Positions 1-64,000 of a stretch of 64,000 nt of DNA are shown one piece after another. Source of the DNA: an uncultured delta proteobacterium (lineage in GTDB: Bacteria > Desulfobacterota > RBG-13-43-22); the NCBI GenBank assembly GCA_963802945.1, contig CAWDKY010000014.1, positions 64,001-128,000 on the forward strand. The letters are read 5' to 3'. Below the pieces are notes generated by a model. It made no database searches and had not been told where the DNA came from. It saw only the letters and a program-made list of their open reading frames with translations. The translations under genes were made by a program, and so were the position numbers. Every line of letters starts with the position of its first letter. The stretch's first letter is position 1.

Positions 1-108
1 TTTGAACGGATGGTCTGGCGCTGGACGGAATCCTTTTTGAAAACAACTACCTGGGATATTGTCCGAAAGAAAATCGATCGCAGCCGTCGTATCTGGGGGG
101 AAGGATAA
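1..108 (+). CDS. 3' end of a gene truncated by the window edge (function not assignable)
   Basis: Open frame from base 1 (FERMVWRWTESFLKTTTWDIVRKKIDRSRRIWGEG) ending in TAA 106-108, followed by AT-rich promoter region. Confidence 0.5.
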   Translation, partial: FERMVWRWTESFLKTTTWDIVRKKIDRSRRIWGEG

Positions 109-202
109 GCGGGATTAGCAAGTAAATATCAAAAGGGGCATTTCCCTTGAATGGAATCCTGACTAGTGTGATATCTCCGTGTTCCGGTGTCTTATTTTTT
201 TA

Positions 203-230
203 TTGAAATTTGTAAAAAAAAATATATAAT
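203..230 (+). promoter_or_regulatory. sigma70-type promoter (upstream, P1) for tRNA/tuf cluster
   Basis: TTGAAA-16nt-TATAAT. Confidence 0.5.
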
Positions 231-349
231 ATTTAGTTTAAATATAAAAAAAATAAACCAATTCAACTAGTAACCTACCTAATTCATTAAATAAAATTAT
301 TTGTCAGGTTCTGGGTTTCATTTTGTCCTGTTTTTCGTAAAAAAAATGG

Positions 350-377
350 TTGAATATTTTTTTCAATAATTTATAAT
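350..377 (+). promoter_or_regulatory. sigma70-type promoter (P2) for tRNA/tuf cluster
   Basis: TTGAAT-16nt-TATAAT ending 27 nt before tRNA-Thr, A-rich UP-like region upstream. Confidence 0.6.
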
Positions 378-403
378 AGAAAGGTTAATTTCAATGCTGT
401 TTG

Positions 404-480
404 GCCAGCGTAGCTCAGTTTGGTAGAGCGACTGATTTGTAATCAGTTGGTCGGGGGTTCGAATCCCTTCGCTGGCTCCA
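404..480 (+). tRNA. tRNA-Thr(TGT)
   Basis: GCCAGCG acceptor stem, anticodon arm ctgat-ttgtaat-cag, GGTTCGAATCC T arm, CCA end. Confidence 0.97.
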
Positions 481-551
481 GATAGGTTGTTACCGTAATA
501 TATCATAACCATTTGATTTTTTTGCTGTAAATCTTGAGTTAATCCACATTG

Positions 552-636
552 GGAGGGGTTCCCGAGCGGTCAAAGGGAACAGACTGTAAATCTGTCGGCC
601 ATGCCTTCGGAGGTTCGAATCCTCCCCCCTCCACCA
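552..636 (+). tRNA. tRNA-Tyr(GTA)
   Basis: GGAGGGG/CCCCTCC stem, anticodon loop ctGTAaa, long variable arm, CCA end. Confidence 0.97.
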
Positions 637-763
637 GCTATGAAGGATATGGCAGTCATTGACGGGAAGACCGGCAATGCAAAAAGGATGTAGGAGATAG
701 GGTTAAGTAGAGCCATATTGTTAAAACTACAGCCATAGGTTCTCTTTTCCTCAATCATGAAAA

Positions 764-839
764 GCGGGAGTAGCTCAGTTGGCAGAGCGTCAGCCTTCCA
801 AGCTGAGGGTCGCGGGTTCGAATCCCGTTTCCCGCTCCA
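764..839 (+). tRNA. tRNA-Gly(TCC)
   Basis: GCGGGAG...TTCCCGC-TCCA, anticodon loop ctTCCaa. Confidence 0.97.
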
Positions 840-899
840 ACAAAAAAGAACTATTTGTAAAATCGAACGCTAAAGGACAAATAGGTTAGATATAGCAGG

Positions 900-976
<77 letters not shown>

Positions 977-1038
977 GAACCATTAATGGATGTTTTCAGT
1001 CCAAGGATTAAATTTTTAACCAAAAGGGAGGCGGGGAG

Positions 1039-2238
1039 ATGTCGAAGAAGAAATTTGAGCGGACGAAGCCGCATGTGAATGTAGGGACGATAGGGCATAT
1101 AGATCATGGGAAGACGACGTTGACGGCGGCGATCACGTTATGTTTATCGAAGGTAGGGATGGCGAGTTATGTGCCGTTTGACCAGATAGACAAGGCGCCG
1201 GAGGAGAAGGAACGAGGGATCACGATAGCGACGGCGCACGTGGAGTATGAGACGAAGAAACGGCATTATGCGCATGTGGATTGTCCGGGGCATGCGGATT
1301 ATATTAAGAACATGATCACCGGAGCGGCGCAGATGGACGGAGCGATTTTAGTGGTCGGGGCGGATGACGGGCCGATGCCGCAGACGAGGGAGCATATTTT
1401 ATTGGCGCGGCAGGTTGGGGTGCCGTATATCGTGGTTTTTTTGAACAAGACGGACATGGTGGATGATCCGGAATTGATAGAGCTGGTGGAGTTAGAGTTA
1501 AGGGAGTTATTGACCAAGTATGAATTTCCTGGGGACGAGATACCGATCATCAAGGGATCGGCGTTGAAGGCCTTGGAATGCGGGTGTGGGAAAGAGGAAT
1601 GCAACAACTGCAGGCCGATATTGGAATTGATGGATGCGGTGGACAAGTTTATCCCGGAGCCGGTGAGGGATATAGAGAAGCCGTTTTTGATGCCGGTGGA
1701 GGATGTGTTTAGTATATCTGGGCGCGGGACGGTAGTAACGGGCCGAGTGGAACGAGGGCAGGTGAAGGTTGGAGAGGAAGTGGAGATTATCGGGATCCGG
1801 CCGACGGCCAAGACGATCTGTACCGGGGTGGAGATGTTTCGGAAGACGTTGGACCAGGGGCAGGCGGGAGACAATCTGGGGTTATTGCTTCGGGGGACGA
1901 AGCGGGACGAAGTGGAACGGGGCCAGGTGGTGGCCAAGCCGGGGAGCATCACGCCGCACACCAAGTTTAAGGCCGAGGCGTATATATTGACCAAGGAAGA
2001 AGGGGGCCGGCACACGCCGTTTTTCAATGGGTACCGGCCGCAGTTTTATTTTCGAACGACGGACGTGACGGGAGTGGTGACGTTACCGGAAGGGGTGGAG
2101 ATGGTGATGCCTGGGGACAATGTCTCGGTGGAGATATCGTTGATCACCCCGATTGCCATGGAGAAGGAGCTTCGTTTTGCCATCCGGGAAGGGGGCCGCA
2201 CGGTCGGCGCCGGCGTCATCTCGGAGATTATCGAATAA
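1039..2238 (+). CDS. tuf: elongation factor Tu (copy 1)
   Basis: [22 protein letters not shown]-domain motifs; 399 aa. Confidence 0.99.
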
Positions 2239-2245
2239 ATAAATC

Positions 2246-2332
2246 AGGCCGAAGACTGAAGACCAAAGGCAGAAGGTTTCATAAAACTTATTACATTTTT
2301 CCTTCAGTCTAATGGCTTCAGCCTTTAGCTTG
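2246..2332. repeat. heptamer-unit inverted-repeat hairpin (AGRCYGA-like / TCAGYCT-like)
   Basis: aggccga agactga agaccaa aggcaga ... tcagtct aatggct tcagcct ttagctt. Confidence 0.7.
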
Positions 2333-2354
2333 GTTTATAAAGTTAGGATCAATT

Positions 2355-2504
2355 ATGCGTGAAATAATCATTTTATCCTGTACCGAATGTAAAAGAAAAA
2401 ATTATACCACCACCAAGAATAAAAAGAAAACCCCGGACAAATTAGAGTTTAAAAAATACTGTCCTTCTTGCCAGAGCCACACAGCGCACAAGGAAACCAA
2501 ATAG
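2355..2504 (+). CDS. rpmG: 50S ribosomal protein L33 (Zn-ribbon type); below ORF-track size limit
   Basis: Hand translation [49 protein letters not shown]. Confidence 0.97.
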
Positions 2505-2530
2505 GTTCAAGGGGTGATGTCTGGTCATAC

Positions 2531-2607
2531 AGGCCAGTAGCTCTAACGGTTAGAGCACCGGACTCCAAATCCGGGTGATGGGGGTTCGAATCCCTCCTGG
2601 CCTGCCA
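2531..2607 (+). tRNA. tRNA-Trp(CCA)
   Basis: AGGCCAG/CTGGCCT stem, anticodon loop ctCCAaa, CCA end; usual position before secE. Confidence 0.96.
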
Positions 2608-2639
2608 TTTATTTACGGAATTTAATATGTAAGAGGTCC

Positions 2640-3038
2640 TTGGAAAACATGAAGAAGGTCAAGACGAAGAAGAAACATGTGTTGGGCGATTCCGAAACCA
2701 AGCCCGTAGAAAAAGGGAACAGGCTAGGTCAAGAAGGCGAGATTTCGATTGTGCCCAAAGGGAAAGATAAAGGAAATCTGAAAAAGTTGGGTCCAAAAGA
2801 AGACACGGAAGAAGGACTGGTCGCCAAGTGGGTAGAGAAAAACCAATGGGTAGGTCAGGTCAGAGATTTTTTTCGAGAAGTTCGCATTGAACTGAAAAAG
2901 GTGACCTGGCCTTCCAGAAAAGAGACGATCGCGGCCACCGGCATGGTGATTATTTTGTCCGTTCTGGTCGCTTTTTTCCTGGGTATTTTGGATATAGGGC
3001 TATCCAAGGCAGTGGGATTTTTATTAAAAAGATCATAG
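2640..3038 (+). CDS. secE: preprotein translocase subunit SecE with long charged N-terminal extension
   Basis: EVRIELKKVTWPSRKE motif plus single C-terminal TM helix; position before nusG. Confidence 0.93.
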   Translation: MENMKKVKTKKKHVLGDSETKPVEKGNRLGQEGEISIVPKGKDKGNLKKLGPKEDTEEGLVAKWVEKNQWVGQVRDFFREVRIELKKVTWPSRKETIAATGMVIILSVLVAFFLGILDIGLSKAVGFLLKRS

Positions 3039-3056
3039 GGTAAAAAGGCGGGACCT

Positions 3057-3587
3057 GTGGAACATAAATGGTATATTGTTCACACCTATTCCGGTTTTGA
3101 GCACAAGGTAAAGCTGGCATTAGAGGAGCATATCAAATCCCTCGGGAAAGAAGATTTATTTTCCGATATCCTGGTCCCCACCGAAAAGGTGGTGGAACTG
3201 GTCAAAGGGGAACGGAAGACCTCTTCACGTAAATTTTATCCGGGTTATATTCTGGTCCGTATGGAACTTAATGATGAGACCTGGCATTTGGTGAAAGATA
3301 CCCCTAAGGTAACCGGATTTATAGGTGAAAAAAACAAACCTGTTCCTATCCCCGATGCCGAGGCCCAGAAGGTCATTGAACAGATGGCCGAAGGGGCCAG
3401 CAAACCCAAACCTAAATTCTTTTTTGAAGAGGGAGATGAAGTTCGGGTAATCGACGGCCCTTTTTCCAATTTTAACGGAGTGGTTGAAGAGGTTAAGCCG
3501 GATAAGGGGAAGATCAAGGTGTTGATCAGTATCTTCGGCCGTTCCACCCCGGTTGAACTCGAATTTGTTCAGGTGGCGAAGATGTAA
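3057..3587 (+). CDS. nusG: transcription termination/antitermination factor NusG
   Basis: [40 protein letters not shown]. Confidence 0.99.
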
Positions 3588-3682
3588 AGGCAGAATCCAG
3601 AATCCAGAAGTCAGGATTCAGTATTAAACCTAAATAGAACTCATCGAATATTCTGACTTCTGGCTCCTGGATTCTGAATTCT
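3588..3682. repeat. heptamer-unit inverted-repeat hairpin (ATCCAGA / TTCTGAN-like)
   Basis: aggcaga atccaga atccaga agtcagg attcagt ... attctga cttctgg ctcctgg attctga. Confidence 0.8.
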
Positions 3683-3711
3683 TTATTGATTAATGAAGGA
3701 GAACAGAAATA

Positions 3712-4134
3712 ATGGCTAAAAAAATCGTCGGCTATATTAAACTTCAGGTTGCAGCGGCCCAAGCCAATCCTTCCCCGCCGATAGGGCCGGCCCTGGGTCA
3801 ACACGGAGTTAATATCATGGAGTTTTGTAAGGCCTTTAATGCCCGGACCCAAGGTCAGGAAGGCATGATTATTCCGGTGGTGATCACCGTTTTTTCCGAC
3901 CGGTCGTTTACCTTTATCACCAAGACCCCGCCGGCATCGATATTATTAAAAAAGGCTGCTCAGATAGCCAAAGGTTCTAAAATTCCTAATCGTGAAAAGG
4001 TCGGTAAGGTCAGCCCGACGCAAATCGAAGAAATTGCAAAACTCAAAATGCCTGATTTAAATGCCAACACCCTGGAAGCAGCCAAGAAAATTATTGAAGG
4101 GACAGCGCTAAGTATGGGGCTTGAGATTGGCTAA
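3712..4134 (+). CDS. rplK: 50S ribosomal protein L11
   Basis: [26 protein letters not shown] motif. Confidence 0.99.
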
Positions 4135-4162
4135 GATTTATAGAGAGGTGGGTTAGAACATT

Positions 4163-4867
4163 ATGCCGGAAAGAGGAAAAAAATATCAGAAAGCCGTTGA
4201 CCAGCTTGATCGAACCAAACGATACCCTCTGGAAGAAGCGGTTCAGTTGGCCGTGTCGTCTTCTTTTTCCCGTTTTGATGAAACCGTGGATATGGCGGTT
4301 CGATTGGGGGTTGATCCCCGTCATGCCGATCAAATGGTGCGTGGGGCCGTCGTCTTGCCTAACGGGACGGGAAAGACCATTCGGGTTCTGGTTTTTGCCA
4401 AGGGAGAAAAAGAAAGAGAGGCCTTAGAAGCCGGGGCCGACTTCGTTGGGGCCGAAGAGGTTGTTGAAAAAATCAAGAGTGGCTGGACGGACTTTGACAA
4501 GGCAGTAGCCACGCCAGATTTGATGGGTACGGTAGGAAAGATCGGGAAGATTTTAGGTCCCAGAGGCCTGATGCCCAATGCCAAGACCGGTACAGTGACC
4601 TTTGATGTAGGCAAGGCAATACGGGAGATCAAGGCCGGGAAGATTGAGTTTAGAGCGGAGAAAAATGGGATCGTCCATGCCCCGGTCGGGCGGGTTTCCT
4701 TTGGTGCGGAAAAACTGCTCCTCAATATCATGTCCTTTTTTGATACCTTGATGCGGCTCAAACCTTCCAGCAGCAAAGGGACCTATTTAAGGAGTGTAAC
4801 TATTTCAACCACCATGGGACCGGGGATCAAAATAGATCCATCGTTTGTTAAGGAAATAGCGAAATAA
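4163..4867 (+). CDS. rplA: 50S ribosomal protein L1
   Basis: [23 protein letters not shown] motifs. Confidence 0.99.
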
Positions 4868-4876
4868 TAAATAGCA

Positions 4877-4940
4877 CAAAGCTCAAAGGTCAAAGCTCAA
4901 AAGAAAAGATAAAAATGTACTTTCAACTTTAAGCATTCAG
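4877..4940. repeat. heptamer-unit hairpin (AAAGCTC-like)
   Basis: aaagctc aaaggtc aaagctc ... ctttcaa ctttaag cattcag; right arm degenerate. Confidence 0.55.
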
Positions 4941-4954
4941 GGATTTTGGTTTTA

Positions 4955-5016
4955 GGGTCGAAGACCGCAGGTGCTTTAAAAAGCTTAAATGAAACCATTT
5001 AGCCTGCCGAGACTCT
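4955..5016 (+). promoter_or_regulatory. L10 leader (rplJ autogenous translational operator)
   Basis: GTCGAAGACCGCAGG...TTAA...CCTGCCGAGAC matches the L10-leader kink-turn pattern, located before rplJ. Confidence 0.85.
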
Positions 5017-5094
5017 GGGGATATGAACTCAGCCGTCGGCGTCACGGACTTTAAAACCTGGATAAAAACGTAAAAAGAAAGGAGGAACCAATCG

Positions 5095-5615
5095 TTGAAA
5101 CGGGTGGAAAAGGAAAAGATCGTGACCGACCTCCATCAACGTTTAACCCAAGTTAAAGCCGTTTTTATTAGCGACTTCCGCGGGTTGAATGTCGAGTCGT
5201 TGAATCGCTTGCGCCGGGAACTGCGGCAGGGCGGCGATGAGTATCAGGTAGTGAAAAATACCTTGTTTAATCGGGCAGCCCAAGAAACCCCGATGACATC
5301 CTTGAAAGATCTCTTTGTCGGTCCTTGCGGGATCACCTTGAGCTATCAGGATCCAGTGGCCGCAGCCAAGGTCTTGGCGGACTTTGCCAAAGACCGAGAG
5401 GCCTTTGTTTTTAAGGGCGGGGTGCTGGAAGGAAAACCCATTTCCGGGGAAGCGATCCGGCAATTATCCAAGATGCCCCCCGGGAAGTATTGTTGGGACA
5501 GGTATTGTCTTCACTTATCGCCGTGCCGACGGGTTTTGTATCTGCCCTGGCCGGAATAATACAGAAATTTTTTAGAACCTTAAAGGCTATTGAAGAACAA
5601 AAGGCCAAGGCCTAA
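5095..5615 (+). CDS. rplJ: 50S ribosomal protein L10 (one-base indel in C-run 5476-5481, probably sequencing error)
   Basis: DFRGLNV, VVKNTL motifs; adding one C restores PREVLLGQVLSSLIAVPTGFVSALAG...KAKA to stop at 5615. Confidence 0.95.
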
Positions 5616-5640
5616 AAGAAATTAAGGAGGATTTATTACG

Positions 5641-6030
5641 ATGGCTGAGAAAATAACCAAAGAAAAAGTAATAGAGTTTATTTCAAATATGACGGTTTTA
5701 GAACTGTCGGAATTAGTCAAAGAACTGGAAGATAAATTCGGCGTTAAGGCTTCGGCACAGGTCATGGCCGTGGCCGGTATGGCCCAAGCCCCGGCTGAAG
5801 CAAAGGCCGTGGAGGAACAAACGGAATTTTCTGTGATCATCACCGGGGTGGGGGACAAAAAGATCCAGGTGATTAAGGAAGTTCGGGCCATTACCAGCCT
5901 GGGACTGAAGGAGGCCAAGGACGCGGTGGAGAGTCTGCCGAACACCATTAAAGAAGGGGTCTCCAAAGAAGAAGCCGAAAAGGTGAAAAAACAACTGGAA
6001 GAGGCCGGCGCGACGGTAGAAATAAAATAA
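5641..6030 (+). CDS. rplL: 50S ribosomal protein L7/L12
   Basis: [39 protein letters not shown]. Confidence 0.99.
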
Positions 6031-6087
6031 AAAAAAACAAAAAGGATTCCACATTTATAGATATTAAAGGAATCAAAGATTCAATTC

Positions 6088-6150
6088 CACGGGCATGGTA
6101 TACAGTACAAGGTTAAAGGGAAAAGCTTAAACCGTAAGCCGTGTTCCGCG
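6088..6150. repeat. degenerate heptamer-unit hairpin
   Basis: cacgggc atggtat acagtac aaggtta ... ccgtaag ccgtgtt ccgcg. Confidence 0.45.
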
Positions 6151-6191
6151 AAGTTTAAATAAATTTTTCCCACTATAACCAAGGAGCAAGA

Positions 6192-9100
6192 ATGAAGGAA
6201 CGGTCTATTCACAACGTTCGATTTCGGAAAAATTTTGGGCGTATTGAAAAAATCATCGACATTCCCAATTTAATCGATATGCAGAAGCAGTCCTACGAAA
6301 GGTTTCTGCAAAAAGATAAGGACCCTGAACAGCGGGACAAGGTGGGACTTCAAGGGGTATTTAAAAGTGTCTTCCCGATCAGAGACTTCAGCGGAATGTC
6401 CTCGCTGGAATTTGTCCGTTATTCTTTTGGAGAGGTCAAGTATGAGGTAGCTGAATGCCTTCAGAGAGGCATGACCTACGAAGTGCCGATGAAAATCACC
6501 GTTCGCCTCATTGTCTACGATCTAGACAAAGATACTGGAAGTCAGACGATCAGGGATATCAAGGAACAAGATATCTATTTTGGAACGATCCCCCTGATGA
6601 CCGACAAGGGGACGTTTATCATCAATGGCACGGAACGAGTGGTGGTCAGTCAACTTCATCGTTCCCCAGGAATCTTTTTTGATCATGATAAGGGGAAGAC
6701 CCACAGCAGCGGACGTTTGTTGTATTCGGCCAGGATTATCCCCTTAAGGGGATCCTGGATTGATCTGGAATTCGATGCCAAAAATATCGTCTACGTTCGT
6801 ATTGACCGCCGTCGCAAATTTCCGGTGACCATTTTATTAAAGGCCCTGGGATATACCAATCAGGACTTGTTGAATTTCTTTTATGAACGGGAACGGATCA
6901 CTATTGAAAACGGGAAGCTCAAGAGGGAAGTCAATCCCGATTTTTTGTTAGGGAAAAAGGCACCCCGTGATATTATTCATCCCCGGACCGGTGAGGTCAT
7001 AGCCAGGAAAAACAAAAAGATAAACAAAAGAATCGTCAAGATGCTTCAAGAGGCCAAGATAACCTCTCTAGCGGCTAAAATTGAAGATATTGAAGGGTTT
7101 TATCTGGCCGAGGATGTGGTTGATCCCGGGACAGGTGAAATCATTGCGATTGGTAATGAAGCCCTGACCAGGGAAAAGTTGGATCTGATCATCCACAGAA
7201 AGATTGCTCATCTTGATCTGCTTTTCATCGACGGTGTTAATGTCAGCTCTTCTCTCCGAGATACCTTGGTATTAGACAAGATTTCCAATACCGACGAGGC
7301 CATCATAGAAATCTATAAGAAATTGCGACCTAGCAATCCACCTACCCTGGAAGTAGCCAATAATTTTTTCCAGAACCTGTTTTTTAATGCAGAAAATTAT
7401 GACCTTTCCTCCGTGGGCCGACTCAAACTTAACCATCGGTTGGGACTTGATATCCCGTTAAACGAACGGACCCTACGCAAGGAAGATATCTTATTGACTA
7501 TCAAGAAGCTGATCGAACTCAAAGATTCCAATGGGTCGGTGGATGATATCGATCACCTCGGAAACCGGCGGGTTCGGGCCGTAGGGGAACTATTGGAAAA
7601 TCAATATCGCATCGGCCTGGTACGTATGGAGCGAACAATCAAAGAACGGATGACTTTACAGGAAATTGAAACCCTCATGCCCCATGATTTGATCAATCCC
7701 AAGCCGGTGGCGGCAGTGGTGAAAGAATTTTTTGGAACCAGCCAACTCTCTCAGTTCATGGACCAGACCAATCCCCTTTCGGAAATCACCCATAAGAGAC
7801 GGCTGAGTGCCTTGGGACCAGGGGGATTGACTAGAGAACGGGCTGGGTTTGAGGTCCGGGATGTCCATCCTACTCATTATGGACGGATTTGTCCGATAGA
7901 AACTCCTGAAGGTCCCAATATTGGTTTGATCGTATCCCTGAGTACCTATGCCCGGGTCAATGAATTTGGGTTCATTGAAACCCCTTATCTGACGGTCAAA
8001 GATGGGGTTGTTTCCAAGGAGGTCAATTTTTTAAGTGCCATGGATGAAAAGGATCTCAATATCGCTCAGGCCAATGTATTAGTGGATAGGTCGGGAAGGA
8101 TCATGGATTCCACGGTTTCCGCTCGGAGGGATGGGGAGTTCATCATGGTCAATCAAGAAGAAGAGCAGATTCACTTGATGGATGTTTCCCCCAACCAACT
8201 GGTCAGTGTAGCCGCCTCTCTGATCCCCTTTCTGGAAAACGATGATGCCAACCGGGCCTTGATGGGATCCAATATGCAGCGCCAGGCCGTTCCTCTATTG
8301 GCCTGCCGTGCCCCGATTATCGGGACCGGTATTGAGGAGGTAGTGGCCCGGGATTCAGGAGTCACCGTTGTGGCCAAACGTGACGGGATCGTTGAAGATG
8401 TGGATGCCGACCGGATTGTGGTCCGTTATTTTTCGGATAAAAAATCTGAAAAGGCCCTGGGGGCCAATGTGGAAATCTACAAGTTAATTAAATTCCAACG
8501 TTCGAATCAAAATACTTGTTTTAATCAAAAACCCATTGTTCTCAAAGGGGATGTTGTTGGCAAGGGGCAGGTTATCGCCGATGGACCAGCCACCGAGCGA
8601 GGGGAGCTGGCTTTGGGACGGAATGTTATGGTCGCCTTTATGTCCTGGGGTGGGTATAATTTTGAAGATTCGATCTTAGTGGGCGAACATTTAGTCAAAG
8701 ATGATGTTTTTACTTCTATTCACATTGAGGAATTTGAACTGATCGCCAGAGACACCAAACTGGGACGAGAAGAGATTACTCGGGATATCCCCAACCTTGG
8801 AGACGAATCCTTAAAAAACTTGGACGAAAGCGGGATTATAAGCATCGGGGCCGAAGTAACACCCGGAGATATCCTGGTGGGGAAGATTACTCCTAAGGGG
8901 GAGACCCAGCTTTCTCCTGAAGAAAAATTGCTTCGGGCTATCTTTGGAGAGAAGGCCGGTGATGTCAAGGATACTTCCTTGAGGGTCCCGCCGGGTATAG
9001 AGGGAATTGTTATTGGTGCCAATGTTTTTTCTCGAAAAGGAGTGGAACGGGATTCCCGGTCCAAGTCCATAGAAGAGGAAGAGATCTCCCGGATCATGAA

Positions 9101-10331
9101 AGACCAAAATGATGAAATCCAGATTGTTCAGCGGGAGGCCTTGCTTCGTTTAGTGGGGTTATTGGCCAGCAAAGTATCGGCCGGAACCATTAAAGAAGAC
9201 CGTAGCGGAAAAGTTGTGATATCTCGGGGTGAGAAATTTACGGCCGAACGACTGAGCAGGATCCCGGTAAAAAAATGGAAGGAACTCTCGGTTGCTAAAG
9301 GGAAAGAACTGAAAGAGGACGTAGATAAAATTATTAAAGATTATCAGGAACAGGTAAGTCTACTCAAGGAAAGCGCCGAAGGGAAGATCGCCAAACTAAA
9401 GAGAGGGGATGAATTACCACCGGGCGTGGTAAAAATGGTCAAGGTCTATGTGGCCGTAAAACGTAAACTCTCGGTAGGCGATAAAATGGCCGGCCGTCAT
9501 GGGAATAAAGGAGTCGTCTCTCGGATCCTTCCCACCGAAGATATGCCTTGTTTTGCTGACGGAACCCCAGTGGATATCGTCCTTAATCCCTTGGGGGTCC
9601 CTTCGAGGATGAATGTAGGCCAGGTTATGGAGACCCATTTGGGATGGGTTTCTCAGGAATTAGGTAAAAAGGTAGCCAAGTTGATGACTACCATAGGGAA
9701 GGATGGAGAAACCCGTCGTTTATTAAGAAAAATCTATGAATCCAAAAAAGTGGAAGAGTATTTAGGTAATCTGCCCGAAAAGTCTCTCCCTGTTTTAGCC
9801 AACCAGTTTCAAGAAGGAATCCATATGGCCACGCCGGTCTTTGATGGAGCAAAAGAAGAGGATATCCAGAGGCTGCTTAAATTAGCCGGGTTGCCGGAAA
9901 CAGGTCAGGCTATCCTCTATGATGGCCGGACTGGTCAGGCGTTTGATCGTCCGGTAACTGTAGGGGTCATGTATATGATGAAATTGCATCATTTGGTCGA
10001 TGATAAGATCCATGCCCGTTCCATAGGACCTTACTCTTTAGTCACCCAACAGCCCTTGGGTGGAAAAGCCCAATTCGGTGGACAACGTTTGGGGGAAATG
10101 GAGGTCTGGGCCATGGAGGCCTATGGAGCTGCCTTTACCTTGCAGGAATTTTTAACTGTAAAATCGGATGATGTGGTCGGCCGGACCCGGATGTATGAAA
10201 AAATCGTCAAGGGAGACAATGTGCTGGAGGCCGGGCTGCCTGAGTCCTTCAATGTCCTGGTGAAGGAATTACAAAGTTTGGGTCTGAATGTGGAACTTTT
10301 GGAGGGAGAACCTCAGCCGGAGCACCATTAA
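6192..10331 (+). CDS. rpoB: RNA polymerase beta subunit
   Basis: [34 protein letters not shown]. Confidence 0.99.
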
Positions 10332-10373
10332 TTAATCTAAAAAACAGGATTCAAGGGATCCCGCTAAGTATTC

Positions 10374-10425
10374 GTTCGGAGTTCGGAGTAATGAGTTTTT
10401 AACCCCGAACTCCGAACTTCGAACT
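10374..10425. repeat. heptamer-unit hairpin (GTTCGGA / TCCGAAC)
   Basis: gttcgga gttcgga gtaatga ... cccgaac tccgaac ttcgaac. Confidence 0.8.
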
Positions 10426-10475
10426 TTCTTTTAAAAACCTATTTGGCTGTTAACCCAAATTTTTAGGAGTACACT

Positions 10476-13400
10476 TTGGAAGATTTAATCAGTTACTTTG
10501 CCAAACCCAAAGACCCGTTGAATTTTTATGCGGTAAAAATTTCTCTGGCCTCTCCGGAAAAGATCCACGAATGGTCGCATGGCGAGGTGAAAAAGCCGGA
10601 GACCATAAACTACCGAACCTTCAAGCCGGAAAGGGACGGGCTTTTTTGTGCCAAGATATTCGGCCCGACCAAGGATTATGAGTGTAATTGCGGAAAATAT
10701 AAACGGATGAAACACCGGGGAGTAGTTTGTGAAAAATGCGGAGTGGAGGTCATACAGTCCAAAGTACGACGTGAACGGATGGGACATATTGAACTGGCCA
10801 GCCCCGTAGCCCATATCTGGTTTCTAAAGAGTTTACCCAGTAAAATAGGTACCCTTTTGGATATGACCCTCAAGGAATTGGAAAAAGTTCTTTATTTTGA
10901 AGCCTATATTGTTTTGGAATCCAAGGAACCTTCTTTGCCGGTTCGAAGTCTGTTCTCAGAAGAACGCTATCACCAGATCAAAGAGGAATTTGGGGACCGG
11001 GTGGTGGCAGGCATTGGGGCCGAAGCCATCCAGGTTCTGCTAAAAAATTTGGATTTGGAAGCCGAATCCAAAGCCCTGCGGGAAGAAATCCAAACAACCC
11101 ATTCTGAAGCAAAAAAGAAAAAAACCATCAAGAGGCTTAAAATTATTGATTCTTTTAGGGATTCAGGAAACAGACCTGAATGGATGGTTATGAAGGTTAT
11201 ACCGGTTTTACCACCGGACCTCAGGCCCTTGGTTCCCCTGGATGGCGGACGTTTTGCCACCTCCGATCTGAACGATCTTTATCGAAGGGTCATCAATCGG
11301 AACAATCGCTTGAAACGGCTCCTGGAGCTTAACGCCCCGGATATCATCATTCGAAATGAAAAACGGATGCTTCAGGAGGCCGTGGATGTCCTCTTTGATA
11401 ACGGCCGACGTGGGAAGGTGATCACCGGGACCAATAAGCGCCCTCTGAAGTCTTTGAGCGATATGCTGAAAGGCAAACAAGGGCGATTTCGGCAAAACCT
11501 GTTAGGGAAACGGGTCGATTATTCCGGCCGTTCGGTGATCGTTATTGGGCCTAATTTGCGGCTGCATCAGTGTGGTCTCCCGAAAAAAATGGCCCTGGAA
11601 CTGTTTAAGCCTTTTATTTATCACCGGCTGGAAGAAAAAGGCTATGTGTCCACTATTAAAACAGCTAAAAAGATGGTGGAAAAGGAGACCCCAGAGGTTT
11701 GGGATACCTTGGATGAAGTGGTGCGCGAATATCCGGTCCTGCTTAACAGAGCTCCGACCCTGCACCGCCTTGGGATTCAGGCCTTTGAACCGATTTTGGT
11801 TGAGGGGAAGGCTATCCAGTTGCACCCTCTGGTATGTACGGCCTTTAATGCCGATTTTGATGGAGACCAGATGGCTGTCCATATTCCCTTGTCCATCGAA
11901 GCCCAAATCGAAGCCCGTGTTCTGATGATGTCCACCAACAACATCCTTTCCCCGGCCAATGGGGAACCGATCATCGTCCCCTCTCAGGATATTATTTTGG
12001 GTTTGTACTATATGACGAGGGACCGGATGTTTGCTAAAGGGGAAGGGAAGATTTTTTATGGGCCGGAAGAGGCACGTATAGCCTATGACGCCGGTCAGGT
12101 GGAACTTCAAGCCAGGATCAAAGTCCGTCTTTCCGGCCGGTTGGTCGATACCACGGTTGGACGGGTACTCTTAGGGGAAGTGTTGCCCCCAATGCTTCCC
12201 TTTGATCGCATCAACCGGGTCATGACCAAAAAAGAGGTTCGAAAACTGATCGATGACTGTTATCGGAAGGCCGGGATTAAGGAGACCGTTCTTTTGGCCG
12301 ACCGGTTAAAAGATATTGGATTCCATTATGCAACTTTATCGGGGATTTCGATTTCCGTTTCGGATATGAAGATTCCTCCTCAAAAAAAGGAAATATTGAA
12401 AAAAGCCGAAGAAGAGGTTCGAAGAGTTGAGAAACAATACATCGACGGATTGATTACCGACGGTGAAAAATACAATAAATTAGTTGATATATGGGCCAAG
12501 GCCAGTGAAGACGTGGCTCTGAAGATGATGCAGGTTATGGGCTCAGAAATGTCCACCAGCAAGGGCCATAAGGATCTCCAGGTTGCCAGTTTTAATCCCA
12601 TCTTTATGATGACCGATTCTGGAGCTAGGGGAAGCAAGGATCAGATGAGACAATTGGCGGGAATGCGCGGCTTAATGGCCAAACCCTCGGGGGAGATCAT
12701 CGAGACGCCGATTCGGGCCAATTTCCGAGAAGGGTTGAGTGTCTTGGAGTACTTTATTTCCACCCACGGGGCCAGAAAAGGGTTGGCCGATACGGCCCTT
12801 AAAACAGCCAATTCAGGATACCTGACCCGACGGCTGGTGGATGTGTCCCAAGACGTGATCATCAATGAAATCGATTGCGGGACTATTGATGGGATTTTTG
12901 TCGAATCCCTGCGGGAAGCCGGAGAAGTGATTCAACCTATCGGGGAGCGCGTTTTAGGCCGAGTCACTTTGGAAGATATCAAAGATCCCTTTACCGATGA
13001 GGTGCTGGTTGCGGTCGGCAACGAAATCGATGAGGCGGCAGTAGAACGGATTGAAGAAGCCGGTATTGAGAAAGTTCTGATTCGGTCCGTGTTGACCTGT
13101 CAAAGCGCCCGAGGGGTTTGTGCCAAGTGTTATGGCCGGGACCTGGCCTATGGAAAACAGGTCGATATTGGGCAGGCTATCGGCATTACTGCTGCCCAGT
13201 CCATCGGAGAACCGGGGACCCAGTTGACCATGCGGACCTTCCATATAGGCGGTGTGGCCAGCAAACGGGGGGAACAAACCACCCTTCAATCCCGAACCGA
13301 AGGCAAGGTCCAGTTTGTCCAACTTCATACCGTTCAAAACCGGGACGGAGATCTGGTGGTGATGAACCGAAACGGGCATATTTGTATCCTGGATGCAAAG

Positions 13401-14574
13401 AAGCGGGAGCGGGAACGGTACCCGCTTATCTATGGGACCTTACTCAAAGTCAAAGACAAACAATCGGTCAAGTCCGAAACACTGCTGGCCAACTGGGACC
13501 CTTTTACCATCCCGATTATTACCGCTGTTTCCGGCCGGGTCAAGTTCGGTGATCTAACCGAAGGAGCGACCCTGGAGGAACGGCGGGATGTGGTAACTGG
13601 AAAATCCAGCAAGGTCATTGTCGAATATCGGGATGCCGAAGTCCGGCCGCGAATTTCCATCAAAGATGAGGGCGGAAAAACAGCCCGGCTTACCAGGGAC
13701 CAATTCCTTTGCCCGTTACCTCTTGCCCATAGGGGCTATCGTCATGGTTTCCGAAGGGGATCAGGTTTTGGCCGGCGATGTGGTGGCCAAGATCCCCAGA
13801 GAGACTACCAAGACCAAGGATATTACCGGTGGTTTGCCCCGGGTGGCGGAACTCTTTGAGGTTCGTAAACCCAAAGAACATGCTGTGATAACCGAAATTG
13901 ATGGGGTGGTTTCTTTCGGAAAACATACCAAAGGAAAACGGAAAGTCATCGTTACCCCGGAGGTTGGCGAGGTCAAAGAATACCTGATTCCTAAAGGGAA
14001 ACATGTCAGCGTGCAGGAAGGGGATGTGATCCTGGCCGGTGAACCCTTGATGGATGGTTCGGCCAATCCACACGATATCCTGAGTGTCAGCGGGATTAAA
14101 GAACTGGCCAAATATCTGGTCAACGAAGTCCAGGAAGTCTATCGTCTTCAAGGAGTTAAGATCAACGACAAGCATATCGAGGTGATCGTCCGACAGATGT
14201 TGCGTAAGGTGAGGATTAAAGACCCCGGTGACACGGACTACCTGGTGGGAGACCAAGTGGAACGGCAGGCGTTTACTCAGAAAAACCAGGAGATTCTGGC
14301 TCGAGGGGGTAACCCGGCCCAGGCCGAACCTCTGCTCCAGGGAATCACCAAAGCCTCTCTGTCTACCGATAGTTTTATCTCGGCCGCCTCGTTTCAAGAA
14401 ACAACTAAGGTTTTAACCGACACCTGTATCGCCGGTGAGAAGGATTTCCTCCGAGGTCTTAAAGAAAACGTGATTATGGGACGATTGATCCCGGCCGGCT
14501 CGGGAATGCCCGTCTATCGTAAGATTCTTCTTCAGCAAATAGAAGAGAATGCGGAAAAAAAGATTGACAATTAA
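10476..14574 (+). CDS. rpoC: RNA polymerase beta' subunit (one extra base near 13689, probably sequencing error)
   Basis: [12 protein letters not shown] active site and Zn fingers; ORFs 10476-13859 and 13618-14574 join as ...[17 protein letters not shown] after removing one base. Confidence 0.97.
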
Positions 14575-14592
14575 TGAAAAGCAGTTTATAAA
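14564..14592 (+). promoter_or_regulatory. sigma70 promoter of str operon overlapping rpoC stop
   Basis: TTGACA-17nt-TATAAA. Confidence 0.65.
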
Positions 14593-14649
14593 ATTAGATT
14601 TTTAGCTTTTAGGCAGTTCAACCAAAAGAAGAGGAACAAACAAGGAGTT

Positions 14650-15021
14650 ATGGCCACTATCAATCAATTGATTCGCCAGGGCAGGAAACAAGTTAAAGGG
14701 AAAAATACGGCGCCGGCCTTAAAGGGGTGTCCGCAAAAACGAGGGGTATGTATTCGAGTTTATACCTCGACACCCAAAAAGCCCAATTCGGCCCTTCGAA
14801 AAGTGGCCCGGGTGCGCTTGACCAATGGGATGGAGGTGACTACTTATATCCCGGGGATTGGACATAATCTGCAGGAGCACTCGGTGGTTCTAATTCGAGG
14901 CGGCAGGGTCAAGGATCTGCCTGGAGTTAGATATCATATTATTCGCGGGACGCTGGACTCCATCGGTGTGGCGGATCGAAAAAACAGCCGATCCAAATAC
15001 GGGGCCAAAAGACCGAAGTAA
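14650..15021 (+). CDS. rpsL: 30S ribosomal protein S12
   Basis: [23 protein letters not shown]. Confidence 0.99.
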
Positions 15022-15030
15022 TAAATAACA

Positions 15031-15104
15031 GGGGTCGAGGAGCCAAGGATTCGAGGGTTCAATCCCGCCGAAGGCGGGACTTGAATCCTTGAACCCTTTT
15101 GGAA
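15031..15104. repeat. octamer-unit hairpin (GGATTCRA / TTGAAYCC) with nested CCCGCC-GAAG-GCGGG mini-hairpin
   Basis: ggggtcga ggagccaa ggattcga gggttcaa tcccgccgaaggcgggac ttgaatcc ttgaaccc. Confidence 0.75.
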
Positions 15105-15143
15105 TTTACCTCACAACTTAACTTAATTTACAAAGAGGTCGGA

Positions 15144-15614
15144 ATGCCGAGGAAAAGAGAAGTCATTCACAGGGGGATCTTGCCTGATCCCAAGTATCAC
15201 AGTCTACTGGTGGCCAAGTTTGTCAATTCTCTAATGCGCCAAGGGAAAAAGAGCACGGCCGAGTCGATTCTCTATCGATCTTTGGATTTGATCGGCAAGA
15301 AGGGCGACGAGGAACCGATTAAGATATTCGAAAAGGCCTTAGAAAATATTAAGCCGGTGATTGAGGTTAAATCCAGAAGGGTCGGAGGTTCCACTTACCA
15401 GGTTCCGGTGGAGGTCAAATCAAGCCGGAGGCTTTCTCTGAGTATCCGTTGGGTCATTACCTATGCCAAAGCGCGTTCTGAGAAAACTATGGAAGGTAAA
15501 TTGGCCGGGGAGCTGTTGGATGCGGCTAATAATCGGGGGGCGGCCATCAAAAAGAAAGAAGACACCCACAAAATGGCTGAGGCAAACAAGGCCTTTGCCC
15601 ACTACCGCTGGTAA
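15144..15614 (+). CDS. rpsG: 30S ribosomal protein S7
   Basis: MPRKREV start after GAGG RBS; [25 protein letters not shown]. Confidence 0.99.
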
Positions 15615-15658
15615 CCGGTGACTAAGGGTATGTTTCAAAGAGGAAATGGAGTCATTGT

Positions 15659-17737
15659 TTGTCTGAGCAGGTTTTATTATCACGGATTCGGAATATAGGG
15701 ATCATGGCTCACATCGATGCCGGAAAAACCACCACCACCGAAAGGATTCTTTATTATACAGGAGTGTCCTACAAGATGGGGGAGGTGCATGAGGGATCAG
15801 CGGTGATGGACTGGATGGAACAGGAGCAGGAACGGGGTATTACCATTACTTCGGCAGCCACCACTTGTACCTGGAGCGATCACCGGATTAATATTATTGA
15901 TACCCCAGGTCATGTGGATTTCACCATTGAAGTTGAAAGGAGCTTAAGGGTCCTTGATGGGGCGATAGCGGTTTTTGATGCCGTAGCCGGTGTGGAACCG
16001 CAATCGGAGACGGTCTGGAGACAAGCGGACCGCTACAATATTCCGCGATTGGCTTTTATTAATAAAATGGATCGGGTCGGGGCCGATCATGAACGGTGCC
16101 TGAAAATGATGGAAGAACGGCTGGGTGCCAATCCGGTGTTCATTCAATGTCCTCTGGGTAAGGAAGAATCCTTTCAGGGGATCATTGATCTGATTGCCCT
16201 TAAGGCTTATTCCTTTAATCAGTCAACCCTCGGGCGGACTTTGGAATCCGAGCCCATTCCCGAGGATTTGAAAGAGACGGTGATTTTGTATCGGCGAAAA
16301 TTAATTGAAGCTTTGGCCGATACCGACGACACTCTTATGGAAGTCTACCTAGAAGGAAAAGAATTATCGGAAGAATTGATCATCCAGGCTCTGCGCCAGG
16401 CCACCTTAAAGCAAAAGGTGGTTCCCGTGCTTTGCGGCTCGGCTTTTAAAAATAAAGGGGTTCAGCCTCTCTTAGATGCCATCGTCCGCTATCTGCCGGC
16501 CCCGACAGATGTTCCTCCGATCCAAGGGAAGAATCCTTCCGGGGAAGTAGAAGAACGAAGGGCCGATGAAGAAGCCCCTTTTACTGCTCTGGCCTTTAAA
16601 TTAATGTCTGATCCTTATGTCGGCCATTTAACCTTTTTAAGGGTTTATTCCGGACAACTGTCCTCCGGGGGAGCGGTTTTAAATGTTAACAAAGGACGGA
16701 AAGAAAAGATCGGCCGCCTGTTGAAGATGCATGCCAATCAGAGGGAAGAAATCAAAGAGATGAGGGCCGGGGATATTGTGGCTGTGGTGGGATTGAAAAA
16801 CACCACCACCGGCGACAGCCTTTGTGATCCTAACGCCCCTCTATTACTGGAATCACTGGACATCCCGGTACCGGTGATCTCAATTGCCATCGAACCCAAA
16901 AGTAAGGCCGACCTTGACAAATTGGGCCTGTCCCTTCAAAGGATTGCTGCTGAAGACCCCTCCTTTAAAGTCCATACCGAGCAGGAGACCGGGCAGACCA
17001 TCATCTCCGGTATGGGTGAACTGCACTTGGAAATTATTGTCGATCGGCTTACACGGGAGTTTAATGTCGCCGCCGATATCGGCAAACCCCAGGTGGCTTA
17101 CAAAGAAACCATCACCCGGGAAATGAAAGCCGAAGGAAAGTACATTCGTCAAAGTGGAGGACGGGGACAATACGGTCATGTCTGGCTTGAGACTTATCCC
17201 AGGAAAGCCGGCAGTGGATTTTTGTTTGAAAATAAGATTGTCGGGGGTGTGATTCCCAAGGAATATATTCCGGCCGTGGAAAAAGGGATCATTGAGGCCA
17301 TGGAAGGGGGAGTGCTGGCCGGATATCCCATGGTGGATGTAGGGGTCAGGCTGGTGGACGGCTCTTTTCATGAAGTGGATTCTTCGGAACGGGCCTTTCT
17401 TTTTGCCGGATCCATCGCCTTTAAGGAAGCGGCGGCCAAGGCCCAGGCCGTTTTACTGGAACCGATTATGGAAGTGGAAATCGTGACTCCTGAAGAATTT
17501 ATCGGGGAAGTCATGGGAGATTTGAATTCCCGCCGGGGAAAAATCCTGGGATTGGAGAACCGGGGCAAAGCCCGAATCGTACGGGGGCAGGCTCCAATGG
17601 CCGAGGTGTTCGGTTATTCAACCGGTATCAGGTCCTTGACTCAAGGCCGAGCCACATTTACCCTCCAATTTTCCCATTATCTGAAGGTTCCTCAATCCGT
17701 ATTCGAATCTCTTATCAAAGATAGAAAAAAGGGTTAA
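15659..17737 (+). CDS. fusA: elongation factor G
   Basis: [28 protein letters not shown]; 692 aa. Confidence 0.99.
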
Positions 17738-17796
17738 TCCGTAGGTTCAGTATATTATGGGAAAAGAATTAATTTAACCAAAAGGGAGGCGGGGAG

Positions 17797-18996
17797 ATGT
17801 CGAAGAAGAAATTTGAGCGGACGAAGCCGCATGTGAATGTAGGGACGATAGGGCATATAGATCATGGGAAGACGACGTTGACGGCGGCGATCACGTTATG
17901 TTTATCGAAGGTAGGGATGGCGAGTTATGTGCCGTTTGACCAGATAGACAAGGCGCCGGAGGAGAAGGAACGGGGGATCACGATAGCGACGGCGCACGTG
18001 GAGTATGAGACGAAGAAACGGCATTATGCGCATGTGGATTGTCCGGGGCATGCGGATTATATTAAGAACATGATCACCGGAGCGGCGCAGATGGACGGAG
18101 CGATTTTGGTGGTCGGGGCGGATGACGGGCCGATGCCGCAGACGAGGGAGCATATTTTATTGGCGCGGCAGGTTGGGGTGCCGTATATCGTGGTTTTTTT
18201 GAACAAGACGGACATGGTGGATGATCCGGAATTGATAGAGCTGGTGGAGTTGGAGTTAAGGGAGTTATTGACCAAGTATGAATTTCCTGGGGACGAGATA
18301 CCGATCATCAAGGGATCGGCGTTGAAGGCCTTGGAATGCGGGTGTGGGAAAGAGGAATGCAACAACTGCAGGCCGATATTGGAATTGATGGATGCGGTGG
18401 ACAAGTTTATCCCGGAGCCGGTGAGGGATATAGAGAAGCCGTTTTTGATGCCGGTGGAGGATGTGTTTAGTATATCTGGGCGCGGGACGGTAGTAACGGG
18501 CCGAGTGGAACGAGGGCAGGTGAAGGTTGGGGAGGAAGTGGAGATTATCGGGATCCGGCCGACGGCCAAGACGATCTGTACCGGGGTGGAGATGTTTCGG
18601 AAGACGTTGGACCAGGGGCAGGCGGGAGACAATCTGGGGTTATTGCTTCGGGGGACGAAGCGGGACGAAGTGGAACGGGGCCAGGTGGTGGCCAAGCCGG
18701 GGAGCATCACGCCGCACACCAAGTTTAAGGCCGAGGCGTATATATTGACCAAGGAAGAAGGGGGCCGGCACACGCCGTTTTTCAATGGGTACCGGCCGCA
18801 GTTTTATTTTCGAACGACGGACGTGACGGGAGTGGTGACGTTACCGGAAGGGGTGGAGATGGTGATGCCTGGGGACAATGTCTCGGTGGAGATATCGTTG
18901 ATCACCCCGATTGCCATGGAGAAGGAGCTTCGTTTTGCCATCCGGGAAGGGGGCCGCACGGTCGGCGCCGGCGTCATCTCGGAGATTATCGAATAA
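17797..18996 (+). CDS. tuf: elongation factor Tu (copy 2)
   Basis: Protein identical to 1039-2238. Confidence 0.99.
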
Positions 18997-19002
18997 ACAC
19001 AA

Positions 19003-19072
19003 CAAGAAGTCAGAAGACGGAACGAAAACAAACTAGATGATAATTATTCTGAATTCTGACTCCTGAATACTG
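19003..19072. repeat. heptamer-unit hairpin (AGTCAGA / TTCTGAN), same subfamily as 3588-3682
   Basis: agtcaga agacgga ... ttctgaa ttctgac tcctgaa tactg. Confidence 0.6.
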
Positions 19073-19090
19073 TAATTAAGAGGAAGTACT

Positions 19091-19402
19091 ATGATGACCA
19101 GTCAAAAAATACGGATCCAACTCAGGGCGTTCGACCATAAATTGTTGGATCAATCGGCAGCCGAGATCGTGGAAACAGCCCGAAGAACCGGGGCACGGAT
19201 AGCCGGGCCTATTCCCTTGCCGACGATGATTAAAAAATTTTGTGTTCTAAGATCTCCGCATGTGGATAAAAAATCCAGAGAACAGTTTGAAGTCCGAACC
19301 CACAAACGATTGTTGGACATTCTGGAACCGACTCAGGCCACGGTAGATGCCTTGATGAAATTGGATCTATCTGCCGGTGTAGATGTAGAGATAAAACTGT
19401 AA
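19091..19402 (+). CDS. rpsJ: 30S ribosomal protein S10
   Basis: [20 protein letters not shown]. Confidence 0.99.
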
Positions 19403-19438
19403 GGCCATATTTTTTCAAAAACGGTCTGTAAGAGAAAG

Positions 19439-20056
19439 ATGAACATGCAAGGAATTTTGGGGAAAAAACTGGGAATGACCAGAATATTTTTAGAAGAGGG
19501 GAAGGCCGTAGCCGTAACGGTCATTGAGGCCGGACCCTGTGTGGTGGTTCAGAAAAAAGGGGAACAAAATCACAAGACGGTCTATCAACTTGGATTTATC
19601 CCGGCCAAACCCAAGGCACTTAATAAACCCATGCAGGGACATTTTAACAAAAAGGGGATGAACACCCTCAGCCATCTGAAAGAATTTACAGCTTCGGGTG
19701 ACAAACCCTATAAGGTGGGCGATGAGGTCCGGGTCGATATATTCCAGGTAGGGGATAAAGTAAAAGTCCAGGGGACCAGCAAGGGGAAAGGCTTCGCCGG
19801 CGTCGTCAAGCGATGGAATTTTTCAGGAGGAAAGGACACCCACGGGTGCACTTCTCACCGGGTTCCCGGGTCCATCGGCGCCAGTGCCTACCCTTCCCGG
19901 GTCATCAAAGGCAAAAAACTTCCCGGGCACATGGGAAACCGCCGGGTGAGCATCCTTCATCTTTCGGTTGTGGATATCAGGCCGGAACAAAATTTACTGC
20001 TGGTTAAAGGGGCAGTGCCTGGGAGTCGCAATAATCTCCTGGCCATTTATAAATAA
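19439..20056 (+). CDS. rplC: 50S ribosomal protein L3
   Basis: GKKLGMTRIF, SKGKGFAGVVKRW. Confidence 0.99.
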   Translation: MNMQGILGKKLGMTRIFLEEGKAVAVTVIEAGPCVVVQKKGEQNHKTVYQLGFIPAKPKALNKPMQGHFNKKGMNTLSHLKEFTASGDKPYKVGDEVRVDIFQVGDKVKVQGTSKGKGFAGVVKRWNFSGGKDTHGCTSHRVPGSIGASAYPSRVIKGKKLPGHMGNRRVSILHLSVVDIRPEQNLLLVKGAVPGSRNNLLAIYK

Positions 20057-20057
20057 T

Positions 20058-20114
20058 GATGCTGGATACTCGATAAAAACCTTTTCAATCCAGCATCCAG
20101 CATCCAATATCCGG
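20058..20114. repeat. heptamer-unit hairpin (GATGCTG / ATCCAGC)
   Basis: gatgctg gatactc gat ... atccagc atccagc atccaat atccgg. Confidence 0.75.
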
Positions 20115-20150
20115 ATTTGGAAAACGAATTTCAAAGTCAAGGAAGAAAGC

Positions 20151-20774
20151 ATGCCAACGGTAACTGTCTATAACCTCTCCGGTGAAAAGATGGAAGAACT
20201 TTTCCTGAAGGATGAGATCTTTAACCGAGAGGTTAATCCACACATACTTCATCAAATGGTCTTGAGCCTTCAAGCCAGGCAGAGGGCTGGAACCTCCTCG
20301 ACCAAAGATCGATCCGAAGTCCGAGGCGGCGGTAAAAAGCCTTTCCGTCAAAAGGGGACCGGCCGAGCCAGGCAGGGGACCAGGACCTCTCCTTTGATGC
20401 GAAAAGGGGGGGTAGTATTCGGACCAGGACCAAGGACCTATGAACCGAAAGTCAATAAAAAGGTCAGGAAGTTGGCCATGAAAATGGCCTTGTCCTCCAG
20501 ATGGCAGGGGGATCAACTAATGGTCTTGGATCATTTCCATCTGGATGAGATCAAGACGAAAAAATTTCACCAGGTCATGGATCAACTTCAATTGAAAAAA
20601 ACCCTGATCGTCACCGATCAGGAAAACCTGAATCTGGAAAAATCAGCTCGTAACGTGAAGGGCGTAAAAGTCCTCCGGGCTGATGGATTGAATGTTTATG
20701 ATATATTAAAATACGATCGTCTGATCCTGCTTAAACCCAGCATTCCGATTATTGAGGAGGCCTTAGGCCAATGA
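20151..20774 (+). CDS. rplD: 50S ribosomal protein L4
   Basis: MPTVTVYN start; GGGKKPFRQKGTGRARQG. Confidence 0.99.
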   Translation: MPTVTVYNLSGEKMEELFLKDEIFNREVNPHILHQMVLSLQARQRAGTSSTKDRSEVRGGGKKPFRQKGTGRARQGTRTSPLMRKGGVVFGPGPRTYEPKVNKKVRKLAMKMALSSRWQGDQLMVLDHFHLDEIKTKKFHQVMDQLQLKKTLIVTDQENLNLEKSARNVKGVKVLRADGLNVYDILKYDRLILLKPSIPIIEEALGQ

Positions 20775-21052
20775 AAGATATGTTCCAAATCATCAAGAGA
20801 CCCTTGTTAACGGAAAAATCAACTCGAAAGAAAGAAGAGTTCAATGAAGTGACTTTCGAGGTGGACCGTCGAGCCAATCGTTCAGAGGTCAAAATGGCTG
20901 TCCAGACCCTGTTTAAGGTCAAGGTGCAACGGGTTAATCTCCTGCAGCAAGGTGGAAAGAAAAAGCGCGTGGGGAAAAACCTTGGACGAACTGCAGATTG
21001 GAAGAAGGCCCTGGTCAGGCTGGCCCCGGGTGAAGCGATTGAAAATCTATAA
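20771..21052 (+). CDS. rplW: 50S ribosomal protein L23
   Basis: IIKRPLLTEKS, WKKALVRL. Confidence 0.98.
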   Translation: MKDMFQIIKRPLLTEKSTRKKEEFNEVTFEVDRRANRSEVKMAVQTLFKVKVQRVNLLQQGGKKKRVGKNLGRTADWKKALVRLAPGEAIENL

Positions 21053-21081
21053 GGAAGGGACCTTGGTAAGGGAGAAGCAAT

Positions 21082-21909
21082 ATGGCCATTAAAACATGTA
21101 CACCGACCTCAGCCGGAAGGCGGTTTCAAACCTTTGATACCTTCGATGAAATCACGGAGGGGAAACCCTTGCGGGGTCTGGTCGAACCTTTACCTCGGAC
21201 CGGCGGTCGTAACAATTACGGCCGTATCACCAGCCGGTATATGGGGGGCGGGCATAAGCGCCAGTTTCGCCGTATCGATTTTAAGCGGGAGAAAATCGAC
21301 ATCCCGGCCAAGGTGGCCGGAATCGAATACGATCCCAATCGTTCCACCAGGATCGCCCTACTTCATTATGCTGACGGGGAAAAACGTTACATTCTGGCCC
21401 CTCTTCAGCTCAAGGTGGGAGATGTGGTGATCAGCAGTATGCAGGCCGACATCAAACCGGGAAACAGCCTACCCATCGCCAACATTCCTTTGGGAACCAC
21501 TATTCATAACATTGAATTAAAACCGGGGTGCGGCGGGCAATTGGCCCGCAGCGCCGGGACTTATGCCCAACTCATGGCCAAGGAAGACAAATATGGGCAA
21601 GTTAAATTGCCTTCAGGAGAAGTTCGCAAGGTATTATTGACCTGCCGGGCCACGATCGGGCAGTGCGGCCATCTATTGCATGAGCGGATTTCCTTGGGCA
21701 AGGCCGGCCGAAGCCGTTGGCTGGGTCAAAGACCCAAGGTGCGCGGTGTGGCCATGAACCCGGTGGATCATCCCCATGGCGGAGGGGAGGGGAAATCCTC
21801 CGGTGGTCGGCATCCGGTAACCCCCTGGGGGGTTCCAACGAAGGGTTTTAAAACCCGCAAGAAAAAAAGTAGTGATCGGTTGATCGTTAAAAAGAGAAAA
21901 GCACAGTAA
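21082..21909 (+). CDS. rplB: 50S ribosomal protein L2
   Basis: [24 protein letters not shown]. Confidence 0.99.
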
Positions 21910-21910
21910 C

Positions 21911-22041
21911 AATTTCGGATTTCAGATTGCGGATTTCGGAATAAAAAGGTTTAAATCAATCTGAAAAAAGAATTACGGATTGAGGAATGAAAAAGTACCT
22001 TATTATTCCGCAATCTAAAATCGGCAATCCGAAATTGAAAT
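21911..22041. repeat. heptamer-unit hairpin (ATTTCGG / CCGAAAT)
   Basis: atttcgg atttcag attgcgg atttcgg ... ccgcaat ctaaaat cggcaat ccgaaat. Confidence 0.8.
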
Positions 22042-22051
22042 GGGGGTAGGT

Positions 22052-22342
22052 GTGGCACGTTCAATAAAAAAAGGTCCTTTTGTTGATGAACCTTTGTTGA
22101 AAAAAGTACAAGAATCCCAGGAGACCAAAAGCCGGAAAGTCATTAAAACCTGGTCGCGTCGCTCAACCGTCATGCCTGAATTTGTGGGTATGACCTTTGC
22201 GGTCCATAACGGTAAAAAGTTCATTCCGGTCTATGTTACTGAAAATATGGTCGGCCACAAATTGGGGGAATTTTCTCCCACCCGAACTTTTTATGCCCAT
22301 TCCGGGAATAGAAAGACCGCGGTAAAAGGAAAGGCCAAGTAG
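22052..22342 (+). CDS. rpsS: 30S ribosomal protein S19
   Basis: GTG start, [24 protein letters not shown]. Confidence 0.98.
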
Positions 22343-22356
22343 GAAAGGGTAAACCC

Positions 22357-22686
22357 ATGGAAACAAAGGCCCAGGCCAAATATATCCGGATAGCGCCCCG
22401 CAAGGTCCAGGTGATCATTCCGGCCATCAAGGGGAGAAAAGTGGAAGAGGCCATTTCCATTTTGCAGTTTATGCCCAGGAAAGGGGCGCGAATCCTTCAA
22501 AAAGTTTTGCATTCGGCGGTAGCCAATGCCGAACAGAATAAAGTGGATATCGACACCCTGGTGGTCAAGACGGTTCTGGTCGATGGCGGTCCTACTTTGA
22601 AGCGTTTTATGCCCAGAGCCATGGGCCGGGCCTATCCCATATTAAAAAGGACCAGTCATATCACGGTTTTTTTAGAAGAAGCTTAA
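22357..22686 (+). CDS. rplV: 50S ribosomal protein L22
   Basis: [25 protein letters not shown]. Confidence 0.99.
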
Positions 22687-22702
22687 AAAGAAGGAGGTCG
22701 GT

Positions 22703-23356
22703 TTGGGACAGAAGACACATCCAAAAGGATTCCGACTGGTAGTCAACAAGGACTGGAATTCGCGATGGTTTGCTGACAAGGACAAGGAATTCGCGCAGTT
22801 CATTCGGGAAGATAAAGAGATTCGCGATTTTCTGAAAAAAAGGTTGTTTGAGGCCGGTGTGGCCCGGATTGAAATAGAAAGGGCGGCCAATAAGGCCAAG
22901 ATCATCATTTATACCGCCAGGCCTGGGATCGTCATCGGCAAAAAAGGTGCCCAGATTGAAGGTCTTAAAAAAGACCTGGAAAAACAGATTAAACGGGAAG
23001 TGATTTTGGATATCCAGGAGGTTCGAAAACCGGAGGTTGAGGCCCAGTTGGTGGCTGAAAATGTGGCTTCGCAATTAGAGCGCCGGGTGGCCTTCAGGAG
23101 GGCCATGAAAAAGGCGGTCACTTCGGCCAGAAAATTCGGGGCCGGAGGGATCAAGATCGCCTGTGCCGGACGTTTGGGCGGGGCAGAAATGGCCCGAACC
23201 GAATGGTATCGGGAAGGTCGGGTCCCCCTCCATACCCTGCGAGCTGATATCGATTACGGATTTGCCGAAGCGGCCACGACCTACGGACTAATCGGGATCA
23301 AGGTGCTTATTTTTAAAGGGGAAAGATTAGTCGAAAAGGAAATACCGGCCAGATAA
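22703..23356 (+). CDS. rpsC: 30S ribosomal protein S3
   Basis: [26 protein letters not shown]. Confidence 0.99.
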
Positions 23357-23375
23357 AAAAAGAGGAATTTAAGTT

Positions 23376-23789
23376 ATGCTCAGTCCAAAGAAAGTTAAAT
23401 ATCGTAAGCAGCAAAAAGGCCGGATGCGAGGGGCCGCCTACCGTGGTTCGAACCTGGGGTATGGCGACTTTGGGCTTCAGGCCTTGGAATGTGGGCGATT
23501 GACGGCCCAACAGATCGAAGCGGCCCGTATTGCCATGACCCGCTCCATTAAGCGAGGCGGTAAGATCTGGATATGCATTTTCCCCGATAAACCGATTACC
23601 AAGAAACCGGCTGAAACCCGAATGGGAAAGGGGAAAGGTGCCCCTGAGGCCTGGGTGGCGGTTATTCGCCCGGGACGTATGATTTATGAAATGGAAGGCG
23701 TATCCAAGGAAGTGGCCGACGAAGCCTTGCGGTTGGCTGCTCATAAACTTCCCATCAAGACCAAAATTGTGGTTAGGAGCCTGTTGTGA
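23376..23789 (+). CDS. rplP: 50S ribosomal protein L16
   Basis: [19 protein letters not shown]. Confidence 0.99.
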
Positions 23790-23980
23790 AAGCCAGCGAA
23801 ATAAAAGATTTGACCTTCGAGGAGTTAAAGTCCAAAGAAAAAGAGATGCAGGAGACCCTGTTTAATCTGCGGTTTCAACATGCGACGGGCTTGCTGGAAA
23901 ATACCATGCGTATTCCGATGATTAAAAAAGATTTGGCTCGGATCAAGACCGCTATTCGAACCAAGATGACAGCGGAGTAG
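23786..23980 (+). CDS. rpmC: 50S ribosomal protein L29
   Basis: [16 protein letters not shown]. Confidence 0.98.
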
Positions 23981-24003
23981 AAAAAACCGAAGGGGTTTAA
24001 GAT

Positions 24004-24261
24004 ATGGAAAAGAGGGGCAGTCAAAAGACGTTAACCGGGATTGTAGTCAGTGATCAAATGGAAAAATCTGTGGTGGTTTCGGTTGAACGATTGGTGAAAC
24101 ATCCCGTATATCAGAAGTATATTCGAAGGAAGGCCAAATTTTTGGCCCATGATGAAAAAAACGAGTGCCGAATCGGGGATCGGGTTTTGCTGACGGAAAC
24201 ACGTCCTCTGAGCAAGCAGAAGCGATTTAAGATCAGCAAGATCTTAGAGAAAATGGAGTAG
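24004..24261 (+). CDS. rpsQ: 30S ribosomal protein S17
   Basis: [18 protein letters not shown]. Confidence 0.98.
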
Positions 24262-24279
24262 AAGGCAAGGTGATCCCTG

Positions 24280-24648
24280 ATGATACAAACGCAAACCAAA
24301 TTGGATGTGGCCGATAACTCCGGAGCCAAAAAAATATTTTGTATCCGGGTCTTGGGGGGAACTCGCCGCCGGTATGCCCGGATCGGGGATATTATTGTAG
24401 TGTCCGTCAAGGAGGCTATTCCGAATGCCAAGGTTAAAAAAGGGGATGTGATGAAGGCCGTGGTGGTTCGGACTAAAAAGGAGATATCCCGTCCTGACGG
24501 TTCTTATATTAAATTTGATGATAATTCGGCGGTGTTGATCAATCAGCAACGGGAGCCTGTCGGGACCCGAATTTTCGGCCCGGTGGCCAGGGAACTCAGG
24601 GCCAAAAATTTTATGAAGATAATATCTCTCGCTCCTGAAGTGCTATAA
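24280..24648 (+). CDS. rplN: 50S ribosomal protein L14
   Basis: [20 protein letters not shown]. Confidence 0.99.
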
Positions 24649-24664
24649 AAAAGAAGGATCGGCC

Positions 24665-24997
24665 ATGATAGGGCAAAAAATGATATTGAAAAAAAACGAC
24701 AAGGTCATGGTTATTTCGGGAAAAGAAAAGGGTAAGGTCGGTAAAATACTCAAAATCTTTTCGAAAAAAAACCGGGTGATCGTCGAGAAAGTAAACTATA
24801 TCAAGCGGCATACGCGTCCCGGAGGAAAGGTCAGCAAAGGGGGCATCATTGAAAAAGAAGCCCCTCTTCATGTCTCCAATGTGATGCTCATCTGTGGGAA
24901 ATGCACCGACCCGGTTCGGGTGGGTTTTCAGAAGCAGACGGATGGGACAACAGTCCGCATTTGTAAAAAATGCGGGGAGATTCTGGAGAATAAATAG
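24665..24997 (+). CDS. rplX: 50S ribosomal protein L24
   Basis: [20 protein letters not shown]; two CxxC pairs. Confidence 0.98.
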
Positions 24998-25019
24998 CCG
25001 GAAAAGGATAAAGTCAGGC

Positions 25020-25559
25020 ATGCCCAGATTAAAAACGTTTTATGAAAAAGAAGTCAGACCCCAGTTGATCAAGGAGTTTAATTATAAAAATATTATGGAG
25101 GTCCCCAAGTTGCAAAGTGTGGTGCTCAATATGGGCCTTGGGGAGGCCATTCAAAATATCAAGATCATGGATAATGCCGTAGAAGAATTGGCCCTTATTG
25201 CCGGACAAAAACCGGTTATTACCCGAGCCAAAAAATCCATTGCTTCATTCAAATTGCGGGAAAAAATGCCCATCGGATGTATGGTAACCTTAAGAAGAGA
25301 CCGGATGTATGACTTCCTGGATAAATTGATCCACGTTGCCTTGCCCCGGGTCCGGGATTTTCGGGGGGTTTCACCAAAATCCTTTGACGGCCGCGGCAAT
25401 TATACTTTGGGAATACGCGAACATATTATTTTTCCGGAGATCAATTACGACAAAATAGACAAGATCAAGGGCTTGAATATCACTATTGTAACCAGCTCGA
25501 AGACGGATGAAGAAGGCCGACTCTTGCTGCAATTATTGGGGATGCCTTTTCGTAATTAA
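25020..25559 (+). CDS. rplE: 50S ribosomal protein L5
   Basis: MPRLKTFYE start; [16 protein letters not shown]. Confidence 0.99.
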
Positions 25560-25636
25560 TCCATAGAGGCCGACCCAAGGGGTATTCAGGAAAAGTGATC
25601 CAGGAATAAAACCGGGAAAAAGAAGGAGAAGACACA

Positions 25637-25822
25637 TTGGCAAAAACGTCTTTAATGATTAAGGCCGGCCGGACCCCCAAATTCAAAGTCCGGTCCTATA
25701 ATCGATGTCCCCTATGTGGACGCCCCAGGGGTTATATACGAAAATTTGGGATATGCCGCATCTGCTTCCGGATGATGGCCCTCAAGGGGGATATCCCCGG
25801 TGTGGTTAAATCTAGTTGGTAG
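25637..25822 (+). CDS. rpsZ: 30S ribosomal protein S14, Zn-binding short type
   Basis: 61 aa, RCPLCGRP...ICRICFR. Confidence 0.97.
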
Positions 25823-25865
25823 TAACAATATATTTATAAAGGAACCGAAAAAGGAGTAGAAATTT

Positions 25866-26264
25866 ATGGGCATGACCGATCCCATTGCCGATATGCTGAC
25901 CCAAATGAGAAATGGCAGTTCAGCCAAATTCAGCAAAGTGGATATCCCTGCTTCCAAGATTAAAATACATATCGCCCGGATATTGAAAGATGAGGGATAT
26001 ATCAAAAATTTTAAGGTCATTAAGGACAATCGCCAAGGGTTGCTTCGCCTTTATCTGAAGTATGACGAAAAAAACCAGCAAGTCCTTTCCAACATCCGAA
26101 GGATCAGCCGCCCCAGCCGGCGTCATTATGCCAAAAAAGATAATATCCCCAAGGTATTGAATGGGATGGGCTTATCCATTTTATCCACGTCCAAAGGGGT
26201 AATGACCGAGCGGGAAGCCCGAAAACACGGGGTGGGCGGCGAAATTATCTGTACGGTCTGGTAG
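25866..26264 (+). CDS. rpsH: 30S ribosomal protein S8
   Basis: MTDPIADML, ILSTSKGVM. Confidence 0.99.
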   Translation: MGMTDPIADMLTQMRNGSSAKFSKVDIPASKIKIHIARILKDEGYIKNFKVIKDNRQGLLRLYLKYDEKNQQVLSNIRRISRPSRRHYAKKDNIPKVLNGMGLSILSTSKGVMTEREARKHGVGGEIICTVW

Positions 26265-26293
26265 ATTGCCAATAGGTTATTTAGGAGGAAGAT

Positions 26294-26833
26294 ATGTCAC
26301 GGGTTGGAAAAAAACCCATTCCGATACCCAATGCAGTAAAGGTTGTGTTGACCAGTGAGGGGGTAACGGTAAAAGGCCCTAAGGGGGAGTTAAACCGTAG
26401 TATGCCTCCCCAATTGTCTATAACAGTGGAAGGGAACCAGGTCCTCATTCACCCTCAGGATGACAGCCAAAAAGTCAGGGCCTTGTTCGGATTATTTCGG
26501 ACCCTGGTGGCCAATATGGTCAAAGGAGTGGCCGAAGGGTTTGAACGGGTTTTAGAGATTCAGGGTGTAGGGTATCGAGCGGAAATTCAAGGCAGCCAAC
26601 TGGTATTGAATCTCGGATATTCTCATCCCGTTCCCTTTCAATTGCCGAAAGGGATTTCCGCCCAGGTGGAAAAACAAACCCGGGTTATTCTCAGCGGCAT
26701 CGACCGTGATCTTTTAGGATTGACGGCTGCCCGAATTCGGAGATTCAGACCACCGGAACCCTATAAGGGTAAGGGAATAAGATATCAGGAAGAAAAGATC
26801 CGCAGGAAGGTCGGGAAAACCGGCGCAAAATAA
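26294..26833 (+). CDS. rplF: 50S ribosomal protein L6
   Basis: MSRVGKKPI, RPPEPYKGKGIRY. Confidence 0.99.
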   Translation: MSRVGKKPIPIPNAVKVVLTSEGVTVKGPKGELNRSMPPQLSITVEGNQVLIHPQDDSQKVRALFGLFRTLVANMVKGVAEGFERVLEIQGVGYRAEIQGSQLVLNLGYSHPVPFQLPKGISAQVEKQTRVILSGIDRDLLGLTAARIRRFRPPEPYKGKGIRYQEEKIRRKVGKTGAK

Positions 26834-26847
26834 TAAAAGAGGAAAAT

Positions 26848-27213
26848 ATGGAATCCGTAAAGAAAAAAAAATTGGCCCATCTGAAAAGAAAAAGACGGGT
26901 CAGGAAAAAAATCTGGAGCAGTGAAACAAGACCCCGGCTTTCTGTTTTCCGCAGTGCGCGTAACATATATGCCCAGATTATTGTCGATACGACCGGACAA
27001 ACCCTGGTCCAGGTCTCTAGTTTGAGCCCGGAAATCAGAGCAATCAAGGTCCCCGGGAAGGTGGCGGTGTCCCAAAAGGTGGGGACCCTTCTGGCCCAAA
27101 AGGCCATGGAGAAAGGGATTAAAAAAGTGGTTTTTGATCGAAACGGTTTTTTGTATCACGGCCGGATCAAGGCCGTGTCAATAGCCGCCCGGGAAGCCGG
27201 GTTGGAGTTCTAA
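26848..27213 (+). CDS. rplR: 50S ribosomal protein L18
   Basis: RPRLSVFRS, FDRNGFLYHGRIKA. Confidence 0.99.
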   Translation: MESVKKKKLAHLKRKRRVRKKIWSSETRPRLSVFRSARNIYAQIIVDTTGQTLVQVSSLSPEIRAIKVPGKVAVSQKVGTLLAQKAMEKGIKKVVFDRNGFLYHGRIKAVSIAAREAGLEF

Positions 27214-27225
27214 GAGGGGACGATA

Positions 27226-27723
27226 TTGGCAGACTACAATTCAAAGGATAATCAATTAATCAACAAGGTGGTTCATATCAGCCGGGTAGCCAAAGTGGTT
27301 AAAGGGGGCCGGCGTTTCAGCTTCAGCGCCCTGGCTGTAGTCGGAGATGGAAATGGAAAAGTGGGGGCTGGTTTAGGCAAGGCCAATGAAGTCCCTGAAG
27401 CCATCCGTAAGGCCATGGAAAAGGCCAAAAGAGAGATGAAAGAATTCGCCTTAATGGATCAAACCATTCCTCATGAGGTCGTCGGTTGCTTCGGGGCAGG
27501 ACGTGTTTTGCTTAAACCGGCTTCGAAGGGAACAGGAATTATTGCCGGCGGGGCCGTTCGGGCGGTTATGGAGGCCGTAGGGGTGCAGAACATTTTAACC
27601 AAATGCTTAGGATCTAATAATCCTCACAATGTGATCCGGGCTACGCTTGAAGGTTTGAAAAATCTGAACAGCCCTGAAATGATCGCCCAAAAAAGAGGCA
27701 AAACCGTGGCGGAAATCAGGTAA
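27226..27723 (+). CDS. rpsE: 30S ribosomal protein S5
   Basis: [22 protein letters not shown]. Confidence 0.99.
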
Positions 27724-27728
27724 CCCCT

Positions 27729-27911
27729 ATGAAAAAGAAGATGATACAAATTACGTTACGCAAAAGCGGAATCGGCCGGCCGCCTAAGCATCGTCGAACC
27801 CTCGGGAGTTTAGGGTTGACTAAAATGAATAAGACCATAACCCGTCAAGATACACCGGAATTGCGAGGGATGATTCGCCAAATCTCCCATCTGGTGGAAG
27901 TTAAAGAATGA
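27729..27911 (+). CDS. rpmD: 50S ribosomal protein L30
   Basis: ITLRKSGIG, LGLTKMN, position between rpsE and rplO. Confidence 0.96.
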   Translation: MKKKMIQITLRKSGIGRPPKHRRTLGSLGLTKMNKTITRQDTPELRGMIRQISHLVEVKE

Positions 27912-27956
27912 TGAATTTGTTAAAAGTCATCAAAGAGTGAGAATGGAGTTGCAGGG

Positions 27957-28424
27957 ATGGATCCAAAGCCAAAAGGCACGACATATCATTTGGGAAATTT
28001 ATCGCCGGCCCCCGGTTCCAGAACAAAACCTAAACGGATTGGCCGGGGAATAGGCTCCGGGCATGGGAAAACCGCCACCCGGGGAACCAAAGGCCAGAAG
28101 TCGAGGTCCGGAGGAGGGGTTCGACCGGGGTTTGAAGGGGGGCAAATGCCTATCCAAAGAAGGCTCCCTAAGCGGGGTTTTAAACCTATAAGCAGAATTT
28201 CCTTTACCCTGATAAATATCCGAGATCTCCAATCGTTCGCCAGCGGATCTACGGTGGATGTGCCGGCCCTGATCCAGAAGGGGGTCATTCGGCACCTAAA
28301 AGATTCGGTAAAACTTTTAGGACACGGAGAGGTTCAAATCCCTCTGTTTGTTAAGGTCAATAAATGCAGTCAGGGGGCAAGACAGAAGATTGAAGCTGTC
28401 GGAGGAACGGTAGAGGTAATTTAG
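27957..28424 (+). CDS. rplO: 50S ribosomal protein L15
   Basis: RIGRGIGSGHGKT, FEGGQMPIQRRLPKRGF. Confidence 0.99.
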   Translation: MDPKPKGTTYHLGNLSPAPGSRTKPKRIGRGIGSGHGKTATRGTKGQKSRSGGGVRPGFEGGQMPIQRRLPKRGFKPISRISFTLINIRDLQSFASGSTVDVPALIQKGVIRHLKDSVKLLGHGEVQIPLFVKVNKCSQGARQKIEAVGGTVEVI

Positions 28425-28488
28425 ATTTTAACTTCAGATTACGAAATTTTAACAAACCGATTGTGACATGAAATAACTGAAATAATAA

Positions 28489-28562
28489 GGTTCCTGGTTA
28501 CGAGTTACGGATCCATGAAGCGAATGACTTTTCTTGAGAACCCCCAACACGCAACTCGTAAC
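28489..28562. repeat. heptamer-unit hairpin (RGTTACG / CGYAAC)
   Basis: ggttcct ggttacg agttacg ... ccccaac acgcaac tcgtaac. Confidence 0.6.
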
Positions 28563-28636
28563 AATGGACAAGTGAGATGTAATCTCAAAAAATCAATCGA
28601 TACGGACTTAAAGACCAAGATAAGAGAAAACAAACA

Positions 28637-29947
28637 ATGATCGGCGGCTTCCAAAATATTACCAAGATTCCTGAACTAAAGAAAAAGATCTGGTTTTCCC
28701 TGGCCATGTTGGCCATCTATCGGGTGGGAGTGCATATCCCTGCTCCGGGTATCGATGCCGTGGCTTTGGCGGCCTTCTTCAAAAGGGCCCAGGGAACCCT
28801 GTTCGGCCTTTTTGATATGTTTTCCGGTGGTGCCCTTGAGCATATGTCTGTCTTTGCCCTGGGGATTATGCCTTATATCAGTTCTTCAATTATCCTGGAC
28901 CTCTTAACCGTAGTCATTCCTTACTTGGATAAATTAAAAAAGGAAGGGGAAGCCGGCCGAAAAAAGATTACCCAATATGCCCGCTATGGGACCGTTGTCC
29001 TTTCCCTTTTTCAGGGTTTTGGGATTGCCGTCGGGATGGAGAATATGTCCGGGCCTGGCGGGGCTCCGGTGGTTGTTCAAGCCGGTTGGGCTTTCCGTTT
29101 AATGACTATGATCACCCTCACTTCCGGTACGGCCTTTATCATGTGGCTGGGGGAACAGATCACCGAACGGGGAATAGGCAACGGGATTTCTTTGATTATC
29201 TTTGCCGGTATTGTGGCCCGCCTGCCAAGCGCCCTATCCGCTACCTGGCAATTAGTGCGGACCGGCGAGATAAATTTTGTCTTTATTTTATTAATAGGGG
29301 TGTTGGCTGTCGCCGTGATCGGGTTTATTGTTTTTGTCGAACGGGGGCAGCGCAGGATCCCGGTTCAATATGCCAAGCGGGTAGTGGGCCGAAAGATTTA
29401 TGGGGGGCAAAGCACGCATCTTCCTCTGAAGATCAATACTTCGGGGGTCATACCGCCCATCTTTGCCTCTTCGATTCTTATGTTTCCGGCCACGATAACC
29501 CAGTTCGTCCAGATCCAGTGGCTGAGCCAGTTCTTCAGTAAATATATGCATGGGGGGAGTTTGCTCTATGCTCTGATTTATGTCGGATTTATTTTTTTCT
29601 TTTGTTATTTTTACACCGCGGTGACCTTCAACCCGGTCGACGTGGCCGATAATATGAAAAAATACGGCGGGTATATTCCGGGAATCCGGCCCGGCAAGCG
29701 AACCGCGGATTATATTGACAGGATATTGACCCGCATCACTTTCGGCGGGGCCATTTATGTATCAGCGGTTTGCATTTTACCTCAAATATTGATTTATCGT
29801 TTCAAGTTACCTTTTTATTTTGGAGGAACAGCCCTGCTGATTGTGGTCGGGGTGGCCATTGATACCATGGCTCAGATCGAATCGCATATGCTGACTCGTC
29901 ATTACGAAGGGTTTATGAAAAAAGGGATAGGTAGAATTAGGAGGTAG
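28637..29947 (+). CDS. secY: preprotein translocase subunit SecY
   Basis: FALGIMPYISSSII, WLGEQITERGIGNG, IPGIRPG. Confidence 0.99.
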   Translation: MIGGFQNITKIPELKKKIWFSLAMLAIYRVGVHIPAPGIDAVALAAFFKRAQGTLFGLFDMFSGGALEHMSVFALGIMPYISSSIILDLLTVVIPYLDKLKKEGEAGRKKITQYARYGTVVLSLFQGFGIAVGMENMSGPGGAPVVVQAGWAFRLMTMITLTSGTAFIMWLGEQITERGIGNGISLIIFAGIVARLPSALSATWQLVRTGEINFVFILLIGVLAVAVIGFIVFVERGQRRIPVQYAKRVVGRKIYGGQSTHLPLKINTSGVIPPIFASSILMFPATITQFVQIQWLSQFFSKYMHGGSLLYALIYVGFIFFFCYFYTAVTFNPVDVADNMKKYGGYIPGIRPGKRTADYIDRILTRITFGGAIYVSAVCILPQILIYRFKLPFYFGGTALLIVVGVAIDTMAQIESHMLTRHYEGFMKKGIGRIRR

Positions 29948-29964
29948 TCTTAAACAACCAAAGA

Positions 29965-30058
29965 TGATGGACTCGTAAAAAGTCATCAAATAGTATACGG
30001 CACAGTAAAAAGCTATCCCGCCAAAAGCGGGACAGATGGACTTTTTACGAAGCTGCCA
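29965..30058. mobile_element. short non-autonomous element with ~23-bp imperfect terminal inverted repeats (TGAYGGNNTCGTAAAAAGTC)
   Basis: tgatggactcgtaaaaagtcatc ... gatggactttttacgaagctgcca; single ends of the same family at 27909-27932 and 51822-51861. Confidence 0.6.
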
Positions 30059-30070
30059 AGGAGGAGATAA

Positions 30071-30712
30071 ATGAATTTAGTTTTATTGGGACCACCGGGG
30101 GCCGGCAAAGGGACCCAGGCCAAGATGATGATCGATCATTATGGGATCCCTCAAATTTCAACCGGTGATATATTAAGAGCGGCCTTGAAAGAGAGAACTT
30201 CTTTGGGATTAAAGGCCAAAGAATATATGGATAAAGGGCTTTTGGTTCCTGATGAAGTGGTTATTGATATCATCAAGGATCGGCTAAAAGAAGACGATTG
30301 CCAGAATGGATACATACTGGACGGATTTCCCCGCACCGTTGCCCAGGCCCAGGCCTTGGACAGGGTGCTGGCGGCTATGAATTCGGGAATTGATCATGTT
30401 ATTTCCATTGAAGTGGAAAAAGGGGAATTGATCAAACGTCTGACCGGACGGCGGACTTGTCGTCAATGCGGTCGGGGATATCACGTCATTTTTGATCCCC
30501 CGCTGAACAAGGATCTCTGCGACAAATGCCAGGGTGAACTCTATCAACGGGATGATGATAACGAAGATACGGTCCGGAATCGTTTGGAGGTTTATGATTC
30601 GCAGACCTTCCCTCTCATCCAATTTTATAAAGAGAAAGGTCTGGTCCGATCGATTGATGGGCAGGGCGGAATTCAACAGATTTTCGACAGGATTGTTAAA
30701 GCTCTTTCGTAA
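30071..30712 (+). CDS. adk: adenylate kinase (Zn-lid type)
   Basis: GPPGAGKGTQA, LDGFPRT, CRQC...CDKC lid. Confidence 0.99.
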   Translation: MNLVLLGPPGAGKGTQAKMMIDHYGIPQISTGDILRAALKERTSLGLKAKEYMDKGLLVPDEVVIDIIKDRLKEDDCQNGYILDGFPRTVAQAQALDRVLAAMNSGIDHVISIEVEKGELIKRLTGRRTCRQCGRGYHVIFDPPLNKDLCDKCQGELYQRDDDNEDTVRNRLEVYDSQTFPLIQFYKEKGLVRSIDGQGGIQQIFDRIVKALS

Positions 30713-30715
30713 GGT

Positions 30716-31489
30716 TTGAAGATGATCTTCCTGAAATCCCCGGAGGAGATCGAAAAAATGAGTGCCTCGGGGAAATTGGTGGCTGAAATTCTTCTGGAGA
30801 TCCGAAATCGGATCAAACCAGGGGTGACTTCTCAGGAATTGGACCAGTTGGCCACCCGACTTTCTCTAAAAAAAAAGGCCCGCCCGGCATTTAAAGGATA
30901 TCACGGATTTCCTTTCAGTTTGTGTGTTTCGGTCAACGAAGAAGTTGTTCATGGCTTTCCGTCCGGGCGGAGACTGGTGGACGGAGACATTGTCAGTTTG
31001 GATTTCGGTGTTTACCTGGATGGTTATTACGGAGACGCAGCCTTGACCCAGGCTGTAGGACAGACAACGCCTCAGGCTGAAAAATTGATTAGAGTCACCA
31101 GAGAAGCGCTGTTTAAGGGCCTGGACCAGGTACGAGCCGGAAGGCGGGTGGGAGATATCTCTTTTGCCGTTCAACAATATGTCGAGAGTCACAAATTTTC
31201 AGTGGTTCGTCAGTTCGTCGGACACGGCATAGGCAAGTCCCTTCACGAAGACCCTCAGGTCCCCAATTTTGGAGAAGAAGGCCGGGGGATTCTCTTAAAA
31301 CCGGGAATGGTTTTGGCCATAGAACCTATGGTCAATGCCGGGAGCAGTGAAGTGGAAATCAAAGCCGACGGCTGGACGGCGGTCACCAAAGACAGAAGTC
31401 TATCAGCCCACTTTGAGCATACGATAGCCATAACGGAGAATGGCTCTCGGATTTTAACTCAGGCCGGTAACGGGGCACCTCTTTTTTAG
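30716..31489 (+). CDS. map: methionine aminopeptidase type I
   Basis: [28 protein letters not shown]. Confidence 0.98.
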
Positions 31490-31494
31490 AAATT

Positions 31495-31713
31495 ATGCCC
31501 AAAGAAGACGCTATTGAAGTGGAAGGCACGGTAGTTGAAACTCTGCCGAATGCTATGTTCAGAGTAACACTGGATAATGGGCATCGGGTCCTGGCCCATA
31601 TATCAGGGAAAATGCGTATGCATTTTATAAAAATTTTACCGGGAGATCGGGTGACGTTGGAACTGTCGCCTTATGATTTTAACCGGGGTCGAATAACGTA
31701 CAGAGCAAAATAA
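31495..31713 (+). CDS. infA: translation initiation factor IF-1
   Basis: [17 protein letters not shown]. Confidence 0.99.
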
Positions 31714-31719
31714 AAAATA

Positions 31720-31805
31720 GGAGTCAAGGAGTTAAGGATTCAAGTAAAAGGATTAGATTAAGAAGTAATTCACTTGAATTCTCGGATCCTTAACTCCTCG
31801 ATCCC
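31720..31805. repeat. octamer-unit hairpin (GGAKTYAA / TTRAMTCC)
   Basis: ggagtcaa ggagttaa ggattcaa gt ... ac ttgaattc tcggatcc ttaactcc tcgatccc. Confidence 0.8.
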
Positions 31806-31818
31806 TTTGAGGTTTATC

Positions 31819-31932
31819 ATGAAAGTAAAGGCATCCGTAAAAAAGATCTGCAGTAAATGCAAAATAATTCGGCGCAGAGGGGTTGTGCGGGTGTTATGCG
31901 ACAATCCTAAACACAAACAACGCCAGGGATAA
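31819..31932 (+). CDS. rpmJ: 50S ribosomal protein L36; below ORF-track size limit
   Basis: Hand translation [37 protein letters not shown]. Confidence 0.98.
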
Positions 31933-31948
31933 GAAGGGGAGGACTGGT

Positions 31949-32320
31949 TTGGCCAGAATAGCGGGAATTGATTTACCGAAAAATAAAAGGATAGAAGTGG
32001 CCTTGACCTATATCTATGGGATTGGGCGGGCTACCTCCAAGAAGATTTTGGAGGAGGCCCAAATCGCTTTGGATACCAAAACCGATCAGTTGACAGAAAC
32101 CCAGATCGCCCAAATCCGAAAGGCGGTTGACAGTACCTGCCGGGTGGAAGGGGATCTGAGAAGAGAAATCTCCACGAGTATTAAACGGTTGATGGATACG
32201 GGGACCTATCGGGGCTTGAGACATCGAAAATCTCTTCCGGCCCGCGGACAACGAACCCATACCAATGCCCGAACCCGCAAAGGGCCGCGTCGAACGCTGG
32301 CTGGCAAAAAGAAAAAATAA
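31949..32320 (+). CDS. rpsM: 30S ribosomal protein S13
   Basis: TTG start after GGAGG; [23 protein letters not shown]. Confidence 0.99.
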
Positions 32321-32335
32321 CTTTCTGGGGGAATC

Positions 32336-32731
32336 ATGGCCAAAGAGGTAAAAAAGACCGTTAAGAAAAGAAAAGAAAAGAAAAATATCCCTATCGGGAT
32401 TGTCCATATTCAGTCCACCTTCAATAATACGATCATCACGATTACGGACCCCAACGGGAACGTGGTCTCCTGGGCCAGCGCGGGCACTCAAGGGTTTAAA
32501 GGTTCTCGGAAAAGCACCCCTTTTGCCGCCCAATTGGCGGCCGAGGAGGCTGCCAAAAAAGCGATGGATAACGGGATGCGTTCCGTGGACGTTTTCATTA
32601 AAGGCCCGGGAGCAGGGCGGGAAGCGGCCTTGAGGGCCTTGCAGGCGACGGGTTTTCAGGTCAAATTGATCCGGGATGTGACTCCCATCCCTCACAATGG
32701 GTGTCGTCCTCCCAAAAAACGAAGGGTTTAA
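32336..32731 (+). CDS. rpsK: 30S ribosomal protein S11
   Basis: [24 protein letters not shown]. Confidence 0.99.
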
Positions 32732-32763
32732 TCCCTAAATCATCCATTCATAGGAGGAACAGG

Positions 32764-33390
32764 TTGGCTAGATATAGAGATTCGGTCTGCCGATTGTGCC
32801 GGCGGGAAAACTTAAAAATGTTTCTTAAAGGGGATCGGTGTTATTCGGACAAATGCGGATTTGAACGACGCAGTTATCCCCCGGGGCAACATGGCCAGGG
32901 GCGCGGCAAGCATTCAGAATACGGGATTCAGCTTCGAGAGAAACAAAAAGTCAAATGGATGTACGGGTTGCAGGAATCTCAATTCAGGGGAACTTTCGCC
33001 CGGGCCGAGCGATTGAAAGGGATTACCGGAACCAACCTTTTGGTTCTCCTGGAGAGGCGGTTGGACAATGTGGTTTTTCGATTAGGTTTTTCAAATTCTC
33101 GAAGTCAGGCTCGACAATTGGTTCGACATAATCATTTTCTGGTGAACGGCCGAGGGGTCAATATTCCTTCTTTCCTCTTGAAAAAAGGGGATACGGTGTC
33201 AGTCAAAGAGAAGAGCCGGAAGATGGCGTCCATTATTGAATCCATGGAGGCGGTTGCTCGCAGAGGGATTCCACAATGGTTGGAACTCGAGAAAACACAG
33301 TATTCCGGAGTCGTTAAATCTTTACCGGTTCGGGAGGATTTAACCATGCCTATTCAGGAACAGCTGATTGTCGAACTCTATTCCAAGTAA
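32764..33390 (+). CDS. rpsD: 30S ribosomal protein S4 (Zn type)
   Basis: TTG start after GGAGG; [21 protein letters not shown]. Confidence 0.99.
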
Positions 33391-33426
33391 TTTTCACCTC
33401 TTTTGGGAAAAGTTTAAGGAGAGCAT

Positions 33427-34443
33427 ATGTATCGGAACTGGCGAGAACTGATAAAGCCCAAAAGGCTGGAAGTGGATCCGGATGGTCACAGTCGATTTTA
33501 TGGGAAATTCATCTGTGAACCTTTGGAACGAGGTTTTGCGATTACCCTGGGAAATGCTTTGCGAAGGGTCCTTATTTCTTCACTTCAAGGGGCGGCTATT
33601 GTCTCCGTGAAGATTGATGGGGCTCTCCATGAATTTTCCATTCTACCCGGGGTGGTGGAAGATGTCACCGATATCATCTTGAATCTTAAGGCGGTTCGTT
33701 TGAAGATGCACGGGGAAGAACCGCGGACGATCAAGCTCAATGCCAATAAGGAAGGGGTGGTTCGGGCCGGTGATCTGATTTGTGATCATCAGGTGGAGGT
33801 CTTGAATCCCGAGCTTCCCATTGCCACGCTTTCAGCCGACGGCCGATTGAAGGCCGAAATGACGGCTAAAATGGGTAAGGGGTATGTCCCTTCGGAGAGA
33901 AATAAGGTGGAAAACGCCCCCATTGGGACAATCTTTTTGGACAGTGCTTTTTCTCCGATCAAAAAGGTGACCTACGTCGTGGGTAATGCCCGAGTCGGTC
34001 AAATCACGGATTACGACAAGCTGACCCTGGAGATCTGGACGGATGGCAGTCTCACTCCGGAAGATTCAGTGGCCATAGCGGCCAAGATTTTAAAAGAGCA
34101 GTTGACCCCTTTCATCAATTTTGAAGAAGAAATCGAAGAGCCGGAACGGAAGGAAGTCATTCGTCCGGAGGAACAAGTCAATCAGAATTTATATAAGAGC
34201 GTCGAAGAGCTGGAACTTTCCGTTCGATCGGCCAACTGTCTTAAAAATGCCGATATCCGCCATATTTGGGAACTGGTCCAAAGGACGGAACCGGAAATGT
34301 TAAAGACCAAGAATTTCGGTCGGAAATCGTTGAATGAGATCAAAGCCATATTGGATGAAATGGGTTTGCATTTAGGGATGAAGCTGGATGGGTTTGTACC
34401 CCCCTTGCCGGAAGAAAAGAAGGGAAAGGATAATGAGACATAA
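33427..34443 (+). CDS. rpoA: RNA polymerase alpha subunit
   Basis: [26 protein letters not shown]. Confidence 0.99.
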
Positions 34444-34894
34444 TTGTGCCGGAAGGCAATTGAGTCGTGATGCCAGCCACCGGAAGGCCTTGATGCGTAA
34501 TATGGTTACTTCCCTTCTGGAGCATGAACGTATCGAAACTACTCTGGCAAAGGCCAAAGAACTGCGGATCGAAGCTGATCATATGATTACTCTAGCCAAG
34601 CAGGGAGATCTTCATGCCCGCCGACAGGCCTTAGCCTATATTCAGAACAAGCAGATGGTCCATAAATTATTCGCCGAAATCAAAGACCGATTTTTGGAAC
34701 GAAATGGCGGTTATACCAAAATCACTAAATTGCGCTATCGCCAAGGAGACGGAGCTCCAGTTTCGGTAATCGAATTGCTCGGGCGCCCTGAAGCGAAAAA
34801 AATCAAAAAGAAAAAGAGTAAGACCCAGGAAGCTGTGGATAAGGTGAAAGGCATGATGCCTGGCCAGGGGAAGAAGGAAGAAACGGACGAGTAA
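34433..34894 (+). CDS. rplQ: 50S ribosomal protein L17 with Lys-rich C-terminal tail
   Basis: MRHN...[26 protein letters not shown]. Confidence 0.98.
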
Positions 34895-34917
34895 AAAAAC
34901 AAGGCTTCGGAAAAGGA

Positions 34918-34945
34918 TTGACACTTATTATTTTTTGAGTAAAAT
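34918..34945 (+). promoter_or_regulatory. sigma70 promoter of tRNA-fMet
   Basis: TTGACA-16nt-TAAAAT. Confidence 0.65.
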
Positions 34946-34959
34946 ATTTAAATAATTAT

Positions 34960-35036
<77 letters not shown>

Positions 35037-35048
35037 AAAAGAAGACGT

Positions 35049-35080
35049 AAGGGTTGGAGGTTTCCTCTAACCCTTTTTTT
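35049..35080 (+). terminator. rho-independent terminator after tRNA-fMet
   Basis: aagggttggagg-ttt-cctctaaccctt followed by T-run. Confidence 0.85.
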
Positions 35081-35181
35081 GTGGGTTATCCCAGAGGCAT
35101 AAAAAATGGTGGATTAAAGACTCGACTTCAGGACTTTGAGGTATAAAGATTTTTCAAAATTGGCGGACAGGACGTTTGCCC

Positions 35182-35205
35182 AGAACTCTCTGATCAGAGA
35201 GTTCT
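35182..35205. repeat. perfect 24-bp palindrome upstream of glp promoter
   Basis: AGAACTCTCTGA|TCAGAGAGTTCT. Confidence 0.9.
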
Positions 35206-35256
35206 CCAGTAAAGGTGCATAAAAATCGTTGACGAATCAAATTGTAAAAATTATTC

Positions 35257-35285
35257 TTGACATGAAAGCCTGTTTTCCTTAAATT
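35257..35285 (+). promoter_or_regulatory. sigma70 promoter of glp-hdr operon
   Basis: TTGACA-17nt-TAAATT just upstream of the leader terminator. Confidence 0.65.
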
Positions 35286-35314
35286 AATTTTAACAAAAGG
35301 AAATTTTATCCATC

Positions 35315-35403
35315 AATGATTGGGGCACGAGAATAAAGAGTAAGCCCTGATAGATGATGAACATTTAGGAAAAGTGTTCATTGTCCGTCAGGGCTTTTTT
35401 GTT
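35315..35403 (+). promoter_or_regulatory. GlpP-type antitermination leader with intrinsic terminator
   Basis: GGGC-ACGAGAATAAAGAGTAA-GCCC purine-rich loop overlapping a ~25-bp stem (35342-35396) plus U-tract, between promoter and glpA; glpP in same cluster. Confidence 0.75.
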
Positions 35404-35503
35404 CCAAGATTTTTCAGGACTGCTTGAAAGGGAAGTATTTGAAAACGATTTTTTTATTATCGGAAGCGGGAGAGGATAATGGCCTTGTCCAAGGGGGTGC
35501 CTT

Positions 35504-37051
35504 TTGAAGACCCAGGTACTCATTATCGGGGGAGGGGCTACCGGCACCGGACTGGTGCGGGACCTGGCTCTTCGCGGTGTTCAATGCCTTCTGGTTGAAA
35601 AAAAGGACATCAATGCCGGGGCTTCGGGAGCGAATCACGGTCTTTTGCACAGCGGGGGCCGATACGTCGCCTCCGATCCCACCGCCGCCCAAGAATGCCG
35701 AAATGAAGCTGACATAATCAGACGTGTCGCTCCTCAATGTATTGAAGATACGGGCGGTCTTTTCGTGGCTGTGGAAGGCGACGATGAGAAATTTATCGCC
35801 GATTTTCCCCGCATGTGCGAACGGTCCGGAATCCTCGCGGAAGCGGTTGATCTAAAGGAAGCCCGTATTCTGGAACCGGCCCTTTCGGAAAAGATCATCG
35901 CCGCCTACAAGGTAAGAGATGGGGCCATTGATCCTTTCAAGCTTTCCCTGGATAATCTTTCCCAAGCCCAAGAACTGGGATCCATCCTTTTACGTCATAC
36001 CATGGTGTCAGCCTTCGACATTCGGGAATCAAAAATCAAATCGGTCCATTTACAACAGATCCAGACTGGAGAGGAGATGGTGGTTGAAGCCGATATGGTG
36101 GTCAATGCCGCCGGTGCCTGGGCAGGGCTGGTGGCCGGTTTGGCTGGAATTTCCATCCCAGTCCTCTATTCCAAAGGAAGCCTGGTCATTACCCACAATC
36201 GGATTGCCCGGAGGGTGATCAACCGTTTGCGTGCTGCCTCCAATGCCGATATCTTGGTGCCGGGAGGCACGGTTTCAATTTTGGGAACCACTTCAATCAG
36301 AATAGAAAATCCGGACGAAGTCTATCCAACAGTTGAAGAGATCGATTTGATGATTGAAGATGCCAAGGCCATGATCCCGGCTTTGGAGACGACAAGATAC
36401 ATCCGTGCCTACAGCGGCGTACGGCCGCTTATCGGATCGCTAACCAGCGGAGATGACCGCAGTGTGAGTCGCGGCTTTGCCCTCATGGATCACGGGGCTC
36501 AGGGTATAGATAATTTTATCACCATAACTGGCGGAAAGCTGACCACCTATCGCCTGATGGCCGAAAAAGCGGCCGATTTGGTTTGTCATCGTCTGGGGAT
36601 TTCAAGATCATGTCTAACCGGAACCGAACCGTTGCCAGCGTCACAGCTCGCTCAATGGACCGAACCTGCTTTGGCTCCTAAGACCTGGCTGAAAGGTCAT
36701 AGTCCGGAGGATCTTCTCCATTGTGAATGTGAGATGGTTCCCAAAAGTACGGTCGATGCCATCATTGCATCCCTTCATCAGCAGGGAGGGAGGGTTGATC
36801 TTCAGGGCATCGGCTTGCGCAGCCGGATTGGCAAAGGTCCCTGTCAGGGCGCTTTTTGCGGACCGCGACTTAGTGCTTATCTCTTTGAAAAAGGAGAGCT
36901 TGATCCCGGTCAATGCTTAGACGGTCTTCGGGATTTCGTCCGCAGCCGTTGGAAAGGCCTCTATCCTATCCTCTGGGGAGAGCAGCTTCAACAGTCTGAA
37001 TTATTGGAGGCGATGCATTGCGGAATACTGGGTTTGGAATTGGAGGAGTGA
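35504..37051 (+). CDS. glpA: anaerobic glycerol-3-phosphate dehydrogenase subunit A
   Basis: GGGATGTG FAD motif, GANHGLLHSGGRY, GGKLTTYRLMAE, C-terminal CECE...GPCQGAFC [2Fe-2S] region. Confidence 0.93.
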   Translation: MKTQVLIIGGGATGTGLVRDLALRGVQCLLVEKKDINAGASGANHGLLHSGGRYVASDPTAAQECRNEADIIRRVAPQCIEDTGGLFVAVEGDDEKFIADFPRMCERSGILAEAVDLKEARILEPALSEKIIAAYKVRDGAIDPFKLSLDNLSQAQELGSILLRHTMVSAFDIRESKIKSVHLQQIQTGEEMVVEADMVVNAAGAWAGLVAGLAGISIPVLYSKGSLVITHNRIARRVINRLRAASNADILVPGGTVSILGTTSIRIENPDEVYPTVEEIDLMIEDAKAMIPALETTRYIRAYSGVRPLIGSLTSGDDRSVSRGFALMDHGAQGIDNFITITGGKLTTYRLMAEKAADLVCHRLGISRSCLTGTEPLPASQLAQWTEPALAPKTWLKGHSPEDLLHCECEMVPKSTVDAIIASLHQQGGRVDLQGIGLRSRIGKGPCQGAFCGPRLSAYLFEKGELDPGQCLDGLRDFVRSRWKGLYPILWGEQLQQSELLEAMHCGILGLELEE

Positions 37052-37164
37052 AAAAGGATTCACCTAAACGGGATACTGGACTCCAATTTGAGTAATTACT
37101 TTAGGAAAGATTGTATATCAAAATTGATGGGTAAACTAGCCTGCCATAAACGCAGGTGTATTAT

Positions 37165-37227
37165 CGTCATGCCGGACTTGATCCGGCATCCAGTTTTTTT
37201 CTGGCTTACGGCTTTCGCCGGAATGAC
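37165..37227. repeat. GTCA...TGAC-bounded REP-like palindromic doublet
   Basis: gtcatgccggacttgatccggcatccag ... ctggcttacggctttcgccggaatgac. Confidence 0.75.
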
Positions 37228-37283
37228 TATCTCGAAATACACCACAAGGAAAATGCCTTTAGAAGTTTAAAACTCAAATTAAG

Positions 37284-38578
37284 ATGCATGATCTGGAACC
37301 TATCAAAGTCGATTTGACTGTCATCGGGGCCGGAATGGCCGGTATGGCGGCCACGCTGTTTGCAGTCAACCGTGGTCTATCCGTGGCCCAGGTGGGTCGT
37401 ACCAGTGAGATCGGATTTGCCAGTGGTTTATTCGATCTGCTCGGTGTACATCCCATGAGCGAAGGGAATCAGTGGGATGATCCCTGGGCAGGTATCGAGG
37501 CCCTGGTAAAGGATATCCCTGAACATCCTTATGCCCGATTGAGTAAAGAAGAAATCCGGTCCGCCCTTAGCGAACTGCTAGATTTTTTAGAAGGGGCAGG
37601 TCTTCCCTATTCCAGAAATCCCGATCGTAATGTCAGGATCTTTTCTTCCCTCGGGACGATCAAAACGACCTATGGTACACCCAGGACCATGTGGGCAGGG
37701 GTGCAGGCCCTGGAGCAGAAACGCCCCTGTCTGATCGTGGATTTCAAAGGGCTTAAAGGGTTCAGTGCCGAATTGATTGTACATAACCTACGCTCCCGGT
37801 GGCCGGGTTTACGCGCCGTCAGGATTACTTTCCCTGGAACGGAACGCAGAGAGGAAGTATTACCGGAACACTATGGCCAATGCCCTGATCCTGGCAGGCA
37901 ATCGGAAAAAGCTTGCCCAGCGGATACGACCGGAAATCAAAGATGCACAGAGCATAGGTCTGCCGGCCGTTTTGGGATTGTATCAATCCCCCAAAACGGC
38001 TTCTGATCTATCGGAATTGATCGGCGTTCCGGTCTTTGAAATATCCTACCATGCCGCCTTCTATTCCAGGGCTGCGCCTAAAAGAAGCCTTTGAACGGGG
38101 ACTGCGAGAAAGAAGGCCCTATTATTTTTCTCAAAAGAGAGTGGTTGAAACACGACTGGAGCCGGGCGGGGAATTTAAAATCGGTATTGAAAGTCCAACC
38201 GGAAAGCAGGTGATTTTATCCCAGGGGATCATTCTGGCCTCAGGGCGATTTATCGGCGGGGGATTGAGGGCCGATCGAAAGCATGTCCGGGAGACGATTT
38301 TTGATTTACCTGTTTCCCAGCCCGAGAGCAGAAATAAATGGCACAGGGAAGACTTTCTTGACTTGCGAGGCCATTCGATCAATCTGGCCGGGGTGGAGAT
38401 TGATGATTATTTCCGTCCGCTGAATCATCATGGCCAATCAGCTTTCAATACCCTGTTTGCAGCGGGTTCGATTCTTGCCCATCAGGATTGGAAACGGACG
38501 AAATGCGGTTCCGGCCTGGCCGTGGCCACGGCCTTCGGGGCAGTAAAGGCTTTTATCAATATCACTCGTAATGGATGA
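37284..38578 (+). CDS. glpB: anaerobic glycerol-3-phosphate dehydrogenase subunit B (two +1 indels near 37870 and 38043, probably errors)
   Basis: GAGMAG FAD motif; three overlapping ORFs join into GLPAVLG...VFEIPTMPPSIPGLRL...LASGRFIGGGL...GSGLAVATA, typical of GlpB. Confidence 0.88.
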
Positions 38579-39158
38579 ATGGTATTTAAAGATGACGGAT
38601 TCCATAACACCGGGATATGAATTTACCGAAGAAGTCGAAAAAGGCGGATCCTTTAAGGTTGAGGTCTGCTTCCAATGCCGGAAATGCACCACCGGCTGTC
38701 CGGTGGCCTTTGCCATGGATCTGTTTCCCGACGAAGTCATCCGAATGGTGATTTTAGGTCAACGGGAAAAGGTGCTGAGTTGCCAAACGATCTGGATATG
38801 CTCAGCCTGTGAAACCTGTACTACCCGTTGTCCCAACGAGGTAAAAATCGCCGAACTCATGGATCATCTCAAAGAAATGGCTATAAGGGAGAACGTTCCC
38901 TGTCCAAAGCCGCAGGTTTTAAGTTTTCATAAAATTTTTTTAAAAAATATAGAAAAGCGGGGACGGATATTTGAATCAACGCTTCTGCCGGCCTATCTGC
39001 TTCGAAGCGGTCAGCTCCTTAAAAGATGGAAAGACGGCACTTGGCTGGCAGAACTCGGATTAGGATGGAAGTTGTTTTCCAAAGGGAGAATGCCCCTGTG
39101 GCCGCATAAAAATAAAGGGAAAAAGGAAATCAGCAAGATTTTATTCAGGGGTAAATGA
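38571..39158 (+). CDS. hdrC: heterodisulfide reductase subunit C-like 2x[4Fe-4S] protein
   Basis: CFQCRKCTTGCP and IWICSACETCTTRCP. Confidence 0.88.
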   Translation: MDEWYLKMTDSITPGYEFTEEVEKGGSFKVEVCFQCRKCTTGCPVAFAMDLFPDEVIRMVILGQREKVLSCQTIWICSACETCTTRCPNEVKIAELMDHLKEMAIRENVPCPKPQVLSFHKIFLKNIEKRGRIFESTLLPAYLLRSGQLLKRWKDGTWLAELGLGWKLFSKGRMPLWPHKNKGKKEISKILFRGK

Positions 39159-39203
39159 AAAAGCAGTCATCTAAGTCCATGTTGACAAATAGTTTCCAAG
39201 ATT

Positions 39204-39335
39204 GTCACCCCGGCGGACCCCGGATCAAGTCCGGGGCAGGCGCCGGGGTCCAGAAATCAAACGGGAGAACTTTGAATAAAATTAACGGCAGGAACCGTAC
39301 TCAGTCACCTGGATTCCGGCGTTCGCCGGAATGAC
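39204..39335. repeat. GTCA...TGAC-bounded REP-like doublet with nested inner palindrome
   Basis: gtcaccccggcg[gaccccggatcaagtccggggcagg]cgccggggtccag ... ctggattccggcgttcgccggaatgac. Confidence 0.8.
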
Positions 39336-39394
39336 GTTAATTTGGTTTTGGCGAAATTTAGAAATTCATAAAATAATTGTATACGAAAAGAAAT

Positions 39395-40252
39395 ATGAAA
39401 TTTTCTTATTATCCAGGGTGTTCGCTTAAAGGGACGGCCAAAGATTATGCCGAGTCGATCCTGGGCATCTGCCAGTCGCTTCAGATCGAACTGGAAGAAA
39501 TTCCGGATTGGAACTGTTGCGGGGCAACCGCGGCCCACAGTATTGATCATCAGGCGGGTATTGCTCTGGCTGCCAGGACCTTGAGTCTGGCGGCTAAAAT
39601 GCCCCATTCCCAAATGCTGGTCCCTTGCCCTTTGTGTTTCAACCGATTGAAAACGGCCTCTTATGCCTTACAGCAGGATCAAAATAATCGCTATAAAATA
39701 AAATTACCGGATTCGGTTCCAAAAATTTTGGATCTGGCAAATTTTTTTGCTACCGAAACGATGTTGGAAATCACGGCCCAAAAAATTCAAAAGCCCCTTA
39801 GGGGGTTAAAAGTGGTCTGCTATTACGGATGCATGGCCAACCGGCCGCCGAAGATCACGGAAGCTAAAGATTTTGAAAATCCTCAAGCTCTGGATCGTAT
39901 CGTGGCCAATTTGGGTGGCACGGTAATCCCCTGGCCTTATAAAACAGATTGTTGCGGTGCCTCGCAGGCCTTTTCGTTGGAGGATATTGAAAACAAACTG
40001 GTGAAAAAACTTTTAGATATGGCCCGGCGTGTCGGAGCACAGGGCATCGTGGTTTCCTGCCAGATGTGTCAGGCCAATCTGGATATGCATGATAAAAGGG
40101 CCGGAGGTGGGTCGAAAAATTCATCGTCTTTGCCGGTGTATTATTTTACCGAGTTGATTGGACTGGCCTTGGGAGTGAAGGGAGTTCAGAAATCGTTGTC
40201 GCGTCATATCGTTGATCCCATACCCCTTCTAAAAGGTCTGGGACTTTTTTGA
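39395..40252 (+). CDS. hdrB: heterodisulfide reductase subunit B-like CCG protein
   Basis: YYPGCS, WNCCGA, YYGC, TDCCGA, CQMCQANLD. Confidence 0.9.
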   Translation: MKFSYYPGCSLKGTAKDYAESILGICQSLQIELEEIPDWNCCGATAAHSIDHQAGIALAARTLSLAAKMPHSQMLVPCPLCFNRLKTASYALQQDQNNRYKIKLPDSVPKILDLANFFATETMLEITAQKIQKPLRGLKVVCYYGCMANRPPKITEAKDFENPQALDRIVANLGGTVIPWPYKTDCCGASQAFSLEDIENKLVKKLLDMARRVGAQGIVVSCQMCQANLDMHDKRAGGGSKNSSSLPVYYFTELIGLALGVKGVQKSLSRHIVDPIPLLKGLGLF

Positions 40253-40305
40253 GTGTAGTTGTAATTTCATTTTTTTAAAAAGAACTTTCAGGGACTATTA
40301 ATAAT

Positions 40306-40468
40306 AAGCACGAAATTCGAAGTCCGAAATTCGAAACAAATTCAAATGACCAAAATTAACAACCTCTTTCCCTCTGAGACGAATATTGTCAAAGGAGTGG
40401 ATGTTTCTGTCCATTTGATATTTATTATTTAGATTTGTTTCGTATTTCGATATTAGGATTTCGGATTT
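40306..40468. repeat. long heptamer-unit hairpin (CGAAATT / ATTTCG)
   Basis: aagcacgaaattcgaagtccgaaattcgaaacaaattc ... gatttgtttcgtatttcgatattaggatttcggattt. Confidence 0.8.
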
Positions 40469-40524
40469 AATAAAACTAATGAACTCATTCGGGGCGGATA
40501 TCCAGTAATTGACAAGGGACCCAA

Positions 40525-43500
40525 TTGAATAACCAAATCCAAAAAATCGGATCCATTACCGTCATCGGCGGCGGCATCGCCGGGATCCAGGCGGCTTTGG
40601 ACGCAGCCAATTCGGGATTTAAGGTTTATCTGTTGGAAGAAAATTCCACCGTTGGCGGCGCCATGGCCCAACTGGATAAGACCTTTCCCACCAACGACTG
40701 TTCTTCCTGCATGATGGGGCCCAAAATGGTAGAACTCGCCAATCATCCCAACATTGAAATCCTCACCCGCACTTCGCTCGAGGGTATCGATGGCAGGCCC
40801 GGAAATTTCACTATTAAGATCAAGCGTGAACCGAGATTTATCAGGGAAGACCGCTGTACCGCCTGCGGTGAATGCGCCCGGGTTTGCCCGGTGGAATTGC
40901 CGGCCGACTTCAACTTGGGTTTGAATTCCCGCAAAGCCGTCTATCAGCATTTCCCCCAGGCCGTTCCAGCGGCCTTTGCCATTGACAAGACCGGCGTATC
41001 GCCCTGTAAGCAGGCTTGCCCGGCAGGAATAAGCGTACAGGGCTATATCTCTCTAATCGCCCAGGGGCGTTATCAAGAGGCCCTGCAACTGATCAAACAA
41101 AATAACCCTTTCCCAGCCATATGCGGTCGTGTCTGCACGCACCCCTGTGAAGAGGCTTGTAACCGAAGGCAGTTAGACGAGCCGGTAGCCACCGAATATT
41201 TGCATCGCTTTGTGGCCGATCTTGATCTGAAGGCCGAATCACCCTGCCTTCCGGCCAAAAAAGAATCCAAGAACAAGAAGGTGGCGGTGGTCGGTGCCGG
41301 TCCCGGCGGTCTTAGCGCCGCTTATTATCTGGCTGTTGAAGGGTATGAGGTCTGTGTCTTTGAAGCTATGGCGGAACCCGGCGGCTGGATGCGTTACGGT
41401 ATTCCCGAGTATCGTCTGCCCCGGAATATTTTACAGGCCGAGATCGAGATCATCAGAAAATTGGGAGTGCAAATACGTACCGGAGTATCTCTGGGCCAGG
41501 ACTTTTCCATCGGCAGTCTGCGGCAGGATGGCTATGCAGCCGTTTTCCTCGCCGTTGGGACTCAAAATGGCAGACTGTTGAATGTTCCGGGGGAGAATTT
41601 AAAGAATGTTTACTCCGGCGGTGATTTCCTCAAGGCGATCAACAGCGGGCAGGGCCTGACTCTTGGGACCAGGGTGGCGGTGATCGGCGGTGGTAATGTG
41701 GCCATGGATGCGGCCCGCACTGCCCTGCGCCTTGGAGCCCAAGAAGTCCATGTGCTCTATCGGCGCAGCCGCAAAGAGATGCCGGCCAACGAGGAAGAAA
41801 TTGCGGAGGCGCAGGAGGAAGGGATTCAGTTCCATTTTTTAACGGCTCCGGTTGAATTATTGCCGAACGATGTTGGGCGGGTGGGACAAATTCGCTGCCA
41901 GCGAATGAAGCTGGGAGAACCTGATTCCAGCGGCCGGCCGAGGCCGGTGCCGATTCCCGATTCCGAATATGAGATGCCCATTGACTGTGTGATCAGCGCC
42001 ATCGATTTTACTACCGATCTCAGTTGCCTTGATCAGGACCATGAAAACAACAAGCCGGCCGTTACCCGCCGAGGAACATTGGTCGCAGATCCGGTTACTA
42101 TGGCTACATCTATTCCTGGAATCTTTGCCGGAGGGGATGCGGTTACTGGTCCTGCCACCGTAGTTGAAGCCGTCCGGGCCGGCCATGAAGCCGCAATTTC
42201 TATAGGCCGGTATTTATGTGGTGAGGATTTGGCGGCAGGCCGGGGAAGAGATTGCCGGCCAGCCGAAATTCCCGCCGGGCCTCAGGCGTCGCTTCAAAGG
42301 ACCAAGATGCCGCAACTGGCTCCTGATGTGCGCAAACGTTCTTTTGAGGAAGTGCAAACAGGGTTTAACGAAGCTCAGGCCCGGGAAGAAGCCAAGCGAT
42401 GCCTGCAGTGCGGTTTATGCAGCGAATGCTATCGCTGTCTGGAGGTCTGTACGGCTCAGGCGGTGGACCACGATATGGAGCGATGTTATGAAGAATTACA
42501 AACCGGGGCGGTTATTGTAAGCGCCGGCTTTCAGCCTTTTGACGCCCGGCTCAAGCCTGAATACGGTTACGGTTTGTGGCCCAATGTTATGACCACTCTG
42601 GAATACGAACGGATGCTTTCGGCGGCCGGCCCTTTTTCCGGCCGCATCCAGCGCCTTTCGGATGGGAAAAAGGTGCACCGAATGGCCTGGATTCTATGTG
42701 TCGGATCGCGGGATGTTGGCATCGATCGAAATTATTGTTCCTCGGTCTGCTGCATGTCGGCCACCAAGCAGGCCATGATCACCAAAGAACATGATCCTCA
42801 AATCGAGACCGCGATTTTTTTTATCGACCTGCGGGCTCAGGGCAAAGGCTTCGACCGTTTCTATGAACGCGCCGAATCGGAATCCGGCGTGCGATATGTG
42901 CGTTCTATGGTTTCACGAGTGGTCCCGATACCGGAAACCGACCGGCTGCAAGTCACTTACAGCAACGATGAGCACCGGATACAAATGGAAGAGTTCGATC
43001 TGGTGGTCCTGTCCGTAGGTTTATGCGCCCATCCATCGGCGATCAACCTGGCTGAAAGGATAGGTCTTGAGCTTAATCCCTATGGATATTGCGCCACCCA
43101 TCCGTTGGACTCAACGGCGACATCACGGCCCGGTATCTTTGTGGCCGGGGTTTTTCAAGGGCCCAAGGATATTCCGGAGACGGTCCAACAGGGCAGCAGT
43201 GCAGCGGGAGGCGCCACCGCCTTGCTTTCCGATGTGCGCGGTTCGCGTATCAGCCTGCCGGTGCAGACACCGGAGCGGGATGTGACCGGCGAGCTGCCGC
43301 GCATCGGGGTTTTTGTTTGTCACTGCGGAACCAACATCGCCGGTGTAGTGGACGTGGACCGTATCGTCGATTATGTCAAGTCTTTGCCCAATGTGATTTA
43401 TGCCGCCAACGCCATGTTTGCCTGCTCGACCGACCAGCAGCGCGAAATCAAAAGAGTCATTGATGAGCATCGCCTCAATCGTCTGGTGGTGGCCTCCTGT

Positions 43501-44955
43501 ACGCCACGCACGCATGAACCGCTGTTTCGCAACACGTTACGTGAGGCCGGGCTCAACCCGTATCTTTTTGAACTAGCTAATATCCGCGAACATGACTCCT
43601 GGGTGCATCGAAACGAACCGGAAGCGGCGACCCAAAAGGCCCTCGACCTGGTGCGCATGTCTGTTGCCCGGGCGCGGCTTTTGCAACCTTTAGCGGAAAC
43701 GCATTATCCGGTTGTTCAAAGGGCTTTGGTGATCGGAGGGGGACTGGCCGGACTAACGGCAGCTTTGACCATTGCCGAGCAAGGGTATGAGTCTGTGCTG
43801 ATAGAAAAAACACCTGAATTAGGAGGGAATGCCCGCACCCTATATTATACGGAAGACGGTGCGGATCCGGCCCAATATGTTCAGGACTTGATTCATAAAA
43901 TCAAAACAGAGCCGTTGATTACCGTCTACACCAAGGCCGAAGTGGTTGAAACCCAGGGCGTTTGTGGCCATTTGACCACCACGATTTTGAAGGAGGATGA
44001 AGCGAAAGAGATCGTTCATGGCGTGACCATTGTTGCTGTAGGCGGCCAGGAATACCAGCCCGAGGAATATCTTTATGGAAAAGACCACCGGGTGATGACT
44101 CGAAAGGAGTTTGAATCTCTGTTGGCTTTGAATCCCGAGGAGGCTAAACACTATTTGCGGGTAGTGATGATTCAGTGTGTGGGCTCCAGGGAACCCGATC
44201 ATCTCTATTGCAGCCGGGTATGTTGTACCGGGGCAGTGAAAAACAGTTTGAAGCTCAAATCGTTAAATCCGGATGCCCAGGTTTCGATTCTGTATAGAGA
44301 TATGCGTACTTTCGGATTTAGAGAAAGTTATTACTACCAGGCACGGCTCCAAGGGGTGCGCTTTTTCCCGTATGTGAGGGACCAGAAACCGGAAGTCACC
44401 TTGGAGAATAACGAGCTGCAGGTAAAGGTATTTGATCAACAACTTCGCCTTCCGGTGCAGTTGAAAGCGGACCTGCTGGTTTTGAATACGGCCATCCGAC
44501 CCAACCCCAAGGAGAAAGAACTGGCAGGAATCCTGCGTCTTCCCCTGGATCAGGATGGGTTTTTTATGGAGGCCCATCCGAAACTGAGGCCTCTGGATTT
44601 TATCAAACCGGGTTATTATTTGTGTGGTCTGGCCCAAGGGCCCAAGTTCGCTGCTGAGTCCATCACCCAGGCCCGGGGGGCCGCTGCCAGGGCTATGACC
44701 ATCCTTTCCAAAGAAATGATGACCGCCGAGGGGATGGTTGCCCAGGTGGATACGGATCTCTGCCGGGGTTGCTGCGAATGTGAGAAGGCCTGTTTGTTTG
44801 AGGCCATCCGTGTGGAACAAGACGAGGATGGGCGGAAGGCGGCTGTGGTCAACAAAAGCCTATGCACGGGGTGCGGGGCCTGTAATGTGGCTTGCCCTAC
44901 AGGTGCAGCATCTCCGGCCCATTTTCAGGATGACCAGATTGATGGGAATGATTAG
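40525..44955 (+). CDS. hdrA: HdrL-type multidomain HdrA (two HdrA modules with inserted GltD/NfnB-like FAD/NAD(P)H domain); last few codons probably frameshifted
   Basis: GGGIAG, DKTFPTNDCSSC, insert CKQACP...GAGPGG...GGGNVAMD...YRR, twice CVGSR...YCSxVCC, RIGVFVCHCG, terminal ferredoxin motifs. Confidence 0.9.
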   Translation: MNNQIQKIGSITVIGGGIAGIQAALDAANSGFKVYLLEENSTVGGAMAQLDKTFPTNDCSSCMMGPKMVELANHPNIEILTRTSLEGIDGRPGNFTIKIKREPRFIREDRCTACGECARVCPVELPADFNLGLNSRKAVYQHFPQAVPAAFAIDKTGVSPCKQACPAGISVQGYISLIAQGRYQEALQLIKQNNPFPAICGRVCTHPCEEACNRRQLDEPVATEYLHRFVADLDLKAESPCLPAKKESKNKKVAVVGAGPGGLSAAYYLAVEGYEVCVFEAMAEPGGWMRYGIPEYRLPRNILQAEIEIIRKLGVQIRTGVSLGQDFSIGSLRQDGYAAVFLAVGTQNGRLLNVPGENLKNVYSGGDFLKAINSGQGLTLGTRVAVIGGGNVAMDAARTALRLGAQEVHVLYRRSRKEMPANEEEIAEAQEEGIQFHFLTAPVELLPNDVGRVGQIRCQRMKLGEPDSSGRPRPVPIPDSEYEMPIDCVISAIDFTTDLSCLDQDHENNKPAVTRRGTLVADPVTMATSIPGIFAGGDAVTGPATVVEAVRAGHEAAISIGRYLCGEDLAAGRGRDCRPAEIPAGPQASLQRTKMPQLAPDVRKRSFEEVQTGFNEAQAREEAKRCLQCGLCSECYRCLEVCTAQAVDHDMERCYEELQTGAVIVSAGFQPFDARLKPEYGYGLWPNVMTTLEYERMLSAAGPFSGRIQRLSDGKKVHRMAWILCVGSRDVGIDRNYCSSVCCMSATKQAMITKEHDPQIETAIFFIDLRAQGKGFDRFYERAESESGVRYVRSMVSRVVPIPETDRLQVTYSNDEHRIQMEEFDLVVLSVGLCAHPSAINLAERIGLELNPYGYCATHPLDSTATSRPGIFVAGVFQGPKDIPETVQQGSSAAGGATALLSDVRGSRISLPVQTPERDVTGELPRIGVFVCHCGTNIAGVVDVDRIVDYVKSLPNVIYAANAMFACSTDQQREIKRVIDEHRLNRLVVASCTPRTHEPLFRNTLREAGLNPYLFELANIREHDSWVHRNEPEAATQKALDLVRMSVARARLLQPLAETHYPVVQRALVIGGGLAGLTAALTIAEQGYESVLIEKTPELGGNARTLYYTEDGADPAQYVQDLIHKIKTEPLITVYTKAEVVETQGVCGHLTTTILKEDEAKEIVHGVTIVAVGGQEYQPEEYLYGKDHRVMTRKEFESLLALNPEEAKHYLRVVMIQCVGSREPDHLYCSRVCCTGAVKNSLKLKSLNPDAQVSILYRDMRTFGFRESYYYQARLQGVRFFPYVRDQKPEVTLENNELQVKVFDQQLRLPVQLKADLLVLNTAIRPNPKEKELAGILRLPLDQDGFFMEAHPKLRPLDFIKPGYYLCGLAQGPKFAAESITQARGAAARAMTILSKEMMTAEGMVAQVDTDLCRGCCECEKACLFEAIRVEQDEDGRKAAVVNKSLCTGCGACNVACPTGAASPAHFQDDQIDGND

Positions 44956-44971
44956 GGCGTTTCGTGAAAAT

Positions 44972-45113
44972 AGGGTTTCAAAGATTCAGAGGTTTCGAGG
45001 ATTCAAGGTTATAATATCCGGTATACAGGTTCAGATCGGATTTCCGTGAATAGGACTTTAGAGCTCGGAACGTTAGACCTTGGCCTTGAACCTGCTAGAA
45101 TATGAGTCCTTGG
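44972..45113. repeat. degenerate octamer-unit hairpin
   Basis: ggtttcga ggattcaa ... ccttgaacc, same unit family as 15031 and 31720. Confidence 0.4.
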
Positions 45114-45136
45114 AGTAAAATTGAATTTTGGAGCAA

Positions 45137-45627
45137 TGCATGTCTTTAACTGAACCACCTGAAATCATCGCCTTCGTTTGTCACTGGTGTGCCTATGCCG
45201 GGGCCGATCTGGCGGGGATTTCCCGTATCCAGTATCCGCCGAATGTACGTCTGGTGCGGGTCATGTGCACGGGACGAATTCATTCAGGCTTTCTCCTGCA
45301 TGCCTTTTTCGAAGGTGCGCAAGGCGTTTTGGTTTCCGGGTGTCACCTCGGCGACTGCCATTACCTGGAAGGTAATGTGAAATGCCAAAAGGTGATCGAA
45401 GAAACCTGGGAGTATCTGCGGCTGTTTAGGGATTGACGAAGGGCGGCTCAGGATCAAATGGATTTCCGCCTCGGAAGGGGCCGAGTTTGCCAAGGAGATC
45501 CAAGAGTTTGTTTCATTTCTCCAAGGGCTGGGAGAAAAACCTCTCGCCGATAAAAGAAAATGGGATCTTAAAGGACTGCCATCAGCGGATAATATCGGTC
45601 TTGATAAAGGGCCACCGCTGTTAAGAG
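45137..45627 (+). CDS. mvhD: MvhD-like [2Fe-2S] domain (+1 indel near 45427); probably the N-terminus of a fusion with the downstream HdrD-like ORF
   Basis: FVCHWCAYAGADLAG, RVMCTGR, GCHLGDCHY; shifted frame continues LGIDEGRLRIKWISASEGAEFA. Confidence 0.85.
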
Positions 45628-46734
45628 ATGAGCAGATTGCCAACCTGCATGGAATGCAGCAGTTGTAGCGGCACCTGCCCGGTCAGCCGTGAAAATCCTC
45701 TATTTTCCCCGAAACAGATCATTAATCGGACGGCCATGGGACTTGAGGCCGATATCCTTCAAAGCCGCGAGGTCTGGGCCTGTCTGGGGTGTGCTCAATG
45801 CAATACACGCTGTCCGGCCCTGATCGATATCTCGGAATTCAACCGCTCCTTTCGATACCGAGCACGGGAAGCCGGGAATCCGCCAATGGAAAGCCATCAC
45901 GGCATTCATCAAACCATTGCCCGATTGCAGAGGCATCCCCTTTCGCAAAAACGTACGGACTGGGCGGAAAAGACCGGGAATTTCAAATCAACCGGGGACT
46001 ATTTTTATTTTGTAGGCTGTTTGCCTTATTTTGATATCACCTTTCGCTATCTAAATATATCACCGCTGGAAAGTGCCCGAAGCGTACTGACTCTATTGAA
46101 TCGAATCGGAATCGAACCGGTCATCAGCAATGACGAAAGGTGCTGCGGGCACGATGCCCTTTGGTGCGGCGAAGAGGACACTTTCCTGGAGTTGGCCTTA
46201 TGGAACCTTGAGATCCTAAAGGCCTCGGGAGCCAAAACCGTCCTATTCAGTTGTCCGGAAGGCTATTCGACCTTTAAATATTATTATCCCAAATATGTTG
46301 GAGAACTGCCTTTCGAGGTTGTCCATCTGGCCGAATTTTTTGCCCGTGAAATACCCAAGTCAGGGTTGAAGCTGAAACCGTTTTCCGATGGTGCGGTCAC
46401 CTATCAGGACCCTTGCCGGTTGGGACGCTGGGCCGGGATTTATGAACCGCCCAGGGAATTAATAAAATTGGTTTCAGGAACGAAACTCATTGAAATGGAG
46501 AGGACCAGAGAGAATGCCCTGTGCTGCGGAACCAGCGCCTGGATGGAATGTTCCAGTTGTTCCAAGGTCATTCAGACCGAACGACTCATGGAAGCTCAGC
46601 AAACCGGTGCGAAGAAACTGATTACCGCTTGTCCTAAATGCCGGATTCATCTGACCTGTGCTAAACTGGGAGAAAATATTGATATCGGCGTGAAAGACAT
46701 TTATACTTTTTTGGCAGAACACCTAGAAGATTAG
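45628..46734 (+). CDS. HdrD/GlpC-like Fe-S oxidoreductase (2x[4Fe-4S] plus two CCG domains)
   Basis: CMECSSCSGTCP, CLGCAQCNTRCP, ERCCGH, YQDPCRLGR, LCCG, TACPKC. Confidence 0.88.
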   Translation: MSRLPTCMECSSCSGTCPVSRENPLFSPKQIINRTAMGLEADILQSREVWACLGCAQCNTRCPALIDISEFNRSFRYRAREAGNPPMESHHGIHQTIARLQRHPLSQKRTDWAEKTGNFKSTGDYFYFVGCLPYFDITFRYLNISPLESARSVLTLLNRIGIEPVISNDERCCGHDALWCGEEDTFLELALWNLEILKASGAKTVLFSCPEGYSTFKYYYPKYVGELPFEVVHLAEFFAREIPKSGLKLKPFSDGAVTYQDPCRLGRWAGIYEPPRELIKLVSGTKLIEMERTRENALCCGTSAWMECSSCSKVIQTERLMEAQQTGAKKLITACPKCRIHLTCAKLGENIDIGVKDIYTFLAEHLED

Positions 46735-46742
46735 TAAAAACA

Positions 46743-46851
46743 AGTTCGGAGTTAAGAGTTCGGATAAAAAATCCTTCTGGACCCCGGCTTTCGCCGGGGT
46801 GACGGTTTAGCGGCTTATGGCCCCATTATTTTTTACTCCGAACTAAATACT
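46743..46851. repeat. GTTCGGA heptamer hairpin with a REP-like half (46777-46803) nested in its loop
   Basis: agttcggagttaagagttcgga ... ctggaccccggctttcgccggggtgac ... actccgaactaaatact. Confidence 0.7.
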
Positions 46852-46870
46852 CTTTTTTGGGGAGGTAGAC

Positions 46871-48352
46871 ATGGCCAAATACATCGGTGCAGTCGATCTG
46901 GGTACGACCAGTAATCGTTTCATCGTTTTCGATCACACCGGCCAAATCGTCGGGCTGTCGCAAAAAGAACATCAACAGATCTTTCCCAAGCCGGGCTGGG
47001 TGGAACATGATCCCCTGGAGATCTGGAACAACACCCAGGAGGTCATCCGCGAAGCCTTGGCCAAAACCAATGTTACCGGAGATGATATTGCGGCCATCGG
47101 TGTGACCAACCAGCGCGAGACCACGGTTGTCTGGGAGAAAGCTACCGGCAAACCTATTTACAATGCCATCGTTTGGCAGGATACACGCACGGATGTTATC
47201 TGCAACGAACTGGCCAAGCATGGAGGTCAGAATCGATGGCGCGGGAAAACCGGCCTTCCTCTGACCACCTATTTTTCAGGCCCTAAAATAAAATGGATTC
47301 TGGACAACGTCCCAGGTGCCCAAGGGAAGGCGGAGAACGGCGAACTGCTTTTCGGAAATATCGATACTTGGTTCATCTGGAATCTGACCGGCGTGCACGT
47401 CACCGACGTAACCAATGCTTCGCGGACGCTCCTGATGAATCTGAACCATCTTGACTGGGATGATGAAATACTGCAGTTGCTGAATATCCCTCGGGCCATG
47501 CTGCCGAAGATTTGTTCATCATCGGAGGTCTATGGCCAGGCCAAGGGTATCCTCAAGGGTGTGCCGGTGGCTGGTGATCTGGGCGACCAGCAAGCGGCCC
47601 TGTTCGGACAGACCTGTTTCAATCCCGGCGAGGCCAAGAACACTTACGGAACCGGATGTTTTATGCTTCTGAATATGGGCGAACGTCCGGTCCCCAGTAC
47701 CAGCGGACTGCTGACCACCGTCGGTTATAAGATCGGCCATCAGAAGGCCGTTTATGCCCTGGAAGGTTCGATCGCTATCGCCGGCGCCCTGGTGCAATGG
47801 TTGCGCGACAACCTGGGCCTGGTTTCCAAATCAGCCGAGGTGGAGGCTTTGGCCCGCACGGTCGAAGACAACGGCGGTATTTATTTCGTACCGGCCTTTT
47901 CCGGGCTGTTTGCCCCTTACTGGAGGTCTGATGCCCGGGGAGTTATCGTCGGTCTGACGCGTTTCATCAATAAAGGTCATCTGGCACGGTCCGTGCTGGA
48001 AGCCACTGCCTTTCAGACCCGTGAGGTTCTTGATGCTATGGAAAAAGACTCGGGTGTACGGCTGAAGGCCCTCAAGGTGGACGGCGGGATGGTTTTCAAC
48101 GAACTGCTGATGCAATTCCAGGCGGATCTATTGGATGTGCCGGTTATCCGCCCAAAGGTCGCTGAAACCACAGCCCTGGGTGCCGCCTACGCCGCCGGGC
48201 TGGCCGTTGGTTTCTGGAAAAATCTCGATGAACTGCGACTCAACTGGGGAAAGGACAAAGAGTGGAAACCCCAAATGGACGTATCCAAACGTGACCAACT
48301 TTACGCCGGCTGGAAAAAAGCCGTCTCACGGACTTTCGACTGGATAGGATAA
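46871..48352 (+). CDS. glpK: glycerol kinase
   Basis: [51 protein letters not shown]. Confidence 0.97.
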
Positions 48353-48517
48353 AAGCATCCGCTTGACTTTTTGCCTGTCTATCAGATATCTTTTAATTAA
48401 AGTTCGGATGTCGTTGGTTACCCTCGATCCGGGAATCGCCTCTGTGGCAGATAAAGGTAATAGGCAGCCGGAAGGCGGGGGAGTTTTTCTGAAGGGTGTG
48501 CCGAAAGGAGACTGACA

Positions 48518-49102
48518 TTGGATTTTCTGTCAATACTGCGGAACAAACCGGTCATTGCGGCCTTCAGGGATATCGAAAGCCTTCATTTTCAAAGTTTGAA
48601 TCATTCTGATGTTCTTTTTATCTTGGGGGGGACCATTTTTGAACTGCCCCGCATCGTAGAACAGGCAAAAAGGTATCAGAAACTGATTTTCGTCGATATC
48701 GATCTAATAAAGGGGATCGGAAAAGATGCCCCGGGAATCAGGTTTTTGGCTCAGCAGAGTCAGGTCAATGGAATCATCACCACTCGCAGCAATCTTATCA
48801 AAAGCGGGCAGAAAGAAGGTCTGATCTCCATTCAGAGGGTATTCGTTCTGGATTCGGAGTCTCTGAACGGAGGACTCGGGGTCATTGAAAAATCAGGTCC
48901 CGACGCCGTGGAAATCCTTCCCGGTCTGATTCTCCCCAAGGTCATGGAAAAAATAAGGCTAATTACCTCCATTCCGGTCATTGCCGGAGGGTTGATCACC
49001 CAGAAAGAAGAGATAGATGAAATTCTTGCCTCCGGGGCGATCGGGATATCTACCTCCTCATCCCACCTGTTTGATTTTAAGAGAAAGGGGAAGGATTCTT
49101 AG
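48518..49102 (+). CDS. glpP: glycerol-3-phosphate-responsive antiterminator
   Basis: FVDIDLIKG, GIITTR, IQRVFVLDS, DAVEILPG, PVIAGGLI, GISTS; TTG start after AAGGAG. Confidence 0.9.
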   Translation: MDFLSILRNKPVIAAFRDIESLHFQSLNHSDVLFILGGTIFELPRIVEQAKRYQKLIFVDIDLIKGIGKDAPGIRFLAQQSQVNGIITTRSNLIKSGQKEGLISIQRVFVLDSESLNGGLGVIEKSGPDAVEILPGLILPKVMEKIRLITSIPVIAGGLITQKEEIDEILASGAIGISTSSSHLFDFKRKGKDS

Positions 49103-49167
49103 GCTGCCTATCCATCGTCTCTCCCTGACCGAGAATAACTTAATGCTGTCCCTGGTTTTTTTCGCCA

Positions 49168-49213
49168 GGGGTTGTTAGCCAAGTCCGTTCTGCACGAACG
49201 TCCCGTCTTATTT
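49168..49213. repeat. intergenic repeat family copy F (right end only)
   Basis: ggggttgttagccaagtccgttctgcacgaacgtcccgtcttattt matches 56771-56816. Confidence 0.8.
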
Positions 49214-49323
49214 CCTAGGTACGTGGTTGAACGACAATTTTATAAAAGCGGGGCTAACGTGGAACTGCAATAGAGTTGAAGATGTGTTTCAGCCATCGTT
49301 TTTATTTGGAGTTAAGGAATTAA

Positions 49324-50568
49324 ATGGTCAAAAAAATAAAAAATATCTTTTACGGCTGGTGGATAGTTATTGCCTCTTTTGTCTTGCTGGTCATAGCTGG
49401 GGGAACGGCCCTCTATGGCTTTACGGCTTTTTTTAACCCTATATCTTCGGAAATGAAGTGGGGGAGTGCGGCAGTATCTTTTGCTTTCTCTTTGAGGAGT
49501 GTCGAGGGTGGGGTTTTTCAACCTCTCATAGGTATTTTCGTCGAACGCCTTGGCGTCAGGAAATGTATCTTCGTCGGCCTAACGCTCATGGGGTTTTCGC
49601 TATTTCTTCTCAGTCGAATGACGTCGCTCACGATTTTTTATGTAGGTTTTGTGATCTTATCGTTAGGATTCACAATGGCTGCCGGTATTGCTGAATACAC
49701 GGCCGTAGCGAATTGGTTCAAGAAGCAACGTTCATTAGCCCTTGGCTTAGTTACAACCGGATGGGGCGTCTCCGGCCTAATGACGCCTATCATCGCCATG
49801 ATGATAAGCTTTGTCGGATGGCGTGAGACCATGTTTCTTCTGTGCCCCTTCATCATGGTGATTGGAATTCCCCTGTCTTTTATGATCAGAGACCGGCCCC
49901 AATCTTACGGGATGCAGCCGGATGGTGTCATGCTGGAAGAAAATCCCACGGAGACCGCTCATTTTCAAGAAGGGATGGGACTTACCCTGAAGGAAGGCCT
50001 GAAAACAAGGACGTTCTGGATGCTTTTTCTCTACACCTTCTGCATTGAGTTTGCCTTCAGTACTATTCCCGTGCAGGAAATGCCTCACCTGATCAATGTC
50101 GGCATATCGGAAAAATTGGCTGCCTTTACTATGGCCGGCTATGCTCTGGTAAGCCTGGTTGGCAGACTCTTTATTTCCTGGTTGGGCGACACTTACAGCA
50201 AGAAACATCTTCTCATAGTCTCAGCAGCCATGCAGGCTACCGGTTTTTTCATTTATGCCAAGATAAGCAGCCCCTGGATGATTATCCCCTTCATCATCCT
50301 CTACGGACCAGGCTTCGGCGCTACGACCCCCCTTCTTCCGGCGATTCAGGCCGACTATTTCGGAATCAGGTCCTTCGCCTCTCTTCGGGGTATGATGTCC
50401 ATAGGGTATGCTGTCCCAGGCATCATTGCTCCTGTTTTCGCCGGCTGGATATTTGATACCTATCACAGTTACACGATTGCTTTTCAAATCTACGCCTTAG
50501 TGGCGGCCCTGTCTATTCCGGCCTTGATGATGATACCAAAAAAATCAAAAACAGAAAATTCGGGATGA
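49324..50568 (+). CDS. MFS transporter (OFA/monocarboxylate-like)
   Basis: FYGWWIV start, ~12 hydrophobic helices, ANWFKKQRSLALG, ADYFG. Confidence 0.88.
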   Translation: MVKKIKNIFYGWWIVIASFVLLVIAGGTALYGFTAFFNPISSEMKWGSAAVSFAFSLRSVEGGVFQPLIGIFVERLGVRKCIFVGLTLMGFSLFLLSRMTSLTIFYVGFVILSLGFTMAAGIAEYTAVANWFKKQRSLALGLVTTGWGVSGLMTPIIAMMISFVGWRETMFLLCPFIMVIGIPLSFMIRDRPQSYGMQPDGVMLEENPTETAHFQEGMGLTLKEGLKTRTFWMLFLYTFCIEFAFSTIPVQEMPHLINVGISEKLAAFTMAGYALVSLVGRLFISWLGDTYSKKHLLIVSAAMQATGFFIYAKISSPWMIIPFIILYGPGFGATTPLLPAIQADYFGIRSFASLRGMMSIGYAVPGIIAPVFAGWIFDTYHSYTIAFQIYALVAALSIPALMMIPKKSKTENSG

Positions 50569-50595
50569 ACATAGGAATGGAAAGGAGAACTTATC

Positions 50596-51762
50596 ATGTA
50601 CACGGTTCATATCCATTTTACCAAACGACTGGCCAAGGTTCAGGAGGCCATTAAAAAGCATAATCTGGACATCCTGATCGGGACCCGTCTCAAGACCATT
50701 ACGCATGTCTGCGGCGCCTTCTGCCCCTGGCGGAGTGGGGTTATCATCCCGGCCTCAGGGGAGATCTGTCTGATACCTCCATCGATGGATGTGAATCGCC
50801 TGGCTCAGGAAGGCTGGCTTGAACAGGTGGAGGGATACGGCAAACTCACCTTGATGGAAACTATCATCCGGAAGATCCGAAGTCTGGGTCTGGAGGAGGG
50901 GAGAATAGGCTTCGAGAGCGGGTCTTCAGCCTACCTTCCCGAGGGTTACTTAAGCGTTTGGGAGTATCAGGAACTGCAGAAAGGGCTTCCGAAGGCCACC
51001 CTGATTAATGCGGTTGAGATCTTCGATCAGCTCACGCTGGTGAAGGAAGAAGCCGAAGTGCGGCTAATGAGACAGGCCACGGCCATCGTGGATACCGCCC
51101 ACGAGGAAGTGCGCAAATTTTTACGGCCCGGCGTAACCGAGAAACAAATTGCCGGGGTCGCGGAAAAGGTGATGCGGGATGTCGGCAGCGAATTCGCCTG
51201 GACCTTCACGGGCGGGCAGGAAGTGGCTTCCGGTTATCGGACTTGGACAGGGGCCTGCACCCCGGCCACGGATAAGATCGTCCAATACCATGAATTTGTT
51301 CTGCTCGATCTTCATGGCATGTACGGGCTGATGCTTGGAGACGTCTCACATAACGCCATTATGGGCCAGCCGGATGGCGCCCAGAGAAAGGTGATCGATG
51401 CCTACGTAAAAACCTGTGAGCGTATCGTGGAGGTCATGCGTCCGGGAAAGAGCCTGGGAGAAGTCGGCAGAGATGTCCGCGAATTTGTGGTGCGTAACGG
51501 CTGGGATAAGTTTATCCGGGGATTCGGTCATGGGATCGGTCATGCCGGCCATGAATGGTATCCCACGTTGACCGATATCAAAATTCCCCACGTCTCCGAA
51601 CCCGACTATGTCATCGAGCCCAATTACATACAGATGATTGCGGTTACGGCCAATCAGGTCGGTGTGGGCGGTTTAAGAATGGAAAGGCCCCTGCTCATGA
51701 CGGAGACAGGCAATGAACTGCTTTCCAAAATGCCTTTTGAGCCTTGGGTCATCGAAAGGTGA
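50596..51762 (+). CDS. M24 (Xaa-Pro peptidase/creatinase-fold) hydrolase
   Basis: Creatinase-type N-domain, VKEEAEV, PGVTEKQIA, GHGIG, GLRME. Confidence 0.8.
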   Translation: MYTVHIHFTKRLAKVQEAIKKHNLDILIGTRLKTITHVCGAFCPWRSGVIIPASGEICLIPPSMDVNRLAQEGWLEQVEGYGKLTLMETIIRKIRSLGLEEGRIGFESGSSAYLPEGYLSVWEYQELQKGLPKATLINAVEIFDQLTLVKEEAEVRLMRQATAIVDTAHEEVRKFLRPGVTEKQIAGVAEKVMRDVGSEFAWTFTGGQEVASGYRTWTGACTPATDKIVQYHEFVLLDLHGMYGLMLGDVSHNAIMGQPDGAQRKVIDAYVKTCERIVEVMRPGKSLGEVGRDVREFVVRNGWDKFIRGFGHGIGHAGHEWYPTLTDIKIPHVSEPDYVIEPNYIQMIAVTANQVGVGGLRMERPLLMTETGNELLSKMPFEPWVIER

Positions 51763-51821
51763 TTTTTTGTTGTTAATAACGAAACCTTCTATAACATAAA
51801 TACTTTTTTTTAGTGAAGGGT

Positions 51822-51861
51822 GCAGCGCAACAAAGAAGATAGACTTTTTACGAAGTTGTCA
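51822..51861. repeat. right end of the TCGTAAAAAGTC terminal-repeat family
   Basis: gcagcgcaacaaagaagatagactttttacgaagttgtca resembles 30035-30058. Confidence 0.6.
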
Positions 51862-52906
51862 TTCTTCATACAAGGCCCTTTGCTCAGGGTTCATGTTTGA
51901 CAGATGCTTTTTAGCCTCTTCGGGCGAAACGGCCATTAAAGTACCGTCCGGCTCCTGAATGACTACCCCACTGTTGATGATCATTTTATAACGCTCCTGA
52001 CGCACCTGTTTGTCGGGGTGGCAGATAAACTGGCAGTGACCGCAGGTGAACTCAAGGAGGTTTCCGGGCATCAAGGCATGGTAAAGCCCATAATCCGCTT
52101 TTTTTCTGTTGCGATAAGCGGGGACCGCCTTTATCAAGGCGCCCAGAAATTCCTCATCCTTTTCAGGGATCGGGAAACGTCCCGGTGACCAGGTGGACCA
52201 CTTCCCGGATTGATGCAAACCGGTAAACCCTCCACAAACGTATTCGCAACGGTTGTAAGAACGACGCTTGGAATAATTGAAATTTCTATTCCCCAAGGTG
52301 ACCGTGGTTTCCTCATCCGAAGACATCAAACCGGATGCACAGGCGGACATACAAAGACGGCAGCTATCGCAGTAATTATCCTCAGGCGGTAAAGGATCGG
52401 TGGGGATCAGTTCCGCTTCGGTGACCACAGAGGCCAGAATGATGGCCGCCCCGACCTTATTCATAATGACATTACCGGACAGACCAAAGTAACCGATCCC
52501 TGACCTTACGGCCAGATAGCGGTGGGAAATAGGGGGTTTTTCATCATAAGGGCCGTTTGGAGTGTCTTTTCGATAAACGGTATTGGCCACTAACGGCACG
52601 GATTTATAGCCCTTCATATTCAGAAACTCCGACAACTCCAAAGCAAGGCCGCTGGCCATGTTATTGACCCGGCGGTTGTCAATGTTGGCCGAAGCCATAT
52701 CCTCTTTTTTCAAAAAACGTTCGATAGCTCTTTGATCTAACGGCACGGCAAAGACGACGGCCGACCTGGCCTCCGGAAGGACATAAGTCAGGTCTGTGGA
52801 GGGCGGCCCACCTTCAAGGGTTTCTGTGGTTGTAATCCCGACGGCAATAGCGCCCGAATTCTTAACTAAATTTTTCACATATCTGCGTTAATTGCTCCTT
52901 ATCCAT
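51859..52906 (-). CDS. QueG/reductive-dehalogenase superfamily cobalamin 2x[4Fe-4S] protein (true ATG probably 52906, +1 indel near 52885)
   Basis: SHRYLAVRSGIGYFGLSG, LASVVTEAELIPTDP, CDSCRLCMSAC, CGHCQFIC; AAGGAGG RBS precedes ATG at 52906. Confidence 0.8.
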
Positions 52907-52938
52907 TTTTTCCTCCTTACCGTATAAATTTTATTCTC

Positions 52939-53387
52939 TCATAAAAGCAACCCAAGCCTGCGGAGATCTCTCAGATTTCCGCAGGGGGCACAGTCTGCGG
53001 CACTACATCCCTCGAAATTTTGGTTTTTTCAAGTAAGCTAAGCCAGCAATCTTTTCTCCGCGCGGAGGTTAAGAGGTCTATTTCGCTTTCAATCCTGGAA
53101 AGGGAGTCAGAAAGCGGCCTTCTCAATTTTCGAGTTAGCCTTCGATCCTTGGTATTCTCAGATTTAGAAAGTAAAAGGATCCTACGGATATCTTTAATGG
53201 AGTAACCGATACGTTTGAGAACCTGGGCAGTTTGGATTACTAAAACTACCTCTTCCGCATATAATTTACGACCTCCAGGTGTAATGGAGATTGGAGTTAA
53301 AAGTCCTTCCGCCTCATAATGTCGAATTGTCCGAGGCGTGCAACCTGTGTGGCGGCAAATCTTGCCAATCAATATTCCATCGGCCAT
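52939..53387 (-). CDS. MerR-family regulator, Cys-rich C-terminus obscured by indel
   Basis: IGKIC...TPRTIRHYEAEGLL...GGRKLY HTH; alternative frame ends EGCSAADCAPCGNLRDLRRLGLLL* at 52939. Confidence 0.8.
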
Positions 53388-53422
53388 AAGATTTCTTTAG
53401 GATCCTTGAGGCTTTATTTTTA

Positions 53423-53445
53423 TTACATTACGTAACGTAATATAA
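53423..53445. promoter_or_regulatory. candidate MerR-type operator
   Basis: ATTACGT-A-ACGTAAT dyad (53427-53441) about 40 nt upstream of the merR start. Confidence 0.6.
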
Positions 53446-53540
53446 TTAGAAGATCATGCCAAGCTTTTTTAAAAAGAGAATTAAAATTAGGTTGAGGTTG
53501 CTTAGAAGGAGTTGATTGTTTTGATAGAATAAACAAATAT

Positions 53541-53676
53541 AATTAGTGATAGCGCCTAGTTATTAACCTTTGAGGAAAAGGGGACAAAGGTTTCAAAGGT
53601 GATCAGACTGCCGTCGTAACCATAGGTGATAGCTTTTGTCTCCCTGGTGATGTTCCCGATCTTGGGACCACAGAGC
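53541..53676. repeat. intergenic repeat family copy A (RHS-derived)
   Basis: aaggtttcaaaggtgatcagactgccgtcgtaaccataggtgatagcttttgtctccctggtgatgttcccgatctt; degenerate left end aattagtgatagcgcc. Confidence 0.85.
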
Positions 53677-53700
53677 AATCCCGGTGCTGACAGGGGAATA

Positions 53701-54291
53701 TTACTTTGCAGCTGCCTGAAATTCGTTAGACTGAATGAACGCCAACAATTGCTTCTGTATCTCATTGAATACCACATCAAACGCCTCACGTGTCTTGCCA
53801 GGGGATGAAAGCGAAAATTCTCTCTCGAAGTTAATTTGTCTCTGAGCAAGGACCTTTCCATCCAGCGGATCAACAAGTTTTGCTGCAAGTTCGGCTTCTA
53901 TCATATACCTATTGCCATACCCATCACACCAAAAGCGAATTACATCAATAACCAACCTGGGGGCTTTCCTGTCGGTCCCTTCTGAAGTATAGCCGGTATG
54001 CTCCAGGGTATTTTTAGCCATCCCCCTCAAAACTATGTTAATCTCTTTTCCTTCCTCTGTTTGCAGGTCAAAAGGATTTCCATATCCTCCACGAATTTTC
54101 CCTAATAACCCAAAACTCTGGCCTCCATAGTTTATAAGACGTTTGTTGTTGACCTCTCCAACCACGACCGTCCCCCGCCTCACATCCGTTTTAGAAAGCG
54201 AATCAACTTTTATATCCATTGACGGAACACATGCACTCAGGAATGAAAGCAATGGCAATGCAAAAAACAATAACTGGGTTTTTTTCATCAT
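53701..54291 (-). CDS. lipoprotein of unknown function (YajG-like fold possible)
   Basis: Signal peptide with lipobox LSAC, GGAGG RBS. Confidence 0.75.
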   Translation of the reverse strand: MMKKTQLLFFALPLLSFLSACVPSMDIKVDSLSKTDVRRGTVVVGEVNNKRLINYGGQSFGLLGKIRGGYGNPFDLQTEEGKEINIVLRGMAKNTLEHTGYTSEGTDRKAPRLVIDVIRFWCDGYGNRYMIEAELAAKLVDPLDGKVLAQRQINFEREFSLSSPGKTREAFDVVFNEIQKQLLAFIQSNEFQAAAK

Positions 54292-54425
54292 GTTCTTGTC
54301 CTCCTCTCTTATGCGATTTTGAGGCCGTTGTATAACAGCCTAGGTAACAATGTTTTTTCCTTAAAGAACCAAGCTTGAAAATTTATCACAGCCTATCATA
54401 ACAGAACCAATCCAAATCATAAGGG

Positions 54426-55190
54426 TCAGGCCGAGGCGCCTCCATCGATCACCAGTACGGAACCGGTAATATAACTCGAAGCATCAGAGGCCAGAAAGAT
54501 GGCTCCTGCGGCGACGTCATTGGGTGTACCAATACGACGCAGGGGGTAGCGATTGATGAGGGCCGCCCTTTTTTCCTCCGTGTCGATGAGAGCTTTGGAG
54601 AAACTGGTCTCCACCAACCCTGGAGCGATGGCATTGACCCGGATATTATCAGGCCCCAGCTCTTTGGCAAACCCTTTGGTCAAGTTGATGATACCGGCCT
54701 TGGTCAAACCATAAGTCACTTCGCCCGGCAACGGTCTGATCCCGGCAATAGAGGAGATGTTGATGATCGAGCCGCCGCCCCGCTTCTTCATCAGCTTGGC
54801 GGCCAATTGTATCATCAGATAGAAGCCCTTGAGGTTGACTTCGAAGGTCTTGTCTATCGTGCTCTCGGGGGCGTCGACGGCCGGGCCGTAATAGGGATTG
54901 GTCGCGACGTTGTTGACCAGTATATCGAGCCCTCCGAGTTCCTGCTCCACTCTGGTGAACAGGAGCTTCATGTCAGCAAGTTTTCCACCGTGGCAGACGA
55001 TAGGAACGGCCTTTCCGCCGCTTTGGCGAATAGAGGCGGCGACTTTTTCCAGGTTCTCCGGCTTGCGTGCCGTGATTACGACGGTTGCGCCCTGTTCGGC
55101 AAACCCTCTGGCGATGGCCTCTCCATTGCCGCGACTGGCTCCGCTTATGATGGCAATACGGTTGGTAAGGTCAAAGTTGGCAGTCGGCAT
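54426..55190 (-). CDS. SDR family oxidoreductase
   Basis: SGASRGNG, DILVNN, YGLTK (YxxxK), RVNAIAPG, VIDGG. Confidence 0.92.
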   Translation of the reverse strand: MPTANFDLTNRIAIISGASRGNGEAIARGFAEQGATVVITARKPENLEKVAASIRQSGGKAVPIVCHGGKLADMKLLFTRVEQELGGLDILVNNVATNPYYGPAVDAPESTIDKTFEVNLKGFYLMIQLAAKLMKKRGGGSIINISSIAGIRPLPGEVTYGLTKAGIINLTKGFAKELGPDNIRVNAIAPGLVETSFSKALIDTEEKRAALINRYPLRRIGTPNDVAAGAIFLASDASSYITGSVLVIDGGASA

Positions 55191-55241
55191 GGCATTTATC
55201 CTTTCATTGATGAATAATAGAACTAACTATTTCAAGGTTAA

Positions 55242-55270
55242 AATATACGAAGAATGATCTTGGATGTCAA
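55242..55270 (-). promoter_or_regulatory. sigma70 promoter of SDR gene
   Basis: Minus strand TTGACA-17nt-TATATT. Confidence 0.7.
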
Positions 55271-55323
55271 AGGAATTTATAAAATATGGGGGCTGGTAGT
55301 ATGGCTAACTTTCTTTATTTTGC

Positions 55324-55352
55324 TTGACAGAAAAATCCTGTTTCAATATATT
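55324..55352 (+). promoter_or_regulatory. sigma70 promoter of enoyl-CoA hydratase gene
   Basis: TTGACA-17nt-TATATT. Confidence 0.7.
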
Positions 55353-55462
55353 CAGTGCCGTAAAGAAGAGAGCCTTTAGTCCATTTCGTTGCAAGGGGCG
55401 CTCCTTTTTTTCAAGAAACCCCCTTCTCAAAAGACAATAATTTTTCGACAGGAGGAGATCAT

Positions 55463-56230
55463 ATGAGTTATGAAAGTATTATTGTAGAAACTAAAGATTT
55501 CATTACCACCATTACCCTCAACCGTCCACCCATGAACGCCGTCAATCATGTTTTGCGTATAGAATTTCAAAAGGCCGTTCAGGAAATCGAAAACAGCAAG
55601 GAAACCCGGGTGGTCATCATTACGGGCGCCGGAGATAGGGGGTTCAGCGCCGGCATGGATTTGTCGGACATGGCCAACTACGGCTTAGGGCCTGACGGCA
55701 ATGAAATCATGAATGCCATTTCCCGTTCGGCGAAGCCCTATATAGCGGCGATCAACGGCCACGCTCTGGGCGGCGGCTGCGAAACCGCTCTGGCCTGTCA
55801 TTTCCGTTTCATGACGGACAGTCCCAAGGCCACGATCGGTCTTACGGAAGTCAATCTCGGCATTACCCCAGGCTGGGGCGGCATCCAGCGTTTGCCGCAC
55901 GTAGTCGGGAAACCCAAAGCCCTGGATATGATTTTGTTCAGTAAGAGACTTACCGGGCCGGAAGCCCTGGCGATCGGGTTAGTCGATCGAGTTGTTCCCG
56001 CCGCCGATCTTATGAAGGAGGCCACAGCGTTTGCCCAGACCCTGGCCAAGCGCGCGCCCCTGTCGGTATCTGCGGTACTGGTAGGCATGAGCGTCGGCCT
56101 GGACAAAGGCATTGATGAAGGGTTGAAAGTGGATCGTGAATGGTCATCTAAACTGGGTGCGAGCAAAGACGCCCAGGAAGGCATGGGGGCGTTTTTTCAA
56201 AAACGCGAACCCGTATTTACCGGGGAATAG
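55463..56230 (+). CDS. enoyl-CoA hydratase/crotonase family protein
   Basis: FSAGMDL, GHALGGGCE, GLTEVNLGITPGWGG (both catalytic Glu present). Confidence 0.92.
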   Translation: MSYESIIVETKDFITTITLNRPPMNAVNHVLRIEFQKAVQEIENSKETRVVIITGAGDRGFSAGMDLSDMANYGLGPDGNEIMNAISRSAKPYIAAINGHALGGGCETALACHFRFMTDSPKATIGLTEVNLGITPGWGGIQRLPHVVGKPKALDMILFSKRLTGPEALAIGLVDRVVPAADLMKEATAFAQTLAKRAPLSVSAVLVGMSVGLDKGIDEGLKVDREWSSKLGASKDAQEGMGAFFQKREPVFTGE

Positions 56231-56250
56231 TCACTGAACATCGCTTTAAT

Positions 56251-56312
56251 AAAAGGCGCAGGCTATCGACTTTAACCTGGCAGTGAGGTCATCAGCCTGC
56301 GCCATTTTTTTT
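56251..56312. terminator. bidirectional intrinsic terminator between convergent genes
   Basis: aaaa-ggcgcaggct...agcctgcgcc-a-tttttttt. Confidence 0.8.
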
Positions 56313-56370
56313 CAAAAATCCTTGGATACCCCGCATGGAAGTATCGGGGTTGAAAAACTAACGGTCCATT

Positions 56371-56652
56371 CTATTTTTTGGCCAGTTGTCTGGCCCAAAT
56401 GGTCAGCCAGATGACGACAAATAACATCAGGGCGATGACGAACTTGGAGGCCACCATGGCCCGCAGCCAGATCGTACGGATTTCCGGCCAGGAAACGCCT
56501 GGACCCCATAAGCAAACTATTCCTGTCGGCTGCTTGTTCATCATCAGTAAATAAACAATCCATTGATACAGCAGGATACAAAAGGCGATTAACAAAGTCC
56601 ACCATCCAGCCGTTGCCGCTCCCCGCACTTTTTTTATAAATAGTTCATCCAT
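56371..56652 (-). CDS. small two-TM membrane protein of unknown function
   Basis: 93 aa, two hydrophobic Trp-rich segments, AAGGAG RBS. Confidence 0.7.
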   Translation of the reverse strand: MDELFIKKVRGAATAGWWTLLIAFCILLYQWIVYLLMMNKQPTGIVCLWGPGVSWPEIRTIWLRAMVASKFVIALMLFVVIWLTIWARQLAKK

Positions 56653-56670
56653 ACCGATCTCCTTTTTTTT

Positions 56671-56810
56671 AAGGTTTCAAAGATGATTAGTCTGTTTTCA
56701 TAACCGTTGTTGATGTTCCTAATCTTCGAACGCAGATATAGTTAAAAGCAAAGTTTTCATCAGAAGTGATGGGTTATCGGCTAAGCACGTTCTGCACGAA
56801 CGCCCCGTCT
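56671..56810. repeat. intergenic repeat family copy B (internal deletion, right end intact)
   Basis: aaggtttcaaagatgattagtctg...gatgttcctaatcttcgaacgcagatatagttaaaa...ttttcatcagaagtgatgggttatcggctaagcacgttctgcacgaacgccccgtct. Confidence 0.85.
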
Positions 56811-57815
56811 TTATTTACTCGGGGAGGGCTTTAAATATTTATCAAACCATTCAACAGCCATCCCGATGGTCTCTGCCCGGCCTTGGTCGTAAATCTGAAA
56901 ATGTGTTCCTGCAAAAACCTCATATTTTGCAGGTACATTACCTTTGACCATATCGTACACCCTTTCCCCATTTTCCCTATTAACAATCAATTCGTCTTTT
57001 TCGGCGACGATGATCAGAATAGGGATCTTTAACCGGCCGGCAAATTCTACAGGACGATATTTTGCAATTCTGGACAAGTGGGGAGTACCGCTGAGGGAAA
57101 ACAGCTTGAAGCCTTGAGGTACCGGATCGATCTCCCCGCGGGCCTGCTGAGTGGCCAGCTTGCGAGGCTGGTAGATCTGATTCACCCAATTGCCGTCCAT
57201 GGAAGGGACATGACTGACGATGCATTGGACACGATCGTCATGTGCGGCCACATAGAGGACATGGCCCCCGCCAAAACTGGTTCCCCAGAGACCGATGCGC
57301 TTGGTGTCCACACCAGGCTCACCGGAAAGAAAGTCGAGGCAATGGATGATGTCTTCGGTCTGGTCAAAGGGGTCCACCAGTTCCCGAATGGCCCGGGCGC
57401 GGACGGTAACATCTCCATTCGCATCAGGAACAGGCATCTTTCCCTTGATGACCAGACGACTGTCACTGTCTCCCCAACCGCGATAGTCAAAAGTCAAAAC
57501 CACGTATCCAGCTTTAGCGAATAGCGGGGCATACCCGGCGTTCAGATGGGACCGCACGCCACCCCATCCATGGCAAAGTATAATGGCCGGGCACTTGTCT
57601 TCGGCTTTCAAACCTTTGGGCCGCCAGAGATCACCGGAAATTCTGGTGCCGTCGCTCCAGATATCCACATGGCGGGATTCTATCCCTACGCTTACGGCCT
57701 CCTCTGACTGCACCTCCCGCGTCCCAAAAAGGATAAGGACCATCAGGGTCATAAGACCGATAACAAAAAAGGTAATGGGAGGTTTTCTCATTTTAAGAGC
57801 GCTCTTTTTTTCCAC
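56811..57815 (-). CDS. exported alpha/beta hydrolase (S15/CocE-like)
   Basis: N-terminal hydrophobic signal, CHGWGG, FDYRGWGDS, GTSFGG nucleophile elbow. Confidence 0.88.
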   Translation of the reverse strand: MEKKSALKMRKPPITFFVIGLMTLMVLILFGTREVQSEEAVSVGIESRHVDIWSDGTRISGDLWRPKGLKAEDKCPAIILCHGWGGVRSHLNAGYAPLFAKAGYVVLTFDYRGWGDSDSRLVIKGKMPVPDANGDVTVRARAIRELVDPFDQTEDIIHCLDFLSGEPGVDTKRIGLWGTSFGGGHVLYVAAHDDRVQCIVSHVPSMDGNWVNQIYQPRKLATQQARGEIDPVPQGFKLFSLSGTPHLSRIAKYRPVEFAGRLKIPILIIVAEKDELIVNRENGERVYDMVKGNVPAKYEVFAGTHFQIYDQGRAETIGMAVEWFDKYLKPSPSK

Positions 57816-57842
57816 CTGGGCACAAGACGACAGCTAATCGTT

Positions 57843-58955
57843 CTAACAAGGCGGCCCATATTGACTCATAATAGCCGTATAGGGAACCACCGTTGGCCTG
57901 GCAAAATTTTGCCTGACATCGTTCAGTTTTTCCCCTCTAATCTCAATATCATTCAGGTTTCCCGGGGTCATTCCAGCCTTCCAGGCCCAGACGAAGGTCG
58001 AGATTTCACTCGGTTGAAAACCCATGATGGAGGCAGCGACCATATCTGTTGCCAGCGGGTTCGTACCGGCAATGATGACATCCATCTTTATCAATTTTCC
58101 GCCTCCCATTGCGGATGGACCCTGTCCTTGCATGGCCATAGACCCATCTATGACCACCAGTCCTAGCTTGTTCGCCCGTACCATATCTACGATAGCAGAG
58201 GCCGTTCCAGAACTCTCCACCTTTGTGGCCTCGGAGTGAACTGCCGAACGGACGGTTCCATAGACTTGCCCGGGATAGACCCCTATGAGGTTTTTCATTC
58301 CCAAGGTGACGGTCGCCAGGCCATGTGTTTTCATCATGGGAACGGAACAGAGGAGGTCGGTGTCGGCCAGTGAACGATGAATACTGATCTCCTTGAAAAC
58401 GAAGTTGTTGGGCAAACTCTTTTTCGACATTTCACCAACATGGAGGTTCACGAGTGGTATCTTGAGCGACTTGGCCAGATCGGAATAACCAAGACTGTCG
58501 AAAACGCTTTTTTGGATCTGGTTGAGCATTTCTTTATCGGTCGTTCTGCAAACACTGCCAAAGATGCCCGGACGTATATTACCAGCCCCCGCGGCTGAGC
58601 CTTCGCCGATGGATACATCTTTTCCGGATTCGATCATGAGTTGCGCCAGCGCCTTGATAACGCTCGGTTTTGTTACATCGGTCGGCGCGGGGCTTACAAG
58701 GTTGGGCTTCAACATGATCCGCTCCTTACCAGACGTTATTGACCGCATGCCGCCAAGCAGGTCTATGGCCTTCCTTAGGGCATAATCGATATTGTCTTTA
58801 TCGATCTTCACAACAGAAACGACGTCTTTGTTTTCTAAAGCCAGCGATTCTTTAAGACCTGGAAAGGCAAAAGAAGTCACGATATTTCCCAACCCTAAAA
58901 CAGCTCCTCCTGCTGCCACTTTTTTAATAAAATCTCTTCTGTTGATTTCTTTCAT
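57843..58955 (-). CDS. Tat-exported DUF362 family protein
   Basis: INRRDFIK twin-arginine signal; LKPNLV, VPMMKTH, VTLGMKNLIG, NPLATD. Confidence 0.85.
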   Translation of the reverse strand: MKEINRRDFIKKVAAGGAVLGLGNIVTSFAFPGLKESLALENKDVVSVVKIDKDNIDYALRKAIDLLGGMRSITSGKERIMLKPNLVSPAPTDVTKPSVIKALAQLMIESGKDVSIGEGSAAGAGNIRPGIFGSVCRTTDKEMLNQIQKSVFDSLGYSDLAKSLKIPLVNLHVGEMSKKSLPNNFVFKEISIHRSLADTDLLCSVPMMKTHGLATVTLGMKNLIGVYPGQVYGTVRSAVHSEATKVESSGTASAIVDMVRANKLGLVVIDGSMAMQGQGPSAMGGGKLIKMDVIIAGTNPLATDMVAASIMGFQPSEISTFVWAWKAGMTPGNLNDIEIRGEKLNDVRQNFARPTVVPYTAIMSQYGPPC

Positions 58956-59156
58956 CGTGACCTCCTATTTTGTTTCTTTCCCTTAGAAAATACATACAGC
59001 GTCTGATGCTCAATAGAAAACAAAAGCCACAACAACCGATTATGTTTTTGCAGACCAACGGTTCCCCAAAATGTACATTATTAATGTTGTTAAGCAGACA
59101 ACCGTTCCCTATTGCCTATTCATCTCCAACAATTCCGAAGATAAATTAGAAATAAA

Positions 59157-59239
59157 AATTAGGGACAGCGCTTCCGTTTTTAGAAAGGTTTCAAAGGTGA
59201 TCAGGCTCCCGTCATAACTGTAGGTGATAGCTTCTGTCC
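59157..59239. repeat. intergenic repeat family copy C (left end intact)
   Basis: aattagggacagcgcttccgtttttagaaaggtttcaaaggtgatcaggctcccgtcataactgtaggtgatagcttctgtc. Confidence 0.88.
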
Positions 59240-59274
59240 GGCTCCACGTCCTGCCTCAGACGAGAAGGGGGATG

Positions 59275-60576
59275 CTATGTGCAAAGTTTTCTTACGATAT
59301 CAATATAAATGGCAGTCCCCTTTATCATATTATCAATAGATATCTTTTCATCCTTTCCATGAATCATATTTAAATGCTCTCCAGGAATAACAATAGGACT
59401 AAACCCATAAGCAGTTATTCCCTTTTCCCTAAAATAACGAGAATCAGATGTCCCAGATAAAAGGTAAAAAAGCATTAGAGAATTTTTAAAATGTTCATTA
59501 AGCACATCCTGAATAATAATAAAATCTTTATTATGGGTATCAGACACATTTCCTTCTGAGGCTAATATTTTTTCTATTTTTATATCCTTATCAGCAAGTT
59601 TTTCCCTTACAAAGTCAACGAACTCATTAATATCCTGACCCGGCAACAATCGGATATCCAGCTGTGCTTTAGCATAATCTGGAATTACATTTATCTTATC
59701 ACCTGCCTTTAACATATTAAGGCTAATGGTGTTTCTTACCATCGCATTTATTTGTGGCACTCCGAGCATACCATTTTTCTTTATTACCCGGGCTAATGTT
59801 TTATATTTGCCATCTTTTTTAAAGGGACTGAGGAAAGTCCATTCGGATGAAAGCTTTTTAAAATAGTCTCCCACGATTGGAGTAATAATTATTGGCAGCT
59901 CTGCTGAAAGAAGCCTGTTTAATGCTTTAGTCATTTTCACTAAGGCATTCTGAAAATGGGGTGTAGAACCATGCCCGGAAGGTCCGTTACAAGTTAACTT
60001 AAGCCAGCATGGTCCCTTTTCAGCAGTGGCAAAAAGCATTATAATTTTATCTGGAATAATATCTGAAATTCCATAGGCACCTTCATTTAAAACAAGGGCT
60101 GCTTTAAAATCATCAGGGTAATTTTCCAATAGGTACCTCATCCCCAACGAGCCCCCCGTTTCTTCGTCGGCCACCGCAAGAAATACCAGGTCGCGATTAA
60201 GCGAGACGTCCTCTCTTCTCATAGCCAAAATGGCCATAAGCTGCATTACACCAATACTTTTCATATCCAGGGCCCCACGCCCACAGATATACCCGTCTAT
60301 GATATTCCCCCCGAATGGATCGAATGTAAACTCCTTGGAGTTTGCAAAAACCACATCCATATGGTTTAGGAGTATAAGGGGCCCTTTTTTACCGGGACCG
60401 GTTAATTTAGCTTTTATGGAAACTCTTCCAGGTTTGGATTCATAAGTCTGGTAGGTTATTTTTTCTTTGTCGAATATTTCAGCAAAGAACTCCACCGCTT
60501 TCGCCTCATTTCCAGGCGGATTTGTTGTATTGATCTGTAGGTATTTTGAAAGAATTTCTACCGGTTCAGGTATCAT
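59275..60576 (-). CDS. M20 family metallopeptidase/aminoacylase
   Basis: LLNHMDVV, GRGALDMK, DEETGG, NEG, HGKDEKI; ATG 60576 after GGGAG. Confidence 0.9.
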   Translation of the reverse strand: MIPEPVEILSKYLQINTTNPPGNEAKAVEFFAEIFDKEKITYQTYESKPGRVSIKAKLTGPGKKGPLILLNHMDVVFANSKEFTFDPFGGNIIDGYICGRGALDMKSIGVMQLMAILAMRREDVSLNRDLVFLAVADEETGGSLGMRYLLENYPDDFKAALVLNEGAYGISDIIPDKIIMLFATAEKGPCWLKLTCNGPSGHGSTPHFQNALVKMTKALNRLLSAELPIIITPIVGDYFKKLSSEWTFLSPFKKDGKYKTLARVIKKNGMLGVPQINAMVRNTISLNMLKAGDKINVIPDYAKAQLDIRLLPGQDINEFVDFVREKLADKDIKIEKILASEGNVSDTHNKDFIIIQDVLNEHFKNSLMLFYLLSGTSDSRYFREKGITAYGFSPIVIPGEHLNMIHGKDEKISIDNMIKGTAIYIDIVRKLCT

Positions 60577-60596
60577 AATACAAACTCCCAAAGCTA

Positions 60597-60650
60597 AGGA
60601 CAGTGCCCGTTTTTAATAAGGTTTCAGAGGTGATCAGACTGCCGTCATAA
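60597..60650. repeat. intergenic repeat family copy D (left end intact)
   Basis: aggacagtgcccgtttttaataaggtttcagaggtgatcagactgccgtcataa. Confidence 0.88.
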
Positions 60651-60666
60651 AAGCTGACCGGATCAT

Positions 60667-62103
60667 CTAATCTTCAATCCCCGCCAATTTTTTAGCCAGC
60701 TTCTTCTTGCTTTCCGTATCACTTTCCCGGAAAAGGGTCACCCTGTGGGCCTCGGGAGAACCACCGCCATGGATATCCGATATAGTATCCGCGCTTTCCA
60801 GGGCCATTTTTTCAACGAGCCTAAACATCTTGACGCGGTTTTCCACGGGGACTCCCTCCGCACCCTTCATGTATTTCTTTAAAAGACCGCCGATCTCCGA
60901 ATTATCAAAGTCCCTGTCGGACGGCAGGTCAGCCACATAACCACCACAGATATCCACCATAAGGCGCATGGCCTCGCTTAATTCCTTCCCTTCATGGATC
61001 TTCGATGCATTGGCCAGGACTGTATCGATAAAATAGGTACCCGAAGGCTCTTTTTTACCTTCATAGGATGAAGCCAAACAACATCCATAGAGGGTTTCAG
61101 CCCTGTGGATCATGTCAATAACCTTCTGCTTAAGATGACCGGCCTTTTGGGTGCCGTTGTAGTCCATCATGGTCAGGGAAGCGCCGATCATGCAGTCGAT
61201 CTTGCCGGCCTTACAGCCGCCGTGACTCTGTCTGTGGAATGAGGAAAAACGGACTACCATTTCCGAGGCGAATTCCGTCTCCCCGCACATAAAGACCCTT
61301 TTCCAGGGGACAAAGACGTCATTGAAAATAATGGTCGGGCAATATTTGGAGTACCTAAAATTGCCAAGGTCGCAGCCGTCCAGTTCGCGGGTGTCCAGGC
61401 TGGATCGTCCTACGACATGGATCAATCCCTTGGTATCGGCCGGCACGGCAAAGGATACCGCGTAATCCTTATCTTCTTTGCTCAAGGCCCTGGTGGGTAA
61501 GACGATAATCTCATGACAGGACAGGGATCCTGTCTGATGCGCCTTGGCGCCGCGCACCACGATCCCGTCATCCCTTTTCTCAACGACGTGCAGGTACATG
61601 TCCTTGTCTTTCTGTTCCGTAGGGCCGAGCGACCTGTCGCCCTTGACGTCGGTGACGGCGGCATTGCCGGTCAGGTCATTTTTCTGCATATGTTTAAGAA
61701 ACTGGATAAAGTTTTCATAATATTTCGTGCCGTATTTCTTATCGATATCAAAGGTCACTATGGATAAAGCGGATAGACAATCCAGGCCGGTGCATCTTTG
61801 GTGGCATGTACCGACCAGGTTGGCCACCTTCCTATTGAGCTTTACCCGCGCGACCAGGTCTTCAATGGAAGAAGGCGGCAAGGTGAAACGGTTGACCGGT
61901 TCGTTAATGAGGGGGCTTTGGGTAACCGCCAGCCCTCGATATTCATCCTTCTCGGCCACTTCATAGGTTACGGCCGTGGCCTCAATCCCGGCCCTGAGCC
62001 TGGGGTTATCTACAATATTCGTAATCCTCTCACCGAACATGAAGGCCGTCGGTTTCAATTTTCGCAAAGACTCTATATATTGTTCTTTGGTCATCAATCC
62101 CAT
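60667..62103 (-). CDS. 4-hydroxybutyryl-CoA dehydratase (AbfD)/HpaB family FAD-[4Fe-4S] protein, divergent active site
   Basis: CHQRC, TDVKGDRS, VRGAKAHQTG, HRQSHGGC, HGGGSP. Confidence 0.85.
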   Translation of the reverse strand: MGLMTKEQYIESLRKLKPTAFMFGERITNIVDNPRLRAGIEATAVTYEVAEKDEYRGLAVTQSPLINEPVNRFTLPPSSIEDLVARVKLNRKVANLVGTCHQRCTGLDCLSALSIVTFDIDKKYGTKYYENFIQFLKHMQKNDLTGNAAVTDVKGDRSLGPTEQKDKDMYLHVVEKRDDGIVVRGAKAHQTGSLSCHEIIVLPTRALSKEDKDYAVSFAVPADTKGLIHVVGRSSLDTRELDGCDLGNFRYSKYCPTIIFNDVFVPWKRVFMCGETEFASEMVVRFSSFHRQSHGGCKAGKIDCMIGASLTMMDYNGTQKAGHLKQKVIDMIHRAETLYGCCLASSYEGKKEPSGTYFIDTVLANASKIHEGKELSEAMRLMVDICGGYVADLPSDRDFDNSEIGGLLKKYMKGAEGVPVENRVKMFRLVEKMALESADTISDIHGGGSPEAHRVTLFRESDTESKKKLAKKLAGIED

Positions 62104-62163
62104 TTATGTTCCTCCTCGTGTTTTTTGAATAAATGCTTATTTCCCGATTATAACTTTAAACTT

Positions 62164-62338
62164 GGCATAGCGCCCATTTTTAGTAAGATTTCAGAGGTGA
62201 TCAGACTGCCGTCATAATGCTGGTGATAGTTTCTGTCTTCCTGGAGATGTTCCTGATCTTCAAACCGCATAGATAGTTAAAAACAACATTTTCATCAGAA
62301 GTGATGGGTTGTTGGCTAAGAATGTTTTGCAAGGGCGT
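62164..62338. repeat. intergenic repeat family copy E (near full length)
   Basis: ggcatagcgcccatttttagtaagatttcagaggtgatcagactgccgtcataa...ttttcatcagaagtgatgggttgttggctaagaatgttttgcaagggcg. Confidence 0.88.
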
Positions 62339-62690
62339 TAAGCTTTACGTACCATAGTTGGTGGTCATTAAAATATGGGAAGTGTCCCTCATTTTCACAT
62401 TTTTTATTGAATTCATTAAGATTTGAATCTCTTGGTTTGGTCCCCCCGTTCAATAAAAATTGCCTCACCGCACGGAATTCAACCTGTGCACCTACAACTC
62501 TTCAAAAAAGTTGGAACTAAAAATTAATGATTATGGATGGAAATATGGGAGAAATGGTTGGACCCCTCTGATCCTGAACTTAAAGTGCCATCGCTCCTTT
62601 TTTGGCCGTAGCCGCCTTCTTTCTTTGGGCTAACTCAGAGCTTATCCCCATGTTCAGGCTGCCCAACTAAGGAATCCACCCCCCCTTCAT

Positions 62691-63170
62691 TTAAATGAGT
62701 TTTTCTAGGTCGATATCTCTTTTAATATAGGATTCAAAATTTTTCAGCTCAGGAGTGTATCTTTGATTCATTAATGGAGAGGACATGATAAAATCCGCGG
62801 TTGCCCGGTTGCAGGCTATCGGCACATTGTAAAGGACGGCAATCCGCAATAACGCCTTCACGTCGACATCATGAGGATGAGGCTGCATCGGATCCCATAG
62901 AAATATGACCAGATCAATTTGGCCTTCCGTAATCAGTGCGCCCAACTGCTGGTCCCCGCCCAGCGGACCTGATTTCAATTTCTTTATGTGATAATCAACC
63001 GGTTCCCCCTCCAGCTTTGATTTAAGAGCTTCCTCAATCATTTTTCCTGTTGTCCCGGTACTAATCAGCTTGTGTTTTATTAAAGACCGGTAATTATATT
63101 CAAACCATTCGAGCAAATCCCTTTTACGGTTATCATGTGCGACGAGCGCGATATTTTTTATTTCTTCCAT
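62691..63170 (-). CDS. mgsA: methylglyoxal synthase
   Basis: IALVAHD, STGTTG, SGPLGGDQQ, WDP...PHDVDVKALLR. Confidence 0.96.
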   Translation of the reverse strand: MEEIKNIALVAHDNRKRDLLEWFEYNYRSLIKHKLISTGTTGKMIEEALKSKLEGEPVDYHIKKLKSGPLGGDQQLGALITEGQIDLVIFLWDPMQPHPHDVDVKALLRIAVLYNVPIACNRATADFIMSSPLMNQRYTPELKNFESYIKRDIDLEKLI

Positions 63171-63330
63171 CTGCCCTCCTCAATAATATTCTTGTCTCAA
63201 AAAAAGATACAACAAAAAGAGAATAGTGGTCAAGGAAAAATCATTTTTGTGTGCAGGGGAAATTTGAAATACCAGAGGCAGCGGTCACCTTTTATACAGC
63301 CGGCCGCCATTCAGTCCGCAGTTCCCGGCT

Positions 63331-63647
63331 TCATTCGAGGAACGGACTCAGGAGCAGCCCTTCTTTGAACTGGTTTGCGTTGAGCCATAGTCAAGTTTGA
63401 GCGGGGAGCCTTTGCCGAGATGTCGTTCAAAGATGTCGCCATAGTTGCCGACAGCCGCGAGAACTCGGCGCTGCCATCCCTTGTCCAGGCTCAACTCCTG
63501 CGCTGCGAACAGCATCGCTCCTGCGTCTCCTCCATACCAATGCGTTTCAGGCCTCTCCGCGCTGGTTAGCGTATTCACAGTCCAGGCGACGACCGCTGGC
63601 GGACTCGATGGAAAAAGAGCCCTTGAGAATTCTATCCGTTCTTTCAT
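63331..63647 (-). pseudogene. C-terminal remnant of an AapJ-like amino-acid ABC substrate-binding protein
   Basis: LDKGWQRRVLAAVGNYGDIFERHLGKGSPLKLDYG then shifted frame LNANQFKEGLLLSPFLE*; no N-terminal two-thirds present. Confidence 0.6.
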
Positions 63648-64000
63648 ACTGGAAAGCCTCAGACCCCTTTTGGACTTATCTTTTCGATTAGCTTTGAGGT
63701 TTCAGGATCGCCTTATTGTGTGGTTCTGAAAGAATCAAATCGAATTCTTCGGTTTTTAGGAGTTGTATGGCCTGCTGGAGTTGAACAGGGGAACGGATTA
63801 ATGTTCCCATTTTATTCAAAATAGGTTTTAGAAGAGTTCAGGAAGAAATCCTCAGGTTTTCTCAAACATGGCCGCACAGAACCGAATTCAACTCTTATCT
63901 ACTACTACACATTCGTGAACTGGATTTGAGGTGATGATTACGGGATGAAAGCAGCGTAATGTATTCAGCACAGACGAAAGCCAACAGGCTTTAGAAAATA

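Follow-up and report, generated by a model that had tools for sequence, protein, structure and literature searches.

A glycerol-use operon with a soluble Hdr-type module in an uncultured Desulfobacterota bacterium from peat

We found that an uncultured peat bacterium (genome G000) carries a glycerol-use operon in which a soluble Hdr-type module replaces the usual membrane partner of GlpAB. The genes lie in the window, a 64,000-nt stretch of contig CAWDKY010000014.1, and follow one another on the + strand in the order leader terminator, glpA, glpB, hdrC, hdrB, hdrL, mvhD, hdrD, glpK and glpP. The row suggests an undescribed, quinone-free disposal of electrons from glycerol 3-phosphate (G3P), and we give an even chance to a reading in which GlpAB would dock through GlpB on the GlpC-like HdrD and feed a cytoplasmic Hdr-type confurcating complex, with G3P and reduced ferredoxin together yielding NAD(P)H. 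The features are:

35257..35285, +, sigma-70-like promoter candidate TTGACA-17-TAAATT upstream of the glpA leader (consensus scan, 10/12 matches; pattern match only)
35322..35398, +, conserved leader ~110 nt before glpA, with box TTGGGGCAYGAGA, long terminator hairpin and T-run; candidate GlpP target
35504..37051, +, glpA, FAD-dependent anaerobic G3P dehydrogenase large subunit (TIGR03377, 569.1 bits; DAO domain)
37164..37227, +, REP-like palindromic repeat of terminator-like look in the glpA-glpB spacer (terminator-like match 37169-37189)
37284..38578, +, glpB, in three reading frames with breaks at ~37872 and ~38043 (NF003725 profile)
38571..39158 (start may be 38592), +, hdrC-like, 2x[4Fe-4S] (Fer4_8; conserved Cys)
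39377..40252 (likely start ATG 39395), +, hdrB-like, two CCG domains (matches to solved HdrB)
40525..44955, +, hdrL, 1476 aa, an HdrA-like half with an NfnB/GltD insert fused to a full HdrA
45128..45436, +, mvhD, [2Fe-2S] connector protein (PF02662, FlpD/MvhD, 125.8 bits)
45628..46734, +, hdrD-like (GlpC/TfrB-type), 2x[4Fe-4S] and two CCG domains; predicted docking partner of GlpB
46871..48352, +, glpK, glycerol kinase (TIGR01311, 759 bits, cut-off 590)
48518..49102, +, glpP, G3P-responsive antiterminator family (PF04309, G3P_antiterm, 195 bits, cut-off 27)

The open reading frames and family assignments bear out the co-orientation of the glp and hdr genes that had been read from the DNA alone, as well as the absence of a transmembrane subunit and of glpF: a crude hydropathy scan showed no transmembrane helix in the row (the highest 19-residue mean, 1.73, fell at a Rossmann motif), and no MIP/GlpF match was found anywhere in the G000 genome. 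The genes mvhD and hdrD, which the sequence-only reading had taken as one unit, are separate, with mvhD lying 172 nt downstream of hdrL and hdrD 191 nt downstream of mvhD. Apart from the glpB/hdrC junction, the spacers are long (136-272 nt), and the REP-like element (28-66 nt) occurs at more than 25 sites in the genome. The overlap claimed for glpB and hdrC holds (8 nt) if ATG 38571 is the hdrC start, but is lost with ATG 38592, corresponding to residue 8, where the alignment of relatives begins; in the closest relative, G005, the glpB-hdrC gap is ~320 nt longer than in G000.

Upstream of glpA, a TTGACA/TATAAT-like pair is present at the same position in six relatives, and the leader hairpin (dG -27 to -30 kcal/mol, followed by a T-run) was found in 7/7 genomes of the genus with a glp-hdr row. 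The leader folds with a z of -3.8, its alignment contains 25 pairs with compensatory change in 3, and the element is single-copy in the G000 genome and confined, within the genus loci, to the region upstream of glpA. In Bacillus subtilis, GlpP acts by antitermination at the glp leader terminator; the present operon likewise combines a GlpP-family gene with a terminator hairpin in the glp leader, but the leader sequence is genus-specific and binding by GlpP is putative. Judging from these features, antitermination at the leader terminator probably turns on the operon, with GlpP as the presumptive agent.

GlpA exceeded the equivalog cut-off of its model (552.8 bits), and the three glpB frames matched positions 6-200, 187-253 and 253-424 of NF003725 with 275.7, 55.5 and 237.9 bits, covering positions 6 to 424 of a model whose cut-off (345) applies to one protein. 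Compared with G005 (94% identical), G000 has a single inserted nucleotide at each of the two breaks, neither insertion being compensated or lying in a homopolymer, and glpB is intact in all relatives. It is possible, although rather unlikely, that glpB is a pseudogene and that the operon is decaying in this strain, the system no longer working here. The insertions themselves would agree with decay, as would related contigs in three further metagenomes (90-99% alike), none of which has the first extra base, the second being absent from the contigs of two of those metagenomes. However, when 216 conserved G005 ORFs were compared with G000, 17 had matches spread over more than one frame, two of these being ORF-calling artefacts, so that about 15 of 214 other genes (~7%) are split in the same way; because glpB is unexceptional in this respect, its frameshifts are most likely assembly errors, which is also the simpler explanation. 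The sole read run at least 99% alike has no coverage of either site. The dN/dS of glpB between G000 and G005 (0.22) lies within the range of 0.11-0.26 found across every gene of the row, and by this sequence measure the row is kept under selection in these two dsr-less genomes.

Of the Hdr-type proteins, the HdrC-like one falls below the cut-offs of the HdrC and QmoC models and keeps 8 Cys in 12/12 sequences, and the HdrB-like one matches solved HdrB (5odc_B and 9sfi_C; E 2e-22 to 2e-23) over its full length, with 10 of 12 aligned Cys columns invariant (15/15) and the remaining two conserved in 14/15 and 13/15. In HdrL, residues 10-156 and 660-900 form a short HdrA-like half, ~157-650 an NfnB/GltD-type NAD(P)H/FAD insert and 917-1476 a full HdrA (PDB matches 9sfi_A, 5jca_L, 4ylf_B, 6tjr_A and 5odc_A). 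This arrangement, with a glutamate-synthase-type NAD(P)H domain and mvhD next in line, corresponds to HdrL as defined in the text available from Strittmatter et al. (2009, PMC2702500), namely an HdrA/glutamate-synthase fusion with an NADH site, then mvhD. MvhD retains 5 Cys and HdrD its Cys in 16/16 sequences each, and the cluster-binding Cys are all kept in both G000 and G005. Two full CCG Cys sets in HdrB, the 8 Cys of HdrC and an HdrA flavoprotein with ferredoxin domains are thus present, but on the methanogen-type equivalog models HdrA reached 698 and 963 bits (cut-offs 1400 and 1100), HdrB 116 (345) and HdrC 62 (160); by these scores, the proteins are relatives of methanogen HdrABC, not equivalogs. 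Similarly, no GlpC equivalog is present in the cluster, since HdrD and HdrC scored 45.2 and 26.5 bits on TIGR03379 (cut-off 279.9) and HdrD 72.8 bits on NF008369 (cut-off 278). Even so, the earlier statement that GlpC is missing is correct only in part, given that HdrD is built like GlpC and that GlpB is predicted to dock on it.

This docking was predicted for three chains, GlpB (as the G005 orthologue), HdrC and HdrD, using self-built alignments. The median ipSAE was 0.68 and that of the best control 0.02, passing a mark reached by 58/80 solved complexes and 2/110 mismatched pairs, a calibration only rough for a three-chain job with such alignments. The runs shared at least 85% of contacts, with partner pLDDT at least 84, and in the best run the listed confident contacts (error <8 A) joined GlpB solely to HdrD, at residues 8-24 and 59-65 (cluster motifs), 217-221, 291-296 and 318-325. 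When HdrD was replaced and HdrC kept, the score was 0.00. GlpB is therefore predicted to dock on HdrD, not HdrC, so that of the supposed association of GlpAB with Hdr subunits the HdrD contact was recovered and one with HdrC was not. Because HdrD is a cousin of GlpC, the result may reflect a resemblance to the GlpB-GlpC family of pairs.

The docking also suits a different explanation, in which GlpAB and HdrD form a soluble GlpABC-type dehydrogenase, HdrD being the GlpC equivalent and terminal reductase (for quinone, disulfide or another acceptor), and HdrCB-HdrA/L-MvhD is a separate enzyme sharing the operon. The exclusive GlpB-HdrD contact and the GlpC architecture of HdrD (2x[4Fe-4S] and two CCG domains) fit this view, as do a genome of the genus (G011) that retains hdrD but not hdrCB and a second clade, described below, in which hdrD adjoins glpB. 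We nevertheless consider it unlikely, given that HdrD reaches only 45-73 bits on GlpC models with cut-offs of 278-280, that it follows hdrA/L-mvhD in loci without glp genes, and that neither a membrane helix in the row nor a recognised menaquinone pathway in G000 was seen.

The supposed link between glpAB and Hdr genes proved to be conserved. Of the 14 genomes of one uncultured Desulfobacterota genus, 7 have the row in the same order (whole in G001, over two contigs, and in G004, G005, G008 and G012; without hdrCB in G011), and among 80 GlpB loci from species-representative genomes we found a second clade, of six species-level genomes outside this genus, in which glpA-glpB faces hdrD-mvhD-hdrA-hdrB-hdrC; since these two gene sets converge, they are not co-transcribed. 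In the HdrD tree, each of the two glp-linked groups forms a well-supported clade of its own (100/99 for both), and the GlpA tree also does not unite them as sisters, indicating that the juxtaposition arose twice or survived rearrangement. An HdrD orthologue (E <= 1e-60) is present in 7/7 glp-positive genomes of the genus and in 0/7 others, an exact co-occurrence that reflects few independent events because it is mostly that of one clade. The Hdr genes are orthologous to a widespread stand-alone hdrCB-hdrA/L-mvhD-hdrD module with unrelated upstream genes, and in a set of 45 loci HdrD orthologues were found directly after hdrA/L-mvhD without glp genes (e.g. L075, L084, L090, L092 and L097), which places HdrD in the Hdr module.

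Such stand-alone modules raise the question of whether GlpAB is wired to its neighbors at all. The Hdr module could be a general balancer of NAD(P)H, ferredoxin and thiols that was carried into, or is co-regulated with, the glycerol genes, while the partner of GlpAB lies elsewhere. In 73 of 100 distinct GlpA loci, no Hdr-like gene is nearby, so trans-acting partners are common, and G000 itself has, on contig C17, a membrane HdrF-like module (NarI/Fe-S protein and CCG protein) that might serve. Moreover, because no second copy of this module type was found in G000, the general function may fall to the copy inside the glp operon. On the other hand, the genes have stayed neighbors in two separate clades that differ in gene order, the module tracks glp exactly within the genus, if mostly in one clade, and the GlpB-HdrD interface was predicted with clean controls, and we judge the lack of direct wiring to be improbable.

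The sequence-only reading had proposed a bifurcation of G3P electrons in which NAD(P)+ is reduced at the HdrL insert and a disulfide, such as that of DsrC, at HdrB/HdrD. The domains required are present, and five sister operons are found in genomes with dsrA, dsrC and aprA. However, none of these three genes was found in G000 or G005, both 100% complete by marker genes and the only members of the genus with an insert-bearing HdrL, whereas the dsr-positive sisters lack the insert, and such bifurcation would need an acceptor at about -60 mV or higher. DsrC is therefore not the acceptor in G000, where its absence rules this scheme out unless the assembly missed a DsrC gene, and we hold the scheme to be very improbable. 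Because the insert is missing from HdrA in 5/7 operons of the genus, NAD(P) coupling, another part of the original proposal, is not the conserved core of the association. As for quinones, no menaquinone pathway was recognised in G000 (MenD 68 bits versus a cut-off of 244; no MqnA, no MqnC) and MqnC was found in 0/7 glp-hdr genomes, although this stops short of proving that quinone is lacking, since genomes with MqnC can escape the Pfam MqnA model.

The potentials are about -190 mV for G3P, -450 mV for reduced ferredoxin and -320 mV for NAD(P)H, and confurcation of G3P with reduced ferredoxin would fit these textbook values better than bifurcation; of the cytoplasmic bifurcating or confurcating dehydrogenase first suggested, the conserved association of GlpAB with a soluble Hdr module thus stands, and the bifurcating form appears the poorer fit. 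In the mechanism we favor, GlpAB would act, with no membrane or quinone partner, as the substrate-specific electron input to a cytoplasmic, flavin-based bifurcation machine of the Hdr type. G3P would be oxidised at the FAD of GlpA, and by way of GlpB and its predicted contact the electrons would reach both [4Fe-4S] clusters of HdrD, which resembles GlpC and combines HdrC and HdrB in one chain. HdrD, MvhD, HdrC and HdrB would assemble on the tandem HdrA, a covalently fused pseudo-dimer with HdrD and HdrCB as its two 'BC' arms; for the links from HdrD to MvhD and HdrA, the evidence is gene adjacency. In G000 and G005, with their NfnB/GltD domain, electrons from G3P and reduced ferredoxin may meet at the HdrA flavin to give NAD(P)H, whereas in the sulfate-reducing sister species, in which HdrA lacks this domain, the mid-potential partner must differ. 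An Mvh-type hydrogenase beside HdrA-MvhD genes in G000 is a precedent. The arguments for a coupled three-substrate redox reaction are the domain content and the potentials. This confurcation reading is favored by the neighborhood conserved in two clades and two gene orders, by the predicted GlpB-HdrD contact, and by the lack of a GlpC equivalog or hydrophobic helix in cis, the place after glpB being taken in other Desulfobacterota by a NarI-like membrane protein with Fe-S clusters and a CCG protein; against it stand the long spacers, one with a REP-like hairpin, the convergent gene sets of the second clade, the many GlpA loci without a nearby Hdr-like gene, the HdrF-like module on C17, the restricted NAD(P) insert and a second glp-linked HdrL form (L113) in a dsrA-positive genome.

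A literature search revealed no publication on an Hdr-linked GlpAB complex, in keeping with the initial remark that no biochemical characterisation of one was known. We suggest, tentatively and as a possibility short of an even chance, that GlpAB-HdrD-MvhD-HdrA/L-HdrCB is an unrecognised Hdr-class confurcating G3P dehydrogenase, independent of FngABC, in which the two 'BC' arms sit on the fused HdrA and the NAD(P)H domain is an exchangeable cassette, present in this lineage in the two genomes that would have lost sulfate respiration. If true, it would be a second, evolutionarily independent solution to the uphill transfer of electrons from G3P to NAD(P)+. FngABC is a ferredoxin- and NAD-dependent G3P oxidoreductase (Schut, Poole, Adams 2026, PMC13689815), a precedent for anaerobes coupling G3P oxidation to ferredoxin and NAD; in the part of that article available to us, FngB and FngC (DUF1667) are unrelated to GlpB/GlpC and Hdr, Hdr-linked GlpAB is not mentioned, and a word search for 'desulfo' gave 0 matches. 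The scheme proposed here has that enzyme's net reaction, and the catalytic subunit of FngABC is a GlpA homologue, but the enzymes are unrelated, and no FngB (TrxR-like) or FngC domain was found in the 11 translations made from ORFs and ORF pieces in the row.

Among other known systems, E. coli-type GlpABC shares the orthologous GlpA and GlpB families and a third subunit with 2x[4Fe-4S] and two CCG domains, docking to GlpB being predicted here, but HdrD is not a GlpC equivalog, is part of an hdrA-mvhD-hdrD module and occurs in a genome with no recognised menaquinone pathway. FlxABCD-HdrABC of Desulfovibrio, which Ramos et al. (2015, cited in PMC7282089) are said to have described, reportedly takes NADH through Flx and has DsrC as proposed acceptor; it is likewise a soluble HdrABC of bacteria fed by a substrate-specific flavoprotein, with bifurcation proposed, whereas in G000 electrons of G3P would enter through GlpAB and DsrC is lacking. 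In Desulfobacterium autotrophicum HRM2, as described in the available text of Strittmatter et al. (PMC2702500), GlpAB adjoins an Hdr-type CCG protein and there are loci with hdrA, hdrB/hdrC and hdrD; GlpAB beside an Hdr-type protein and HdrL followed by mvhD are thus common to both, but in HRM2 GlpAB has the membrane protein HdrF as its partner, with the HdrL/HdrA loci lying apart from glp, whereas here a soluble module lies inside the glp operon. Finally, MvhAGD-HdrABC of methanogens (e.g. 5ODC) resembles the present system in having HdrA (E 6e-188 between ours and 5odc_A), MvhD, an HdrB related over its full length and an HdrC with the ferredoxin fold, and differs in that all scores here fall below the methanogen equivalog cut-offs, the host is a bacterium with no CoM/CoB, and a tandem HdrA (short half plus full) carries an NfnB/GltD insert alongside an extra HdrD. 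In both, a modular electron-input unit stands beside HdrA-MvhD, a hydrogenase in the methanogens and GlpAB here.

The sequence-only reading had described glpA-glpB-hdrC-hdrB-hdrL-mvhD/hdrD-glpK-glpP as a co-oriented row with neither a transmembrane subunit nor glpF, and this description was borne out: all of the genes lie on the plus strand between 35504 and 49102, a crude hydropathy scan of the row proteins gave no transmembrane candidate, and no MIP/GlpF match was found anywhere in the genome. The row and its upstream flank are made up as follows.

Features of the row and its upstream flank (coordinates, strand, assignment)
34960-36, +, tRNA-Met at the end of the ribosomal-protein/rpoA operon
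35049-75, +, terminator closing the ribosomal-protein/rpoA operon
35257-85, +, promoter-like site 5' of the leader
35322-35398, +, leader, between the promoter-like site and glpA
35504-37051, +, glpA, 569 bits against an equivalog cut-off of 553
37284-38578, +, glpB, read in three frames
38571-39158, +, hdrC-like gene, a relative of methanogen HdrC, not the equivalog
39377-40252, +, hdrB-like gene, full-length match to solved HdrB, not the methanogen equivalog
40525-44955, +, hdrL, 1476 aa, an HdrA relative, not the methanogen equivalog
45128-45436, +, mvhD, over the Pfam cut-off
45628-46734, +, hdrD-like gene, HdrC-like start, then two CCG domains
46871-48352, +, glpK, over the equivalog cut-off
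48518-49102, +, glpP, over the Pfam cut-off

Matches to solved structures divided HdrL into a short HdrA-like half (residues 10-156 and 660-900), an NfnB/GltD-type NAD(P)H/FAD domain that splits this half (residues about 157-650), and a complete HdrA (residues 917-1476). HdrD, with its HdrC-like start and two CCG domains, has the architecture of GlpC/TfrB, and the cluster-binding cysteines of HdrB, HdrC, HdrD and MvhD, which are invariant or nearly so among 12-16 orthologues, are all kept in this genome. An MFS gene 3' of the row was considered as GlpT and ruled out, being of the oxalate/formate/lactate type (183 bits on the L-lactate MFS model, under its cut-off).

In all relatives glpB is in one frame, and comparison with the 94%-identical relative G005 traced its breaks in the window to two extra bases, one near 37872 and one near 38043. 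At this gene, contigs from four runs were compared: the first extra base was absent from 90-99%-alike contigs of three other metagenomes and the second from those of two of the same three, while the sole run at least 99% alike has no coverage of either site. Against G005, the dN/dS of glpB was 0.22 and that of its row neighbours 0.11-0.26. When G005 ORFs of at least 150 aa with an orthologous place in the window's genome were examined (n=216; 21 G005 loci compared), 17 of the 216 matched in more than one frame, two of these being ORF-calling artefacts and one glpB itself; about 15 of 214 conserved genes matched in two or three frames, that is, ~7% of genes are split. Single-base indel errors seem to be frequent in this assembly. 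Because of the dN/dS value and the similar splitting of ~7% of genes, we read the breaks in glpB as probable assembly error, and the gene is probably intact in the cell. Similar breaks were seen in glpA of G004 and hdrA of G008, two genomes of the same genus. Neighbouring genes of the row (35504-49102) also showed a four-fold spread in synonymous divergence from the G005 locus (L019), with values of 0.64 for hdrB, 0.41 for glpP and 0.39 for glpA, and of 0.15 for hdrL and 0.17 for glpB; this unevenness suggests recombination between strains within the operon.

Upstream of the row, all seven genus genomes with the row have in common, ~110 nt 5' of glpA, a box (TTGGGGCAYGAGA), a hairpin and a T-run. 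The hairpin has a predicted stability of -27 to -30 kcal/mol in the seven genomes, and the leader alignment holds 25 pairs, 3 of them with a compensatory change. The element is single-copy in the window's genome and was found only at genus loci; outside the genus, it was recovered neither by its motif nor by a covariance model applied to 46 sources (863 kb). Rfam returned only a tRNA and a sub-threshold match to a plant miRNA precursor, which lies at 35340-35398 on both strands and is the glpA leader terminator hairpin itself. By analogy with GlpP of Bacillus, this leader, together with a glpP that ends the row, would fit G3P-dependent antitermination of the whole row. A second terminator-like hairpin, in the glpA-glpB spacer (37164-37227), was ruled out as a specific regulator, since it is a REP-like palindromic repeat with a T-run that occurs genome-wide in more than 25 copies. 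The repeat sits in intergenic spacers; on contig C15, one copy separates an unrelated hdrA from mvhD.

Conservation of the row was examined in a genus set of 14 genomes and a family set of 21. The row occurs in the same order in G005, G012, G008 and G004, all of the window's genus; in G001 it is divided at hdrC over two contigs, and in G011 it is present without hdrCB. In the family set, six genomes had a GlpA above its cut-off (the G004 gene is broken into three), and HdrD orthologues (E <= 1e-60) were found in exactly the seven row-carrying genus genomes and in none of the seven others. Since the carriers belong mostly to one subclade by RpoA identities, this pattern represents few independent events. 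Gene order 3' of rplQ was not conserved among glp-negative genomes. Among the 37 nearest GlpA loci of species-representative genomes, these hdr genes were present only at the four same-genus loci; at the others, the gene after glpAB was glpK or was not recognisable, or glpAB preceded genes for a NarI-like membrane Fe-S protein and a CCG protein. This last arrangement is the 'HdrF' type noted beside GlpAB in D. autotrophicum, in the accessible part of that report (PMC2702500).

A search from HdrD (45 loci) showed hdrC-hdrB-hdrA(or L)-mvhD-hdrD to be widespread in Desulfobacterota as a module that stands alone, with unrelated genes upstream and often further hdrA-mvhD pairs after it. One such module, in a sister genus (L026, G014:C51:88000-107999), has hdrCB-hdrA-mvhD-hdrD, after which come a second, fragmented hdrA and a gene resembling a hydrogenase small subunit, with a TusA/DsrE-fusion gene on its other side. 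The survey of glpAB with hdrABC and mvhD proposed in the sequence-only reading revealed that the link recurs: in addition to the seven genus genomes, glpA-glpB converges on hdrD-mvhD-hdrA-hdrB-hdrC at six loci outside the genus (L113, L114, L116, L117, L119 and L124) among the best 80 of 137 loci in the GlpB alignment scan. The HdrD tree recovers the co-directional group (7 rows) and the convergent group (6 rows) as two clades, each supported at 100/99 and each with a sister group of modules that lack glp; the GlpA tree places them in different halves. The same type of Hdr module has thus come to lie, or remained, beside glpAB in two separate lineages that differ in gene order. At a locus of the convergent type (L085/L117, 1581-4832), three genes lie between glpB and hdrD, encoding an Fe-containing alcohol dehydrogenase, a DAO-family flavoprotein and an SdhB-like Fe-S protein.

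Complex prediction gave a candidate point of contact between the two parts of the row. With the G005 orthologue of GlpB (12 alignment rows), HdrC (13 rows) and HdrD (35 rows), the median ipSAE was 0.68, the best of three controls reaching 0.02; 58 of 80 solved complexes reach this mark, as do 2 of 110 mismatched pairs, both counts applying only roughly to a three-chain job with its own alignments. The runs shared at least 85% of contacts, with a partner pLDDT of at least 84. Of the complex foreseen earlier, the GlpB-HdrD part was predicted and HdrC received no listed confident contact: in the best run, all listed confident contacts of GlpB (error <8 A) were with HdrD, involving its two cluster motifs (residues 8-24 and 59-65) and second CCG domain, and replacing HdrD while keeping HdrC brought the score to 0.00. 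The prediction lends support to a docking of GlpB on HdrD that would parallel its presumed docking on GlpC; since HdrD and GlpC are cousins, the high score may reflect family likeness.

The NAD(P) insert of HdrA is confined to the window's genome and G005 among the seven genus operons, and is found also at L113 of the convergent group, whose genome is dsrA-positive. When the insert (40990-42420; HdrL residues 156-632) was compared with those of L113, L090 and L093, its position in the orthologous HdrA cores proved to be constant, but three orthologous HdrL forms had inserts from three separate clades. No close donor was found, the best match outside G005 being 48-53% identical. Because of the three clades and this distant best match, the insert looks like a cassette gained or exchanged repeatedly.

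The two insert-bearing genus genomes, both 100% complete by marker genes, are without dsrA, dsrC and aprA; the other 12 genus genomes, which include all five other row carriers, have dsrA (12/12), dsrC (12/12) and aprA (11/12), and dsrA scored over the cut-off in four of five convergent-group genomes. The window's genome and G005 look like a sublineage that lost sulfate respiration within a sulfate-reducing genus. DsrC, put forward as an example of the disulfide acceptor, is thus ruled out for the window's genome by the absence of its gene. MenD was over its cut-off in 0 of 21 family genomes, and MqnC of the futalosine pathway in four (G003, G006, G007 and G019), none of them a row carrier. 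The lack of Pfam MqnA matches was set aside as weak evidence, since the model is evidently blind here, MqnC-bearing genomes also giving no match. The window's genome is likely to be without quinone, and the family of 21 genomes may be largely quinone-free. Elsewhere in this genome are an HdrF-like membrane module, an Mvh-type hydrogenase beside HdrA-MvhD, FeFe and NiFe hydrogenases and several formate dehydrogenases. Cluster L192 (G000:C28:10000-26000) encodes an Mvh-type NiFe(Se) hydrogenase with an in-frame TGA in the large subunit, together with HycI, an HdrC/QmoC-like gene, NuoE/NuoF-like genes, a 1088-aa HdrA and mvhD.

The DHAP/G3P couple, at about -190 mV, cannot directly reduce NAD(P)+ (about -320 mV), and anaerobes without a quinone-linked respiratory chain therefore need an energy-coupling device. 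Because its potential is near that of the heterodisulfide couple (about -140 mV), DHAP/G3P can take the high-potential side of such a device. In the proposed complex, HdrD would accept electrons from GlpAB in the manner of GlpC and at the same time be an integral arm of the Hdr module; the tandem HdrA would form a fused pseudo-dimer, with HdrD on one half, HdrCB on the other and MvhD connecting them. Ferredoxin (about -450 mV) would serve the low-potential side, NAD(P)H being formed at the HdrL insert according to G3P + Fd(red) + 2 NAD(P)+ = DHAP + Fd(ox) + 2 NAD(P)H, a reaction that would lie near equilibrium and whose demand would be matched by one reduced ferredoxin per glycerol from pyruvate oxidation. 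The insert-less, dsr-positive sister operons would have to use another mid-potential partner, and DsrC is possible there, though not in the window's genome.

If GlpAB does plug into the Hdr module, it would represent a new organic-substrate input class for Hdr-type bifurcating complexes, the widespread hdrCB-hdrA/L-mvhD-hdrD module of Desulfobacterota would gain a testable partner and a docking subunit, HdrD, and glycerol turnover by peat and wetland Desulfobacterota would have a concrete biochemical route. The dsr-positive species without the insert and the dsr-negative species with it offer a natural experiment on the re-wiring of the complex. No description of GlpAB joined to soluble HdrABC/MvhD was found in the accessible literature, and the row may encode an Hdr-type complex with a new input module. 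FngABC, reported only in 2026, is one energy-coupling device of the kind such anaerobes need and, as far as the accessible part of that report describes it, its net reaction is the same as the one proposed here for GlpAB-Hdr (PMC13689815).

Follow-up and report, generated by a model that had tools for sequence, protein, structure and literature searches.

The Rhs elements of E. coli became known in the literature of the 1980s as 'rearrangement hot spots', repeats that mediate unequal recombination. Rhs orphan toxin/immunity arrays consist of a main rhs gene followed by displaced rhs-CT/rhsI modules, and one study of them proposes recombination between main and orphan genes over a 522-bp region of 95% identity (PMC3967940). 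Other effector/immunity arrays are reported to arise through sequential displacement or through recombination among tandem paralogues, both in the V. cholerae T6SS (PMC5361080) and among Firmicute T7SS immunity genes (PMC9484751). The islet described here probably works along related lines. A short repeat, R, separates its gene blocks, and we favour the view that host recombination uses the R copies as passive, portable homology and so loses, replaces and shuffles cassettes, in an architecture like that of an orphan array but with ordinary metabolic cargo.

The window, the whole 64,000-nt stretch of DNA that we analysed, lies on the 220-kb contig C14. A repeat search of the window found six copies or pieces of a unit of about 190 nt, all in the same orientation within the glpP-mgsA interval, and the ORF list and Pfam place all six between genes, as the initial annotation had described. 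The repeat search itself delimited them at 49169-49209 (A), 53560-53619 (B), 56644-56811 (C), 59158-59217 (D), 60591-60650 (E) and 62158-62346 (F). An nhmmer profile built from the array copies of R alone recovered these six from the whole 4.37-Mb assembly (E = 9e-53 to 4e-4). The search returned 11 rows at E<=1, the others being one Rhs-coding match on contig C28 (E 2.4e-19) and four of noise (E 0.46-0.88). R is not scattered through its own genome but restricted to the islet, its one other occurrence being as coding sequence in the Rhs locus on C28.

All six copies lie on the minus strand. Copy F (62155-62346; E 9e-53) is full length and lies about 50 nt upstream of the start (62103) of a HpaB/AbfD-family enzyme gene, which makes up the F-E block (60667-62103, minus strand). 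Copy E (60589-60650; E 1e-14) is the 3' third alone (profile columns ~119-187) and fills the spacer between the AbfD stop (60667) and the start of an M20 peptidase gene (59275-60576, minus strand), and its 3' end carries the M20 ribosome-binding region. The M20 gene, low in GC, is a conserved anchor of the locus. Copy D (59153-59270; E 7e-19), in which columns 1-13 are joined to 101-187 by an internal deletion, begins just past the M20 stop (59275). The D-C block (56811-58955, minus strand) encodes a DUF362 protein (57843-58955) and an alpha/beta hydrolase (56811-57815). Copy C (56644-56811; E 5e-37) spans columns 1-~160, nearly the full length, less 20 nt deleted internally. It begins about 10 nt past the stop of the hydrolase gene (56811), and at its 3' end it is joined directly to the SD/ATG of a 93-aa ORF (56652). 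That ORF (minus), an enoyl-CoA hydratase (plus), an SDR (minus) and a 196-aa ORF (minus) form the C-B block (53701-56652). Copy B (53538-53700; E 7e-27), 5'-truncated (columns ~66-187) and containing a small inverted repeat formed by a 21-nt insertion, directly follows the stop of the 196-aa ORF (53701) and lies about 150 nt upstream of a MerR gene. The B-A block (49324-53387) holds MerR and a 339-aa ORF on the minus strand and an M24 peptidase and an MFS transporter, the second conserved anchor, on the plus strand. Copy A (49160-49215; E 4e-4), the 5' end alone (columns 1-38), has the glpP stop (49102) on one side and the MFS start (49324) on the other.

The placement of R at gene boundaries is borne out: copies abut the minus-strand stops at 53701, 56811, 59275 and 60667 and reach the start codons at 56652 and 60576, the latter a start backed by orthologues. 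The genes downstream of R copies have their own SD/ATG. Pfam confirms that the genes between copies are unrelated, while the labels 'QueG-like' and 'lipoprotein' given to two of them have no Pfam support. The reported difference in base composition holds mainly for M20 (GC 0.36-0.43, against about 0.45-0.58 in neighbouring genes). The GGGACAGCGCCC-like end of R, said to be kept in C, D and E and degenerate in A, is in fact seen in D and E and survives in degenerate form in F and B. C lacks it, its repeat being joined directly to the start of the 93-aa ORF, and so does A, which consists of the opposite end alone. The picture of one fixed and one variable end was half right, as 25 aligned copies, from five genomes and one metagenome contig, include 5'-truncated, 3'-truncated and internally deleted forms.

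The initial annotation did not recognise R as a described family, but by its sequence R derives from an internal segment of a teneurin-like YD-shell/Rhs gene, of which it is a non-coding relic. Copy F matches inside a 2417-aa ORF of the genus member G007 (BLASTN, E 5e-11), in which Pfam identifies TEN_YD-shell (residues 1451-2281), RHS_repeat and TEN_NHL. The array-only profile matches the same ORF (nhmmer E 1e-23) and, in R's own genome, an orphan rhs fragment on C28 (nhmmer E about 2e-19), where the ORFs are TEN_YD-shell/RHS_repeat proteins by Pfam. Read in the Rhs frame, the R-Rhs alignment gives canonical YD repeats. The segment corresponds to about residues 1870-1930 of the 2417-aa homologue, some 55 codons inside the start point of the orphan rhs fragments of the genus. 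The array copies contain stops and frameshifts, and the differences between them are flat by codon position (895/3327, 986/3360 and 974/3245, or 0.269, 0.293 and 0.300); the corresponding counts for four Rhs coding sequences are 68/222, 62/222 and 98/216. With these stops and frameshifts, the window copies and their downstream genes show no in-frame continuation of R into a C-terminal toxin domain. Pfam finds no cognate immunity gene after the R copies, the 93-, 196- and 339-aa ORFs being without a match, and no main rhs gene near the array (window 33-64 kb and 18 kb to its right). A tblastn search with the G007 Rhs protein gave zero matches on C14 and placed the Rhs locus of this genome on C28 only, with weak NHL-type matches on C30 and C57.

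The genus sample comprised 14 genomes, all metagenome-assembled and some with short contigs. A sequence-only covariance model of R matched seven of the 14 at E<=0.01. Five (G000, G004, G005, G008 and G011) have an array of 2-6 copies at one locus; the remaining matches are two Rhs-coding, one solo copy in G008 and a marginal one in G012. R occurs at the same M20-peptidase/MFS-anchored locus in four other genus genomes and two metagenome contigs, with different genes between the copies. A copy lies upstream of M20 in all five array genomes and both contigs, and downstream of M20 in both contigs and four of the five genomes, G011 being the exception; G012 has M20, with no R found downstream. The solo copy in G008 lies elsewhere in that genome, about 60 nt upstream of a same-sense patatin-like gene, and is unexplained by the passive-homology model. 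The G008 islet also contains an IS4-type DDE transposase.

Gene order is not constant in these relatives, and block differences occur at R copies. The closest relative, G005, has a flavocytochrome and a cytochrome c3 where the window has the HpaB/AbfD-family gene. An SDR with 95% identity to that of the window (over the 125 residues on the contig) stands directly upstream of R and M20 on metagenome contig L031; the same left neighbour is joined to different right neighbours across R. We examined six content differences, judging their boundaries by reading the relatives' alignments and gene content, and four of the six are bounded by R on both sides: the DUF362 and hydrolase block, the exchange of AbfD for flavocytochrome and cytochrome c3, a methyltransferase (G004) against a 116-aa ORF (G008), and, in G008, an insertion of HAD and APH (and following genes) between MFS and MaoC. 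One (hydrolase and GT2 in G004) is bounded on one side, and one, a 4.7-kb M24-to-SDR segment, on neither.

G005, metagenome contig L030 and a contig of the peat-metagenome run X4 all lack the DUF362 and hydrolase block (2514 nt), in register. The alignment of G005 with the window, at 93-94% identity, falls into two blocks, which overlap within R, over 52 nt, and leave out the two genes. The 1959-nt X4 contig joins 56670 to 59185 with 12 ambiguous bases, and the 2514 nt skipped equal the D-C spacing. The joint copy aligns as a hybrid, its 5' part D-type and its 3' part C-type. The joint resolved here is a simple deletion, repeat by repeat and in register, within copies D and C. It is the only event resolved to the base, and may be a single one, since all three sources that lack the block could belong to one lineage. 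Because D and C today have only about 37 nt in common, at ~75% identity and with a longest perfect run of 12 nt, the deletion could have been short-homology slippage rather than RecA recombination.

A joint of this kind might be incidental. The R copies could be inert scars, decayed in place and without a role in turnover, that an old Rhs orphan array or segmental duplications left behind in an islet that varies for other reasons, such as being an insertion hot spot or through IS activity. The flat codon-position pattern, the truncations at both ends, the M24-to-SDR difference with no R boundary, the transposase in G008 and the lack of R downstream of M20 in G012 and G011 all fit such a history. 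However, the coincidence of most content differences with R on both sides, and of one more on one side, does not fit it, and neither does a joint in register within R. R is also better conserved than synonymous sites, whereas scars that old should be nearly unalignable. We consider inert scars unlikely.

Between species, R has mean identities of 0.63-0.79, against 0.44-0.72 at four-fold degenerate sites of neighbouring genes, a hint of constraint or function that would be unexpected of purely passive copies. R might be a selected cis-acting element exapted from Rhs coding sequence and serving as promoter, 5' leader, insulator, terminator or operator (the last perhaps for the islet MerR). It would travel with each gene whose expression requires it, and recombination at R would be a by-product. 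Its copies are co-oriented with most downstream genes, its 3' end supplies the sequence just before the start codons of M20 and the 93-aa ORF, the G008 solo copy also precedes a same-sense gene, and conservation is fairly even along ~165 nt of the aligned copies. The signals expected of such an element are nevertheless hard to see. No sigma-70-like promoter in the gene sense was found within R, and shuffled sequence would be expected to give at least as many promoters and terminators. The next start codon follows R at anything from 0 to about 585 nt, and some copies, on the MFS side, face the 3' ends of opposite-strand genes. In three genomes M20 retains the last 30-70 nt of R only, which suggests that most of R is dispensable for this gene. 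RNAalifold predicted 0 pairs, folding with RNA parameters gave z-scores of 0.61 and -0.19, a candidate 5' hairpin was only 69% paired with weak covariation, and Rfam had zero matches within R at gathering score or E<=5. On this evidence a cis-acting role seems to us quite unlikely. R as a riboswitch or structured 5' leader was rejected, there being no Rfam match and no conserved covarying structure.

The initial annotation took the islet for a candidate gene-accretion platform, with serial insertion as in an integron array or by one-ended HUH/rolling-circle capture. This is supported in part, in that the array is real and locus-restricted, its blocks vary and one joint falls in R; neither mechanism is supported. 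It is very improbable that R is the site or end of a dedicated mobile system (one-ended HUH/rolling-circle, integron-like or a 5'-truncating retro-element) whose enzyme is encoded elsewhere. Many copies do retain the 3' end (AAAAACGGGCnnTGyCCC-like) and are truncated on the 5' side, and the 116-aa ORF of G008 is flanked by two copies of this 3' motif. Other contigs of R's own genome have 10 Y1 (PF01797), 3 Y2 (PF04986) and 4 tyrosine-recombinase (PF00589) matches, the last on C29, C17 (two) and C15, and a short relic upstream of one G005 copy resembles what we take to be the N-terminus of a Y1 transposase. But that relic has zero Pfam matches, and C14 has no integrase, Y1 or Y2 transposase or tyrosine-recombinase gene. 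Pfam found no recombinase among the ORFs scanned in the window (33-64 kb) and 18 kb to its right, and no Y1/Y2 enzyme gene adjoining R in the relatives' loci; the Y1, IS91 or tyrosine recombinase that the initial annotation had suggested looking for beside full-length copies is absent from C14 and from the neighbourhood of R in those loci. The repeat search found no inverted repeat within R, which has no terminal inverted repeats and, in folding with RNA parameters, no hairpin or attC-like fold. Copies truncated at the 3' end are about as many as those truncated at the 5' end. An active mobile element would not be expected to keep to a single locus in each genome, as R does with one exception among the 14. 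The resolved joint falls in register between two copies rather than at an element end.

The picture that we favour, of R as passive homology, would begin with a single origin of R as a unit from an Rhs segment, as the end points common to the copies suggest. Direct duplications would then have multiplied R within a single chromosomal islet, of which the M20 peptidase and the MFS transporter are the anchors. Nearly every islet block is bracketed by direct R copies, which could therefore serve as portable homology with no dedicated recombinase involved. A crossover between two copies would loop out the block between them, as seen for DUF362 and hydrolase. Insertion and replacement by recombination at R we infer from the architecture: a double crossover in two flanking copies with DNA of a related strain would replace one block by another, giving R-X-R against R-Y-R, and a single crossover with a looped-out circle would insert one. 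Crossovers between non-adjacent copies may likewise shuffle neighbours.

Like an integron array, the R islet has co-oriented unrelated genes with a recurring short element between them and a content that varies in close relatives. It differs in having no intI, no attC-type folded site and no attI/Pc, in blocks that often hold several genes on both strands, and in a resolved joint that is an in-register crossover inside the repeat. R shares with MITE and REP repeats that it is short, intergenic and non-coding, but has no terminal inverted repeats or palindrome and is undispersed, at one locus per genome with a single exception. The T6SS and T7SS arrays show a similar homology-driven turnover of strain-specific gene strings at a fixed locus; there the homology is in functional genes and the cargo serves antagonism, whereas here a non-coding relic provides the homology and the genes carried are those of general metabolism. 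The Rhs elements of E. coli likewise provide Rhs-derived homology for chromosomal deletion and duplication, but are multi-kb, coding and dispersed, while R consists of ~190-nt dead relics in one islet that bracket single gene blocks. The R fragments also differ from a Rhs orphan array, of which this genome has a classical example on C28, in being non-coding, in deriving from a segment inside the shell and not from the core/CT boundary, in having no main rhs gene nearby, and in a cargo of genes for metabolism, transport and regulation that have start signals of their own, instead of in-frame toxin tips and immunity genes. In the features of orphan arrays set out in the source cited above, both loci have tandem, same-orientation rhs-core fragments, cut at different points and each followed by different cargo, and both are rearranged, in our case probably, by recombination between common core segments.

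A repeat of about 190 nt (R) was found by a repeat search of window 47-64 kb at all six places named in the initial annotation, each time in direct orientation, and when the spacers were read against the ORF list and Pfam matches all six copies proved intergenic, so the array of direct, strictly intergenic copies was borne out. As the majority of genes here lie on the minus strand, we took that strand as R's natural sense. The window order is glpK, glpP (+), copy A (49160-49215), MFS transporter (+), M24 (+), a 339-aa ORF (-), MerR (-), copy B (53538-53700), a 196-aa ORF (-), SDR (-), ECH (+), a 93-aa ORF (-), copy C (56644-56811), alpha/beta hydrolase (-), DUF362 (-), copy D (59153-59270), M20 peptidase (-), copy E (60589-60650), an HpaB/AbfD-family gene (-), copy F (62155-62346) and mgsA (-). 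In minus-strand sense B, C, D and E start 0-35 nt past the stop of the upstream gene, and C and E extend into the ribosome-binding region of the following one. The M20 gene (59275-60576) has a GC content of 0.36-0.43, far below that of the other genes of this islet.

Upstream of glpK, window 35504-46734 holds FAD/FeS oxidoreductase genes, among them those for a multi-domain protein of 1476 aa and for HdrD-like proteins with CCG domains, with one FAD_binding_2 gene seemingly split (ORFs 37284-38006 and 38036-38578). The window also carries six tRNA genes (404-973, 2531-2604 and 34960-35033), four of them clustered tightly at its start. At 56210-56350, between the convergent 93-aa ORF and ECH gene, a strong GC-rich hairpin flanked by A and T runs looks like a bidirectional terminator; Rfam gave STnc40-like matches there on both strands, sub-threshold only.

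BLASTN of the six copies against the 72-contig assembly confined R to this locus, besides one weak match on another contig, C28. A profile built from array copies only returned 11 rows at E<=1 in the same genome: the six locus copies (E 9e-53 to 4e-4), the C28 match (E 2e-19) and four of noise. A sequence-only covariance model, run over all 14 species genomes of the genus, gave matches at E<=0.01 in seven. The window's genome, G004, G005, G008 and G011 each have two to six copies in one clustered locus per genome, while the matches in G007 and on C28 are Rhs-coding. BLASTN of copy F matched six of 41 related genomes, every one of the same genus, with no BLASTN match in the 27 genomes outside it (7 from its family and 20 from its phylum). 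The only clear copy outside the locus among the 14 genomes is a solo, 5'-truncated, intergenic one in G008 (contig C6, 544273-544371; locus L035 8275-8373), with a patatin-like phospholipase gene of the same sense about 60 nt downstream of it. A marginal G012 match (contig C33, E 5.7e-4) was set aside as unrelated intergenic DNA.

The M20 and MFS genes anchor the locus across relatives and the gene content between R copies varies. In gene sense, G005 reads R, flavocytochrome, cytochrome c3, R, M20, R, 93-aa ORF, ECH, R, MFS. G004 reads SDR' fragment, R, Usp, R, methyltransferase, r, M20, R, hydrolase', GT2, MFS, R, MaoC. G008 begins SDR', R, Usp, cell-wall hydrolase, r, 116-aa ORF, r, M20, R, MFS, and continues after MFS with R, HAD, APH, R, an interval containing an IS4-type transposase, r, MaoC and, further on, glpP. 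A metagenome scan with M20 found three loci, two of them relevant, and a genome-contig scan matched the G005 contig alone. The metagenome contig L031 reads SDR, R, M20, R, MFS, and its SDR is 95% identical in amino acids to the window's over 125 residues. M20 has R upstream in every array-bearing genome, and downstream in all except G011, where R is missing after it. In G012 M20 and its conserved 3' flank are present without R after them, and the sequence upstream of M20 consists of N. Several features adjoin or lie within these islets: a HepT/MNT-type toxin-antitoxin pair beside that of G004 (L018 7042-7711), an internal stop or frameshift in the M20 of G008, and the IS4-type DDE transposase of G008 (L016 18185-19960).

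The origin of R is indicated by its matches in Rhs coding sequence; Rfam found no family within R, either at gathering score or at E<=5. Rhs genes have historically been called a 'rearrangement hot spot'. The G007 match lies inside a 2417-aa ORF, for which Pfam gave TEN_YD-shell (residues 1451-2281), RHS_repeat, TEN_NHL and a weak PLA2-like tip, and it covers residues ~1870-1930, within the shell. The C28 match sits in the first orphan fragment of a classical Rhs locus (L029, C28 ~104850-117400, YD-shell/RHS_repeat by Pfam). There the main YD-shell gene is broken into at least four ORFs in the assembly. Behind it lie small ORFs lacking annotation and two or three orphan fragments, some with PLA2-like tips; the fragments share one shell start point (G007 protein residues ~1811-1818). 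About 115 nt of R align at roughly 80% to both coding sequences, and R read in the Rhs frame gives ...ENxVFNYLCGxKIGNITKGTExITxxYDGSLITSETL..., canonical YD repeats. Two further C28 paralogues keep the same peptide pattern in diverged DNA. The segment is therefore native to the Rhs family and R derived from Rhs, not the other way round.

The copies themselves no longer behave as genes. Array copies differ from one another about equally at the three Rhs codon positions (895/3327, 986/3360, 974/3245), whereas four Rhs coding sequences vary most at the third, as genes usually do (68/222, 62/222, 98/216), and array and Rhs sequences differ from each other by 0.24, 0.28 and 0.415 at the three positions. 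Stops and frameshifts are present in the copies. By these codon-position patterns R is dead coding sequence, a non-coding Rhs relic. A 1-nt deletion is common to copies in four genomes, so the duplicates predate those species. The copies also have end points in common, the 5' at about GGGCGTTCGTGCAG and the 3' at an AAAAACGGGCnnTGyCCC-like motif, so R originated a single time as a unit, with copying afterwards. Copy B has a 21-nt insertion (window 53590-53625) that makes an 8-bp inverted repeat, AACCTTTG ... CAAAGGTT, within R.

We examined six content differences between islets. By our reading of the locus comparisons, R lies on both sides of four: the presence or absence of DUF362 and hydrolase, AbfD versus flavocytochrome and cytochrome c3, methyltransferase versus the 116-aa ORF, and the insertion that separates MFS from MaoC in G008. 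A fifth, hydrolase' and GT2 in G004, has R on one side. The window's 4.7-kb M24-to-SDR segment, against 295 nt in G005, has R at neither boundary. The window and L031 have 20 nt in common past the SDR stop and then diverge, L031 into R and M20 and the window into the 196-aa ORF and, after that, a 5'-truncated R and MerR. R thus joins different neighbours in different genomes. In G005 a full R, with the opening ~45 nt of the 93-aa ORF fused to it, precedes an unrelated block, and R was therefore copied along with adjoining sequence.

One of these differences can be traced to its joint. G005 is 93-94% identical to the window in blocks, and two of these (L020 3544-5015, equivalent to window 60649-59177, and L020 4964-6371, equivalent to window 56714-55303) overlap by 52 nt of repeat sequence and skip DUF362 and the hydrolase. 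In a four-way alignment the single G005 copy is of D type in its 5' part, which has D's internal deletion and M20 flank, and of C type in its 3' part, to which the 93-aa ORF is fused. This marks the copy as a recombinant of D and C, and the G005 lineage as the one that lost the block. Four metagenome runs, all as contigs and in small shares, gave one informative joint, while stretches that they leave uncovered carry no information: a 1959-nt contig of the peat-metagenome run X4, ~95% identical, joins 56670 to 59185 and skips 2514 nt, the exact D-C spacing, with 12 ambiguous bases at the joint. The metagenome contig L030 has the same deleted form as G005. As G005, the X4 contig and L030 may be one lineage, we counted them as one event. 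The deletion may have occurred by RecA-type recombination or by short-homology slippage; the two are indistinguishable because D and C today have only about 37 nt in common, at about 75% identity.

The initial annotation proposed serial gene insertion at R, likened to an integron array, and saw in its ends what one-ended HUH capture would leave. Cassette-like turnover at the repeats stood up, but capture of the HUH or integron type did not: the 220-kb contig has no tyrosine recombinase, Y1 or Y2 HUH transposase, Pfam found no recombinase, HUH or rhs gene in window 33-64 kb or the next 18 kb, and R is unstructured, with no inverted repeats, consensus RNA structure or unusual stability in single-sequence folds. 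A 5' hairpin proposed by hand was weak and unsupported. A promoter and terminator scan of R stayed at background with no enrichment, hexamer matches within it were weak (9 of 12) and antisense only, and by eye sigma-54 and TIR motifs appeared not to fit. Just upstream of a full G005 copy, an open stretch (L020 3259-3438, also in L030) gives a 60-aa translated relic that we take to resemble the N-terminus of a Y1 (IS200-like/RAYT) transposase; with no Pfam match at E<=1 and one weak tblastx match in the window's own genome, we gave it no weight.

The simplest explanation in keeping with these data is that direct copies of R would supply host recombination with portable homology. Loss of a block by looping-out between copies is shown by the D-C joint; double-crossover replacement, insertion of looped-out circles and shuffling would be further outcomes. 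The solo G008 copy does not fit this account, nor does the doubled 3' motif around the 116-aa ORF of G008. That ORF (L016 10190-10670) has no Pfam match and is flanked by two copies of the motif, and the 10-nt string GGACTAAAAA is found at its start and again at its stop. All the genomes are metagenome-assembled, and that of the window has 6.7% contamination; misassembly across R copies seems unlikely because they differ by at least 15% and are under 200 nt.

Mean R identity is 0.63-0.79 between species and 0.70 within a genome (35 pairs), and four-fold degenerate sites of M20, MFS and glpK are 0.44-0.72 identical in the same distant species. Constraint, homogenisation or recent inter-species block exchange is likely to act on R, because paralogous scars older than the species should not outdo four-fold sites. 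It is improbable, in our estimate, that R is a selectively kept, exapted Rhs-core recombination module, the lineage's standard 'docking sequence', or is served by an unrecognised trans-acting enzyme. If it were a docking sequence, R-flanked blocks would be excisable, exchangeable between strains and re-insertable, the islet would do the work of an integron through homology and without a recombinase, and the process that builds orphan-toxin arrays would have been repurposed for metabolic genes. The present evidence does not make R a new class of mobile element. Portable homology remains the account we prefer. The islet also offers a concrete, traceable case in which ~190 nt of dead coding sequence shape gene-content differences among close uncultured peat and wetland Thermodesulfobacteriota, which helps in reading heterogeneity among strains and breaks between contigs where genomes are assembled from metagenomes.

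Full-text literature searches turned up no account of non-coding Rhs relics on either side of metabolic or other non-toxin genes, although one may have been published. Orphan rhs fragments have been described that still hold a portion of the conserved region and undergo recombination with the main gene (PMC3967940). How orphan Rhs/CDI arrays gain modules is still debated. In the islet an array architecture has outlasted toxin function and now holds ordinary enzymes, transporters and a regulator, which suggests that array building is not toxin-specific and can seed an accessory-gene islet. Set beside an Rhs orphan array, from which it departs in three of four defining features, the islet is alike in architecture, yet its core fragments are dead and its cargo is non-toxin.
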